A stretch of DNA of 64,000 nucleotides from Octopus sinensis (Eukaryota). A model generated the notes under the pieces. It ran no database searches, was not told where the DNA came from, and worked only from the letters and a program-made list of their open reading frames with translations. The stretch is taken from positions 6,262,001 through 6,326,000 of the forward strand of contig NC_043022.1 in the NCBI RefSeq assembly GCF_006345805.1. Reading direction: 5' to 3'. The position numbers and the translations under genes were made by a program. This document shows positions 1 to 64,000 of the stretch, one piece after another (position 1 is the stretch's first letter; every line of letters starts with the position of its first letter).

Positions 1-97
1 AAATTATAAAATTCCATATCAAATTCCAATACAAGGATTCCATGAAATAAGGGTCACTGGTTTAAAGCAGCTCTGAGTAAGGGCTGGGGTTGGAACA

Positions 98-232
98 GGG
101 TGGTGAAGTGTTAAAGCATCAGACAAAATACTTTGTAGCATTTCTTTCAACTCTTATTGTTTCGAGTTCAAATCCCACCTCGTCAGTTTTGCCTTCCATC
201 CTTCCAACGTCTACAAAATAAAATGCCAGTCC
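98..232 (+). mobile_element. diverged Meta-like SINE fragment
   Basis: gagttcaaatccc B-box-like motif followed by ttttgccttccatcc, as in the better copies. Confidence 0.55.
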
Positions 233-574
233 AAAGCAGATTTGTAGAATCGTTAGTGCGTCAGACAAAATATATTTTGCAGAGTTTTTTTTTTTTTTTG
301 ATCTGGCAGTCCACAGAGGATCAAGGGAATTGAACAAGTAGTAGAACCAGCACTGCGTGACAAACTTGTCTGTCACTAGGCAACAAGATAGCATCTTGCA
401 AAAATCACCTGAAAGAAGTCAAAACCACCTTCTCATCAGTCGCTAGGTAACAAGATGCCAGCTTATGAAAAACACCTGAGAGATGGCAAAGCCATCTTTG
501 CGTTCTCCTACAGAAATTCCATAAGAAGAACTCAACTGCATTCACCAGAACCCGTTTGTTGATTCAATGGGTTC

Positions 575-875
575 CACATGTGAAGGTGCCTGGCTTATTG
601 GTTTGGGAATTCAGCTCACAATCAGAATGTCTTCAGATCAATTCCTGGCAGTGCATTGTGTCCTTGAGCAAGACACTTTATCTCACTTTATTGCTCCAGC
701 TGGCAAAAATGAGTCGTACCTGTATTTCAAAGGTCCAGCCTTGCCACAAACTGTGTCACACTGGATCTCCCCAAGAACTTTGTTAAAGGTACACATGTCT
801 GTGGAGTACTCATGCATATTAATTTCAGGATGAGGTTGTTCCATGGATTAAATCAACTGGAACCCTCACCGTTGT
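575..875 (+). mobile_element. SINE family C (CORE-like body + C tail), diverged
   Basis: gtgtccttgagcaagacac body; tail homologous to 1761-2108, 45890-46205, 55158-55460. Confidence 0.7.
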
Positions 876-957
876 AAAAACCAATGGAGCGCCAGTAAGG
901 GAGTTTCCACGACACAAACATAGAACAAGTCTCCAGGGTAGGTAAAAAGAGTAAAAA

Positions 958-1282
958 ACCCCTTCAGTCATGAATGACCATGGGATTGCACTTTGAATGT
1001 TCCCCCACCAAGGCACAAGTCTGGGCAAGGTTGCTTATGGAAGACCAGCAGTCACCCCTGCATACCAGCCTCCCTTCTCCATGCCACTGATGCTATTCAA
1101 GAGAAGGGCAAAGGGGCTGATACAGCTTGGCACCAGTGATATCAGAAGTCATTTCTACAGATGAGTGAACTGGAGCATCGTGAAATAAAGTGTCTTGCTC
1201 AAGAACAGCCCAGTCCAGGAATCAAACTCACTACCTCATGATTTAAGCCCGATGCTCTAACCACTGAGCCATGTGCCTTCCC
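958..1282 (-). mobile_element. SINE family D (CORE-like body + D tail)
   Basis: aagtgtcttgctcaag and ctaaccactgagcc head on minus strand; colinear with 30066-30392. Confidence 0.75.
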
Positions 1283-1760
1283 ATCTGACAGGACACAAAA
1301 ATAAAAAGAAGAAAGGTGAAAATATTCAGGTGTAAAAAGAAAAAATAACAGAAAAGTTTGTTAGGGATTGGTTCCTCCTAACATGTCGGAAAATGTGTTG
1401 CAACTGGAACCCATCTGACCTAGGTTTTTTGTAGATGATTCACACAATGTAGTATGGGGTGTGTGAACCACACAGTTGAACCCTTTCGGGGAAGGTGGGT
1501 GACGCGAGTATAATTACAGGAGTCAAAGGTTAATTTCAGGAAGGGTGCATTGTTTATCCAATGACTGCACATTTTAAGAAGTGGAGGAGAAATATTGAGT
1601 GTTAGGGAGAATTTACAGAGGCAATTACAAATATTTAATTTTCCTTACGTTTTTAAATCACCAAGGTTCATTACTTGTAGACACCATCTCAAGGGGGGAA
1701 AAAAAAACCATAGTTAAGTTGGTGTTGGTACATTTAATATGGATGGAAGATGGGTGCACT

Positions 1761-2108
1761 CCGTCGGTTATGACGATGAGGGTTCCGGTTGATCCGAATC
1801 AACAGAACAGCCTGCTCGTGAAATTAACGTGTAAGTGGCTGAGCACTCCACAGACATGTGTACCCTTAACGTAGTTCTCGGGGATATTCAGCGTGACACA
1901 GAGAGTGACAAGGCCGGCCCTTTGAAATACAGGTACAACAGAAACAGGAAGTAAGAGTGAGAGAAAGTTGTGGTGAAAGAGTACGGCAGGGATCACCACC
2001 ATCCCCTGCCGGAGCCTCGTGGAGCTTTAGGTATTTTCGCTCAATAAACACTCACAACGCCCGGTCTGGGAATCGAAACCGCGAGCCCGCTGCCCTAACC
2101 ACTGGGCC
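1761..2108 (-). mobile_element. tRNA-headed SINE, non-CORE body + C tail
   Basis: minus strand ggcccagtggttagggcagc...gtttcgattccc (A/B boxes); near-identical to 55158-55460. Confidence 0.8.
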
Positions 2109-2371
2109 AATGATCAACAAATAAATATTGTGGAGTTAGACATCCTTAGCTCAACTCCGCAGATTATTTTGATCAAGAGAGAGAGGGAAGAACTAATTAA
2201 TTAAATATTGTATTGCTTTCATACTTGGTTGTTATGAGACCAAACTCTCATAGGAGACAGACTGGGATGAGTGGGGATAGAGAAGGGGACAAATGAGTGA
2301 ATGGAGACAAATGAGTGATGGGGACAAATGAGTGAGGGGGGGAATACATTTCAGATGGTGTAGAATGTGAT

Positions 2372-2762
2372 TACTCTCTTTTACTCTCTTTTACTTGTTT
2401 CAGTCATTTGACTGCAGCCATGCTGGAGCACTGCCTTTAGTCGAGCAAATTGACCCCGGGACTTATTCTTTGTAAGCCCAGTACTTATTCTATCGGTCTC
2501 TTTTGCCGAACCGCTAAGTGACGGAGACGCAAACACACCAGCATCGGTTGTCAAGCAATGCTAGGGAGACAAACACAGACACACACATACATATATATAC
2601 ATATATACGACAGGCTTCTTTCAGTTTCCGTCTACCAAATCCACTCACAAGGCATTGGTCGGCCCGGGGCTATAGCAGAAGACACTTGCCCAAGATGCCA
2701 CGCGGTGGGACTGAACCCGGAACCATGTGGTTGGTTAACAAGCTACTCACCACACAGCCATG
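2372..2762 (-). mobile_element. SINE family A (tRNA head, CORE-like body, internal TA/TG microsatellite, (TAAAAGAG)n tail)
   Basis: colinear with about 22 other copies in the window. Confidence 0.9.
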
Positions 2763-2997
2763 TTCAGAAAAATTTCATTTCATTAAAAAGTATTCTTTTA
2801 ATAAATTCTCGAAGGGAAGGGGTGGAATATTTTTCAAAAGGGATTTGTTTTTGATATAATCGTAATCTACATCAAAACGAATGGGGAAACAAAGTCAAGG
2901 TGTATGAAATATCCTTGAGAAAACAAATTAGAGATGTGTTAATTATCTGAAACTTCTCTCGGCTTGCTCCAACTTTTTTTTTCCACAACAAATTCTG

Positions 2998-3355
2998 AGG
3001 TGTGGCTGAGTGGTAAGGAGTTTGCTTCCCAACCACATGGTTCCGGGTTCCATCCCACTGCATGGTACCTTGGGTAAATGTCTTCTACTATAACCTTGAG
3101 CCAAACAAGTCTTGTGAGTGGACTTGGTAGACAGAAACTGTCGTGTGTGTGTGTGTGATCACCGCTTGAGAATTGGTGTTGGTGTGTTTACGTCCCCATA
3201 ACTTAGCGGTTTGGCAAAAGTGACCGATAGAATAAGTACAAGATTTATTTTGTTTTTTTAAAATTACTGAGGTCGATTCATTCTGCTAAAAATTCCTCAA
3301 GGTGATGCCCCAGCATGGCCACAGTCCAATGACTCAAAAATGTAAACGGTAAAAG
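2998..3355 (+). mobile_element. SINE family A, diverged, internally deleted
   Basis: tggctgagtggtaag head, ccttgggtaaatgtcttctac body, cagcatggccacagtc tail. Confidence 0.85.
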
Positions 3356-3728
3356 ATATACCATCTGAATCGATTCTCTGGAAAATTTCGTTAAAAACTA
3401 TGAATTTTTTTCTTTAGGAAGTTATAAAAAAACAAAGTCGTGGGGGGTGGGGCGGAATTTCACATTTGTGGTTTATGGCGAAAAGCTGAAATAACAGGAG
3501 AAAAAATATGAAGATGCCTACCTTAACAGGTATTCAGAAAATTTGGCTGATCAAGGTTGGGTTGGCAGAATTATTTCCGAAAAACATCTTTGGGAATTCC
3601 AGCTGTCAGTTGTGTTAAAAAGTCGCCGAAAATGAAAATTTTGCTGGCAAATTAGAAAAAAAAATTGTAAGAGATGTGCAAAAACCTCTTCTATTTAATT
3701 GGATTCATATATTCTAAAATGTTGGACA

Positions 3729-4113
3729 TCTATATATATAAAAGTGAAGTTGTGTGAGTGTCTGTCCCCTTTGATTTAGATTCCTAACTACTCCCACATT
3801 TTGCGGTGCAGTTTAACCAAATTCGGGTATCTTATAGTCGTGATTCATATCGAGCCCGTCTGGGTATTAGCACGCGTCTACGATGAGTCTACGATTTTTA
3901 AATAATTTAACATCATTTTTTTCCATTTTAACGCATATTTTTTAAATAAAGGGAAGTAACTCTCTAAAAATGTCTACGATGAGTCAACGATTTTTTAAAA
4001 AAATTACCGTAATTTTTTTTCCATTTTTAATGCATTTTTTGGCTATAACTCTCTAAAAATGCTTTATAGTTATATCCCTTACAAACCCGAGCAACGCCGG
4101 GCGATACTGCTAG
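3729..4113 (+). mobile_element. non-autonomous Helitron
   Basis: A|TCTATATATATAAAA start; CCCG-agcaacgc-CGGG hairpin 10 nt before CTAG|T end; no TSD. Confidence 0.85.
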
Positions 4114-4683
4114 TCCTATATATTTATATTAATGAAGACGTTGTTAGAGTGATTAAGATATTCTCCAAAAGAAGCAGTCAGAATTTGGAATAATTCTTTA
4201 TAATTATTTTCGTTCGTTTAACCGAACTCTTCAAGAAAAATTAAAACTAAGATTTTATGTGTGTGTGTGTGTGTGTGTCGTTGCTATAATGTTAAACTGT
4301 TGTATGTCCAAATTTGGCCAAATGCCTTTTTTGCAATATTTAATTTGGCTTGCAATAGCCGGTTCTTTTGGTGAAACTATCGTATCTCCAGCTGCTTCAG
4401 ATGCCAAGATATGAAAATTGTCAAAGTGTAGTAGAACAGTTTAGCATTTTGCAAAAGTGTAGTAAGTCCCACATACGACAGTTTTGCAAAAATATTTCTG
4501 ACTGAAAAAATATACATGCTTTGGTGTTACAATTTTATGCACCCGACAAAGTATTATTGTTAAGCTGAAACTGTTGCTAAGGTAATAAGAAGTGGAATGG
4601 TGAGACCTTTACTAAAAAAAAAGAGAAAAAAAGCAAAGTTTCGGACTTAGGACATTTTTGCATAAAAGCAACGATACACACAC

Positions 4684-4735
<52 letters not shown>

Positions 4736-4736
<1 letters not shown>

Positions 4737-4860
4737 CATCCTCTCGGGGTCGATAAATAAAGTACCAGTTACGCACTGGGTTGATGTAATCGACTCAATC
4801 CCTTTGTCTGTCCTTGTTTGTCCCCTCTATGTTTAGCTCCTTGTGGGTAGTAAAGAAATA
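4736..4860 (+). mobile_element. Meta-like SINE, long-tail subfamily, 5'-truncated, in (TA)n
   Basis: catcctctcggggtcgataaataaagtacc...ccttgtgggtagtaaagaaata; TA repeats on both sides. Confidence 0.85.
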
Positions 4861-4941
4861 TATATATATTCAATGAGAATAGACTATACTGAATTTCGAA
4901 TAAGTGCTCTTGGCAGGGAAATGTCTAAAACCTTAAAGATA

Positions 4942-5082
4942 TTAGGTTGTCCCAAAAGTTCGTAAACACTCGCGAAAATTGAATTTTGACTCGCCAAGTA
5001 CTAACAAAAACAACAAAAATTATTCCTCAAAATAAAGACCATTATTTTCCAAGACTTTCTACGAACTTTTGGGACAACCTTA
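4942..5082. mobile_element. mariner-derived MITE
   Basis: 23-bp TIR TTAGGTTGTCCCAAAAGTTCGTA (1 mismatch), TA TSD at 4940-4941 and 5083-5084. Confidence 0.85.
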
Positions 5083-5254
5083 TATTTAGGCATAAGAGTA
5101 AGAACAGGGTAAATTACACCCAAAACTCATCGCAGAAGATTTTAGTCTAAAATAATATTGTATTAATAGATAGATACACAAATATATAAAAGTTTAAAAT
5201 ATCGCAAGGTATCTTAAACTTTTTAAATAATTGATAATACTCATTCGGGCCGTT

Positions 5255-5669
5255 ACCTGTGAAAATTAAAGAGGTTTTTACAGGCTGCATACATTTGTGT
5301 GGTTCTGCTTCAGCATTTTGCTGGCACTTTGGTTGTCAGAAGTGAAAGTAGTCAACTTCGTGTATTTCCGTCAGGTTTATACCTTCGTTAATTTACGCCG
5401 TTTATTTACGTACCACCACGCTGTTAGGTTTATAAAACAATTTCACACATGTCTGACTTTATTTCTGGAGGAAGATGTTTCCTCAGTCGGGTGAGCAATC
5501 TTTCGTCTCTAGTAGACCTTTCCGTCGATTTCCGTAAAAAAAATTTTTTTCTTTTTTACATATGGGCTTGCGGGAACTTTTGAAGTAATGAGAGCGAAAG
5601 AGACTAAGAGAAAGCCATTGTATGATGAGGGAAGTTCTTTTGAAGTTACCGTGCATAGGAGCATTGATG

Positions 5670-5700
<31 letters not shown>

Positions 5701-6713
5701 TTGATGGGGTGTGGGAGACAGACAGTATGTTGTGTAAGTGAAGTGCTTCTGTTAGTGTGTGTGAAGAGACAGAGTAATGTGTGAAAGAAAGAGATAACTG
5801 AAATTTTTTACTCGGTGTAATGTGTATATGTATGTATATTACTTCAAAAGTTCCCGCAAGCCCATATGTAAAAAAAAAAAAAATTTTTTACGGAAATCGA
5901 CGGAAAGGTCTACTAGAGACGAAAGATCGCCGTCGGGTGTTTTTTGACAATACATGAACGACCGTAGGGCGATTCACCAAAAAAGTTCTTCAGCAACTTT
6001 TTGAATATATTTCCGCTGACTTTGGTGCACACACTTGTGTATATTACCGAGCCGTGTATAAGAACAGCCTCCAAAATATCATTTGAAAAGCAGAGCATTG
6101 GCCATCGTCGACTGCTTGCTTTGACTGAATAAAGCTTTGCTATTCGGTCAAACACCTTTTGACCACATTTTTGTTATAAAGAAAATTCGGTGTCAGACTT
6201 CTTGGGGAGTTATTTTCAGAAGAAAGTCAAAACCATAACAGGCTTCGATTTTTTTCCCACTCGTACGATGTGTGGCAGTAGGGCTTCTCTGTGGATTTTA
6301 AATCCGGTTTCATGGACTGGTTTCACTGCTTCTGGTAATTCCCTTCTTCTGTCGAATTCTTCCGTCTAACCGGCAGTTTTGTTTTGGGGAACTGTAAAGT
6401 CTATGCGATTACTGAATATCTAAAATGTTGTCACATGTATTTATAAACAAAAGCAGGTGTACAAGTTTCAAAAGTTGCCGATACGTCGTCAACTGATGCG
6501 TCTGGTCCTCAAAGGTAGAATGGGTTTTTTTTTTTTTGTTATTTCGCAGTTTGTACAAACAACCTATGATTTCTAGTATAAACAGAAATCACAAAAGGAT
6601 GCAAAATCAAGCCCCGTGGTGTCAAAACCTACAATAGTTTTTGAATTGTGTGCAATTAAGATTTCAAAATGCGTCAATGGACGCATTCATTGACGCATTC
6701 GGTCCTTCTAGTG
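5255..6713 (-). pseudogene. decayed piggyBac-family transposon (transposase C-terminal part)
   Basis: minus-strand peptides RRELPEA, FDRIAKLYSVKASSRRWPM, Cys-rich tail; one end reads TTAA|CACTAGAAG (TTAA at 6714-6717); other end not found. Confidence 0.75.
5494..5931. mobile_element. MITE with about 95-bp TIRs and 8-bp TSD (Mutator/Merlin/hAT-type, superfamily unresolved)
   Basis: inverted repeats 5494-5589 and 5838-5931; GTCGGGTG duplicated at 5486-5493 and 5932-5939. Confidence 0.85.
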
Positions 6714-6894
6714 TTAAAGGGCCGAGTTGCACCCCCTTTTTTTTCATTCGTTTCCCTTCACTTTACATCGTCCTAAGCAGCACTTGTTCATAATGGTGTA
6801 ACAGGAAATGTCATTGGTGGAAATTTGTTTTTAAATACCAACAATTTTACTCCCCTCCAAAGAATTGCTCGCATAAAATATGCATGTAATCCTT

Positions 6895-7075
6895 TAGCTG
6901 TTTCAGATATTGGACTGCGGCCATGCCTTGCAGGGATTTATCCATGAGAATCGACCCCAATGCTTATTTCAAGTCTGGTACTTGTTCGATCAGTTTCTTT
7001 TTGCTGCATCGCTAAGTTACTGGGACATAAACAAACTAACACTGATTGTTAAACGATTGGTGTAAACAGTATTTG
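6895..7075 (-). mobile_element. SINE family A, old 3' half
   Basis: gactgcggccatg, tcgacccc, gctaagttac motifs. Confidence 0.65.
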
Positions 7076-8802
7076 GTGGAATAATTCTCCGAGAATCACC
7101 TTCATCATCATTTTTTTTTTTACTGCAAAATTATTTTACTCTCAAGACCTTATCATCTCTCTCTCTCTCTCTCTCTCTCTGTGGCTATTACTCTTACATG
7201 TGAATGCTACACTGAAGTGGTTGTATAAAAACGTGGAATTATTTTGATGAAAAACGAAGTGTTCCGAAGGGAATCGATCAGAATTGGTGCAAATTGTTAA
7301 TAACGTGAAGGATTGATATTCCTTGAAAGACATTTCCTCACCAATTTTCAATATTTTTACAATTTTTATTTTATTCCACAACCTTTGAAGATTTGTCTTT
7401 TGCTGTGAAAGAACTGCAGAAAACTACATTGCTAATTTAAAATATCAGAATCGAGAAATTTTCCTGCAAGTTTCCACTTCATGAACTCCCCACCCCTCTG
7501 CGACCTTATTTACTTCACCAGAACATTAAAATAACCATACTTAGTTCCACCGTAGTGAGGTAGTCATATAAGATCATTAATAAACCGAACCTATTCACTT
7601 GATTAAATAAAGAAACAGCTACCGTTTTTATGGTAGCAATAAATTCTTGCAGGAAAATAAAAGAATTCTTGTGATTTCTTGTGTAGAAAGATGTAAATAT
7701 TCATGTTCTTTACTCTTTTACAAATCTGTATCAATATATCGATCTCTTTGATTCAATATCCAATTAACATACACCAGGGAATCATGAATTTTGACAACCA
7801 AATACGGCAACAAGTTTTATAGAAATTTCATTTGCACTTTTCACTCATTCAGTACAAAGAATATTGTGATAGAAATATTTCTTTTTAAAACCAGAACCAT
7901 TCTTTTGGCCAGGAATTCTTTGAAGAGCTTGCGTCACTTTTGTCCTGTTTAAACATAACTTAGGACTAACTTCAGTTATAAAGATTATATCTGTGTCTGC
8001 TTCATCAGTGTGACACCAGACATATATACATACGTACATGTGGTTGTGAGTGTGTGTGATAGAGGAGGGCAGGGAACCATTAAAAACAGGCCAAGAAATT
8101 ACAATATACTCTTCGACAAAGACTGGCTGTTTTTCTGTTAATGAATGCCTAATGAGCAAGAAGTGGGGAGACGCCATGCTGGGACAGAGCCCTCCGAGTA
8201 ATGCCAGCAGAGAAAAACAGATGTAAAATGATGATGATGAGGAGGATGATAACGACAATGATAATGAGGACGTTGACAATGATATAATTAAGAACTAATT
8301 AGAGATTTGACAAAACTCTCATCCAATGGTTACGAACCAGGGTCCACATGAAACTTGGGGGCCCATATAAAATTTTGTTGTCAAACTTTATGCGCAATAA
8401 ACTGCTTGTACATCTACGATGCACAAAACATTTTGACAAGTTTTTTTTATAGAATTCCTAAAAATGTTTAATCATAGAAATACGATGGGATCTTTTAAAT
8501 ATTGAATGGCTTTGAAGGGTCCAGTAGGGCCAAATAAAAATCAAAGAGGTCCATAGGTAAAAATGACTGAAAACAGGTGAGAAGAATTTAAAAAAAGGGA
8601 GGTATCCAAAATAAAACGGGATTGGGGGATTCCTCACAGTTTCTGTCTACCAAATTCCATGTGGAAGGCATTGATCAAGATAAAGAAATGGTAGAAGACA
8701 TTCAGTAAACTTGAACCCAGGTTGCTGTAATGAGAATTGAATCAAAGAACCATGTTTCACCAACCAGTTAATTAATCAATAATTGTCCAAACAAATTGAC
8801 AT

Positions 8803-9203
8803 TCTCTTTTTACTCTTTTACTTGTTTTAGACTGCGGCCATGCTGGAGCACCGCCTTTAATCGAACAACTCGATCCCGGGACTTTATTCTTTTTGTAAGC
8901 CCAGTACTTATTCTATCGGTCTCTTTTGCCGAACCGCTAAGTAACGGGGGACGTAAACACACCAGCAGTGGTTGCCAAGCAATGCTAGGGGGACAAACAG
9001 ACGCACAAACATACACACACACACATATATGTATACATATATACGACAGGCTTCTTTCAGTTTCCGTCTACCAAAACCACTCACAAGGCATTGGTCGGCC
9101 CGGGGCTATAGCAGAAGACACTTGCCCAAGATGCCACGCAGTGGGACTGAACCCGGAACCATGTGGCTGGTTAGCAAGCTACTTACCACACAGCCACTCC
9201 TGC
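8803..9203 (-). mobile_element. SINE family A
   Basis: full-length colinear copy. Confidence 0.9.
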
Positions 9204-9229
9204 TGATATTATTAATTATTAATTTATTT

Positions 9230-9530
9230 CTTACTTCTCCCCACCACACTCTCCCCCTTTCCAGTTTTTTTCTCCTTTTATATTTAGTAATGTCCTCCCT
9301 TTCTTTCTCTCTTTATTCATTTATTCCCTCCCACCCTCCCCCTTCCCTCTCACTCCCTCTTTCCTTCCTCTCCCTCCCTCTCTCCCTGAACCAAACACTC
9401 TCTCCCTGCTCCTCCCCTCCCATCAATTGCAATCTATGTTCTACTATCACCCTCCTCATTCACGCTCTCCACACCTTCCTTTCCACTCCTCCTCTCCTTT
9501 ATCCTATCACATCCCCCCACTTTCATTTAC
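9230..9530. repeat. CT-rich low-complexity tract
   Basis: polypyrimidine run. Confidence 0.8.
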
Positions 9531-9714
9531 CCAGAAGCCATCTCCAGACAGGCAGTACATTACACTTCAAACTGACAGATCACGGGTTCAAATCTGCAGG
9601 GTTTCTGGTCAGTAAACATCAGTAGTTGGGGTTGTACACAAAGTTTACTGGTCAAGGGTCAACAAGGAAGTAAACTGACCAACAGGGGCACAGGCATGGC
9701 TGTGTGGTACAGTG

Positions 9715-10100
9715 CATGACCGGTACTTAATTTATCGACCCCGAAAGGATGAAAGGCAAAGTCGACCTCAGCGGAATTTGAACACAGAACATAGCAGCAG
9801 ACGAAATACCTATTTCTTTATTACCCACAAGGGGCTAAACATAGAGGGGACAAACATGGACAGACATAGGTATTAAGTCGATTATACCAACCCAGTACGT
9901 AACTGGTACTTAATTTATCGACCCCGAAAGGATGAAAGGCAAAGTCGACCTCGGCGGAATTTGAACTCACAACGTAACGGCAGCCGAAATACCGCTAAGC
10001 ATTTCGCCCGACGTGCTAACGATTCTGCCAGCTCGCCGCCTTACAGCAGACGAAATACCACTAAGCATTTCACCTGGTGTGCTAATGATTCTACCATAAT
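9715..10100 (-). mobile_element. Meta-like SINE (host) interrupted by a nested copy
   Basis: halves 9715-9810 and 10044-10100 rejoin across the insertion. Confidence 0.8.
9811..10043 (-). mobile_element. Meta-like SINE, long-tail subfamily, full length
   Basis: 16-bp TSD CAGCAGACGAAATACC at 9795-9810 and 10044-10059. Confidence 0.9.
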
Positions 10101-10581
10101 TAAGATAAATAAATAATGATTATAACTGCATATTGGATTGGAACAGTTGTAGACACATTGAGTTGAAAACTTCATGGCTCGACCATGTGGATCTAGGTTA
10201 GACCTCACGGCATGTTACCTTGGGCAAGTATTTTATTTTACTGTAGCGTCAGGGACAATAATAGCTCGTGGATGAAATTTGGTAAATGACAGCCGAGCAG
10301 AAACTTACTCTGTGTGTGTGTGTGTGTAATGCATATATAAATATATACTTGCATACCTAAATATGTAAATATATATACATATACACACATATATAAATAC
10401 ATATAAGTACATATACACATGTATGTACATATATCCACACATACATACACAGATAATCATTTATGTATGTATATATACACACATGCATCTCTACATATAT
10501 AGACACACATACACATACATACACACATATTATTATTATTATTATTATTATTATCATTATTATTATTATTATTATTATTAT

Positions 10582-10704
10582 TTCCACCAAGGTTAACTTT
10601 GCCTTTCATCTTTTCAGGGTCAATAAATTAAGTACCAGTGAGACACTGGGGTCGATGTAATAGATTTTTCCTTACCACAAAATTTCAGATCTACAGTAGA
10701 AAGG

Positions 10705-10705
<1 letters not shown>
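10582..10705 (+). mobile_element. Meta-like SINE, short-tail, 5'-truncated
   Basis: ctttgcctttcatc...aagtaccag...agtagaaagg between (ATT)n runs. Confidence 0.8.
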
Positions 10706-10736
<31 letters not shown>

Positions 10737-10749
10737 AGAATAGAATGGA

Positions 10750-11470
10750 GAAAGTTCAGAGAATTCTTACTTCTGGTGGCAACAAAGCAACCAAAGGTCT
10801 CTCTCTCTCTCCGAGTGAAGGGACGATTGTATGAGGCATGCGTATGAACTGTGATGCTGCATGGTAGTGAGATGCGGGCACTGAATGTAGAGGACATGTG
10901 AAGGCTGAAGAGGAATGAAGCTGGTATGGTCTGCTGGATGTGCAATGTCAGTGTGCATGTGTGACAGAGCGCTGGTTTATTATTGAGAGAATTGTTAATC
11001 GTAAGAGGAATTAGATGCAGAGTGCAAGAGAGGAGGCTGCGCTGGTTTGGTTGTCTGATGCAGATGGATGAAGACAGCTGCATAAAGAAGTACCAATCAC
11101 TTACAGTGGGGAGAAGTTGTGGAAGAGGCAGAACCAGGAATACATGGGATAAGTTGATCTCAAAATGCCGGGCCTTATGAAGGAGATGAGAGAGGTCTAA
11201 GAAATGTGGTACATTGCTGTACTCAAGAAGACCTGCCCGCCACCACAGAATTGAGATCTTAAAACCAAGGGGCCACATAAAAAGCATTGGCGTGGTGATG
11301 GTGTCACTTAAAAAACACCAAGTACATTCTGTGGAGTGGTCAGTATTAGGAAGGGCACCCAGGCGTAGAAACCAAGTCATGACAGATTATGGCACTGGGC
11401 GTGGGCCCCTGGCCTTGCCACTTCCTGTCGAGCCATCTAATCTACGCCAGCATGGGAACATTGAATGATG
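10750..11470 (+). mobile_element. decayed RTE-group LINE 3' end (ORF end + 3' UTR)
   Basis: LRVKGRLYEACVRTVMLHGSE and VQERRLRWFG..M peptides, followed by the aggaagggca..cca.gcgtagaaac UTR and gatgat tail. Confidence 0.75.
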
Positions 11471-11587
11471 ATTTAAAACAGCAGGATTTGGTGAATCAAA
11501 CCGTTTTGAATAATAATAATAATAATACATGCGACTCCTACTGAATGGGTTGAGTGTCTTTTTCTCTTCTTGTTTGCCCACTCACTA

Positions 11588-11993
11588 TACTCTTTACTCT
11601 TACTCTTTTACTTGTTTCAGTCATTTGACTGCGGCCATGCTGGAGCACCGCCTTTAGTCGAGCAAATCGACCCCGGGACTTATTCTTTGTAAGCCCAGTA
11701 CTTATTCTATCGGTCTCTTCTGCCGAACCGCCAAGTGACGGGGACGTAAACACACCAGCATCGGTTGTCAAGCAATGCTAGGGGGACAAACACAGACACA
11801 CAAACACATACACGCATATATACATATATACGACAGGCTTCTTTCAGTTTCCGTCTACCAAATCCACTCACAAGGCATTGGTCGGCCTGTGGCTATAGTA
11901 GAAGACAATTGCCCAAGGTACCACGCAGTGGGACTGAACCCGGAACCATGTGGTTGGTTAGCAAGCTACTTACCACACAGCCACTCCTGCGCC
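11588..11993 (-). mobile_element. SINE family A
   Basis: full-length colinear copy. Confidence 0.9.
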
Positions 11994-12137
11994 TGTATGT
12001 ATGTATGTATGTATATGTATATATATAGGCATATGTTTTTATATGTCTATGCATATGCATACATATACATTTATACATGCAGATATGCACATATAAAAAC
12101 ATATGCCTATATATATACATATACATACATACATACA

Positions 12138-12171
<34 letters not shown>

Positions 12172-12490
12172 ATGCACACACACACACATGCATATCTAAA
12201 GATAGCAATAAAGTGCATGAAAAGGAAAGAAGATAAATTAAATTTGTCAATAAAAAAATTTATAGAAAAGAAAGCAAAAGGTTTTTATTGTAAGAAAAAA
12301 ATGAAAGCATATATATATATATATATATACACACACATAATGTATGTGTGTGTGTCCCCGCAAAATATACTTTCCAAAAATGATCTCTTATATTTAATAT
12401 AAGGACTAAAAAACATTGGCAAATATTGTTCTTACTATTTATTTTCATTAAACAAAAACAGAATAGAGTGGAAATAAAGCATACAATGGA

Positions 12491-12524
<34 letters not shown>

Positions 12525-12901
12525 TCAATTATATTATACTATATTATATTATGAGGAGAAGATTTATAGAAACTCATAAAGATTTGAAATGTGGAGGTTT
12601 GTTTCAAAAATTTGATTTCTAACACAGCCAATAGTTAAATTGATAGCATTTTGTGTGGCAACATTGCATAATCTTGTAAATAGAGATCTATATTCAGGCT
12701 GGGAATATTGGATGTTCTTTATAATAAGCTGCATGTGCTATAGATACCTTGGAGAGTGGGAGTTTGTGTGTGTGTGTGTCTTCATCAGCTGTAAACTCAT
12801 TGGAGTGACTCTGAAGCTTAGAGTTTCTTGCATGACACTCAACAATGCATAACAGAAAAATCCCCACCCTTGGGTCATTAATGTAACTTTACAGCCAATT
12901 T

Positions 12902-13315
12902 GTCCGACACTCGCATCCCAAAACAGCTCTTCTATGGTGAACTCAGCCAGGGCAAACGCAAAGTCGGAGGGCAGAAGAAGCGCTTCAAGGACAGTCTCAA
13001 GGTCTCTCTCAAAGACTTCTCCATCGGCACCGAGACTTGGGAGACGCTTCCTGCCGACCGCTCATCCTGGCGCAGCGCAATCACCACAGGAGCAGGGACA
13101 GCCGAGGAGGGGTGGATTCGGTCAGCAGAGCAGAAACGCCAGATGCGGAAAGCCAGAGCCGCCTGCACCAGTAGCACGGCCCCTACCCACTTCTGCCCCA
13201 CCTGTGGGAGGGTCTTCCTTGCCCGGATTGGCCTCACCAGCCACCTCCGGTCTCATAGCAGCAGTTCCACCAGATGATGTCAGTGGTCATCTTCGAACCC
13301 GAAGGACGAACATTA
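12902..13315 (+). mobile_element. 5'-truncated RTE (BovB-like) LINE, young
   Basis: RIPKQLFYGEL..GKR.VGGQKKRFKD and C-terminal CPTCGRVFLARIGLTSHLRSH zinc finger; 13-bp TSD TTACAGCCAATTT at 12889-12901 and 13316-13328. Confidence 0.9.
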
Positions 13316-13349
13316 TTACAGCCAATTTATATATATCAATGTGTGTGTA

Positions 13350-13712
13350 TTCTTTTACTCGTTTCAGTCATTTTGACTGCAGCCATGCTGGAGCACTGCC
13401 TTCAGTGGAACAAATTGACCCCAGGACTTATTCTTTGTAAGCCCAGTATTTTATTCTATCAGTCTCTTTTGTCAAACCGCTAAGTTTCAGCATCAATTCT
13501 CAAGCAATGGTGAGAGGACAAATAAATATATATATATTATATATGTTATATATGACGGGCTTCTTTCAGTTTCTGTCTACAAAATCCACTTGTAAGGCTT
13601 TGGTCGGCCTGAGGCTATAGTAGAAGTCACTTACCCAAGGTGCCACACAGTAGGACTGAACCTGGAACCATGTGGTTGGTAAGCAAGCTACTTACCACAC
13701 AGCCACACCTGT
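13350..13712 (-). mobile_element. SINE family A, older copy
   Basis: colinear, diverged. Confidence 0.85.
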
Positions 13713-14363
13713 GTGGTAAGTATATTCATATAAAAAAAAAAATCAAAGATGTAAATTCCTCTAAAAGAGATGTCAGCATCCAAGTTGCCTGGTTTTACCC
13801 AGTGTATCAGAGAAAAACCAAAGGTGTTAGCTTCACGTTGATGAATATTGGTTTATTCAGTGTATTACCACACAGCATATTTTTCAAAATTCTCTTTTTA
13901 TTTACATTTTCTTTATATTTAAAGTATTGTAAATTATATTTGCACATGCCCCCTTTTTTTGCTCCTTATACGTTTTCTATATTATTTGTACATACCCCTT
14001 TTTTATACCTGCTCTATCATTCCTTAAATCTTATAAAAAAAAAAAATTCCATCTAATTTTACAACATTTGATCATCGCATCTCAAGATTTGCATTCTGTG
14101 TAGTCAGCCTAATGGTGTCTTCCTCATAATCCGTTCCAATAATTGGGTTTCTTTTGCCCCGTTTTTAAATTTCATCCAGTATTTAAACTACTTCAGTCTC
14201 ATGGCATGGCTGCCACCTGAAGAACGTACATGGGTCCCATGTGCGTGAAACTTTTAGGAGTGTGGGCCATACATGTGAGGTGGTCATGAAAAACAATATT
14301 TACTCTTGTTAGATGGAGTATGCTTTTTTTGTTGAACCTAGACACACGGACCAATTTATATAT

Positions 14364-14660
14364 GTGGCCGATGCCAGCACCGCCTCGACTGGCTTCCGTG
14401 CCGGTGGCACATAAAATACACCAATCCGACCGTGGCCGTTGCCAGCCTCGCCTGGCACCTGTGCAGGTGGCACGTAAAAAGCACCCACTACACTCACGGA
14501 GTGGTTGGCGTTAGGAAGGGCATCCAGCTGTAGAAACATTGCCAGATTAGACTGGAGCCTGGTGCAGCCTTCTGGCTTCCCAGAACCCCGGTCGAACCGT
14601 CCAACCCATGCTAGCATGGAGAACGGACGTTAAACGATGATGATGATGATGATGATGATA
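14364..14660 (+). mobile_element. RTE 3' UTR fragment (family E)
   Basis: tandem ggtggcacgtaaaaagcacc units, aggaagggcatccagc, (GAT)n tail. Confidence 0.85.
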
Positions 14661-14681
14661 TTTATATATATATATATATAG

Positions 14682-14711
<30 letters not shown>

Positions 14712-14712
<1 letters not shown>

Positions 14713-15008
14713 TAATTATCCGTAATAATGAAGGGTGAAATTAATTAATTTGGAAAAATTATCAATTACACCAAGTAGTCTTCGGCATGTAAAAGCCTCA
14801 TTCGAGGAAAATTTAAGTAATACTAAGCAATAAGGGTTTAGCAACGAGTTGCCTTACCACATACCGAATTTAGAAATAGCAGTCAAAGGGTTATAGCTAT
14901 TTCTTCTTTTTAGTAGAAGAAATAGCTATAACCCTTTGACTGCTATTTCTAAATTCGGTATGTGGTAAGGCAACTCGTTGCTAAACCCTTATTGCTTAGT
15001 ATTGCTTA
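14712..15008. repeat. foldback element: perfect 89-bp-arm hairpin (14819-14907 / 14915-15003) plus one-sided extension
   Basis: arms are exact reverse complements around a 7-nt loop; TA-rich flanks. Confidence 0.9.
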
Positions 15009-15493
15009 TATATAAATATATATATAAATTGGTCCGTGTGTCTAGGTTCAACAAAAAAAGCATACTCCATCTAACAAGAGTAAATATTGTTTTTCATGAC
15101 CACCTCACATGTATGGCCCACGCTCCTAAAAGTTTCACGCACATGGGACCCATGTACGTTCTTCAGGTGGCAGCCATGCCATGAGACTGAAGTAGTTTAA
15201 ATACTGGATGAAATTTAAAAACGGGGCGAAAGAAACCCAATTATTGGAACGGATTATGAGGAAGACACCATTAGGCTGACTACACAGAATGCGATGATCA
15301 AATGTTGTAAAATTAGATGGAATTTTTTTTTTTTATAAGATTTAAGGAATGATAGAGCAGGTATAAAAAAGGGGGTATGTACAAATAATATAGAAAACGT
15401 ATAAGGAGAAAAAAAAGGGGGCATGTGCAAATATAATTTACAATACTTTAAATATAAAGAAAATGTAAATAAAAAGAGAATTTTGAAAAATAT

Positions 15494-15895
15494 GCTGTGT
15501 GGTAAGTAGCTTGCTAACCAGCCACATGGTTCCGGGTTCAGTCCCACTGCGTGGCATCTTGGGCAAGTGTCTTCTGCTATAGCCCCGGGCCGACCAATGC
15601 CTTGTGAGTGGATTTGGTAGACGGAAACTGAAAAGAAGCCTGTCGTATATATGTATATATATGTATGTATGTGTGTGTGTGTTTGTGTGTCTGTCTTTGT
15701 TCCCCTAGCATTGCTTGACAACCAATGCTGATGTGTTTACGTCCCCGTCACTTAGCGTTTTGGCAAAAAGAGACCGATAGAATAAGTACTGGGCTTACAA
15801 AAAGAATAAGTCCCGGGGTCGAGCTGCTCGACTAAAGGCGGTGCTCCAGCATGGCCGCAGTCAAATGACTGAAACAAGTAAAAGAGTAAAGAGTA
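15494..15895 (+). mobile_element. SINE family A
   Basis: lacks the first ~12 nt, otherwise colinear. Confidence 0.9.
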
Positions 15896-16074
15896 TATGT
15901 CCAATTTAGATCCAGGGTATGAAACTCAATCTTGAACTCTCAATCTGAGATTTTTAGTAGTTGCAAACATCTGTAAAAATTTCTTTTAAGGAATTGGAAG
16001 ATACCCCCCATTCCTGACGAACTGGTCAACACTTGATTTACTTGTGTATTTTTCTCATTAGCATATCATCTCAT

Positions 16075-16475
16075 ACTCTTTTTACTCTTTTACTTGTTTC
16101 AGTCATTTGACTGCAGCCATGCTGGAGCATTGCCTTTAGCTGAGCAAATCGACCCCAGGACTCATTCTTTGTAAGCCTAGTACTTACTTATTCTATCGGT
16201 TTCATTTGCTGAACTGCTAAGTTGCAGGGACATAAACACACCAGCATTGGTTGCCAAGCGATGTTATGGGAACAAACACAGACACACACACATATATATA
16301 CACATACCTATATATGACGGGCTTCTTACAGTTTCCATCTACCAAATCCACTCACAAGTCTTTGGTTGGCCCGAGGCTATAGTAGAAAACACTTGCCCAA
16401 AGTGTCATGCAGTGGGACTGAACCTAGAACCATGTGGTTGGGAAGCAAGCTACTTACCACACAGCCACTCCTCCA
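16075..16475 (-). mobile_element. SINE family A, older copy
   Basis: colinear, diverged. Confidence 0.85.
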
Positions 16476-16917
16476 CCTATATTTGTTTTTATTACTTTTT
16501 ATTTATTACATTTCAAATGTTTTTTTATTTGATATATATATATATATATTAATATCATTCTATGTATATATTTTTCATATTCTATTTACATTTTCTTTAT
16601 ATTTATAGCATTGTAAATTATATTTGCACATGCCCCCTTTTTTTTCCCTTATATTATGATGATTCTATATTATTTGTACATACCCCCTTTTTTATATCTG
16701 CTCTATCATTTCTTACAACTTGTAAAAAAAAAATTTTTTCCATCCAGTTCTACAACATTTGACCATCACATCTTGAGATTTGCTGTCTGCATAGTCAGCT
16801 GCACCAGGCCCCAGTCTGTTGTGCAGTTTCTCCCGACACCTTTTCTACATATCTAGTAAGGTCATCTCCCTGAACGAATTTGTGATTTGTCTGTTTTCCA
16901 ATTGAACATATATTGAC

Positions 16918-17128
16918 TTCAAATTTTGACACACAAGGCCAGCAACTTTGGGGGAGGGGTAAGTCAACTACATTGATACCCCAGTACATGACTGGTACTT
17001 ATTTTATCAACCCCAAAAAGATGAAAAGCAAAGTCAACTTCGTTAGAATTTGAACTCAGAATGTAAAGACACACAAAAAGCCGCTAAGCATTTTCCCCAG
17101 TGTGCTAATGATTCTGCAGCTCACCACC

Positions 17129-17130
<2 letters not shown>
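16918..17130 (-). mobile_element. Meta-like SINE, short tail
   Basis: head abuts (AAT)n at 17131-17196. Confidence 0.85.
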
Positions 17131-17197
<67 letters not shown>

Positions 17198-17711
17198 GCC
17201 ATCCACTAGTACAACACAAAAAACAACCAAATATATGGCACACTAGGCATAACAACAACATGAACTTCCAACCTGTTGTCTCTTGAGGTCTCTGGGTGAG
17301 ACTTGGAGCCAACTTGTACAAATATAAAGCAAAAGTCAAACATATAATTATAATAATAATAAGACTAAAACAATACCTGTTGTCATAGGTGCCCTGGGAA
17401 TGATAGCAAAAGGGGCTGATTGCTACCTAACTCAGATACCAGGAAACCCCAAAATGGCAGAAATTCAAAAGATAGTGCTCATGGGAACTGCTCATATCCT
17501 ACGCAAAATACTTTCTTTGTAATCTCAAGTTTAAAAACAAACATAATTTTTGTATGGTTTTTTAGGCATTCACTAGTACAACACTAAGTACAAAACCAAA
17601 TATATGGCACCCTAGGCATAACACCAACATGAACTTCCAACTTGTTGTCTCTTGAGGTCTCTGGGTGAGACTTGGAGCCAACTTGTACAAATATAAAGCA
17701 AAAGTCAAACA

Positions 17712-17761
<50 letters not shown>

Positions 17762-18289
17762 TAATAATAATAATAGCCATCCACTAGTACAACACAAAAA
17801 ACAACCAAATATATGGCGCACTAGGCATAACAACAACATGAACTTCCAACCTGTTGTCTCTTGAGGTCTCTGGGTGAGACTTGGAGCCAACTTGTACAAA
17901 TATAAAGCAAAAGTCAAACATATAATTATAATAATAATAAGACTAAAACAATACCTGTTGTCATAGGTGCCCTGGGAATGATAGCAAAAGGGGCTGATTG
18001 CTACCTAACTCAGATACCAGGAAACCCCAAAATGGCAGAAATTCAAAAGATAGTGCTCATGGGAACTGCTCATATCCTACGCAAAATACTTTCTTTGTAA
18101 TCTCAAGTTTAAAAACAAACATAATTTTTGTATGGTTTTTTAGGCATTCACTAGTACAACACTAAGTACAAAACCAAATATATGGCACCCTAGGCATAAC
18201 ACCAACATGAACTTCCAACTTGTTGTCTCTTGAGGTCTCTGGGTGAGACTTGGAGCCAACTTGTACAAATATAAAGCAAAAGTCAAACA

Positions 18290-18290
<1 letters not shown>
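17198..18290 (+). mobile_element. two tandem copies (period 578 bp) of a dimer of R4/Dong 3' fragments
   Basis: TKTIPVVIGALGMIAKG...EIQKIVLMGTAHILRKILSL* is homologous to the C-terminus at 43190-43350; (AAT)n tails. Confidence 0.85.
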
Positions 18291-18344
<54 letters not shown>

Positions 18345-18567
18345 CCTTTCTACTAAAGGGACAAGGCCTGAAGTTTAGGAGGAGGGGACTAGTTGATTAC
18401 ATCAGTCCCAGTGATTCACTGGTACTTAATTTATCGACCCCCCCCCCCGCCAAAGAAGGATGAAATTCTAAAGTTGACCTCAGTGCTATTTGAACTCAGA
18501 ACATTAAGATGAAATACTGCTAAGCATTTTATGCAACTTGTTAACGATTCTGCCAGCTTACTGCCTT
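18345..18567 (-). mobile_element. Meta-like SINE, short tail
   Basis: colinear copy between (AAT)n and (GAT)n. Confidence 0.85.
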
Positions 18568-18588
18568 GATGATGATGATGATGATAGT

Positions 18589-18802
18589 CCTTTCTACTAT
18601 AGGCACAAGGCCTGGATTTTCCAGGGAGGGGGATAGTTGATCACATTGACTCCAGTGCATAACTGGTACTTAATTTATTGACCCCGAAAGGATGAAAGGC
18701 AAAGTCAACATCAGCAGAATTTGAACTCAGAACATAAAGACAGACAAAATACTGCTAAGCATTTTGCCTGGCATGGTAACGATTCTGCTAGTTTTCTGCC
18801 TT
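18589..18802 (-). mobile_element. Meta-like SINE, short tail
   Basis: colinear copy. Confidence 0.85.
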
Positions 18803-19329
18803 AATTATTACTGAATAAATATAAAGATGGCATTTCAGAGAAGAGAACACACCAGTTTGTTTATTTGATATGCGTGTCTTTGTGTTGTGAGAACCAGACT
18901 ATAATTGTCAAGTCTTCTCATGGATAAATATGTATATTGTCAATAGATAGTCATCGATGCGGCTTTTGTAGATCAAGCGCTGCCGTTGGAAATCCATGCT
19001 GACCAGCTAACTTACTGCAGACAGAGTCTTCATGAAAGGAGCTCTTGACAACAATATTATTGCAATTCTTTCCGAAATGGAATTATAACGGTCGTTTACC
19101 AGAGACATCGGTTCAAATGTTTACTTAATACCGGCAAACAATTAGGAAAATATGCAGAGTAAATTATTCGTCCACCCCCACACACCTGGCTTATTGAAAA
19201 GTCAATTGACAATGTGAAATAGAATAAGAGTTTGGTGAGGTGGGCATGGAGAGGGAAATACTGAAGGTGCTTCAAATGGAAACACTGAAGAACATTGGTC
19301 TCAGGAGTGAGCCTTGGGGGAGACCGTAA

Positions 19330-19625
19330 TGAGTGGGAGGTGGTGAAAGACAGAAAGAGGGGGGAGAGAGAGGAGGAGCGAGAGAAAGAGAGAGAGGGTA
19401 GAGGTCAAAGAGAGAGACAGAGGGAGTAAGTAAAATAAAGAGAAGCATAAAAGAAGGAGAGGGGAGTGTGAAAAAAGAGGGAGTGGTGAAAGAAGAGGGG
19501 GTGGTGAAAGAAAGACAGGGGAGATGGTGAAAGGAAGAGAGAGAGAGAGGGATATGGTGAGATGATGAAAGAGAGGGAGTAAATAAAATAAAGACAGAAG
19601 AAGGTAAAGAAAACAAGGGAGATTG
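19330..19625. repeat. GA-rich low-complexity tract
   Basis: polypurine run. Confidence 0.8.
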
Positions 19626-19814
19626 TAATAAGTTCTGATAATGGTCCTTTTGGCCTTCCATAGTCAAGAAATACCAACTTTGATTTAGTCTTTTAAATGA
19701 ATCCCACCCCTGGCCCAAGGGGGAGGGTTAATAACATGTCTTTGACCAACATGGGAGACACAGTTCCACAAGTATAGTTACCATAATTAGGCTGGAAACA
19801 TTAGTGAGGAGTGT

Positions 19815-19970
19815 ATGGCACAAGGCCAGCAATTTTTGAGGGGAGGGGCTATGTTGATTACATCAACCCCAGTGCTCAGCTGGTACTTATTTTATGAACC
19901 TCACTTACAGGATGGGGCAACAAAATCAATGTCAGAGGAATCTGAACTAAGGCTGTAAAGACGACCAAAA
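19815..19970 (-). mobile_element. Meta-like SINE 3' part running into a minisatellite
   Basis: ggcacaaggccagc tail, ctggtacttatt, gaatctgaact motifs. Confidence 0.75.
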
Positions 19971-20506
19971 TGCCCAGCTAAGCGTTTGCCCGGCTAAGCG
20001 TTTGCCCAGCTAAGCATTTTGCCCGGCTGAACATTTTGCCCAGCTAAGCATTTTGCCCAGCTAAGCATTTTGCCCGGCTAAGCATTTTGCCCAGCTAAGC
20101 ATTTTGCCCAGCTAAGCATTTTGCCCAGCTAAGCATTTTGCCCAGCTAAGCATTTGCCCGGCTAAGCATTTTTCCAGCTAAGCATTTTGCCCAGCTAAGC
20201 GTTTTGCCCAGCTAAGCATTTTGCCCAGCTAAGCATTTTGCCCAGCTAAGCATTTTGCCCAGCTAAGCATTTTGCCCAGCTAAGCATTTTGCCCAGCTAA
20301 GCGTTTGCCCAGCTAAGCATTTTGCCCAGCTAAGCATTTTGCCCAGCTAAGCATTTTGCCCAGCTAAGCATTTTGCCCGGCTAAGCATTTTGCCCGGCTA
20401 AGCATTTTGCCCAGCTAAGCGTTTGCCCAGCTAAGCGTTTGCCCAGCTAAGCATTTTGCCCGGCTGAACATTTTGCCCAGCTAAGCATTTTGCCCGGCTA
20501 AGCGTT
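19971..20506. repeat. 17-bp minisatellite (CAGCTAAGCATTTTGCC)n, about 32 units
   Basis: head-to-tail units with 16-bp and CGG variants; no spacers. Confidence 0.95.
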
Positions 20507-20514
20507 TTTACACA

Positions 20515-20750
20515 CAAGTATATGCATGTGTGTATATGTTTGTGTGTCTGTGTTTGTCCTCCCCAACATCACTTGACAATCGATGCTGGTGTATTTATGT
20601 CCCCATAACTTAGCGGCTCGGCAAAAGAGGCCGATAGAATAAGTACTAGGCTTACAAAGAATAAGTCCTGGGGTCGATTTGCTCAGGTAAAGACAGTGCT
20701 CCAGCGTGACCACAGTCAAATGACTGAAACAAGTAAAAGAGTAAAAGAGT
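20515..20750 (+). mobile_element. SINE family A 3' half
   Basis: starts at the internal TG microsatellite. Confidence 0.85.
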
Positions 20751-20887
20751 GTATCAAACATTTTTATTGAATTAGAAAACAGAGAGATCCAATTGATACA
20801 AATTAATTTATTAATTAATCAACATATTCACCAACGAATGTTTCATTTCTCAAATAAGATTAAAATTACAAAACATATATAAAAATA

Positions 20888-21803
20888 CTAGCAGAGTTAC
20901 CCGGCGTTGCCCGAGTTACATGGAATTGAAGAATTAGACTTTTCTGTTATATTTTCTGTAATGAACTGGAATATCTATGTTTCGAATTTCATCAAAATTG
21001 CAGATGAGGATTATTTCCCTCTTTACACACCCTAAAAAAATTGTAATCGTGCCACATGTATCCCATACTACTGATTTTTATGCGCATATTCCAAAATTCC
21101 AGTCGTATAGAACCTGTTAGAAGATTTTGCTCCTGAAAAATGGAGGTCATGGAGCTCTAAAATGTGAGAGTTAAGGCCCCTGTTGGGGGTGGGCATCTTA
21201 ATGTCAACCAGAGAAGTTGAATTGTTGAGAATCTTTTTAACTTGGGTCTTATATCTATTGTTTGAATTTCTTTGAAATAGGAAATATATGTTCACTGGGT
21301 TTGTAAAAGAGAGCAAAGCTACAGGAAACCAAAAGACGAATGATCACAATAAGCAGTCAGCTACAGTACCCTAGTCGTTACCACTCCCAATGTAGTATTC
21401 CTCACCATCCAGGTGGCAGGCACAGCCGTAAGATGCATTACGAATCTATAGCAATTGGAAGGGCGTGACCCAACTGAAATAAACATTAACAACTGTGTGA
21501 CGTGAGGGCTAAGGAGAAATGAAAATTGGAGTTTGCAAATGACCACTATACTGATACGTAACTGGACAGAATAAATATACAATCTATAAATGTCTTTGAA
21601 TACTGAAATAGTGGAGAAGATATAATATAGCTGTGGGCTCGCCCTAGGCAAGAAGTTAGAAATTTTTTTGCCCATGACACTACATGGACACTAAGTAAGG
21701 GATGTGTAAAATTTGAATGAAATTGGTTGAGTAGTTCTCAAGTTTTAGGGACTCACACAGACAGACAGACACACACACACATTCTCAGTTTTATATATAT
21801 AGA
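20888..21803 (-). mobile_element. non-autonomous Helitron with about 600 bp unrelated interior
   Basis: minus strand A|TCTATATATATAAAA at 21803; ctcgggcaacgccggg hairpin and CTAG|T at 20888. Confidence 0.7.
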
Positions 21804-21884
21804 TAATTTTGCATTTTAAATATCTTATAAGGAAAATCATCAAGGTTTTCTAGGGACAATAAGGATTGTGTATGTGTGTGTGTG

Positions 21885-22105
21885 TGTGTGTGAGTATTTA
21901 TGTGTGCAAGTGTGTGTTTTCCCCCACCATAACTAGATAACCGATGTTGGTGTGTTTACATCCCTGTCACTCAGCAGTTCAGCAAAGGAGACTGATAGAA
22001 TAAGTACCAGACTTACAAAGAGTAAGTCCTGGAGGTCGATCTCTTCTAATAAAAGGTGGTGCTCCAGCATGGCTGCAGTCAAATGACTGGAAGAAATAAA
22101 AGAAT
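21885..22105 (+). mobile_element. SINE family A 3' half
   Basis: colinear, diverged. Confidence 0.8.
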
Positions 22106-22624
22106 ATTGTTGGTGCAGCGTAACACAGCATTTTTTACAATTGTGCTGGGAGGGGAAGTGGTAAATAAGGGGTGGTGGGGCACGAATAGATTTGGGAGAG
22201 GAATCCGGATGCTTCAAGGGTTACTCCTGAATACAGGACTGTTACTGGCCAGTCTGGAGCCAATCAGTCATTTCATTACAGACGGCATTCTATAACACAT
22301 TCTATACACAGTACCCAGTGGAACTGTGTTTGTGCCACCACTTCATGGGATTTTGTCAGTTAATGGAAGCGGTTTAGCACTTAAGAGATGGATGAGAGCC
22401 ACCAATGCCTGTCTATCCTTTCAATTAAGGAGGAACATGTCCATCATCAAAAGTATTACATTGATCCACAACTCCCTATACCATGCATATATAAATACAT
22501 ACACACATTCATTTGTATATACACATTAGAGTGTGTGTGTGTGTGTGTGTGTGCGTGCATGTGTGTAACTTGAATATGCTTTATTTTTATATTTTTTTCA
22601 CATTTCTATCCTATCCTTTCTCTC

Positions 22625-22873
22625 CTTATTATTATTTTTATTATTGTTATTATTATTATTATTATTATCATCATTATTATTGTTATTATTATTATGATTA
22701 TTATCATCATTGTTATTGTTGTTATTATCATTATTGTTATTATTATTATTATTATCATCATTGTTATTGTTGTTATTATTATTATTATTATTATTATCAT
22801 TATTATTATTATTATTATGATTATTATCATCATTGTTATTGTTGTTACTATTATTATTATTATTATTATTATC

Positions 22874-22912
<39 letters not shown>

Positions 22913-23005
22913 AATATTGTTGTTGTTGTTGTTATTATTATTATTATTATTATTATCCTTATTGTTATTGTTGTTGTTCTTCTTCTTCTTATTATTATTA
23001 TTAAT
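22625..23005. repeat. compound (ATT/ATC/GTT)n microsatellite
   Basis: direct inspection. Confidence 0.95.
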
Positions 23006-23008
23006 ATT

Positions 23009-23240
23009 AATGGTAGCGAGCTGACAGAATCAATAGCGTGGTGAACAAAATGCTTAGTGGTATTTCGCTCATTGCTACATTCTGAATTAAAATTCCATTG
23101 AGGTCAACCTTGCCTTTCATTCTTTTTTGGGGGGTGGGGGGTGGGGGTCAATAAATTAAGTACCAGTGAAAAACTGGAGTCCATGTAATCGACTAGGCCC
23201 CTTCCCCGAAATTCCAGCCCTTGTGACTTTAGTTGAAAGG
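23009..23240 (+). mobile_element. Meta-like SINE, short tail
   Basis: between (ATT)n arrays. Confidence 0.85.
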
Positions 23241-23246
23241 ATTATT

Positions 23247-23278
<32 letters not shown>

Positions 23279-23347
23279 GATTATCATCATTGTTATTGTT
23301 GTTATCATTATCATTATTATTATCATTATTATTATTATCATTATTAG

Positions 23348-24120
23348 GCTGCCACACCACCAACACCATCACCAACACCAGCACCAAGACGAACAACACC
23401 ACCTCCAACAACAACAACCACCACCAAACCAACACCGACAACCACCACCAAACCAACACCGACACCAGTACCTCGAAGGTCGACAGCAGCGACATCAACA
23501 GTAACAGGAGCAGCGGCACCACCGATACCGGTGGAACCAGAAACTTTTCGTCCTGCTACTGAAGCAGACCCCTCAACCATTCCTTTGCCGGATGAAGAGA
23601 TCTCGGATTGTGCGAGCTCTGATTCCAACAAAGGAGAATGGAACATAGTACCTCCAAAAACGAAAAGGAGGAAAAAACAAAAAGATTTACAGGGAAGCAC
23701 GAACAATAGTACTTCCCAACATCAACAACAACATCAACAACAACACACACTCACAACAACAACAACAACAACAACACTTTCGACACCACTACTGCCAGTA
23801 CCACAGACACAAACAAACACAGACACAATTACAGACACGATTACAGCAGTGAATACAAGAAACCAGGAACTGGTTGAGTATTTGAAAAACAAAACAAGCA
23901 CAAACATTACAGATTTCATAATACCTACACACAAACACCACCAGCACACATTCTCACAATTAAAATAAACAAAACAGTTTACAACGAAATAAAACAAATA
24001 TTCCCTAATGATGTGGGATCGTTAGGGAAAAGTTTCTCTCAGAAACTTTACAAAAATATTATTGAAGCACCCGTGCAAAAGCACAAGGGAGCCACCCCCA
24101 CCACCAACAACAGTAAGTAG
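23348..24120 (+). pseudogene. ORF1 C-terminal part (Pro/Thr-rich, KTKRRKKQK basic patch), one frameshift near 23935
   Basis: open frame 23348-23968, continues in a shifted frame to TAG at 24120. Confidence 0.65.
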
Positions 24121-24157
24121 AGCCTTTTTCTCCTTTTTTTTCCCTAATTTTTGAAAC

Positions 24158-27100
24158 ATGGCAAATCTTAGAATCGGTTGCTTGAATGTGAGAGGCCTCG
24201 GGTCACCTTGGAAACAGGGTCACCTGTTAAACGACCTGAGGTTTCATGATGTGGATGTAGCAGCCATCAGTGAAACCAGGCTCTCCGACCCGCAGGAACT
24301 CGCAGCCCTTTTCGGCGGATACGAGATATTTCTATCTCCGTGTCGGCCGGGAGCGGCGGTGGTGGTACTGCGGTGTTGTTTCGGAAGGGCCTGGACCTGA
24401 AAATAAGGACAGTCTTCTTGGATCCGGAAGGTAAGTTGGTGGTCCTCGACGTCGACGGTAGTGACAGCGGTGCTTTCAGACTGCTGGCTGCCTACGCTCC
24501 GACAGGAGCAGGGCAGTCGGATTATTTCAAACGTCTGGAAGTTTTCCTGGGAACGTCACGCACTCTAGTACTAGTTGGGGATTGGAATGCTGTCTTAGAC
24601 GAACGTTTCGATCGGGTGGGCAGGGGAGCGTCTGTTAGGAGAGGGGGAGGGTGCAAGAGCCTCGCCAACCTACTCGGCCGCTTTCAGCTGTCCGACAGGT
24701 TTCGACTAGACAACCCGAATGTGCCAATGTGGACTTGGACAAACCGCATCGGGTCGTCTAGATCGTACTTAGATAGAGTGTTTTGTAGGCCAGCGGATAA
24801 GGACAGCGTAGGGTGTCCACATTCCACCTAGTCGAATATACGGACCACAAATTAGTGATCTGTACGGTCGACTTAGATAGGCTACATAGACAGGGACCCG
24901 GCTACTGGAAGCTGAACGCGTCGTTAACGGCGTGCAAAGCTTACAGAGACCGGATTAGTTTACTAGTTAAGCGGGCGCTCACGGGGGCAATCATCAACAA
25001 CAACTGGTGGTTTGCCCTCAAGAGAGCAATTAGAGTAGAGTCGATTAGGTATAGTAAGACTCTAGCTATTGAACGTAGGAAGAGAGAGCGGGATTTAGTT
25101 AAGAAACTAGACGAGGCTCTTGACACTGGCATCGCGACCGACGTGTTGGCGGCAAGGTTGGCCCTCGACCAACACTTCGACGCCAAACACGAAGGCTGCG
25201 TTGTCAGAGCTAAGGCACGTTCGCTAAGCGGGGAGGGGACTAGAGCCGCTCGATGGGCCCGCGTGGCGGAGGCGAAGCGAGGCAACAGAGCAACCATTCG
25301 GTCTTTGGTGGACCAGAACGGGCGCGAGGTTACCCAACCGAAGCAGATGTGTACGGTGCTTCAGCGGCACTTTGCTCAACTGTTTGGGACGAGCGGTGGA
25401 ACGGACACCAACGGTACAGACTTCGGTGTGTACCTGGACGGACTGCCGCAACTCTCGGACAGCGAGGCAGAGTGCTGCGAAGGACCGATATCTGCCTGGG
25501 AAGTACAGGAAGCGATGAAGAGTTGCACGAGAGGTAGATCGCCGGGTTTGGATGGTCTGCCCTACGAGCTTTACTTTTCAATGCCAGACTTGTTTGCGGA
25601 CCTGTTGGCAAACGTCTACTGCAACTGGCAGCAAAACGGGAGAATTCCTGCTTTTGTCTGTCGAGGGGTGGTGGCTTTGCTAAAAGACCCACCCAACAAG
25701 GGGGACGTTATAGGGAATTTCCGGCCCATCACTCTGCTCAATGCAGAGTTGAAGATTTTGGCCAAGGTGCTAGCCAAGAGATTGGCGCTTGTCATGGACA
25801 AGCTGGTCGGCGGGACGCAGACATGCGCCGTGCCGACCAGGTCGATACACGACAACCTCCATCTCATGCGCTACATCATAGAGAGGGTGGGTAACGACGC
25901 TGGCGCGGGTGGGGCTTTGATCAACTTGGATCAGAGTAAAGCCTTCGATAGGGTCGACCATCGGTACCTGGCAGCTGTCCTCAAGGCAGCCGGCTTCGGT
26001 CCAGTCTTCCGCGGGTGGATCGCTGCTTTATACAGCAACATCTGCTCGGTGATACGGGTGAACGGTCACCTTTCGGAACCGTTCGACATCTCGCGTTCGG
26101 TCCGCCAAGGATGCCCTCTCTCCTCCCTCTTGTACATTTTGACTCTCGAGCCATTACTGCGCAAGTTGGAGGCTTTGAGGGGCATCCCGCGCGATCTAGG
26201 AGGCGGAAACAGCGTGTCTGCTTATGCCGACGACGTCACCGTGGTGGTGTCGAGCCACAGGCACATTGGCCTGATTGGCGAGACGCTAAACCAGTACGAA
26301 GCGGTGACAGGGGCAAAGATTAACGCGGAAAAGTCTGTGGGCTTGCAACTGGGCACCTGGAGAGGCAAGCCCATGCCGTCCAACAGCGTCGTAGGGCGCT
26401 GGACAGACGGACCCGTTAAACTGCTCGGGGTCTGGTTCGGTCCGGACCTCCAGGTGGATAAGAACTGGGAAGAGGTGACGAGCAGGGTGGCACGTCTCAC
26501 CCAGAAATGGGCCGAGAGGAAGCTGTCCCTGAAAGGTCGAGCGGAGGTGGCGAATGCGTACATCGCATCCGTCATCTATTACCGCTTGACCGTCGTCCCT
26601 TGTCCCGACCGCTGGTTGGCCAAGCTGGTACGCCTGCTCTTCGACTTTTTGTGGAAGGGTCAGGTGCCACTGGTCAGGCGATCCATCTGCTGTCAACGAC
26701 CGCTGAACGGAGGCCTTGGAATGCCGTGGTTGCTGTTGCGCAGACATGCGCTCAGGCTGCGGCATCTCAAGCGCTTCCTAGACGGTGAACAGGTGTGGTC
26801 GTCTTTTGTCAGACGCGATTTTCCGCAGCTCGTCTCTTTGACGGAGCTGCAGACCTGGATCAAACGTAGACCGAGAAAGGGCGCTTGGCACCTCGAGTGC
26901 CGTCAAGCCCTCTCCGCCCGCCACCAGGCGGGCAATGCGGTCGGTTACAGCTCCACTCTAGCGTTCTATAGAGGGTTAGTGGAGGAAAAATGCGACGACG
27001 TTCTCGGGGAAACTCTAGGCGTTGAAGACGACGAACTGAGCGGTCTGTTCGTGAGGACTTTCGGGCCGGGGCCGATGGATAATTTCCAGAGGTCTCTCGC

Positions 27101-27590
27101 CTGGCAGTGCTACCGAGGGGCTCTGCCTGTTCGAGATAAACTCTACCGGCACGGAAGTGCCGTCAGCCGGGCCTGCCCGAGGTGTTGCCAGGACGACGAA
27201 ACCGTTCTGCACGCACTCGTCCAGTGCCCGAGTATTGCTGAAATATGGGTTTATGTCGAACAGCTACTGTCACGTGTAGGACGGATCCGACTATCGGCCG
27301 AATCCATAGTGAAGATTGCCCCGCCGACCTCCTTTAACAAGGAGGGCGAGGCCGTTTTCTTGTGCCTTGTGGCTGTGGCGAAAGAAGTCGTGTGGTGGAC
27401 TCGTTTGAAAGGGCTAAAGTCAGACACTTTCCTCTTTGGTCAAGGCCTCATCAACTTTTTCAAGTTTCACTTGAAAAGGAAGATGAGGTTAGAGAGGAAA
27501 GTGCTGTCCGATAGCAAGTTTTATGAAAGGTGGGTGAATTGTGCGAGACTGGCCTGTATAAATGGACCAGTTCTCAGGTTTCGCCTGTGA
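24158..27590 (+). CDS. ORF2: APE endonuclease + reverse transcriptase + CCHC; two 1-nt frameshifts in the endonuclease (about 24352 and 24817)
   Basis: LNVRGL, SETR, AYAP, GDWN, YLDR, TDHK (APE); NFRPITLLN, DQSKAFDRV, QGCPLS, YADD (RT); CPRC..ETVLHALVQC. Confidence 0.95.
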
Positions 27591-27910
27591 TTTCAAAGAA
27601 AAAGGTAATGTAAAAGGAGAAGAAAGGGGACTTTCTACACCCCCTTTTTTTGACCAGGCTCCCGTTGGCTTTTGTAGGGTTTTTTCCACCAGGAACCTTT
27701 CGAGACGTCTCCCCCTTTTGGGAGTTTTTCATTGTTTTAATAATCATTGTTTTAAAGTTTTTTACACGGATTTTTTAACAAACGAACAAAACCCTTTGTA
27801 ACCTTTCGTCCTGTCTTGTCCCTTTATGTAATCATGCGTGTCAGCCCTTGTGGCCAATAAAAAAGAATTGATTATTATTATTATTATTATTATTATTATC
27901 ATCATCATTA

Positions 27911-28127
27911 AAGGCAGTGTGAGTTGGCAGAATCGTTAGCAAGGTGGGTGAAATGCTTAGCAGTATTTTGTCTGCCGCTAAATTCTGAGTTCAGATTCTG
28001 CCAAGGTCAACTTTGCCTTTCATCCTTTTGGGGGGGTCAATTAAATAAGTACCAGTTATGTACTAGGGTCAATGTAATCAACTTAATCCCCTCCCCCAAG
28101 CTGTCCTTATGGCAAAAATTTGAAACC
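27911..28127 (+). mobile_element. Meta-like SINE, short tail
   Basis: between (ATT/ATC)n arrays. Confidence 0.85.
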
Positions 28128-28155
28128 ATTATTATTATTATTATTATTATTACTG

Positions 28156-28370
28156 AAGGTGGCAAGCTGGCAGAACCGTTAGCCTGCCAGGCATAATGCT
28201 TAGCAGCATTTCGTCTCTGTCTTTACATTCTGAGTTCAAACTCACCAAGGCCAACTTTGCCTTTTACCCTTCTGGGGTCAAAATTATAAGTACCAGTTGA
28301 ATACTGGGAGTCAATGTAATCAATTTATCCCCTCGCCCTGAAATTGCTGGCCTTGTGCCAAAATTTGATT
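28156..28370 (+). mobile_element. Meta-like SINE, short tail
   Basis: follows (ATT)n. Confidence 0.85.
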
Positions 28371-29818
28371 TGAAATTAATTTTATGATTTGTTTCCCATC
28401 CCAATGATAGCCTCTACATCACCTCACAAGTTAACACACAACACTTATTTTTCCTTATATCTAATGTCTTCAGCTCTGAAGACTATTACCATCCAACCAT
28501 TTCTAACCCCTTCCCCCCCCACCACCACTCCATGGCATGGCACAGTCACCTGACATTCTTTTCTAAAACCCAAAAACTGAAGACAAGAAAATGCTTTTAT
28601 AAGAATTGTCTTCATTTCTTTCAGCAAAAACTTTCAAAAAAAAGAATCTGTGATGTTCCTCTGTAAACATCAATGAAAACGTTCAGTAAAAGAAATGAGA
28701 AATTGTCAGTAAATTACCAAAGGGAAGGGATCAAACCGACAGCTGAACTTCTAGGTAGTTGGCATACTTGCTAGAAATAGCAGCTAACTCTCCCTCAAAC
28801 TGCATGTTGCCATTTTCGAAATTTAAAGACACAATCGATGAAGTAGTAACAGATATTCAAAGAGAGAAAATTGCTTCAACAGATGGAATGACTGATTATA
28901 AGTTAGCCACATCAAGAATAGCCTAGGGTTAAACTACAACAAGAGGTCGTGATAATAACACCAGAGATCAATGGAAATGAGGTGTTATTAACGATCGATA
29001 AACTGTAATGCACCTGAACATTGTATAGGATAAGCACATTATTATTATCATTATTATTATTATCATCATTATCATTATTATTATCATTATTATCAAGTGA
29101 GGGAGCAGAGCATACCATCCAAGTGACACTGAGGTACAAATAGACGAAGCCCAGTCTACCCATCACGACAATCCGTCTGATAAGGGTACACCAGACACAT
29201 GCATCACAACCATATGTGCGCAACATGGGTAACTCATATCAAGATAAACAGTGCATGACCTTGAAGGTGGGGCCCAGTTAGAATATTCTTCAGGTCAAGT
29301 AGCCCATCCTGCTCAATGGTCCCTGAATAAGAGTTGTTTAAGGATAATGAATGAAGCACCTGTGTTTCCACAGGTGAATTATTCAAACCCCAAAGAATTC
29401 CTCTCAACACATGGCTATGATACTCACCCACTACTTCTGCTCATGATCAGAGATGCACATATCATCAGCCATGAAGGGACATGCTCGACTGGTTAAGGTC
29501 AAACAACTGACAAGCAAATCTGTGGAATAACTGCCAGGCTTAAACGTAAAGCATTGCGGACAATTCATTTGACTAAAAATTCTGCTAGGCAGTGCTCCAG
29601 CATGGCCACAGTCTCAAACAAGTAAAAAATAAAGATGAAACAAATATTCATCTGAGGGCTTAAGATCTTCGTTTGAGATGAGTTTGGACAAACGATTTCA
29701 TTTGTTCTCCCTGTCTTTAAGAATTTTTAATTAGAAAGGTGTTAATTTGGGTAATTATAAGTGTGGGGAGTGTATCTGCACATGCGTGTGTGCATGTAGT
29801 TGTTTATGTGTGTATATG

Positions 29819-29859
<41 letters not shown>

Positions 29860-30065
29860 TGCTTCGATGTATGCAAACATGTGAATGTGTATGAAATAGA
29901 AAAAGGAAAGATCACAGAAGAACAAGAGAAGATGTGTGTAGGTGTGTGTCAGTATGTGTGTGTACAAGATGTGTGTGTGAACAAGATGTGTGTGTGTATG
30001 TGTGTGTGTGTGTGAATGATCACACACATCAAATAACTGCATAGACATACACTTACTCTAAAGGA

Positions 30066-30392
30066 TAAAGACCTCCTTCGGTCATGAATGACCATGGGTT
30101 TGCACCGACAAAGTTGCCCTGCGAGGCACAAGTCTGGGCAAGTTTGTTTATGGAAGACCAGTAGTGACCCATGCACACCACCCTCCCCTCTCCTCACCAC
30201 TGATGTTACCCAAGGGAAAGGCAAAGGGGCCAATACAGCTTGACCCTAGTGTCATCGCAGCTCATTCCTAGAGATGGGTGAACTGGAGCAACATTAAATA
30301 AAGTGTCTTGCTCAAGTATACAACACACAACCCGGTTGGGAATTGAACTCCATACCTCATGATTGTAAAGCCGACGCTCTAACCACTGAATC
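30066..30392 (-). mobile_element. SINE family D
   Basis: colinear with 958-1282. Confidence 0.75.
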
Positions 30393-30499
30393 ATATAAAT
30401 ACAGTATGAGTAAATGCTTAAGATTTTACGCACACACATACAGCAATGTGAGAATGAAATGGACTATATGTACACACATGTGTACATATACAATTCACA

Positions 30500-30652
30500 C
30501 ACATACGACAGGCTTCTTCCAGTTTCCATCTTCCAAATCCACTCGCAAGGCTTTGGTCAGCCCAAGGCTATTGTAGAAGTCATTTGTCCAAGGTGCCATG
30601 CAGTGGGACTGAACCCAGAACCATGTGGTTGAGAAGCAAGCTTCTTACCACC
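30500..30652 (-). mobile_element. SINE family A 5' half
   Basis: head and CORE-like body only. Confidence 0.8.
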
Positions 30653-30807
30653 CATATGGATGTGCATAAATGTTTATATGTATGTGTGTATGTATATACA
30701 TATATGTACACGGACTTGCAGATAAATTGAGACTATTTTTACGATGCATAAAACTGGCTATAAATACTAAAATAATGGAAGTAGACAAATATAATTTTAA
30801 TGTAACA

Positions 30808-31168
30808 TCTCTCTCTCTATAAACGGCAGTTTGTCTGTCAGGTTGTACCCTCACCCTGACCACGGCTTTCAACCGATTCTGATGAAACTTGACACACACA
30901 TAGCCCAATGTCATAATTCAAAACTAACGCAGCGAAAATTTTGAAAAGTTACCCCAGTTCTGAAAAAAATCGATAAATTCGACATGGGGTTGAGAATCAG
31001 AAAAACAAACCACAGACTGTCTAGGGGGCGCAACTCGACCTTTTTAACTCAAAAAAAAATTTACCATAATTTTTTTTCCATTTTTTTGCTGTTTTTTGAC
31101 TATAACTCTAAAAATGCTTTATAGTTATTTCCCTTACAAACCCGAGCAACGCCGGGTGATACTGCTAG
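30808..31168 (+). mobile_element. non-autonomous Helitron
   Basis: A|TC start; 3' ~110 bp near-identical to 3729-4113 including hairpin and CTAG|T. Confidence 0.85.
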
Positions 31169-31309
31169 TTTATTATACAAAAACATTTGTCACTCAATAT
31201 GGCTGCACCTACACACATCTTCTCTTGTTTTGCAATTACTGCCTCCACACGAGAATGGAATCTTATTTGTTGCTGCCACAACCTCTGCCTTTTTGATTTT
31301 GCCTGTCAC

Positions 31310-32000
31310 ACACATGACGCAGGTTTTCAAACTGTTGGCACTCGAGTTTGGTGAAGCGTTGTTCCTTGCTTGAAGTATGTCTCGAGAACGTTGAGATCTG
31401 GGCTATTACTGGGCCAGACGTTGGCCCTCACAAAAAAATGGCACCTCACCAAGGAAGGCCTGGGCTGCTTTTGACCCATGGTATGGTGCAGAATCCCGGA
31501 TAAGCACCACTTTGTCAAGGACAAACTTCTGCTTCATCTAAGGTAACAGAAATTTCTTCAGGAAGTCCAGATACTCCTTTGAGCCAGACTCAAGGAAGTG
31601 TAGATCCATGACATTTCCATCATCACCACGGCTCCAGATACCATGACAGAGGCAGGATCTTAGTCTCAAACACAGGGGGAACATCAGAAGGGCTGTATGC
31701 AATCACTTTAGAATTTCTCTAATTCACCTCAGCATCCACAGTGGACTTCTTCTCATCCACAATCACAAGAGTTTTTCTGTACCTTGATGCTTGATGAATG
31801 ACAGAAGTTTTGGGTATCTCTCAGCTCTGATTGCTTTGGCTTTGGTGATTAGGGGACAGCTTTGGACATGGCTAGTCATGCCAAGGTTCCTGTTCACAGC
31901 TCAAAACATTGTGGAAAGGGGCAGATTGTGTTAACACTTGGAATCACTTTGAATCTTGTGTTCTTTTCGATTAATCTTCCCCCTTTTTTTTTAATTGTTT
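31310..32000 (-). pseudogene. decayed Tc1/mariner transposase, maT (DD37D)-like
   Basis: DEKKSTV, PASVMV, DSAPYHGSK and WPSNSPDLNVLE motifs across frameshifts. Confidence 0.75.
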
Positions 32001-32514
32001 ATACGCACAATAAACTCTGTTGCTTTTGGAAGTTTTGTCAACTTAACAATTTTATTGGCAGTGTGCCCAGCGCATGCCAAAACAACAATGGTGGAATGGT
32101 TCTGTTGTTCCATGACATTCTGTTGTCAAATCAGTTTGCTATTTACCTAAAAAAAATAAAGAGGAGGATTAGGTTTTCAAGCAAGCAAGGTTTTGTCAAA
32201 AAATGAAATGTTAAACCCACCTAAGTCAACTGCTTAAAGTTGGTCTCAGTTTATCTGCAAGACCCTGTGCAATCTGTACATGTGTGTGTCTACTCTGTGA
32301 AGAAAAGTTCTTGAAAAAGAATCCCAAGCAAACTGCCTTGAATCTAATCTAAAAAAACAATTAAGATGCTTTTTATGTGGAATAAAAATAAGAAAATAAT
32401 AATGCATACACTGCTCAGGTGCACCACAACTCATCAGAAAAAGTATTGAAAAGTGCACAAAGTGTGCATAGAATAATGCACAGGAAGTGAACAGTGAATG
32501 AGTTGCTTAGAAGA

Positions 32515-32810
32515 AAATGGAAACGAGTGGGAGGATCAATCTGGTGTAGGGATGGTGAATTTCAGGAAGGATGGGAGCTTGGAAGGATGCAGTGTCCTGA
32601 CAGCAAGCAACTGATGTGGATAGTTTATTCCATGCTTCAGCAATTCTGAGTGCAAGAAAAATGTTTCCAAAAGTCACGGGTGCTATGCTGTTGCGTGTCT
32701 ATTTTATAAGCATGTCCATGGGTGATAGATGTATGGAAATCAAAAAGGTATCCAACATTTATTTGTTATTAGTAGAATTGTGATATTTATAACTAGTGTT
32801 AGAATAATAG
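32515..32810 (-). mobile_element. CR1-group LINE 3' remnant
   Basis: HGHAYK...KHF...RIAEAWNKL across a frameshift. Confidence 0.6.
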
Positions 32811-32831
32811 TAAGAATTAATATATATATTG

Positions 32832-33238
32832 TAGGCGCAGGAGTGGCTGTGTGGTAAGTAGCTTGTTTACCAACCACATGGTTCCAGGTTCAGTCCCACT
32901 GCATGGCACCTTGGGCGAGTGTCTTCTACTATAGCCTCGGGCCGACCAAAGCTTTGTGAGTGGATTTGGTAGACGGAAACTGAAAGAAGCCCGTCGTATA
33001 TATGTATATATATATGCGTGTGTGTGTATGTGTTTGTCCCCCTAGCATTGCTTGACAACCGATGCTGGTGTGTTTATGTGCCCGTTACTTAGCGGTTTGG
33101 CAAAAGAGACCGATAGAATAAGTACTGGGCTTACAAAAGAATAAATCCCGGGGTCGAGTTGCTCGATTAAAGGCGGTGCTCCAGCATGGCCGCAGTCAAA
33201 TGAATGAAACAAGTAAAAGAGTAAAAAGAGTAAAGAGT
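32832..33238 (+). mobile_element. SINE family A
   Basis: full-length colinear copy. Confidence 0.9.
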
Positions 33239-33474
33239 AATAGAGTGGTCAGGAAAAAAACAAAAGTTGTTCTATAAGGGGTGAGTTTGTGTCTTGAAAT
33301 TCTAATTGTCCTCATTGGGTCATAATATATTAAATTAAATAAATAGGGCTCCTGTTTCTATTTGATTGTGAAAATCAACTGGAAAATTTTTATCTCCTTC
33401 TAAAGATGTGTTTAAGTGATTTGATCAAATGACTGTTTGTTGAGAGATTAATCTTTCTCATACAATAAATATAA

Positions 33475-33930
33475 TCGAAAATGTAATCGAAATCGGAATC
33501 GAAATTGAACCAATCCTATGACTGGCACCCGGCAGATGCCAGGACTGGAGATACGTAAAAAGCACTATCCGAATCGTGGCCGATGCCAGCCCCACCTCGA
33601 CTGGCTTCCGTGTCGGTGGCACGTAAAAAGCACCATCCGAATCGTGGCCGAAGCCAGTGCCGCCTCGACTGGCTTCCGTGCAGGTGGCACGTAAAATGCA
33701 CCAATCCGACCGTGGCCGATGCCAGCCTCGCCTGGCACCAGTGCAGGTGGCACGTAAAAAGCACCCACTACACTCACGGAGTGGTTGGCGTTAGGAAGGG
33801 CATCCAGCTGTAGAAACATTGCCAGATAAGACCGGAGCCTAGTGCAGCCTTCTGGCTTCCCAGATCCCCGGTCGAACCGTCCAACCCATGCCAGCATGGA
33901 GAACGGACGTTAAATGATGATGATGATGTA
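33475..33930 (+). mobile_element. RTE 3' UTR fragment (family E), longest copy
   Basis: four 60-68-bp tandem units, aggaagggcatccagc, (GAT)n tail. Confidence 0.85.
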
Positions 33931-34474
33931 ATTGAGGTTAGTGATGGAAGAGGTTCCTTAGATGAAAGTATATTTCATTTGGTGTAGGAGTCAGGGTCGT
34001 CTGAGTACCATCGTGGTGTACCTGCTAATTTTAAAAATGTGGGAAGAAAGTGATGTTTACTCCAATAAACATGATATAGAAGTGAGATTTAGTATATTGT
34101 TGATTTAAGGATAAACCTGTAATTAGAGGGGGGGGGTCAATGGGTGAATCCTGGAAATAAGGCGAAAAATTTTGTGTGTGCATATGTACGTATGTATGTA
34201 TCTATATATGTGTGTATGAATGTACGTATGCATGTAAATGTGCATGTGTGTGTGTATGTATGTGTGTATGTATATGTGTATGTATATGTATGTATCTGTG
34301 TGTATTTATGTGTATGTATATATATGCATACACATTCATACATGCATACAAACACACACATATGTACATGCATGTATGTGTATATGTGTGCATGTGTTTG
34401 TATGTGTATGAGCGTGTATGGATATGCATGTGTGTGTGTGGTTTTGCATCTCCACGTGTGTATATATATATATA

Positions 34475-34886
34475 TATATTATATTGAGGGTACTACTATT
34501 CGTAGATACCAACACGCTAAGAGGGACCAACGCGGTCAAAACTACTAAAAATAAACAAAACAAAATTTTACCGAATGCAAAACTTGCACTGATGAACATG
34601 AAATGCATATTCTGCATTAAATGCGAAATCCCATGTGATATGTAACTGAATTCTTTTTTAAAATGATGTGTTTTGAAGTTTTGCATTCGGTAAAATTTTG
34701 TTTATTTTTAGTAGTTTTGACCGCATTGGTCCCTCTTAGCGTGTTGGTATCTATGAATAGTAGTACCCTCAATATAATATAAATGAATATTTTCAAAGAG
34801 GAAGAATTTACGGATTTTTTCTCTTACGAGGTTTTTCACGCTGACTACTGATAATTTTTTTTAAAGATTTTATCCTCAATTGTTAA
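34475..34886. mobile_element. foldback element (arms 34475-34585 / 34676-34781) plus extension to 34886
   Basis: arms differ by 2 substitutions and one 5-bp indel; (TA)n flanks. Confidence 0.85.
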
Positions 34887-35031
34887 TATATATATATATA
34901 TATACACATATATACACATATTTGTGCAGGTGAATACACAAGAATATATACAAACATACACTGATGTCTGTACGTGTGCTACGTTTTATCCGTGTATTTA
35001 TGGGTCTCTGCGTGTGTCAATGTTCATACAT

Positions 35032-35270
35032 ACACCGTGCTGGTGGCATTTGAGCATGGTTGATGCCATTTCCGCCTGACTGGCTCCTGTGCTGGTGGCA
35101 CGTGAAATGCACCCATTACACTCTTGGGGTGGTTGGTGTTAGGAAAGGCATCAAGCTGTAGAAACCTTGCCAGATCAGATTGGAGCCTGGTGCAGCCTCC
35201 TGGCTTCCCAGACCCTGGTCGAACCGTCCAACCCATGCTAGCATGGAAAATGGACATTAAATGATGATGG
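35032..35270 (+). mobile_element. RTE 3' UTR fragment (family E)
   Basis: colinear, diverged. Confidence 0.8.
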
Positions 35271-35578
35271 TACATACACACACATGTATATACACACACA
35301 CACACACACACGCACAAAAACACACACAGACACACAGAGACACACACACACACACACCTCCACAAAACGATCATAGAAAGTATGACCCCAAATGAGATTT
35401 GTCCGGCCAGCCTACCCACCAACACACACTCAGTGACACCAGAATGGACAGAGAGCTAAAATTCTTAGAAAACCCCAGGGGGTCCAGCAGGCCAAAGGAA
35501 ATACTTCTTCTTCCCTCCCCCCTCCCCTTTTTTTCTCTTTAGCCTCAGATACAAACGCACACACACACACATACACAG

Positions 35579-35618
<40 letters not shown>

Positions 35619-35904
35619 ATGTTTTCTCTCTCTCTCACTTCCTCCCCACCCACCTCACCCTCTTATACTATCTTGTTCCTCCTCACTACTACGAAACTCT
35701 ATAAAATGACCAAATTCCCCACAAAGGGATTGATTTGATTTGAAAACCCCACTGGAATGGGAGAAAGCGCTAATAATCCGAATGATATGATATATATATG
35801 TAAAAAATGTAATATATAAATAAATATCTATAAATATGAACCATCCGATCTTCTGATTACCTCATTTCTTCTAATATATATATATACGCACACATATGTG
35901 TGTT

Positions 35905-35958
<54 letters not shown>

Positions 35959-35994
35959 CATACATATGTATATATAAATACACATACATATATA

Positions 35995-36170
35995 CATGTA
36001 GGTGCAGGCATGGGTGTGTGGTAAGAAGCTTGCTTCTCAACCACATGTTTCTGGGTTCAGTCCCACTGTGTGGCACCTTGGGCAGGTGTCTTCTGCTATA
36101 GCCTCAGGTCAACCAAAGCCTTGTGAGTGGATTTGGTCAACAGAAACTGAATGAAGCCTGTCGTATATAT
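35995..36170 (+). mobile_element. SINE family A 5' half
   Basis: ends in (TA)n. Confidence 0.8.
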
Positions 36171-36430
36171 ACATACATATATATATATATATATGTCATA
36201 TGTAAACAAGCGTTAGTTTATTTTTGAAGTGCTGAAATGTAGTCCAAGTAGACAGATATATTTTTCAATGCATAAATACTGATAGAACAGAATATATGGA
36301 ATAAAATCGTTTTAGAGCAGGAAAATTTGTAAGCAGGCTGGTTGCTGACAAATTTGTTCTGCTTTAAAAGGATTTTATCCTATATATTCTGTTCTATCAG
36401 TATTTGTGCATTGAAAAATATATCTGTCTA

Positions 36431-36466
<36 letters not shown>

Positions 36467-37321
36467 GAAAAATACAAACTGGGACAAGAACGTAAAACAT
36501 TTAGAAGACGATACAAAAAACACGGACGGGACATTCGAAGACTTCAATCTTCAGTCAAGAACCGGATCATCCTAGCAATTTCGGCTGATTAATCTTGAGA
36601 TCGCTCCGATCCAGCCAGCCCCAAGGAAAAACTAAGCTAGGAGCATTAGATTTCTTGGAAAAAGGATCGAATGTATATGAAACAGGGACAGAAAAACAGA
36701 CGATGCCACACGAATATAAAATACAAAAAACAATAATGGTAAAAACAGGACAAAAACAGCGAGTGTCTTACGACTAATAGACAGTACAACTTAGTTTAGC
36801 TGGCGTATTTGGAAAAAAATACCTTTTTTGGCAGACGAAGACAACGATCTTCTCATGGCGCTGGTTAGAAGCCGAAAGGCTGGTTGACCAGCGGTCACGT
36901 GAGAGAAGAGAGAGAAAAGAAAGGGGGCAAAGGAATCAAAGAGAGAGAGAAAAAGAGGGACGAAGGCAACAAAGGGGGGAGAAGAGAGAGAAAGAAGGAA
37001 TTAAAGAGGGGAGAAGAAAGAGAGCGTGCCAAGGATTGGCTTGGCGACAGAATCAGTGAGGTGCAAAGTGAGAAAGACAGAGAAATGTGAGAGAGTGGAG
37101 GAAGAGGAGACCAAAGAATCAGAGGCAAGAAAAGAGAAAAGGAGGAGGAGAAGTAGAGAGAGAGAGAGAGAGGGAGAGAGAGAGAGAGAGAGAGAGAGAT
37201 CAAAGTAGAGTGCAAAGTGTGAAAGGCAGAGAAATGTAGGAGAGAGAGACAGTGTTATAGAGTCGTACCAAATTTTAAAGGAATATGTACTTACATAAGG
37301 CCAAAGAGGGTACAGACGCCG

Positions 37322-37365
<44 letters not shown>

Positions 37366-37377
<12 letters not shown>

Positions 37378-37815
37378 GAGGATACTATTATTCATAGGTA
37401 CCGCACGCTAGGAGGGACCTTTGCAGTCAAAACTACTAAAATAAACAAATTTTACTGGATGCAAAACTTCAAAGCAAGTCATTTAAAAACAGAATTTAGT
37501 TACATATCACCTGTGATTTCGCAATCAATGCAGAATATGCAGAATATTCTGCATTGATATACAGGTGATATGTAACTAAATTCTGTTTTTAAATGACTTG
37601 CTTTGAAGTTTTGCATTCGGTAAAATTTGTTTATTTTAGTAGTTTTGACTGCAAAGGTCCCTCCTAGTGTGCGGTACCTATGAATAATAGTATCCTCTAT
37701 ATAATATAAATAAATATTTTCAAAGTGGAAAAATTTACAGAATTTTTCTCTTACGAGGTTTTTCACGCTAACTACTGATAATTTCTTTTAAAGATTTTAT
37801 CCTTAATTTTAAATT
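37366..37815. mobile_element. foldback element, about 165-bp arms around a 5-nt loop (37539-37543), plus extension
   Basis: 3 mismatches and one small bulge between arms; homologous to 34475-34886. Confidence 0.85.
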
Positions 37816-37900
37816 TATATATATATATATGAAAGACGAAGGCATATATATATATGTATGTATGTATATATATGTATGTATGTATGTGTGTTTGTGTATA

Positions 37901-37931
<31 letters not shown>

Positions 37932-38486
37932 GTGTGTGTGTGTACTTGTTCAGTTTAATTGGCTTCAATAAAATTCATAGTAAATATTTTTGTAAGAAAT
38001 ATTCCTGTTCAAAGTTTTACAACGGATATATCGGTTTGTATATTTCTGACATGTGTATATATGAACATATGTCTATGCATATATATATAAATGTGTGTGT
38101 GTAGATGTGTGTGTGTGTAGATGTGTGTGTGTGTGTATGTGTGTGTGTGTGTGCATGAGATTCTATATATTGGTGTATGATATATCAACAAATGTGTGTG
38201 CGTGCGTGTGAGAAAGAGAGAGAGAGAGAGAAAGAGAGATAGAAAGAAAGAAAGAGAGAGAGAGAAAAAGAGGGACGAAGGCAACAAAGGGGGGAGAAGA
38301 GAGAGAGAAAGAAGGAATTAAAGAGGGGAGAAGAAAGAGAGCGTGCCAAGGATTGGCTTGGCGACAGAATCAGTGAGGTGCAAAGTGAGAAAGACAGAGA
38401 AATGTGAGAGAGTGGAGGAAGAGGAGACCAAAGAATCAGAGGCAAGAAAAGAGAAAAGGAGGAGGAGAAGTAGAGAGAGAGAGAGA

Positions 38487-38518
<32 letters not shown>

Positions 38519-38640
38519 TCAAAGTAGAGTGCAAAGTGTGAAAGGCAGAGAAATGTAGGAGAGAGAGACAGTGTTATAGAGTCGTACCAAATTTTAAAGG
38601 ATATGTACTTACATAAGGCCAAAGAGGGTACAGACGCCGC

Positions 38641-38672
<32 letters not shown>

Positions 38673-38685
38673 ATATATTATATAT

Positions 38686-39133
38686 ATATATTATATAGAG
38701 GATACTATTATTCATAGGTACCGCACGCTAGGAGGGACCTTTGCAGTCAAAACTACTAAAATAAACAAATTTTACTGGATGCAAAACTTCAAAGCAAGTC
38801 ATTTAAAAACAGAATTTAGTTACATATCACCTGTGATTTCGCAATCAATGCAGAATATGCAGAATATTCTGCATTGATATACAGGTGATATGTAACTAAA
38901 TTCTGTTTTTAAATGACTTGCTTTGAAGTTTTGCATTCGGTAAAATTTGTTTATTTTAGTAGTTTTGACTGCAAAGGTCCCTCCTAGTGTGCGGTACCTA
39001 TGAATAATAGTATCCTCTATATAATATAAATAAATATTTTCAAAGTGGAAAAATTTACAGAATTTTTCTCTTACGAGGTTTTTCACGCTAACTACTGATA
39101 ATTTCTTTTAAAGATTTTATCCTTAATTTTAAA
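38686..39133. mobile_element. foldback element, duplicate of 37366-37815
   Basis: lies in the second unit of the tandem duplication. Confidence 0.85.
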
Positions 39134-39217
39134 TTATATATATATATATGAAAGACGAAGGCATATATATATGTATGTATGTATATATATGTATGTATGT
39201 ATGTGTGTTTGTGTATA

Positions 39218-39248
<31 letters not shown>

Positions 39249-39435
39249 GTGTGTGTGTGTACTTGTTCAGTTTAATTGGCTTCAATAAAATTCATAGTAA
39301 ATATTTTTGTAAGAAATATTCCTGTTCAAAGTTTTACAACGGATATATCGGTTTGTATATTTCTGACATGTGTATATATGAACATATGTCTATGCATATA
39401 TATATAAATGTGTGTGTGTGTAGATGTGTGTGTGT

Positions 39436-39471
<36 letters not shown>

Positions 39472-39589
39472 ATGAGATTCTATATATTGGTGTATGATAT
39501 ATCAACAAATGTGTGTGCGTGCGTGTGAGAAAGAGAGAGAGAGAGAGAGAGAGAGATAGAAAGAAAGAAAGAGAGAGAGAAAGAAAGAA

Positions 39590-39621
<32 letters not shown>

Positions 39622-40467
39622 AAAGAAAGAAAGAGAGAGAGAGAGAGAAAGAAGAAAGAGAGAGAGAGAGAAAGATAGAGAGAGGGAGAAAGAGAGTGTG
39701 TGTGTGTGTGTGCACAAGATTCTATATATTAGTGTATGGTATATGAACAAATGTGTGTGTTTGTGATCGTGTATATACACCTGTGCATGTATATATACAC
39801 ACCTGTATACTCATATGTGTGTGTTTCGTCAGACCAATGATCCCCTTCTGAGCGATTGATCAGTCATTGGTTAATAGATCAGTTTGTAATTAAGTCAAAA
39901 CTCCCCAACTCACGCTTCTCTTTTACGCCTCTTTGAATTAATCAAACGCAATAACGAACCAATTATAAATTCATAAATGATTGCTTTCTGAATTTTATCA
40001 CCCAATTTCCTCCAGAAATTCGCCTCCATCTTCTTCAAATTGTTTTTATTTTGATTTGTTTTTTTTTTTTTTTTATCCTCTCTCTTCTTTTTATTTGTTG
40101 TTTTCTCAAAGCCATTGGTTCCTGTAAGAATATTTAGCTGTTGCTTTAGTTAACCATTCCTTGCTCCAAAACCATTCTGAAGACAAAGTAAGGGGAAGAT
40201 TCTAGCAAAGAAGTAAACATCCACCCACACATATATACACACACACACAAATCCTCCACCGTCACAACCACCAAAGTGTACCATGCTTCCCACCACCACT
40301 GCCACTGCCAGCACAATATTGTTTATCTCCATCCCTGCCCACCACCCCCTACCAAGGTACACATCAAATGGATTGTTGCTGCTTCACTGGAGTTTGTTGC
40401 TTTTTACAGTGTGGATGTAGGTGGAGGAGGAGGAGGAGTGAGAAGTTTTTAAAAGATTGGTGGCGCT

Positions 40468-40974
<507 letters not shown>

Positions 40975-40975
<1 letters not shown>

Positions 40976-41358
40976 TTCAAATTTTGGTACAAGACCAGCA
41001 GTTTTGGGTAAGGAGGTCGATTATTTTATTGACCCCCAAAAGAGGATGAAGGGCAAAGTCGATTTCAGTAGTATTTGAACCCAGCATGTAAAGATGGAAT
41101 AAATGCCACTAAGCATTTTGCATGGTGTGATAACAATTCCAGCAGCTCACAGCCTTCTTGATAATAATAAAAGGTTGGTAATTTCAAAGGAGGTGAGGAC
41201 GAGTCGATTACATCGACCCCAGTATTCAACTGGTACTTATTTTGTCGACCTTGAAATGATGAAAAGCAAAGTCGATCTTGGCAGAATTTGAACTCAGAAC
41301 ATAAGGGTGGATGAAATGCCAGTAAGCATTTTGTTAACAATTCTGCCAGCTTACCACC

Positions 41359-41360
<2 letters not shown>
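40975..41360 (-). mobile_element. two tandem Meta-like SINEs (40975-41160, 41171-41360)
   Basis: colinear copies separated by (AAT)n. Confidence 0.85.
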
Positions 41361-41399
<39 letters not shown>

Positions 41400-43505
41400 T
41401 ATATACCTAAAACCGAAGACACAAAAAACCCAAAGAATTACCGGCCAATAACATGTCTCAACACCACCTACAAAATCCTCACATCCATAATAACGGAGAA
41501 AATGTACGCTTTCCTTGAACAAAATTCTATCCTTCCACAAGCTCAAAAAGGTTGTAAAAGAAACTCTTATGGGTGCAAAGACCAATTGGTCATAAACAGA
41601 ATGATTGTAGAGAATTGCCGGAGCAAAAACAAAAACCTGAGTATGGCATGGATAGACTACAGGAAAGCGTTTGACAGTGTCCCACATAAATGGATACTCA
41701 AGGCCCTTGAGATATACAAGATCTCTCCTGTCGTCTCAAAATTCTTACAGAATAGCATGACCATGTGGAACACATGTCTCTTGCTAAGCCATAGTAATGG
41801 GATGAGCCAGTCCAACAGCATCAACATCAAACGAGGCATCTTTCAAGGTGACTCCCTCTCTCCATTACTTTTTTGCATGGCACTGATCCCACTCTCAAAC
41901 GAATTGGATAGTACCAGATATGGGTACAAAGTTTTTAGTAAGTCAATAAACCACCTTTTCTATATGGACGACCTAAAGCTGTTTGCCAGGAATGACCAAG
42001 AGCTAGAAGGGCTGCTAACGACTGTTAAAGAGTTTAGCAATGATATCGGAATGGATTTTGGCCTTGATAAGTGTGCTAAAGCAACTTTTGTAAGAGGCAA
42101 TCTCAGGCAAACAGCTTCTGTTAAATTAGATATTGACACTACCATCAAGGAACTTGACCCACAAGAAAGTTACAAATACCTAGGAATCAACGAAGGAGAT
42201 GGTATACATCATGCTACTATGAAGGAAAAAATAAGAAAGGAATACTATAGGAGAATAAGGCTTGTACTGAAGACTGACCGCAACTCCAAAAATTGCATTG
42301 AGGCCATTAACATCCTGGCACTTCCAGTAGTCCAGTACAGTTTTAACAGCATTAACTAGAACCCTACGGAACTCCAACGCTTGGACAGGAAGACAAGAAA
42401 ATTACTGACATCCAAGAACATGCACCACCCTAAGGCAGATGTAGACCGCCTGTACCTACCTAGAAGCAGCGGGGGGAGAGGAATGATGCAATTAGAGCTG
42501 TGCTATAAGACCTCTACTGTAGGGAGGACAAAGGACTGGATGCTGCGACTTGTGTGCGAACACGAAAGCACCAAAAATCTGCATTATATTGTCAAGGAAG
42601 CTTATAAGTTCAAAAGGGAACTAGACATTAACCTTGAATCAGATGAAGAGCCGGAAACCACTGCTACCAAGCAACAACCCATCAGTGGCTGAAGAGTTCA
42701 GGATTGAAAGCAGAGACTGAAGGCTTTATACTGGCAGCACAAGATCAAAGCTTATTTACCAGAAATTACCAGGCTTATGTTCTCTGAAACGGTACTGACA
42801 CATTTGACGAAACAATAGACCATCTCGTTTCCAGATGTCCTGTGCTGACACCAAACGAATACAAAAATCGCCATGATAGGGTAGGACAGTATATACATTG
42901 GAAGATATGTAAACACTACAAATTCGGCACTCCTGCTAACTGGTATGAACATCATCCTCAGCCAGTTGTTGAAGGTAAAAATGTCACCATCCTCTGGGAT
43001 TTTCCAGTCAACACTGACAGAACGATCAAGGCTAATTGACCAGACATAATTGTTAAAGACAGGGAAGAAAATACCTGCAGACTAATAGAGGTAAGCATCC
43101 CCACTGATAAAAATATATCTGTAAAGGAATTTGACAAACTTAGTAAATATAAGGACCTGGAAATTGAAATACAAAAGATGTGGAATCTTAAAACAAAAAC
43201 TGTTCCTGTTATTGTAGATGCCCTAGGTATGATAAAAAAGGGATGTCAGAAACACCTAGACAATATCCCTGGAGAACCATGTCTCAAGGAAATCCAAAAG
43301 ATTGTGCTAACAAGTACTGCCCACATCCTTAGAAAAACCCTATCAATGTAAATGTTTGTGTTGTATTACATGGAGATATTTCTCTACTTCCCCTCCCCAA
43401 GCTTTCAGCTATATTTCAACAACTCTTAACCTTCACTTGCCCTAGGGTGCTGGGTGTGCCCCGGCAAGTGATTGCATCAAACATGCAGATTAAAAGTAAA
43501 TGACA
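41400..43505 (+). pseudogene. 5'-truncated, decayed R4/Dong non-LTR retrotransposon (RT + CCHC remnant + REL endonuclease)
   Basis: NYRPITCLN, WIDYRKAFDSVPH, FQGDSLSP, YMDDLKL; AETEGFILAAQDQ, ETIDHLV..CP, PDIIV...KLSKYKDL; (AAT)n on both sides; stops and internal deletions. Confidence 0.9.
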
Positions 43506-43520
43506 ATAATAATAATAATA

Positions 43521-43989
43521 AGTTTTAAAACAAACATAATTTTCGTATGTTTTTTTTTAGACATTCACTAGTACAATACTAAATACAAAACCAAATATAT
43601 GGCACACTAGGCATAACAACAACATGAACTCCCAACCTGTTGTCTCTTGAGGTCTCTGGGTGAGACTTGGAGCCAACTTGTACAAATATAAAGCAAAAGT
43701 CAAACATATAATTATAATAATAATAAGACTAAAACAATACCTGTTGTCATAGGTGCCCTGGGAATGATAGCAAAAGGGGCTGATTGTTACCTAACTCAGA
43801 TACCAGGAAACCCCAAAATGGCAGAAATTCAAAAGATAGTGCTCATGGGAACTGCTCATATCCTACGCAAAATACTTTCTTTGTAATCTCAAGTTTTAAA
43901 ACAAACATAATTTTCATATGATTTTTTAGGCATTCACTAGTACAACACTAAGTACAAAACCAATTATATGGCACCCTAGGCATAACACT
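43521..43989 (+). mobile_element. dimer of second-family Dong 3' fragments
   Basis: same sequence and junction as 17198-18290. Confidence 0.85.
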
Positions 43990-44013
43990 AATAATAATAA
44001 TAATAATAATAAT

Positions 44014-44444
44014 AGTTTCAAATTTTTCCACAAGGAAAGCAATTTTGGGGGAGGGGACTAGTTGATTACATCAACCCCAATACACAAATGATACTTAATT
44101 ATCAACTCCAAAAGGATGAAAGTGGACCTCGGCAGAATTTGAATTCAGAACACAGGGAAGAGTGAAATACAACTAAGCATTCTGTCCAGTGTGCTAATGA
44201 TTCTGCCAACGCACCCCCTTAATGATAATCCTTTCTACTATAGGCACAAGGTCTGAAATTTGGTGCGAGGGGAGCCAGTTGATTAGATTGAACCCAGTAT
44301 GTAACTGGTACTTAATTTATCGACACCGAAAGGATGAAAGGCAAAGAGACCTCAGCAGAATTTGAACTCAGAGTGTAAAGATGAGCAAAATACCATTAAG
44401 TATTTTGCCTGGCATGCCAAAGATTCTGCCAGCTCACAGCCTCA
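44014..44444 (-). mobile_element. two tandem Meta-like SINEs (44014-44221, 44230-44444)
   Basis: colinear copies in AAT context. Confidence 0.8.
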
Positions 44445-44554
44445 ATAATAATAAGGCCATACCAACGTCCATCCTCTCAACAATTAGCCAGAGATGATTT
44501 TTAGAATGAAAATATCTGAAATAAACTCAGATATTGCTGTCACAAACGAGAATA

Positions 44555-44863
44555 CCTGGCACGTAAAAAGCACCATCCGACCGTGGCCATTGCCAACTTC
44601 GTCTGGTCCCCGTGCCGGTGGCACGTAAAAAGCACCATCCGATCGTGGCCGTTTGCCAGCCTCGTCTGGCACCTGTGCCGGTGGCATGTAAAAAGCACCC
44701 ACTACACTCACGGAGTGGTTGGCGTTAGGAAGGACATCCAGCTGTAGAAACACTGCCAGATCAGACTGGAGCCTGGTGCAGCCTTCTGGTTTCCCAGACC
44801 CCAGTTGAACCGTCCAACCCATGCCAGCATGGAAAGCGGACGTTAAACGATGATGATGATGAA

Positions 44864-44895
<32 letters not shown>
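44555..44895 (+). mobile_element. RTE 3' UTR fragment (family E)
   Basis: tandem units, aggaaggacatccagc, (GAT)n tail. Confidence 0.85.
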
Positions 44896-44897
<2 letters not shown>

Positions 44898-45104
44898 CCA
44901 ACCACTCTCAAAAATTAAGTCAAAAAACAGGAAAAATAATTCAGAATCCTTGTCCAGTACCATCTATCAGTTTGTGTCAGTCACAGGGCCAAACATCCCT
45001 GAAAGTTTCATCCAAATCCATCCAGCAGTTCTTGAGATACCTTGTCCATGGATAAACTAACAAACACGACTGAAATAATATCTCTGCCTTCGCTAAGGCG
45101 GACA

Positions 45105-45196
45105 TAATAATAATAATAATAATAATGATAATAATAATAATAATAATAATCAATAATAATGATAATAATGATAATAATAATAATAATAATATAATG

Positions 45197-45274
<78 letters not shown>

Positions 45275-45285
45275 TAATAATAATG

Positions 45286-45319
<34 letters not shown>

Positions 45320-45339
45320 TAATAATAATAATAATAATG

Positions 45340-45388
<49 letters not shown>

Positions 45389-45431
45389 TAATAATAATAA
45401 TAATAATAATAATGATAATAATAATAATAAT
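45105..45431. repeat. (AAT/GAT)n microsatellite
   Basis: direct inspection. Confidence 0.95.
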
Positions 45432-45580
45432 CCTTTCCATTCTAGGCACAAGGCCTAGAATTTAAATGGACGGGGCTCAGAGATTACATCAAACCCAATG
45501 CTCAATTGGTATTTATTTTATCGACCCCCCAAAATGATGAAAGGTAAAGTCGACCTTGGCAGAATTTGAACTCAGAACAA
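45432..45580 (-). mobile_element. Meta-like SINE, 5'-truncated
   Basis: taggcacaaggcctag tail, aagtcgaccttggcagaatttgaact. Confidence 0.8.
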
Positions 45581-45889
45581 ATAATAATATCAATAGTCTT
45601 GATGGTGCATACACCTAGCTGCTCCTGAAATTCCTCATGTGCCATTCTTGGGGCTGTGATCCCTCAACAGTCAACAAAACACTAGCATCTTTTTTTACAA
45701 CCATCTATCACTTAGGGGTACCTATGTCTGGCCCTTTCTTCAAATCAATACACTATTTGATTCAGCCCCTCTCGTTGTCAGTATTAAAACAAAAGGATAG
45801 GGTTTCTCTCTTTGAGTTAATATAGTGGTGGGCATCTTTACATGAAGGATTCCAAGCCCCTTTCTTACAAATATGATCTTACCTCAGTG

Positions 45890-46205
45890 AAGCCACATGG
45901 CTTAGTGGTTAGAATATTTGGGTTGTGATTGTACAGTCACGAGTTCAATTCCAAGTGTTGCGTTGTGTCCCTAAGCAAGATACTTGATTTCACATTGCCT
46001 CAGTCCACTCAGCTGGTAAATATGAGTTGTATCTGTAATTTCAAAGGGATCAGCTTTCTCCCATTCTGTATCAGTCAGAATCTCCCTGAGCACTACATCA
46101 AGAGTACCCGTATCTGTGGGGTACTCAACCACTTGCACATTAACATCATGAACAGGTTGTTTCTGTTGATCGGATCAACCAGAATTCTTGTCATCAGAAC
46201 CAACT
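45890..46205 (+). mobile_element. SINE family C (CORE-like body + C tail)
   Basis: tggcttagtggttag head, gagttcaattcc B box. Confidence 0.75.
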
Positions 46206-46419
46206 GAGTTCCAGTCTTACATCATCAGATGCCAAGTTACAAGAACCCTTGCCCCTTTTATCAACTCATATTCCTTCAGTTTTCTTGCAGATCCCCTCTG
46301 TGTGCGATCTCTGTAATTTGATTAGTTGGGTTATGGATATCTTTTGTCTAATTAGTTTTGCCAAATTTGGCTGAGTGCCGCTTCCCACGTTAAAACCAAG
46401 TCCAAATTAAGATTTCTGA

Positions 46420-46565
46420 TTTTGGTGTTAGGAAGGGCATCCAGCCGTAAAAACCCTGCGAAAACAGACAGGGAAGCTCGGTGCAGTCTTCTACCTAAGT
46501 CAACCCCTGTCAAACTGTCTAACCCATGCCAGCATGGAAAATGGACGTTAAATGAAGATGATGAT
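46420..46565 (+). mobile_element. RTE 3' UTR fragment (family E), short
   Basis: aggaagggcatccagccgtaaaa...ggacgttaaatgaagatg. Confidence 0.75.
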
Positions 46566-46686
46566 GATGGTCGTTATCATGATGATGAGGATGATGATGA
46601 CGATGAGATGATGATGACCATTTATTTATATATGAACACTACAATCATTGATTACCACTGGAGAGTCATGTATGGATGTCGTGTTT

Positions 46687-47895
46687 GGCTTAGAATTAGA
46701 TAACAACATAGTTGTGTAGTAAGAGGCAGGAAATCTCACATCCATTGCAGATAAACGTTTCTTTTTGACCTGTGGTCAAGCAATGACCAAGAAACCTATT
46801 CTCTCAGTAACTGCTAAACCCTCGACACTGATTATCCCAAACTTCTATATTTTTCGACCATATTTTGATGGGGAATTCATGGAAGCATCCACTGATAATA
46901 TGCTTGTAACTGAAATACTATTGGTCACAATTCAGGGAACGTCACTTGATATTATTTATGGTCTATTTCTTGTTACTGAGCTCTCTTTTACTCTTTTACT
47001 CTTTTACTTGTTTCAGTCACTTGACTGCGGCCATGCTGGAGCACCGCCTTTAATCGAGCAACTCGACCCCAGGACTTATTCTTTTGTAAGCCCAGTACTT
47101 ATTCTATCGGTCTCTTTTTGCCGAACCGCTAAGTGACGGGGACATAAACACACCAGCATCGGTTGTCAAGCAAAGCTAGGGGGGACAAACGCAAACACAC
47201 AAACACACACATACACATATATATATATACATATATACGACAGGCTTCTTTCAGTTTCCGTCTACCAAATCCACTCACAAGGCATTGGTCGGTCCGGGGC
47301 TATAGCAGAAGACACTTGCCCAAGATGCCACGCAGTGGGACTGAACCCGGAACCATGTGGTTGGTTAGCAAGCTACTTACCACACAGCCAGTGGTTTCAA
47401 TTCTAAGTCCTGCTACATGTCCAATAAACTGCACAGATACCAATTATCTGAAGCAAGGTTCCAGCCTGAACACCCCCACTGCATAGAACTTCCATGTTAA
47501 GGGCTCTAAAGCCAAAAGCATTTAGGGGGACACCCCTTTATGGAACTGAAAGCATAATTCCATGGTTTTAGTCATTAACCATTTACTTTGGCCCCTAATT
47601 TGATTTATAAAGTGATTCAACTCCCAAATACATGAGAAACTGGTAACCCTTAACATGGCTGTCAGGTACCCATAGAAAAGCCTGTTGAATATTTATGACT
47701 GGTCCCAATTGATTAGAGAACCACTATAGACAGATGAATGGGAATGCTAATCAGTGTAGATGCTTTAGCAGTTACTGAGAGAATAGGTTTCTTGGTCACT
47801 GCTTGACCACAGGTCAAAAAGAAACGTTTATCTGCTATGAATGTGAGATTTCCTGCCTCTCTCTACAAAAATATGTAAATATCTAATTCTAAGCC
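46687..47895. mobile_element. TIR element with about 130-bp TIRs, interrupted by a SINE
   Basis: 46722-46818 vs 47763-47860 reverse-complement with 3 mismatches; ggcttagaattagata at both outer ends; no TSD recognised. Confidence 0.75.
46983..47390 (-). mobile_element. SINE family A
   Basis: nested inside the TIR element. Confidence 0.9.
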
Positions 47896-48199
47896 ATGGT
47901 ATTGTCACATGTCATCTTGGAGTGATTAGAACATCAGAAAAACACAATCTTGTGTGAATTTATCAACCCTACCACCAGCCAATGCCAGTTTCTTAGCTAG
48001 AGACTTGACCAAAATCTATATTTCTGCACTTAACAGAATTATAGACTCCTAACTATGTTCGAGCAGAGTTTGTTTGTTCGATCCATTTAGGACCGTTTCT
48101 CCTTTGCTCAGTTCATCAATTGACTGTCTTCTGTGTTTGATGAAACAAAATGAAAAGAATGCCAGCCATTGGCTGAAGATGCTTCCCCACCTCAATTAC

Positions 48200-48520
48200 T
48201 TTTGCCCCGTGCCGGTAGCACGTAAAAACACCATCCGTTCGTGTCCGTTGCCAGCCTCGCCTGGCCCCCGTGCCGGTAGCATGTAAAAGCACCATCCATT
48301 CGTGGCCATTTGCCAGCTCTGTCTGGCACCTGTGCAGGTGGCACGTAAAAAGCACCCACTACACTCACGGAGTGGTTGGCGTTAGGAAGGGCATCCAGCC
48401 GTAGAAACACTGCCAAATCTGACTGGGCCTGATGAAGCCTTCTGGCTTCACAGACCCCAGTAGAACCGTCCAACCCATGCTAGCATGGAAAACGGACGCT
48501 AAATGATGATGATGATGATG
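48200..48520 (+). mobile_element. RTE 3' UTR fragment (family E)
   Basis: three tandem units, (GAT)n tail. Confidence 0.85.
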
Positions 48521-49228
48521 ACATAATTATTCTTGGTTAGTAAACTTAATGCAAGGAGAATTAAAAAGCTAAAAGCTAACACTAGTTTAAGCACAGTTTT
48601 TATCGTTAGGTTTACATGATATTCAGCAGAACAGATGAAAAGGACACATTTCTTGTGCATGAGAGAGATTGGGGATAAAGTGACAGAGTAAGGAAAAGGG
48701 ATTTGGGGAGAGGAAAGGGTTAAATTCGCTTGGTACTGTGTCCTGCAATTTACTGCTGTGAACATCAACTATTTACAATTCTGATAACTGATGAAACGGC
48801 CATAAATTTATATCAGGAGAAAATACTTTTATCCATAAAAATGTAATATTTTTATGTCTATCAAATACACACTTTCTTGTATTTTCTTAGAACTCTGTAA
48901 GAAACCATTTCCAGTTCTAAGAAGACAAAATATTTCCAAGGCTGGAAATTATAGCCATGGAACTGATCTTCTTTGGAATAGGTTACTTTAGATTAATTCT
49001 TTACCATTCGGAAATCTGCATTTAAAATTTGACCAGCGTAAGAAATCTACCCTGGTATTGTGTTTTTACCTCTCAAGACTAATTTCCATGTATTTTACTT
49101 GAAAAGGAGAAATACATAATAGAGTTGTGACTGAAGGAAGAAGAAATGGCAGCAACTTAAGATTCTTGTTTCTTTTTTTGCTTTTCATTATTTCTTTGCG
49201 CTCCTTTCACATCACTCGGAGAATTTAG

Positions 49229-49317
49229 CATTGGTGACATTTCAAAGAGACTTCTTCCCCGAGATTTATGTTGGACGGGGGGAAAATGGAGATAATCAAA
49301 GGATTAGCTGTGTACAG
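49229..49317 (+). CDS. candidate exon (phase 1 to 0): LVTFQRDFFPEIYVGRGENGDNQRISCVQ
   Basis: long pyrimidine tract 49163-49212, AG acceptor, CAG|GTGCTC donor (weak); phase fits the next exon. Confidence 0.3.
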
Positions 49318-49568
49318 GTGCTCAGACATTCATCGACCACCTGTAATCAAGTGCGATTATTCTTAAAAAATGCATCGTATCATTACGACTGTAATAACTG
49401 GACAAACTGTGAAGCCAGTGTTCAAACGACGATGACGACCCCAGCAGGATGATGGAGTGAGGGAGGGCGAAGGGGAGGGGGAGATGCTGCGTGTTAAGAA
49501 GCTGGGTGTGTTTGAATGTATGAATATATATACTGAAACATGTAATTATGTATGTTCATGATTATATA

Positions 49569-49622
<54 letters not shown>

Positions 49623-49709
49623 CATATGCATGTATAGATGTATGTAAATATGATACATATATAATATATATTTGCATACATATATATGCATATATTAATG
49701 ATATATATT

Positions 49710-49745
<36 letters not shown>

Positions 49746-49859
49746 TATATGAAAGAATGGAGTTGAACGACTAGTTAACAAATATCCTGATGTGAATTTG
49801 CTACCCAGGTATCGGTTATCTTTCAAATTATCCTTAATAAGATAATTCATTCAACTACT

Positions 49860-49898
<39 letters not shown>

Positions 49899-50104
49899 AA
49901 TAGTAGAGTGAAAAAACGACAAAAGGCTTGAATGTTAAAAAATATATATATTTGCATCAATATGTCTGAAGAATATTAGAAAATTTAAAAAAAAAATTTT
50001 TTTTCCTCTTATAATGACATAAATTAAAAGAAATACCAGTTTCGCGTGTAGCTTTTCAAATTTCTTGTGACGTTATGTTTATATTGCATGGAGTTATCGT
50101 TGTG

Positions 50105-50516
50105 TTCTGTGTGATAAGTAGCTTGCTAACCAACCACATGGTTCCGGGTTCAGTCCCACTGCGTGGCATCTTGGGCAAGTGTCTTCTGCTATAGCCCCGG
50201 GCCGACCAATGCCTTGTGAGTGGATTTGGTAGACGGAAACTGAAAGAAGCCTGTCGTATATATGTATATATATATATATATGTGTGTGTGTATGTGTGTT
50301 TGTGTGTCTGTGTTTGTCCCCCTAGCATTGCTTGACAACCGATGCTGGTGTGTTTACGTTCCCGTCACTTAGCGGTTCGGCAAAAGAGACCGATAGAATA
50401 AGTACTGGGCTTACAAAGAATAAGTCCCGGGGTCAATTTGCTCGACTAAAGGTGGTGCTCCAGCATGGCCGCAGTCAAATGACTGAAACAAGTAAAAGAG
50501 TAAAAGAGTAAAGAGT
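50105..50516 (+). mobile_element. SINE family A
   Basis: colinear, first ~15 nt missing. Confidence 0.9.
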
Positions 50517-50984
50517 ATACTGTGCCAGGTTCTGGAGCCTTCTTGAGGCTGTAGTGGAAGCAGAGGGTGGTGAATCCCTGCCATAATTAAGTTGATATTT
50601 TTTTCAGCTTTTAGCCCTTTTCTCATTCAGATTATCAAATGTGATGCTTATTTATTGGCAGTTTTAAATTTATTGCTAACTTTTTTGTAGCTTCAAGATA
50701 TTCACCCGTTAGCACTTAAACCAGCCATTTCTGGTCCCAAATATTCCACCCATTTTGTGTTCAACCTGGACACATCTGGCCTCTTACACTTATCCTATAA
50801 TGTCATTCTAGTAAAACTAAACAATCCCATCATTGAAATCTCAAAGCTACGAGATGATTAATTAGAAACAATTTGATTGAGAAAGCATTACTTTCGTTAG
50901 AGGAGTTGATTGCTAAAGCAACAAAGTGTCTTGTTTACTGAGAAAGATATTGCAATGAATGATGAAAATGTTTTGGAGTTTCAG

Positions 50985-51057
50985 CTGATAATAGCAGGGG
51001 TGTTTGCCTGGAAAAGGGCAATGGAGATGAGCCAGAAGGGCCATTCCACTTCACAAG
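50985..51057 (+). CDS. candidate exon (phase 0 to 1): LIIAGVFAWKRAMEMSQKGHSTSQ
   Basis: tttcag acceptor, AAG|GTTTGC donor; hydrophobic stretch followed by KR. Confidence 0.45.
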
Positions 51058-51088
51058 GTTTGCCCTGTAGAATCCCTATTTTGATTAA

Positions 51089-51306
51089 CTTTTTAGCAGC
51101 TAAACCAGCCATCTATGGCCAAAATAGTCTGTTTTATGTTCAAAGTGGCCTGATCTAACCCTTCACACATACCCTACAATGTCATTCTAAAGATAAACAA
51201 TCCCATTATTGAAATCTCAAAGCTATGAGATAATGCATAATTAATCCAAAACAATGTGAAATAAATAAGGATTACATTTGACAGAGTAATCAGAATGCTG
51301 AAAGGG
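51089..51306. mobile_element. piggyBac-type MITE
   Basis: TTAA at 51085-51088 and 51307-51310, AAAGGG|TTAA end; partial copies at about 50705-50880 and 51745-51852 (inverted). Confidence 0.8.
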
Positions 51307-51320
51307 TTAATGATATAATT

Positions 51321-51740
51321 TACTCTTTTGCTCTTTTACTCTTTTACTTGTTTCAGTCATTTGACTGCGGCCATGCTGGAGCACCGCCTTTAATCAAGCA
51401 ACTCGGCCCTGGGACTTATTCTTTTTGTAAGCCCAGTACTTATTCTATCGGTCTCTTTTGCCGAACCGCTAAGTAATGGGGACATAAACACACCAGCATC
51501 GGTTGTCAAGCAATGCTAGGGGGACAAACATAGACACACAAACAAACACACATACATATATATATATATACATATATACGACAGGCTTCTTTCAGTTTCC
51601 GTCTACCAAATCCACTCACAAGGCATTGGTCAGCCCGGGGCTATAGCAGAAGACACTTGCCCAAGATGCTACGCAGTGGGACTGAACCTGGAACCATGTG
51701 GTTGGTTAGCAAGCTACTTACCACACAGCCACTCCTGCGG
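51321..51740 (-). mobile_element. SINE family A
   Basis: full-length colinear copy. Confidence 0.9.
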
Positions 51741-51918
51741 CAATTGTTTATATTTAGAATGGCATTGTATGGTAGGTGTGAGAGGCCAGATTTGACTAGG
51801 TTGAACATAAAACAGGGAGAGTGTTTGGGGCCAGTTGAAATGCTAAAGGGTTGAAATACTTTTATTTCTTGGAATATTTTGTTTTCCTTTTCCCTTTATG
51901 CAAACTGTCAAATTTAAG

Positions 51919-51999
51919 GCAAAAACCCTGCGACTGATGATGTAACTCTTTATTAGATGAACAATCAGGGCCAGAGAAGGAGGAGCGGAGCCTCCTTCG
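51919..51999 (+). CDS. candidate exon (phase 1 to 1): (G)KNPATDDVTLLLDEQSGPEKEERSLL
   Basis: tttaag acceptor, C|GTATGT donor, 81 nt open, non-repetitive. Confidence 0.55.
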
Positions 52000-52234
52000 T
52001 ATGTGCTGGGTGGAAGGGAGCAAGTTACTTTGAAAACAAACACCTGGCTTAAATGTCTGCTAAAGAGAATTTGTGATGTCAAAACGGGGGATGGATTAAC
52101 CCCACCACCTCCAAACAGCACCTGTTCCTCCCGCTGGTCTCTCTATACAGTTACTGTTTATCAATTCTTACTTACAAAGCTTTGTGCAATCTGCCACGTG
52201 TTGGAACTGAACTTGTGAAGTCGGACTCTTATCT

Positions 52235-52430
52235 ACAAAGCCAGCAGATTTAAGGGTTGGGGTACATCAACCCCTATGCTCAACTGGTACTTCTTTTAAG
52301 GACCATGAAAGGATGAAAGGCAAAAGTCAACCTCAGCAGAATTTGAACTCTGAACATAATGATGGAAGAAATTCTGTTCAGCATCTTTTTCGAAGCATTT
52401 TTTGGCCATTCTACTTGTTTCCTGCCTTAG
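52235..52430 (-). mobile_element. Meta-like SINE, diverged
   Basis: aaaggatgaaaggcaaaagtcaacctcagcagaatttgaact. Confidence 0.7.
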
Positions 52431-52499
52431 TAGGCGCTCATACCGTTGACCATAGTTTAACAATATTTTCTTTATACATAGCAAAAAAAAAAAGAAAAT

Positions 52500-52912
52500 A
52501 GGCGCGGGAGTGGCTGTGTGGTAAGTAGCTTGCTAACCAACCACATGGTTCCGGGTTCAGTCCCACTGCGTGGCATCCTGGGCAAGTGTCTTCTGCTATA
52601 GCCTCAGGCCGACCAATGCCTTGTGAGTGGATTTAGTAGACGGAAACTGAAAGAAGCCTGTCGTATATATGTATATATATATATATGTGTGTGTGTGTTT
52701 GTGTGTCTGTGTTTGTCCCCCTAGCATTGCTTGACAACTGATGCTGGTGTGTTTACGTCCCCGTCACTTAGCGGTTCGGCAAAAGAGAACGATAGAATAA
52801 GTACTGGGCTTACAAAGAATAAGTCCCGGGGTCGATTTGCTCAACTAAAGGCGGTGCTCCAGCATGGCCGCAATCAAATGACTGAAACAAGTAAAAAAGA
52901 GTAAAAAGAGTG
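52500..52912 (+). mobile_element. SINE family A
   Basis: full-length colinear copy. Confidence 0.9.
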
Positions 52913-52976
52913 AAGAAAATCAATTTTTGTCATCCTCATTGATTATTAAATAGTTTAAACGTTTTGTTTATTAAAG

Positions 52977-53008
52977 AAATGACACCAGAAGAGGATGAAG
53001 AATATTAA
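52977..53008 (+). CDS. candidate terminal exon (phase 1): (Q)MTPEEDEEY*
   Basis: gttttgtttattaaag acceptor; stop followed by about 500 bp of very AT-rich UTR-like sequence with AATAAA near 53346. Confidence 0.45.
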
Positions 53009-54586
53009 TGATAAAAATTAGGCATTGATTTAAATACAAATTAGTTAATTTCTGAAATAACCCTCAATGAATTCATTATGATTTTAAAAGATCAGTTTTG
53101 TGTCATTTTTCTGGGGTTTTTTTTTCACCAGTCTTTCATGAAGAAAACATTTGCCGATGATAATGAATGGGGGACAAAATTTTGTACAAAATTTCATTTT
53201 GCAGTAAATTAAAAAGAAATAATCTTTCTAATCGATGACTTGTTGCAATTAAATTTAATTTGTATTTTTGATATTTTAGTTAATGTTATATCAGAAGATT
53301 AATGAGTCCGTTACAGAAACTAATATTGCGACAATGTTACGAGAAAATAAATTCATTAAATTGTGCATGTAATTAAGCAACCTTAATGATGATGCAGTCG
53401 TAAAATTATTATTAACTTGGAAATACAGTTTTTTTTATTAAAGAGTGAGATCTAGTTATGATTAAAGATGCTAATCTCTGGTTATTAATATCAACCAGTA
53501 AACATGGATTGTTTTTAAGAAATGGTAGCAAAGAGACAGAAGATTATGGCACAGTGAAACAAGAAATAGGAAGGAGAGAAAGTTCCAGAAAAAGAAAAAA
53601 ATAATAATGATGATGATGATTTCATATATTTGCCATCAGGGCAAAAGATGAGGATGACATTACAAAGACAAAGTGTTGGATGCCTACATATAATGAAATG
53701 ATAGAAAAAAAAGTTAAGCATACACAGCGTAGAATGAAAAGGAAGGGAAAGATACATAGTATGGAAAGGTTTAAAGAAAAAGAAGAAAAAGGAGGGGTGA
53801 GGATGAGAGATGTCACCCTCCTGATGCAGGGTGACCTCTAGAGATAAATGAGGAACCCTACTGTCAGAGATTTCCCTGAACACCAGGAGGATATCCAATT
53901 TTGTTCTCTCCAACTCATAGGTCTACACTGAGAGAGGTAGCATCCATTCTTGCCATTTTCACAATTTTCACCCACCTTTCAATAAACTCACTCAAGGACA
54001 GCACCTCCCTATCCATTTTCAAGTTAAACTTGAAAAGGTCAATGGGATCTCTACCCAAGAAGAAATCTATCTGTCCTCATGTCTTTCAGCCTTGTCCACC
54101 AAGCAACCTCTTTCACCACAGCCACCAAGCAAAGGAAGACTGCCTTGCCTGCTCCACTGAAGAAGGGCGGAGGTGTGATCCTCATTACAGACTTGGCCAA
54201 TAGACAGATCCATCCCACACATGGCAATATCTATTCGACATAACTCCATAAATCAGTAATGTCCAGACGCTGAAGCAGAACAGTTTCATCCCCCTGTGTG
54301 CACCTCGGACAAGTCCATCTGGAGTTACAACTGTGATGTTGTTGATAAAACATGTTCTTTGTCTATCCTTGTCTAACATGTTCTTTCCTTATCCTTTTTG
54401 TGATTTTGGATGATAAGAAAACTATACAAATGAATCCTTCGAATTTAACTGAATTCTATATTTTTATGCAGCTGAAGATTGCTCTACATTTTAAAATTGA
54501 TGTAATACTTGCATTGTTCAATTAAATGGAGTCGCATGAAACGATCGTACTGCATTACCTCTGGATATCCTTGTTGCTTATTTTGA

Positions 54587-54589
<3 letters not shown>

Positions 54590-54630
<41 letters not shown>

Positions 54631-54845
54631 TGTGTGTATGTGTCTATGTCTGTTTGTCTCCTACCATTGCTTGACAATCAGTGTTGGTGTGTTTACATCC
54701 CTGTGACTTAGCAGTTCAGCAAAAGCGACTGATGGAACAAGTACTAGGCTTACAAAGTATAAGTCCTGGGGGTCGATTTCTTCAACTAAAACCCTTCAAG
54801 TCAGTGCCCCAGCATGGCCACAGTCAAGTGTCTGAAACAAGTAAA
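54590..54845 (+). mobile_element. SINE family A 3' half
   Basis: colinear, diverged. Confidence 0.8.
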
Positions 54846-55157
54846 CGATAAAAATTGAACAGTCTTTTATTGTTGTACTAAAATATGGTCCCTGTTGGTA
54901 ATCCTTAAGGGTCTGAGGGAGATAAGGGGCCGAAATACTGTGCAAGCTGTGAAAACCAATGTATTTGTGAGTTGTGTATGAAATAAAAAGCAAAATATTT
55001 TCCATCTTCACATCCGACTCCAATCAGCCTGGAAGATGGACATTAAAACACAAAGATGATGATGATGGTGATGATGATAGTAATGATGGATATGAAAAGG
55101 ATGATATATATGAGTCAGATACTGTGGATACTGTCACATTGTATTTGAACATGGAAG

Positions 55158-55460
55158 CACTCCGTCGGTTACGACGACGAGGGTTCCGGTTGATCCGAAT
55201 CAATGGAACAGCCTGCTCGTGAAATTAACGTGTAAGTGGCTGAGTACTCCACAGACACATACAGGTACAACAGAAACAGGAAGTAAGAGTGAGAGAAAGT
55301 TGTGGTGAAAGAGTACAGCAGGGATCACCACCATCCCCTGCGGAGCCTCGTGGAGCTTTTAGGTGTTTTCGCTCAATAAACACTCACAACGCCCGGTCTG
55401 GGAATCGAAACCGCGATCCTATGACCGCGATTCCGCTGCCCTAACCACTGGGCCATTGCA
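55158..55460 (-). mobile_element. tRNA-headed SINE, non-CORE body + C tail, internally deleted
   Basis: near-identical to 1761-2108. Confidence 0.8.
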
Positions 55461-56349
55461 CACGTAAATATACACACACATAAATATACATATACACATG
55501 CATACACACACACACATTTAAATATACACATGCATACATGCACACACACACACACACACATCCATACATGATGGCTGCAAACTCGTGTTTGAATATTGCC
55601 ATCACCTGATCAAAAGTTCCACTCCTGCAAAGGCTATGACCAGCCATTTTTGTGATGGGCTTCACTCTTTTTCCTTTTCCAAACGAATGCGTGAGCATGA
55701 TGAATTTTTTTTATACAGTGGGGAAAGGATTTGCCCAAATCCAATCCCCCCGCCTCTCAACATGGACAACATAAATGCGAAAAGAAGAACTATTCTACAT
55801 CATTGAATATTGTCAGTGTTGCAGGTTTTCTCTCAGAGTTTTTCCTTTTCCAGAGAGATGTTCTGACAACAACAGAGGGGACCTCCCATTCCCAGTGAGC
55901 CAACTGCACACCTGGTCACCAATCCAGGTATTTCCACATCACCGCACATACATACATATTGTTGGATGGCCATTGACTGCTCATGAGCTTTTCTGCCCTT
56001 TGACAGGTCTTATTTTTCATCCTGCAGGGTGTCCAATAATTGCCCTTCTCACCAAGCAAGTTTGATGGGGTTACCAGTTTAGTCGCTGACAACCCAAACA
56101 TACAACAAGTACTTGGTTACATGTTACCAGTAGCACCCAAGAATGACCTGATATATGTATACATACATACGAGGATGTCTTAAATATGTAATTATATGCA
56201 TGAGAATACATACATACAAATCTGCACATACATACATACAAACAAAAATACCCTGTTGTTGATGGTGAAATTCCAATGAAGGAACCTTGGATCTAGGTTC
56301 TTTCTCTACTGGCAAGAAATCTTGAAATAAATTTTAAAATGACATACAT

Positions 56350-56776
56350 AGGCGCAGGAGTGGCTGTGTGGTAAGTAGCTTGCTAACCAACCACATGGTT
56401 CCGGGTTCAGTCCCACTGCATGGCACCTTGGGCAAATGTCTTCTGCTATAGCCCCGGGTCGACCAATGCCTTGTGAGTGGATTTGGTAGACGGAAACTGA
56501 AAGAAGCCCGTCGTATATATGTATATATATATATATATATAAGTGTGTGTGTGTGTGTGTTTGTGTGTCTTTGTTTGTTTCCCTAGCATTGCTTGACAAC
56601 CGATGCTGGTGTGTTTATGTCCCCGTTACTTACCGGTTCGGCAAAAGAGACCGATAGAATAAGTACTGGGCTTACAAAAAGAATAAGTCCCGGGGTCGAG
56701 TTGCTCGATTAAAGGTGGTGCTCCAGCATGGCCGCAGTCAAATGACTGAAACAAGTAAAAGAGTAAAAGAGAAAGA
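56350..56776 (+). mobile_element. SINE family A
   Basis: full-length colinear copy. Confidence 0.9.
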
Positions 56777-57139
56777 GTATACAACATTCTTTCTCTTTCC
56801 TGGTCCCAACATTTCTGATAGGGTTGTGGGGTGAAGACATCATAATGTATGGTGTGTCTTGGGCATTTTGAACCTGGGAGAGTCAATTCCTCTCTGGGGT
56901 TGAACAGTTGGTTCCTTCCAGAGAGAAAATATAAGATAAGGAAAAAGTGTTAAACTGGTTCTTAGTCAACCCCAAAGGGAAAAGGAAAGCTGACCTCAGT
57001 TGGGTCTGAACTCGGAGTGAAGTGATCTGAAAATATGCTGTAAAGTATTCTATCTGACATTTTAATGATTCAGCCGAGTCCACTTCAACTGGCCCTGTTC
57101 TCTTTACCACCGTGCCAAGGTGCACAAGAAAAGAAAAAG

Positions 57140-57260
57140 ATCTCATAACAGTCTAACGATTCCTGGATGAGTATCTCCGACAAATTCCAGGAAAATCCCT
57201 ACGGCCACACGTGTCTCTGCAAACTCTTTACTCAAATGAGCAAAGGTGCCCCAAGATTCA
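57140..57260 (+). mobile_element. CR1/Crack-group LINE C-terminal remnant
   Basis: RFLDEYLRQIP...SANSLL pattern across a frameshift; a weaker similar remnant at about 53955-54050. Confidence 0.45.
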
Positions 57261-57584
57261 CTGTAAAATGAATCATCATTAGATGTCTTTCCCAGGTGGT
57301 GTAAGTTAGGCAACAGCAGGACCAATTCTGGCCAAAACTGATCTAAGCATCAAAGTTTATAGCTCTAGACTCATGAAAAAAAAAGGTGGGGGGGGGGTTA
57401 AGTCACATTTCCTAGAGAATAGGAAATAATTTGATATAAAAAGCCGCCAACATTTCATATACTGATAATGATACTGAAAAGTTTAGAAACATTAATGATA
57501 ATGATTTTAGGCTCTGTATTTCTCAAACAAGCTACACAAGACATGAAAAAATACCCTAATAATAAATATTAAAACAGATGATAG

Positions 57585-58085
57585 GGGCAGGAATGGCTGT
57601 GTTGTAAGAAGTCTGTCTCCAAACCACATGGTTCTGGGTTCAGTCCCACTGTGAGGCACCTTGGGCAAGTGTCTTCAACTATAACCTCGGGCCAACCAAA
57701 GTCTTGTGAGTGGATTTCGTAGATGGAAATTGAAAGAAGCCTGTTGTATGTATGTATGTATGTATGTATGTATGTATGTATGTATGTATGTTGTATGTAT
57801 TTATGTATGCATGTATGTATGCATGTATGTATGTATGTATGTATGCATGTATGTATGTATGTATGTATGCATGTATGGGTGTGTATATGTTTGTGTGTGT
57901 TTGTCCTCCACCATCGCTTAACAACTGATGCTGGTGAGTTTACATCCGCATAACTTAGCAGCTTGGCAAAAGAGACCGATAGAATAAGTACTAGGCTTAC
58001 AAAGAATAAGTAAGTCCTGGGGTGGATTTGCTTGACTGAAGGCGTGCTCCAGCATGGCCACAGTCAAATGACTGAAACCACTAAA
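57585..58085 (+). mobile_element. SINE family A with expanded (TATG)n
   Basis: colinear, diverged. Confidence 0.85.
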
Positions 58086-58097
58086 AGAAGAGAATAG

Positions 58098-58530
58098 AAG
58101 AATAAGGCTGTGACATGGCAGATTTGCCCCAGGGGCAAAATGCTCGACAGCATTTCGTCTGTCTTAAGTTCAAATTCCACCAAGATCAACTTTGCCTTTC
58201 ATCCTTTTGGGGGTCAATAAAATAAGTACCTATTTCTTTATTACCCACAAGGGGCTAAACACAGAGGGGACAAACAAGGACAGACATAGGTATTAAGTCG
58301 ATTACATCGACCCCAGTGCGTAACTGGTACTTAATTTATCGACCCCGAAAGGATGAAAGGCAAAGTCGACCTCGGCGGAATTTGAACTCACAATGTAACG
58401 GCAGACGAAATACTGCTAAGCATTTCGCCCGGCGTGCTAACAATTCTGCCAAAGTACCAGTAAAACACTGGGGTCAATGAAAGCGACTGAACACTTGCTC
58501 CTCAAATTGCTGGCCTTGTGCTGAAACTTG
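58098..58530 (+). mobile_element. Meta-like SINE (host) interrupted by a nested copy
   Basis: halves 58098-58230 and 58452-58530. Confidence 0.75.
58231..58451 (-). mobile_element. Meta-like SINE, long-tail subfamily
   Basis: 7-bp TSD AAGTACC at 58224-58230 and 58452-58458. Confidence 0.9.
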
Positions 58531-58727
58531 AATCCAATATGACACATGTAGATGTGTCTGCGTGTGTGCATGAATGTGTGTGTGTATGCATGTATGAATA
58601 TGTGCGTGTGTGTATGAGTGTGTATGTGAATGAATGTGCGTGTGTGTATGAGTGTGTATGTGAATGAATGTGTGTGTGTGTATGTGTGTGTGTGTGTGTG
58701 TGTGTAGATAGATAGACGGAGAAATCT

Positions 58728-59128
58728 CTTACTCTTTTACTTGTTTCAGTCATTTGACTGCGGCCATGCTGGAGCACCGCCTTTAATCGAGCAACTCGAC
58801 CCCGGGACTTATTCTTTTTGTAAGCCCAGTACTTACTCTATCGGTCTCTTTTGCCGAACCGCTAAGTAACGGGGACATAAACACACCAGCATCGGTTGTT
58901 AAGCAATGCTAGGGGTACAAACACAGATACACAAACACACACACATACATATATATATATACATATATACGACAGGCTTCTTTCAGTTTCCGTCTACCAA
59001 ATCCACTCACAAGGCATTGGTCGGCCCGGGGCTATAGCAGAAGACACTTGCCCAAGATGCCATGCAGTGGAACTGAACCCGGAACCATGTGGTTGGTTAG
59101 CAAGCTACTTACCACACAGCCACTCCTG
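58728..59128 (-). mobile_element. SINE family A
   Basis: full-length colinear copy. Confidence 0.9.
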
Positions 59129-59165
59129 CTGATATTTTTGTTTGTGTTTTAGTATATTAGAAGAC

Positions 59166-59390
59166 TGCGGGGGCACGTGGCTTAGGGGTTAGGGATGTTG
59201 GACGCACAATCATAAGCCTGTGGGTTTCAATTGTGTCCTTGAGCAAGACACTTCATTTCACATTGCCCCAGTCCACTCAGCTGGCAAAAACGAGTTTAGC
59301 CTGCAGAAGGATGGGCTCCGCCAGGCTTTCTCACCCTAGATATGCAGCATGGCTGTAGTGGCCCCATGACCCCCAAAGGGTTAGGGAACA
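59166..59390 (+). mobile_element. CORE-like SINE with a different tail
   Basis: gtggcttaggggttag head, gtgtccttgagcaagacac body. Confidence 0.6.
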
Positions 59391-59532
59391 TGTCAGTTGT
59401 CAATGTTAGTACAGTATCTGAAAAGATAGGGTATTACTATAGCATGATCCCAGGTAAGCTTTCTGTTAATATACCCAGGTGCTTCACAAGGACAATACAG
59501 GAGGAAAACATTGCATAAACACATATAGACAT

Positions 59533-59950
59533 AGGCACAGGAGTGGCTGTGTGGTAAGTAGCTTGCTAACCAACCACATGGTTTCGGGTTCAGTCCCACT
59601 GCGTGGCAACTTGGGCAAGTGTCTTCTGCTATAGCCCCGGGCCGACCAATGCCTTGTGAGTGGATTTGGTAGGCGGAAACTGAAAGAAGCCTGTCGTATA
59701 TATGTATATATATATGTATATATATATATATGTGTGTATGTGTTTGTGTGTCTGTGTTTGTCCCCCTAGCATTGCTTGACAACCGATGCTGGTGTGTTTA
59801 CGTCCCCGTCACTTAGCGGTTCGGCAAAAGAGACCGATAGAATAAGTACTGGGCTTACAAAGAATAAGTCCCAGGGTCGAGTTGCTCGATTAAAGGCGGT
59901 GCTCCAGCATGGCCGCAGTCAAATGACTGAAACAAGTAAAAGAGTGAAAA
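59533..59950 (+). mobile_element. SINE family A
   Basis: full-length colinear copy. Confidence 0.9.
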
Positions 59951-59967
59951 GAGAGAGATACACACAA

Positions 59968-60000
<33 letters not shown>

Positions 60001-60181
60001 GAAAGCACACACGTGTGTGTGTACAGGCGTTTGTAATATTAAAAAGTATGGAAGTCAGCAATTCCATAAATCCGGATATCAAAATTTCTGGAAATCGTTA
60101 CGGTTCATTTGGCACTGGAATAAAAAAAACAAAAAAAAACAAATTGAAGAATCTTGCCAGCTTCTTTGTGTGTGTGTGTGT

Positions 60182-60217
<36 letters not shown>

Positions 60218-60894
60218 AGCTCTGCTTTCCATTAATTGTCTGCAACCAATGTCGAATGTTGGAACCGCTAATTAGGGGCTGCGGAAGCAGAAGTAAGAAT
60301 GCATGCATTTAGCCTGCTGAGACGTTGGCTGGTCAACGTTGCCCGTCATGTGGCGGCAGCAGTAGCAGTTGTTGTTTGTTATCTAATCATTGTTCTTCTC
60401 ATTCTTATTTAAGAAATTTAATTATCTAGTTTGTTCATTCTTCTATTCCAACAAAACCACCACCACCACCACCACCACCATCATCATCATTATTATTATT
60501 ATTATCCCAAGGCAACCATTCATCCCAATTAATCAGAGCCAATGCCCCAATTCACACTCATTCACTCAATCAACCATTCAGCCAGCTCTATCTCCACTGT
60601 GGTGTTTCTTTGCTTTTGTTGTTGTTGGTGGTGGTGGGGGGGGGTATTTTCTTTTCCTGCAATTTCTTTTCGTTTATTTGAATGGTTTTTTTTTCTTGTT
60701 TTTATTTTCATATTTCATTTCTTATTTGTTTACATTTTGCTTGTTTTGTTGTTGTTTTTTTTTTTTCTTTTTTCTCACCCCCACCCCCACCCCTCCAATT
60801 TCTGTTTTTCAAATGAACAAAACATAATTATCGTATTAAATTATTCTTAAACACATACACCAATTTAAAACATAAGTATACATACATAAATACA

Positions 60895-60938
60895 TATGTG
60901 TGTGTATATAATATTGCATACACATTTACACAATGTGT

Positions 60939-60970
<32 letters not shown>

Positions 60971-61058
60971 ATATATATATATATATATGTATGTATGTAT
61001 ATATATATATGTATATGATATATATATATATATATACGAGTGTGTGAGTATGCATATA

Positions 61059-61097
<39 letters not shown>

Positions 61098-61916
61098 TAT
61101 CTGTGTTTGTGTGAGTGTGTATGCACACACATATATTTACAAATATATACACATACATTATATATGTGCATACACGCATGTAAATATATATATGTTATAT
61201 AAAACAATCACATGTGAGTGTGTATGTGTGTTTTTATTAATGTCTGTGTGTTTATATGTTTATAAGTTCACATAAGTATACATACACACACGTGTGTGTG
61301 TGTGTGTGTGTGTGTATTGTGAGGGCTGGGCAAAGGCTGACAGATCCATGTAAGTGCTGATGATGTTGATGGTGATACGTGTGAGATGATCCACAAAAGG
61401 CATAAATATATGTCTTTTTAATGGTGACCTGTTCACATGACCCGGGAGCAAGATTAATTCTTCCAGTGATTCCCTCCTATAAAAGAGACTCACTTATATC
61501 CGTCTCAGTGGCATTCTTTGGTTCCCTTCTCTTTTACTGGTGCTTCCAGAATCCATTTGTGGTAGGTGATCCTTTCTTTTTGCATTGCATAACATATACG
61601 TGTGTCTGTGTGTCAGTGTGTGAATGCTTTTTTTATAATATTTCATATGTATGTATATGGAAATATATGCACATATATATATATATATATTATATATATA
61701 TACATATATATATATACATATATATATACATATATATATATAAGATATATATAACATATATATATATACATATATATATACATATATATATACATATATA
61801 TATACACATATATATTACACATTATATATACATATATTATACATATATATATACTATATATATAATATATATTATATACATATATATTACCTATATATAT
61901 ATATATATATATATAC

Positions 61917-61958
<42 letters not shown>

Positions 61959-62505
61959 TTATACATATATATATACATATATATATACATATATTATATA
62001 TACATATATATATACATATATTATAATATATATATACATATATATATAGACATATATATATATACATTATATATATATGTATATATATAATATATATATA
62101 TATACATACATATATACATACATATATAATATATATATAATATATATATATTTATGTGTGTATGTATATACATAGATACGTGTACATGTGTATACATATG
62201 TGTGTGTATGTATTTGTGTATATATATATATATATTATACATACAGATATATATGCACATGCGTGTGAAAAAATATATATATATACATACATATACATAC
62301 ATGCATATACATGTACATTTATATACAGTACATATATACATGTACATATATATATATGTGTGTGTTTTGTATGTGTACGTATNNNNNNNNNNNNNNNNNN
62401 NNNNNNNNNNNNNNNNNNNNNNNNNNNNNNNNNNNNNNNNNNNNNNNNNNNNNNNNNNNNNNNNNNNNNNNNNNNNNNNNNNTATCATATATATATATAT
62501 ATATA

Positions 62506-62536
<31 letters not shown>

Positions 62537-62560
62537 CTATATATATATATATATCTATTA
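60895..62560. repeat. (TA)/(TACA)/(TG) compound microsatellite fields
   Basis: direct inspection; interrupted by unique sequence at about 61320-61600. Confidence 0.9.
62383..62482. other. assembly gap (100 N)
   Basis: run of N. Confidence 1.
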
Positions 62561-62565
62561 TACAT

Positions 62566-62700
62566 ACGCGCGGGAGTGGTGTGTGGTAAGTAGCTTGCTT
62601 ACCAACCACATGGTTCCAGGTTCAATCCCACTGCGTGGAACCTTGGGCAAATGTCTTCTAGTAGGCATTGTTTGGTAGACGGAAGCTAAAAGAAACCTAT
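62566..62700 (+). mobile_element. SINE family A 5' part, internally deleted
   Basis: gcgggagtggtgtgtggtaagtagc head. Confidence 0.8.
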
Positions 62701-64000
62701 TGTGTGTGTATGTGTGTGTGTGTGTGTGTGTAAACAATTTGTTTCTTTTTTTCCATGTCTGCGACATTCAGCAACGAGGAACTTTCTTTCACTCGATTGA
62801 TTTCTAGTGAAATATTAAGTTCCTGCCAGACGTCCATTTGATGTGGAAACTATTTATAAGACACAGCTTACTCTCAAAACCAGATATATGCATTTGTAAT
62901 GGCCGTGGATGCGTGTTTTGAGTCAGTTCATCAATTTGCAAGGACCGTACGGGTCGCCAATTTGTAATGGGCCGCGCGATGGTTCTAAGTCGGGGTCACC
63001 GATTTGTAAGGGACCGTGCGATGTGAGGTGACGAGGATGGCTCTTTTGTACCACATCACACAGCCGTTACAATAAAGAGGGACTAACAGAACAAATAAAC
63101 GCAAGATGGAAAGAGAAAACCGCGTAAGAATGATTAAAAAAACATTTATTGATGAGATAACGTGTGTGTGCGTGCGTCATGTATACGGAATAATTGAGAG
63201 GACGTCATGAGAACAAAATGTACTTGTATGTGTCGGCATAGATGTATTCGCGTGTTAAGAACATTTAAGGATGACAGTGAAGAAGACAGTGAAAGGGTCG
63301 ACAGCCATCGAGAAAGATGAATAATACCAGTTCGTAGTCAGTCGTACGCGCGAGTTGAAATACTGTATTAAGAAGTCGCGGCAATGATGCTGAACCGGTT
63401 ACAGAAATTAAACATCAGAAAGTGATATAATAAAACGAAGAACTGAGAACGGTGGCAGGACACGATCGTCTGTCCTGCATTCTGGGTATGGCGCCTAAAG
63501 AAGATCCCATAATACCTGTACATTCTAAATTCCAGTGATGTGCTCTGTACGAGAAATCGTGGCTGTGATGCCGCTGCCTGGGTCACTTGTACAGGAGTTC
63601 ATGTTGGTCGTAAATTCGCTGTTGATCCGTAGTGAAATAATTCACGAACAGTGAACTGTTGGAACCTGGGTGAATTTTGTTGCTGAGCTGTGTATGTAGA
63701 GAGAGGATGTTGACGGCGTTAAGAAGGAGATGATGGTGGTGACGAATGCGAAGGAGGTTGCCTCAGTGCTATTGAAGGTCCTGGTGAGAAAGTTGGTAAG
63801 TCTCAACGTAGCTGCGGTGGTAGTGGCATTGTCTCTTGGAGTGGCCGTGTCTTCATGGTCAGCGGCTAGACCTTAAAAGGTCTGGAACCCAAGACATCGG
63901 AACGAGGAAACGCGGGGTTTTTATAAGGAGCTGTAGGCTGAAACAGGGTAGTAAATAGGCTGTAAATAGGCTGAAACAGGGTAGTAAATAGGCTGTCCCA

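What the first reader, a model, noticed from the sequence alone, without database searches (positions are those of the whole stretch)
27805..27870. Tx1 LINE and Meta-like SINEs share a 3' tail with a covarying CUUGU stem-loop
Seen: the LINE end gtcctgtcttgtccctttatgt…tcagcccttgtggccaataaaaaagaa aligns with the long-tail SINE end gtccttgtttgtcccctct(a/g)tgtttagccccttgtgggtaataaagaaata. The short-tail SINEs, whose tails otherwise differ, keep the same hairpin loop with different but still pairing stems: LINE GCC-CTTGT-GGC; long-tail GCCC/GGGT (9822-9836, 58242-58256) and GCTC/GGGT (4836-4848); short-tail TGGC/GCCA (19817, 28348), AGGC/GCCT (18601, 45444), TGGT/ACCA (40985), TTTC/GGAA (44026), TGTC-CTTAT-GGCA (28102). 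A few copies have one broken pair (18358, 23216, 44242). Established: stringent LINEs such as eel UnaL2 recognise a 3' stem-loop shared with partner SINEs; such partnerships are mostly L2/CR1/RTE, and I know few for animal L1/Tx1. Inference: a Tx1-driven SINE system with a CUUGU recognition loop. These SINEs may correspond to already described octopus SINEs; I cannot check whether this partner has been reported.
Basis: partly seen in the sequence, partly recalled or inferred. Interest (0 to 1): 0.8.

Follow-up and report, generated by a model that had tools for sequence, protein, structure and literature searches.

The report
Octopus LINE and SINEs share hairpin
A nearly full-length L1/Tx1-type retrotransposon in an octopus-like genome ends in a tiny 4-base-pair RNA hairpin that the many short SINE elements around it also carry, with compensating base changes, so this LINE group is probably what copies the SINEs; it is a new example of a well-known kind of partnership.

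Summary
The LINE at 23347-27870 ends in GCC-CTTGT-GGC.

On 34 tails from the window and from relatives elsewhere, 88.6% of stem cells pair, against 66% in shuffles. All four pairs show compensatory changes (covariation 0.56 against 0.18; 0/500 shuffles).

Tail sharing between the LINE and the long-tail SINE is weak in the window (3/5000 shuffles). It is decisive in Argonauta hians, where the orthologous LINE 3'UTR and SINE tail align over about 65 nt (0/5000).

The short-tail SINEs match the window LINE only in the hairpin, the GAAA end motif, the 12-15 nt spacing and the (ATT)n context. Their unique tail matches 3'UTRs of sister LINE families (about 42% amino-acid identity; a cuttlefish and an unidentified genome).

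The LINE is L1-like. Its relatives insert site-specifically and in tandem, which fits Tx1, but no reference phylogeny could be run. "Meta-like" could not be verified.

A recognition role for the loop is inference, and the loop varies in LINE relatives.

Prior art: a Tx1-SINEU partnership in crocodilians and stringent L1-clade pairs in plants. Verdict: a new member of a known kind.

The parts
23347..27870 (+). Near full-length L1/Tx1-like LINE copy. It is embedded in (ATT/ATC)n on both sides and is G+C-rich (53% against about 38% background).
23347..24157 (+). LINE 5' region. It is low-complexity CAN-rich sequence with a 145-aa ORF (23531-23968) that has no Pfam hit. There is no long ORF1 like the 546-720 aa ORF1 of the relatives.
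24158..27590 (+). ORF2 with an apurinic-type endonuclease (PF03372), reverse transcriptase (PF00078) and zf-RVT (PF13966). Two frameshifts break it, near 24340-24373 and near 24813-24825, so this copy is dead.
   Evidence: Pfam hits. Frames come from the tblastn segments 24158-, 24367-24819 and 24819-27587. Best PDB relative is human L1 ORF2p, E 3e-43, against R2 at 5e-23.
27591..27870 (+). LINE 3'UTR. The last 60 nt or so (27809-27870) is the tail shared with the long-tail SINEs.
27843..27855 (+). LINE hairpin aGCC-CTTGT-GGCc. It has 3 Watson-Crick pairs plus an A.C at the fourth position, and lies 15 nt from the end of the unique sequence.
   Evidence: present in the minimum-free-energy fold.
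27871..27909 (+). (ATT)n/(ATC)n run joining the LINE end to the next SINE.
53610..54344 (-). Old 5'-truncated copy of the same LINE lineage (P0001 aa 765-912, 47-57% identity). It ends ttttGCC-ctgat-GGCaaatatatgaaatc(ATC/ATT)n. The hairpin is at 53631-53643.
9810..10041 (-). Long-tail SINE, full length, with a 16-bp target-site duplication GGTATTTCGTCTGCTG. It is inserted in another SINE. The GCCC-CTTGT-GGGT hairpin is at 9823-9835.
58230..58452 (-). Long-tail SINE with target-site duplication AAGTACC, inserted in another SINE. The hairpin is at 58243-58255.
4734..4860 (+). Long-tail SINE, 5'-truncated. The GCTC-CTTGT-GGGT hairpin is at 4836-4848.
16915..17128 (-). Short-tail A SINE. The hairpin region is at 16929-16941 (TGGC-CTTGT-GTGT, with a GT insertion). 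There is (ATT)n at the 5' side.
18343..18566 (-). Short-tail B SINE. The hairpin is at 18357-18369 (AGGC/CCCT, one broken pair).
18587..18800 (-). Short-tail B SINE. The hairpin is at 18601-18613 (AGGC/GCCT).
19802..19935 (-). Short-tail A SINE (partial). The hairpin is at 19816-19828 (TGGC/GCCA).
23012..23242 (+). Short-tail B SINE just upstream of the LINE. The hairpin is at 23216-23228 (AGCC/GACT, one broken pair).
27912..28128 (+). Short-tail A SINE. The hairpin is at 28102-28114 (TGTC-CTTAT-GGCA). Its stem is of the LINE type.
28157..28374 (+). Short-tail A SINE. The hairpin is at 28348-28360 (TGGC/GCCA).
40971..41140 (-). Short-tail A SINE. The hairpin is at 40985-40997 (TGGT/ACCA). An (ATT)n tail of about 500 bp follows it.
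44012..44218 (-). Short-tail A SINE. The hairpin is at 44026-44038 (TTTC/GGAA).
44228..44441 (-). Short-tail B SINE. The hairpin is at 44242-44254 (AGAC/GCCT, one broken pair).
45430..45580 (-). Short-tail B SINE (5'-truncated). The hairpin is at 45444-45456, and the stem extends to 8 bp in this copy.
52217..52400 (-). Short-tail A SINE, decayed. It has loop TTTGT at 52235-52239 and a broken 3' arm.
58452..58537 (+). Short-tail A SINE, 3' part of a copy split by the long-tail insertion. The hairpin is at 58511-58523 (TGGC/GCTG).

Best explanation
The window comes from an octopod-type genome. It holds a dead but nearly full-length LINE of an L1/Tx1-like, target-specific clade, together with about 20 copies of A-box/B-box-bearing SINEs.

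The LINE lineage (the window copy, an older window fragment, a metagenome contig and two Argonauta copies) and all three SINE tail types end in the same module:
- a 4-bp G+C-rich stem closing a 5-nt loop (consensus CUUGU);
- 7-9 A/U-rich bases;
- GAAA(Y)(C);
- often (AUU)n.
The hairpin always lies 12-15 nt from the end of the unique sequence.

Most likely mechanism. The LINE ORF2 protein recognises this 3' module on its own transcript to start target-primed reverse transcription. SINE transcripts that acquired the module, presumably by template switching, are copied in trans. This is the stringent type of LINE/SINE partnership.

The long-tail SINE is the direct tail partner of this LINE lineage. 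The short-tail SINEs carry a tail variant whose closest matches are 3'UTRs of sister families of the same LINE clade. They are therefore probably driven by a related family that is not in the window.

Integration of the LINE and of the short-tail SINEs is biased to sense-oriented (ATT)n. That bias produces head-to-tail SINE/LINE chains.

Shown: tail homology, stem covariation, fixed spacing, L1-like ORF2, site-specific relatives, and the (ATT)n context. Inferred: protein recognition of the hairpin, trans-mobilisation, template-switch origin, and Tx1 clade membership.
For: Tail sharing.
- The Argonauta LINE 3'UTR fragment against the Argonauta SINE tail scores 57, against a shuffle maximum of 32 (0/5000).
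- The window LINE against the long-tail SINE gives 3/5000, and L005 against the long-tail SINE gives 5/5000.

Structure.
- 34 tails: 88.6% of cells paired against 66.1%; 28 doubly changed cells against 12.6; covariation 0.561 against 0.180 (0/500); slid controls 0.04-0.21; all 4 pairs show compensatory changes.
- LINE-only set: 90.9% paired, 0/500. Window-only set: 85.3%, 0/500.
- RNAalifold predicts exactly this 4-bp hairpin as the only consensus structure.
- Fourteen cells are G.U or U.G wobbles. These would be mismatches on the antisense strand, so the sense RNA is the folded molecule.

Conservation. The loop window ranks 3rd of 210 for conservation in the SINE alignment.

Short-tail tails. 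They match sister LINE 3'UTR ends: L006 against tail B scores 43 against a maximum of 25, and L003 and L008 against tail A give 0/3000.

LINE identity. Pfam finds APE, RT and zf-RVT. Human L1 ORF2p is the best solved relative.

Target specificity in the clade. All solo insertions of the P0149 family sit at the same position of one repeated sequence. A tRNA-like SINE with the same tail type sits at that same site in L013.

(ATT)n context. The LINE and 8 of 9 full-length short-tail SINEs have sense (ATT/ATC)n directly at the 5' junction, although (ATT)n of 4 units or more covers only 2% of the window.
Against: - The hairpin is thermodynamically weak. Fold energies of the tails are not better than shuffles (z from -2.0 to +0.9).
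- The window LINE itself has only 3 Watson-Crick pairs.
- The loop differs in several LINE relatives (CTCGT, CATGT, TATAT, CTGAT, AGGT), so no single loop sequence is required across the clade.
- The unique part of the short-tail tails is not significantly similar to the window LINE tail.
- No sister-type LINE was found in octopod DNA available here.
- The copies are related by descent. Subfamily structure inflates shuffle-based statistics, and the number of independent compensatory events is perhaps 8-10, not 28.
- Long-tail SINEs do not share the (ATT)n context of the LINE.
- I chose the sequences by anchoring on the loop, and left out two SINE copies without a hairpin and one LINE copy with a 4-nt loop.
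- No functional data exist.
Confidence: 0.65

Rival explanations
1. The window LINE lineage mobilises only the long-tail SINE. The abundant short-tail SINEs are driven by a different family of the same clade, the GGC/GCC-stem lineage represented by the P0007/P0017/P0006 families and the cuttlefish LINE. This refines the main explanation and does not contradict it.
For: Short tails A and B match the C-rich tract, A-run and hairpin of L003, L006, L008 and L011 at 0-3 of 3000 shuffles. Against the window LINE tail they score at chance. The stem type GGC/GCC is shared with those LINEs, not with the window LINE, which has GCC/GGC.
Against: - No LINE of that lineage was seen in octopod sequence: not in the window and not in Argonauta L001.
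- About 200 kb of the genome that holds those LINEs contains no octopus-type SINE.
- Short-tail A ends GAAAYC(ATT)n, exactly like the octopod LINE lineage (L005 and the old window copy).
- Two short-tail copies (28106, 44030) carry LINE-type stems.
Confidence: 0.4
2. The SINEs that end in (ATT)n are mobilised by a LINE of another clade that recognises the microsatellite rather than the hairpin. An example is an RTE element such as RTE-2_OV, whose 3'UTR is mostly microsatellite. On this view the hairpin is a relic.
For: RTE-2_OV is expressed, is intact, and has a microsatellite right after its ORF (PMC9115989). RTE and Dong-R4 are abundant and recently active in O. vulgaris (PMC13282606). Many SINE copies end in long (ATT)n.
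Against: - The repeat unit of RTE-2_OV is not stated.
- The other LINE in the window ends in (AAT)n, the opposite strand sense, and its 3'UTR does not match the SINE tails.
- A relic would not keep pairing through compensatory changes, nor keep the loop among the best conserved SINE segments.
- Long-tail and several tail-A copies have no (ATT)n at all.
Confidence: 0.1
3. The hairpin is a real, selected RNA structure but is not the reverse-transcriptase recognition site. It could serve RNA stability, 3'-end formation, ORF1p or host-factor binding, or positioning of the priming site.
For: - It lies a fixed 12-15 nt from the 3' end, next to an AAUAAA-like stretch in the LINEs.
- It is too weak to be a stable stand-alone structure.
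- The loop sequence varies among LINE families.
Against: Pol III-transcribed SINEs have no use for a Pol II polyadenylation context, yet they keep the module. By analogy with UnaL2 and ZfL2, the shared-tail stem-loops tested so far are ORF2p binding sites (PMC1636434, PMC4176376).
Confidence: 0.15
4. There is no selection on structure. The pattern reflects common descent of a short GC-rich near-palindrome plus chance.
For: The stem is only 4 bp. GGCC and GCC/GGC motifs are self-complementary by nature. The sequences are related, and shuffles overstate significance for related sequences.
Against: - Slid-partner controls keep relatedness and drop to 27-46% paired and covariation 0.04-0.21.
- Changes occur at all four pairs, with six pair types at the outer pair.
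- Single copies carry 2-4 coordinated changes (TGGT/ACCA, TTTC/GGAA).
- The hairpin is kept between LINE families with only about 42% amino-acid identity and otherwise divergent 3'UTRs.
Confidence: 0.07

Closest known systems
Eel UnaL2 / UnaSINE1 and zebrafish ZfL2 (L2 clade, stringent type)
   Same: The LINE and SINE share a 3' tail. A conserved stem-loop lies near the 3' end and is followed by a short repeat tail. The loop is conserved while the stem varies with compensation. In that system the stem-loop is bound by ORF2p and is needed for mobilisation (PMC1636434, PMC4176376).
   Different: - It belongs to a different LINE clade (L2, not L1/Tx1).
- The UnaL2 stem is longer and stable, whereas here it is 4 bp with a 5-nt loop.
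- The tail repeat is TGTAA there and (ATT)n or none here.
- No functional test exists here.
Maize/sorghum LINE1-1_ZM with ZmSINE, and Chlamydomonas L1-1_CR with SINEX-3_CR (stringent L1-clade pairs)
   Same: These are L1-superfamily LINEs with a conserved 3'-end hairpin, compensatory stem changes, a conserved loop, and the tail shared with SINEs (PMC3472496, PMC3747384).
   Different: They are from plants and algae and end in poly(A). The loop (UCU) and flank (CGAG) motifs differ. They are not target-specific.
Crocodilian Tx1-Mar LINEs and SINEU
   Same: A Tx1-clade LINE is proposed to mobilise SINEs, and the LINE and SINE share a target preference (PMC4494074). This parallels the shared (ATT)n context here, and the shared target site of LINE and SINE in locus L013.
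   Different: That partnership was inferred from target and 5' heads, not from a shared 3' hairpin. The SINE heads derive from snRNA, and the hosts are vertebrates.
Kibi, Koshi and crocodilian Tx1 families that insert into microsatellites
   Same: They are L1-like, target-specific LINEs found inside a particular microsatellite: (TC)n, (TTC)n, (TTCC)n (PMC4494074, citing Kojima and Fujiwara 2004).
   Different: The microsatellite here is (ATT)n. Only one full-length copy and two further 3' ends were seen. Microhomology priming on earlier (ATT)n tails could give the same picture without endonuclease specificity.
Proposed 3'UTR stem-loop of human L1 and Alu
   Same: It is a claimed conserved 3' stem-loop shared by an L1 and its SINE (PMC5135761).
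   Different: Human L1 is the relaxed, poly(A)-dependent type, and no sequence homology links the tails.

Membership tests
Stringent-type LINE/SINE partnership (shared 3' tail) | The SINE 3' end is homologous to the 3' end of a LINE in the same genome. | tested here: met
   Argonauta LINE against SINE: 0/5000 shuffles over about 65 nt. Window LINE against long-tail SINE: 3/5000. For the short-tail SINEs this is met only with sister LINE families from other genomes.
Stringent-type LINE/SINE partnership (shared 3' tail) | A conserved stem-loop in the shared tail, with compensatory stem changes. | tested here: met
   The stem is 4 bp, and all four pairs show double changes. The structure is thermodynamically weak.
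Stringent-type LINE/SINE partnership (shared 3' tail) | The tail is required for retrotransposition and is bound by the LINE protein. | not testable with these tools
   This needs a retrotransposition or binding assay.
Tx1 clade of the L1 group | An L1-type ORF2 with an N-terminal apurinic-type endonuclease, a reverse transcriptase and a C-terminal zinc-binding region. | tested here: met
   PF03372, PF00078 and PF13966 are present. Human L1 ORF2p is the best PDB match, E 3e-43, against R2 at 5e-23.
Tx1 clade of the L1 group | The RT domain groups with Tx1 reference elements in a phylogeny (RTclass1-type test). | not testable with these tools
   No named Tx1 reference sequences were reachable, and no source name among the hits says Tx1. 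Indirect support: in O. vulgaris the only L1-like class among recently active LINEs is 'L1-Tx1' (PMC13282606).
Tx1 clade of the L1 group | Target-sequence-specific insertion. | tested here: met
   - Relatives at about 41% amino-acid identity (P0149 family): five solo or array-leading 5' junctions (L011, L013, L014, L016, L019) fall at ...gttaagttaactcca^gcctaacac... of one repeated sequence, and the copies form tandem arrays.
- Window lineage: (ATT/ATC)n lies on both sides of the one full copy and at the 3' end of two more. This is suggestive only, with n small.
MetaSINE superfamily | The 66-bp Meta central domain. | not testable with these tools
   No Meta consensus was available, because the paper's figures and supplements are not held. 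Published surveys label the main octopus SINEs tRNA-Core and tRNA-Deu (PMC8967140).
CORE-SINE superfamily | The CORE central domain (MIR-like). | tested here: inconclusive
There is local resemblance only (..TTTC.TCATC..GGGG.ATAA..AGTACC).
tRNA-derived SINE | [quoted passage not shown] | tested here: inconclusive
   ARAGORN and Rfam found no tRNA in the window or in a good copy. Box-like segments (GCAGAAT, GAGTTCAAAT) are among the most conserved SINE columns.

The most novel reading that the evidence does not exclude
A cephalopod-wide clade of target-specific Tx1-like LINEs uses a minimal 4-bp/5-nt 3' hairpin, at a fixed distance from the RNA end, as its template-recognition signal. Octopus SINEs captured variants of that module. 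The octopus-specific SINE expansion (about 10% of the genome) was therefore driven by these LINEs and not by the RTE element that has received the attention. Their (ATT)n-directed integration would also have seeded long microsatellites and head-to-tail SINE chains.
Probability: 0.35. Interest if true: 0.65.

Novelty: new member of a known kind. Interest (0 to 1): 0.5.

Why it matters
SINEs are the largest repeat class in Octopus genomes and have been linked to genome reshuffling and neural transcription. None of the octopus repeat papers I could read names the LINE that copies them (PMC13282606, PMC8967140, PMC9115989, PMC12988792, PMC4824008).

A shared, covarying tail hairpin gives a concrete candidate, an L1/Tx1-like clade, and a concrete element to mutate.

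It would also add an animal example to the few stringent-type partnerships known in the L1 superfamily, and so bear on whether stringent recognition is ancestral there.

The concept itself (a shared 3' stem-loop, with the SINE parasitising the LINE) is textbook. Curated repeat libraries that I could not consult may already note the tail relationship.

Tried and rejected
- Metagenome scans for more octopod DNA. The protein-pattern scan found 165 pattern matches, none confirmed. An exact scan with the SINE core found nothing.
- ARAGORN and Rfam on the window and on one SINE copy gave no tRNA and no family.
- Supplements of the MetaSINE, SINEBase and Ohshima 2012 papers are not held.
- A BLAST-short of the tails against the window at E=50 gave only noise and no non-SINE match of note.
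- Fold energies of 10 tails were not better than shuffles. I therefore make no claim of a stable structure; the claim rests on covariation.
- Extended outer helices, such as TTCT/AGAA in Argonauta and AAATT/AATTT in tail A, appeared in single folds. RNAalifold did not support them, so I dropped them.
- The other LINE in the window (41307-43519) was rejected as a partner. Its tail is (AAT)n and its 3'UTR scores at chance against the SINE tails.
- Cluster names gave no clade label.
- The top lists are dominated by one non-octopod genome, so the chance of recovering an octopod sister LINE looked low.
Full report
**What is in the window**

The 64-kb window is A+T-rich (about 38% G+C) apart from one 4.5-kb G+C-rich block. 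A BLAST of two SINE copies against the window finds about 20 copies or fragments of one SINE family on both strands.

The G+C-rich block is a LINE at 23347-27870 (+).
- It holds an apurinic-type endonuclease (PF03372), a reverse transcriptase (PF00078) and a zf-RVT zinc-binding region (PF13966).
- tblastn with relatives shows that ORF2 starts at 24158 and changes frame twice, near 24340-24373 and near 24813-24825. The copy is therefore dead but nearly full length.
- The closest solved structure is human L1 ORF2p (E 3e-43 over the tower/RT/wrist region), far ahead of R2 proteins (5e-23).
- A second, older 3' fragment of the same lineage lies at 54344-53610 (-).
- A third, unrelated RT fragment lies at 41307-43519 (+).

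**Check of the observation**

The quoted LINE end is there. I extracted every SINE tail and every LINE tail I could reach and anchored them on the loop.

CTTGT as a word is not enriched in the window, so the signal lies in the context and not in the pentamer.

In the window-only set (2 LINE and 15 SINE tails):
- 85.3% of stem cells form standard pairs, against 60.0% when 3' arms are shuffled among sequences;
- covariation is 0.627 against 0.210 (0/500);
- controls with the partner slid by 1-3 columns give 0.05-0.21.

The position outside the fourth pair pairs in only 4 of 34 tails, so the helix is exactly 4 bp with a 5-nt loop.

In an alignment of the 13 short-tail copies the mean majority frequency per column is 0.80, but the loop shows 63/65 matches. 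It ranks 3rd of 210 five-column windows, level with the box-like head motifs and the AAGTACCAG core.

**Relatives from elsewhere**

A protein search with ORF2 gave three groups of relatives:
- close relatives at 67-80% identity (an NCBI octopod-like contig, two JGI contigs, and Argonauta hians);
- a large group at about 40-47% identity from ENA assemblies;
- a cuttlefish protein at 38% identity.

I fetched their DNA.

1. L005 (79% identity) ends ...gtttccgGGCC-cttgt-GGCCaataaaagaaatc followed by more than 30 ATT units.

2. The Argonauta locus L001 holds the LINE and a 5'-truncated copy that keeps the whole 3'UTR. That copy ends ...TTCTGTGTCGGCC-CTTGT-GGCTAATAAAGAAATCTAT.
   - L001 also holds six SINE copies with the same core as the window SINE. 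Their tails read ...TTCTGTGTTCGGCC-CTTGT-GGCTAATAGAGAAATCTAT.
   - LINE against SINE tail scores 57, against a maximum of 32 in 5000 shuffles, over about 65 nt.
   - In the window the same comparison is much weaker (25 against a mean of 13.6; 3/5000).
   - The tail sharing between the LINE and the long-tail SINE therefore holds in two octopod genera, and the two tails change together between genera.

3. The sister LINE families (L003/L004, L006, L008, L009, L011-L019) and the cuttlefish LINE (L010) have homologous 3'UTRs.
   - They end in a C-rich tract, an A/T run, a hairpin, a second hairpin and AATAAA.
   - Hairpin 1 reads (A/T/C)GGC-CTTGT-GCC(A/T/G). Loop variants are CTCGT, CATGT and TATAT.

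**Covariation on the full set**

On all 34 tails (33 distinct):
- 88.6% of cells pair, against 66.1% in shuffles;
- 28 cells have changes on both sides, against 12.6;
- there are 13 further pair types, against 8.2;
- covariation is 0.561 against 0.180 (0/500 for each of these);
- slid controls give 0.04-0.21.

Pair by pair, counting outward from the loop:
- pair 1 is C-G, with one U-A and one U.G;
- pair 2 flips between C-G (the octopod LINE lineage, Argonauta SINEs and long-tail SINEs) and G-C (sister LINEs and short-tail SINEs), with some U.G;
- pair 3 is G-C, with C-G in the long-tail SINE and U-A in one copy;
- pair 4 takes six pair types.

The 11 LINE tails alone give 90.9% paired and 0/500. 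RNAalifold, run blind on 15 long-type tails, returns this 4-bp hairpin and nothing else.

Fourteen cells are G.U or U.G. These would be A.C mismatches on the other strand, so the sense transcript is the structured molecule.

Caveats:
- the sequences are related, so the number of independent double changes is nearer 8-10 than 28;
- I chose the register by the loop;
- the hairpin is weak, and fold energies of whole tails do not beat shuffles.

**Which LINE goes with which SINE**

The unique parts of short-tail A (...CCCCTCCCCCAAAATTGC-TGGCCTTGTGCCA-AAATTTGAAAYC) and short-tail B (...AAATYCC-AGGCCTTGTGCCT-ATAGTAGAAAGG) behave as follows.
- They match the sister LINE 3'UTR ends. L006 against B scores 43 against a maximum of 25. 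L003 and L008 against A give 0/3000.
- They do not match the window LINE tail (56 to 414 of 3000 shuffles score as high).
- They do not match the unrelated LINE at 41307-43519.

No sister-type LINE was found in the octopod DNA I could reach. The genome that holds the sister LINEs has no octopus-type SINE in about 200 kb.

Other features tie all three SINE tail types to the octopod LINE lineage.
- The hairpin always lies 12-15 nt from the end of the unique sequence.
- It is followed by an A/U-rich spacer and GAAA(Y)(C).
- Short-tail A ends GAAAYC(ATT)n, as do L005 and the old window LINE.
- Two short-tail copies (28106 and 44030) carry LINE-type stems.

I conclude that the long-tail SINE is the direct tail partner of this LINE lineage. 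The short-tail SINEs depend on the same clade, through a family not present in the window.

**Target behaviour**

Solo insertions of the P0149 LINE family all lie at one position of one repeated sequence (...gttaagttaactcca^gcctaacac...). Repeated hits produce LINE-LINE tandem arrays.

In L013, a 140-nt SINE with a tRNA-like head, a hairpin-1/hairpin-2 tail and the end ...AAGTTAAT sits at that same site directly after a LINE. A second copy elsewhere has an ordinary 14-bp duplication. This is the kind of target specificity that defines the Tx1 group (PMC4494074, PMC3747384).

In the window:
- the LINE and 8 of 9 full-length short-tail SINEs have sense-oriented (ATT/ATC)n right at the 5' junction, although (ATT)n of 4 or more units covers only 2% of the window;
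- elements form head-to-tail chains joined by (ATT)n;
- arrays reach about 500 bp;
- long-tail SINEs instead have ordinary duplications of 7 and 16 bp.

Two mechanisms would give this picture, and the data do not separate them: endonuclease preference for (ATT)n, as in Kibi and Koshi, or annealing of an (AUU)n RNA end to earlier tails.

**Mechanism proposed**

By analogy with UnaL2 and ZfL2 (PMC1636434, PMC4176376) and with stringent L1-clade LINEs of plants (PMC3472496), the ORF2 protein would recognise the 3' module and start target-primed reverse transcription 12-15 nt downstream. The module consists of the hairpin, the spacer and GAAA. SINE RNAs carrying it would be copied in trans.

The shown and inferred steps are separated under the best explanation. 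The loop is strongly conserved in octopod tails but differs among LINE families. Shape plus a few bases (the last loop U is invariant in 34 tails) is therefore a safer statement than 'a CUUGU recognition loop'.

**Comparison with what is known, and novelty**

- Shared 3' stem-loops are the classic basis of LINE/SINE partnerships.
- L1-superfamily examples are few: maize/sorghum and Chlamydomonas.
- A Tx1-SINE partnership has been proposed in crocodilians from shared targets, not tails (PMC4494074).
- None of the octopus repeat papers I read names a partner for octopus SINEs.
- Bivalve SINE work finds L2, CR1 and other partners but does not mention Tx1.
- I could not consult Repbase or Dfam, where the relationship may already be noted.

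I rate it a new member of a known kind, of moderate interest. Tx1 membership rests on architecture, the L1-like best match, the target specificity of relatives, and the fact that L1-Tx1 is the only L1-like class reported as active in O. vulgaris. A reference phylogeny could not be run. The 'Meta-like' label is unverified.

Noticed in passing
window 19971-20508: A 17-bp minisatellite (TGCCCAGCTAAGCATTT, 32 copies, 92% matches). The unit is a piece of the SINE head (AAATGCTTAGC...). It lies directly next to the SINE copy at 19802-19935, so it is a SINE-derived tandem array.
   Followed up: partly
window 41307-43519 (+), and 43700-43890: An unrelated 5'-truncated LINE (RT only, about 24% amino-acid identity to the Tx1-like ORF2). 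It begins in (AAT)n and ends in (AAT)n. A further C-terminal fragment of the same kind lies 200 bp downstream. Its 3'UTR does not resemble the SINE tails.
   Followed up: partly
window 33553-33765, 44557-44699, 48205-48356: Three short arrays of a 61-68-bp unit (ACGTAAAAAGCACCATCC..GTGGCC..GCCAGC..). This is another dispersed repeat family of unknown kind.
   Followed up: no
window 22626-23009, 40468-40966, 45104-45431: (ATT)n arrays of 330-500 bp, always in the sense orientation of the adjacent SINE. SINE and LINE tails seem to seed long microsatellites.
   Followed up: partly
window 36001-40000: Strong G over C skew (0.35) in this 4-kb bin. Paired short matches about 1320 bp apart (for example 37400/38720 and 37994/39311) suggest a tandem duplication. 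A (GA)n run lies at 39527-39696.
   Followed up: no
L011-L019 (ENA ERZ21867824), e.g. L016 7747 and 14178: The P0149 LINE family inserts at one fixed position of a repeated sequence (...gttaagttaactcca^gcctaacactttggcagtcagactga...) and builds tandem LINE arrays with a period of 6.4-6.8 kb. The last 15 nt of the LINE equal the target sequence before the site.
   Followed up: yes
L013 14181-14320; L016 2613-2486 (-): A simple SINE of about 140 nt with a tRNA-like head. Its tail carries the CTTGT hairpin, a second hairpin (CAAAG/CTTTG) and the end AAGTTAAT. One copy sits at the LINE's own target site, and one sits elsewhere with a 14-bp duplication.
   Followed up: partly
L003 ~7150-7168, L006 ~14160-14176, L008 ~9999-10012, L010 ~12595-12609, L011 ~14140-14156: Sister LINE families carry a second hairpin between hairpin 1 and AATAAA. 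Its arms differ in sequence (UUGUAUA/UAUACAA, CCUGU/ACAGG, CUUUGUA/UACAAAG), which looks like a second covarying stem. RNAalifold did not capture it because the register differs.
   Followed up: partly
window 45437-45463 (-): In one short-tail B copy the stem extends to 8 perfect pairs (TTCTAGGC/GCCTAGAA). No other copy has this.
   Followed up: no
L001 12265-12268: The Argonauta LINE copy that encodes P0003 has AGCC-AGGT-GGCT. The stem is intact but the loop is a 4-nt AGGT instead of CTTGT, unlike the neighbouring 5'-truncated copy of the same family.
   Followed up: no
window 23347-24157: The LINE has only about 810 nt before ORF2. That stretch is mostly CAN-rich low-complexity sequence with no recognisable ORF1, whereas relatives have ORF1 of 546-720 aa, some with a weak zf-CCHC hit.
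   Followed up: no
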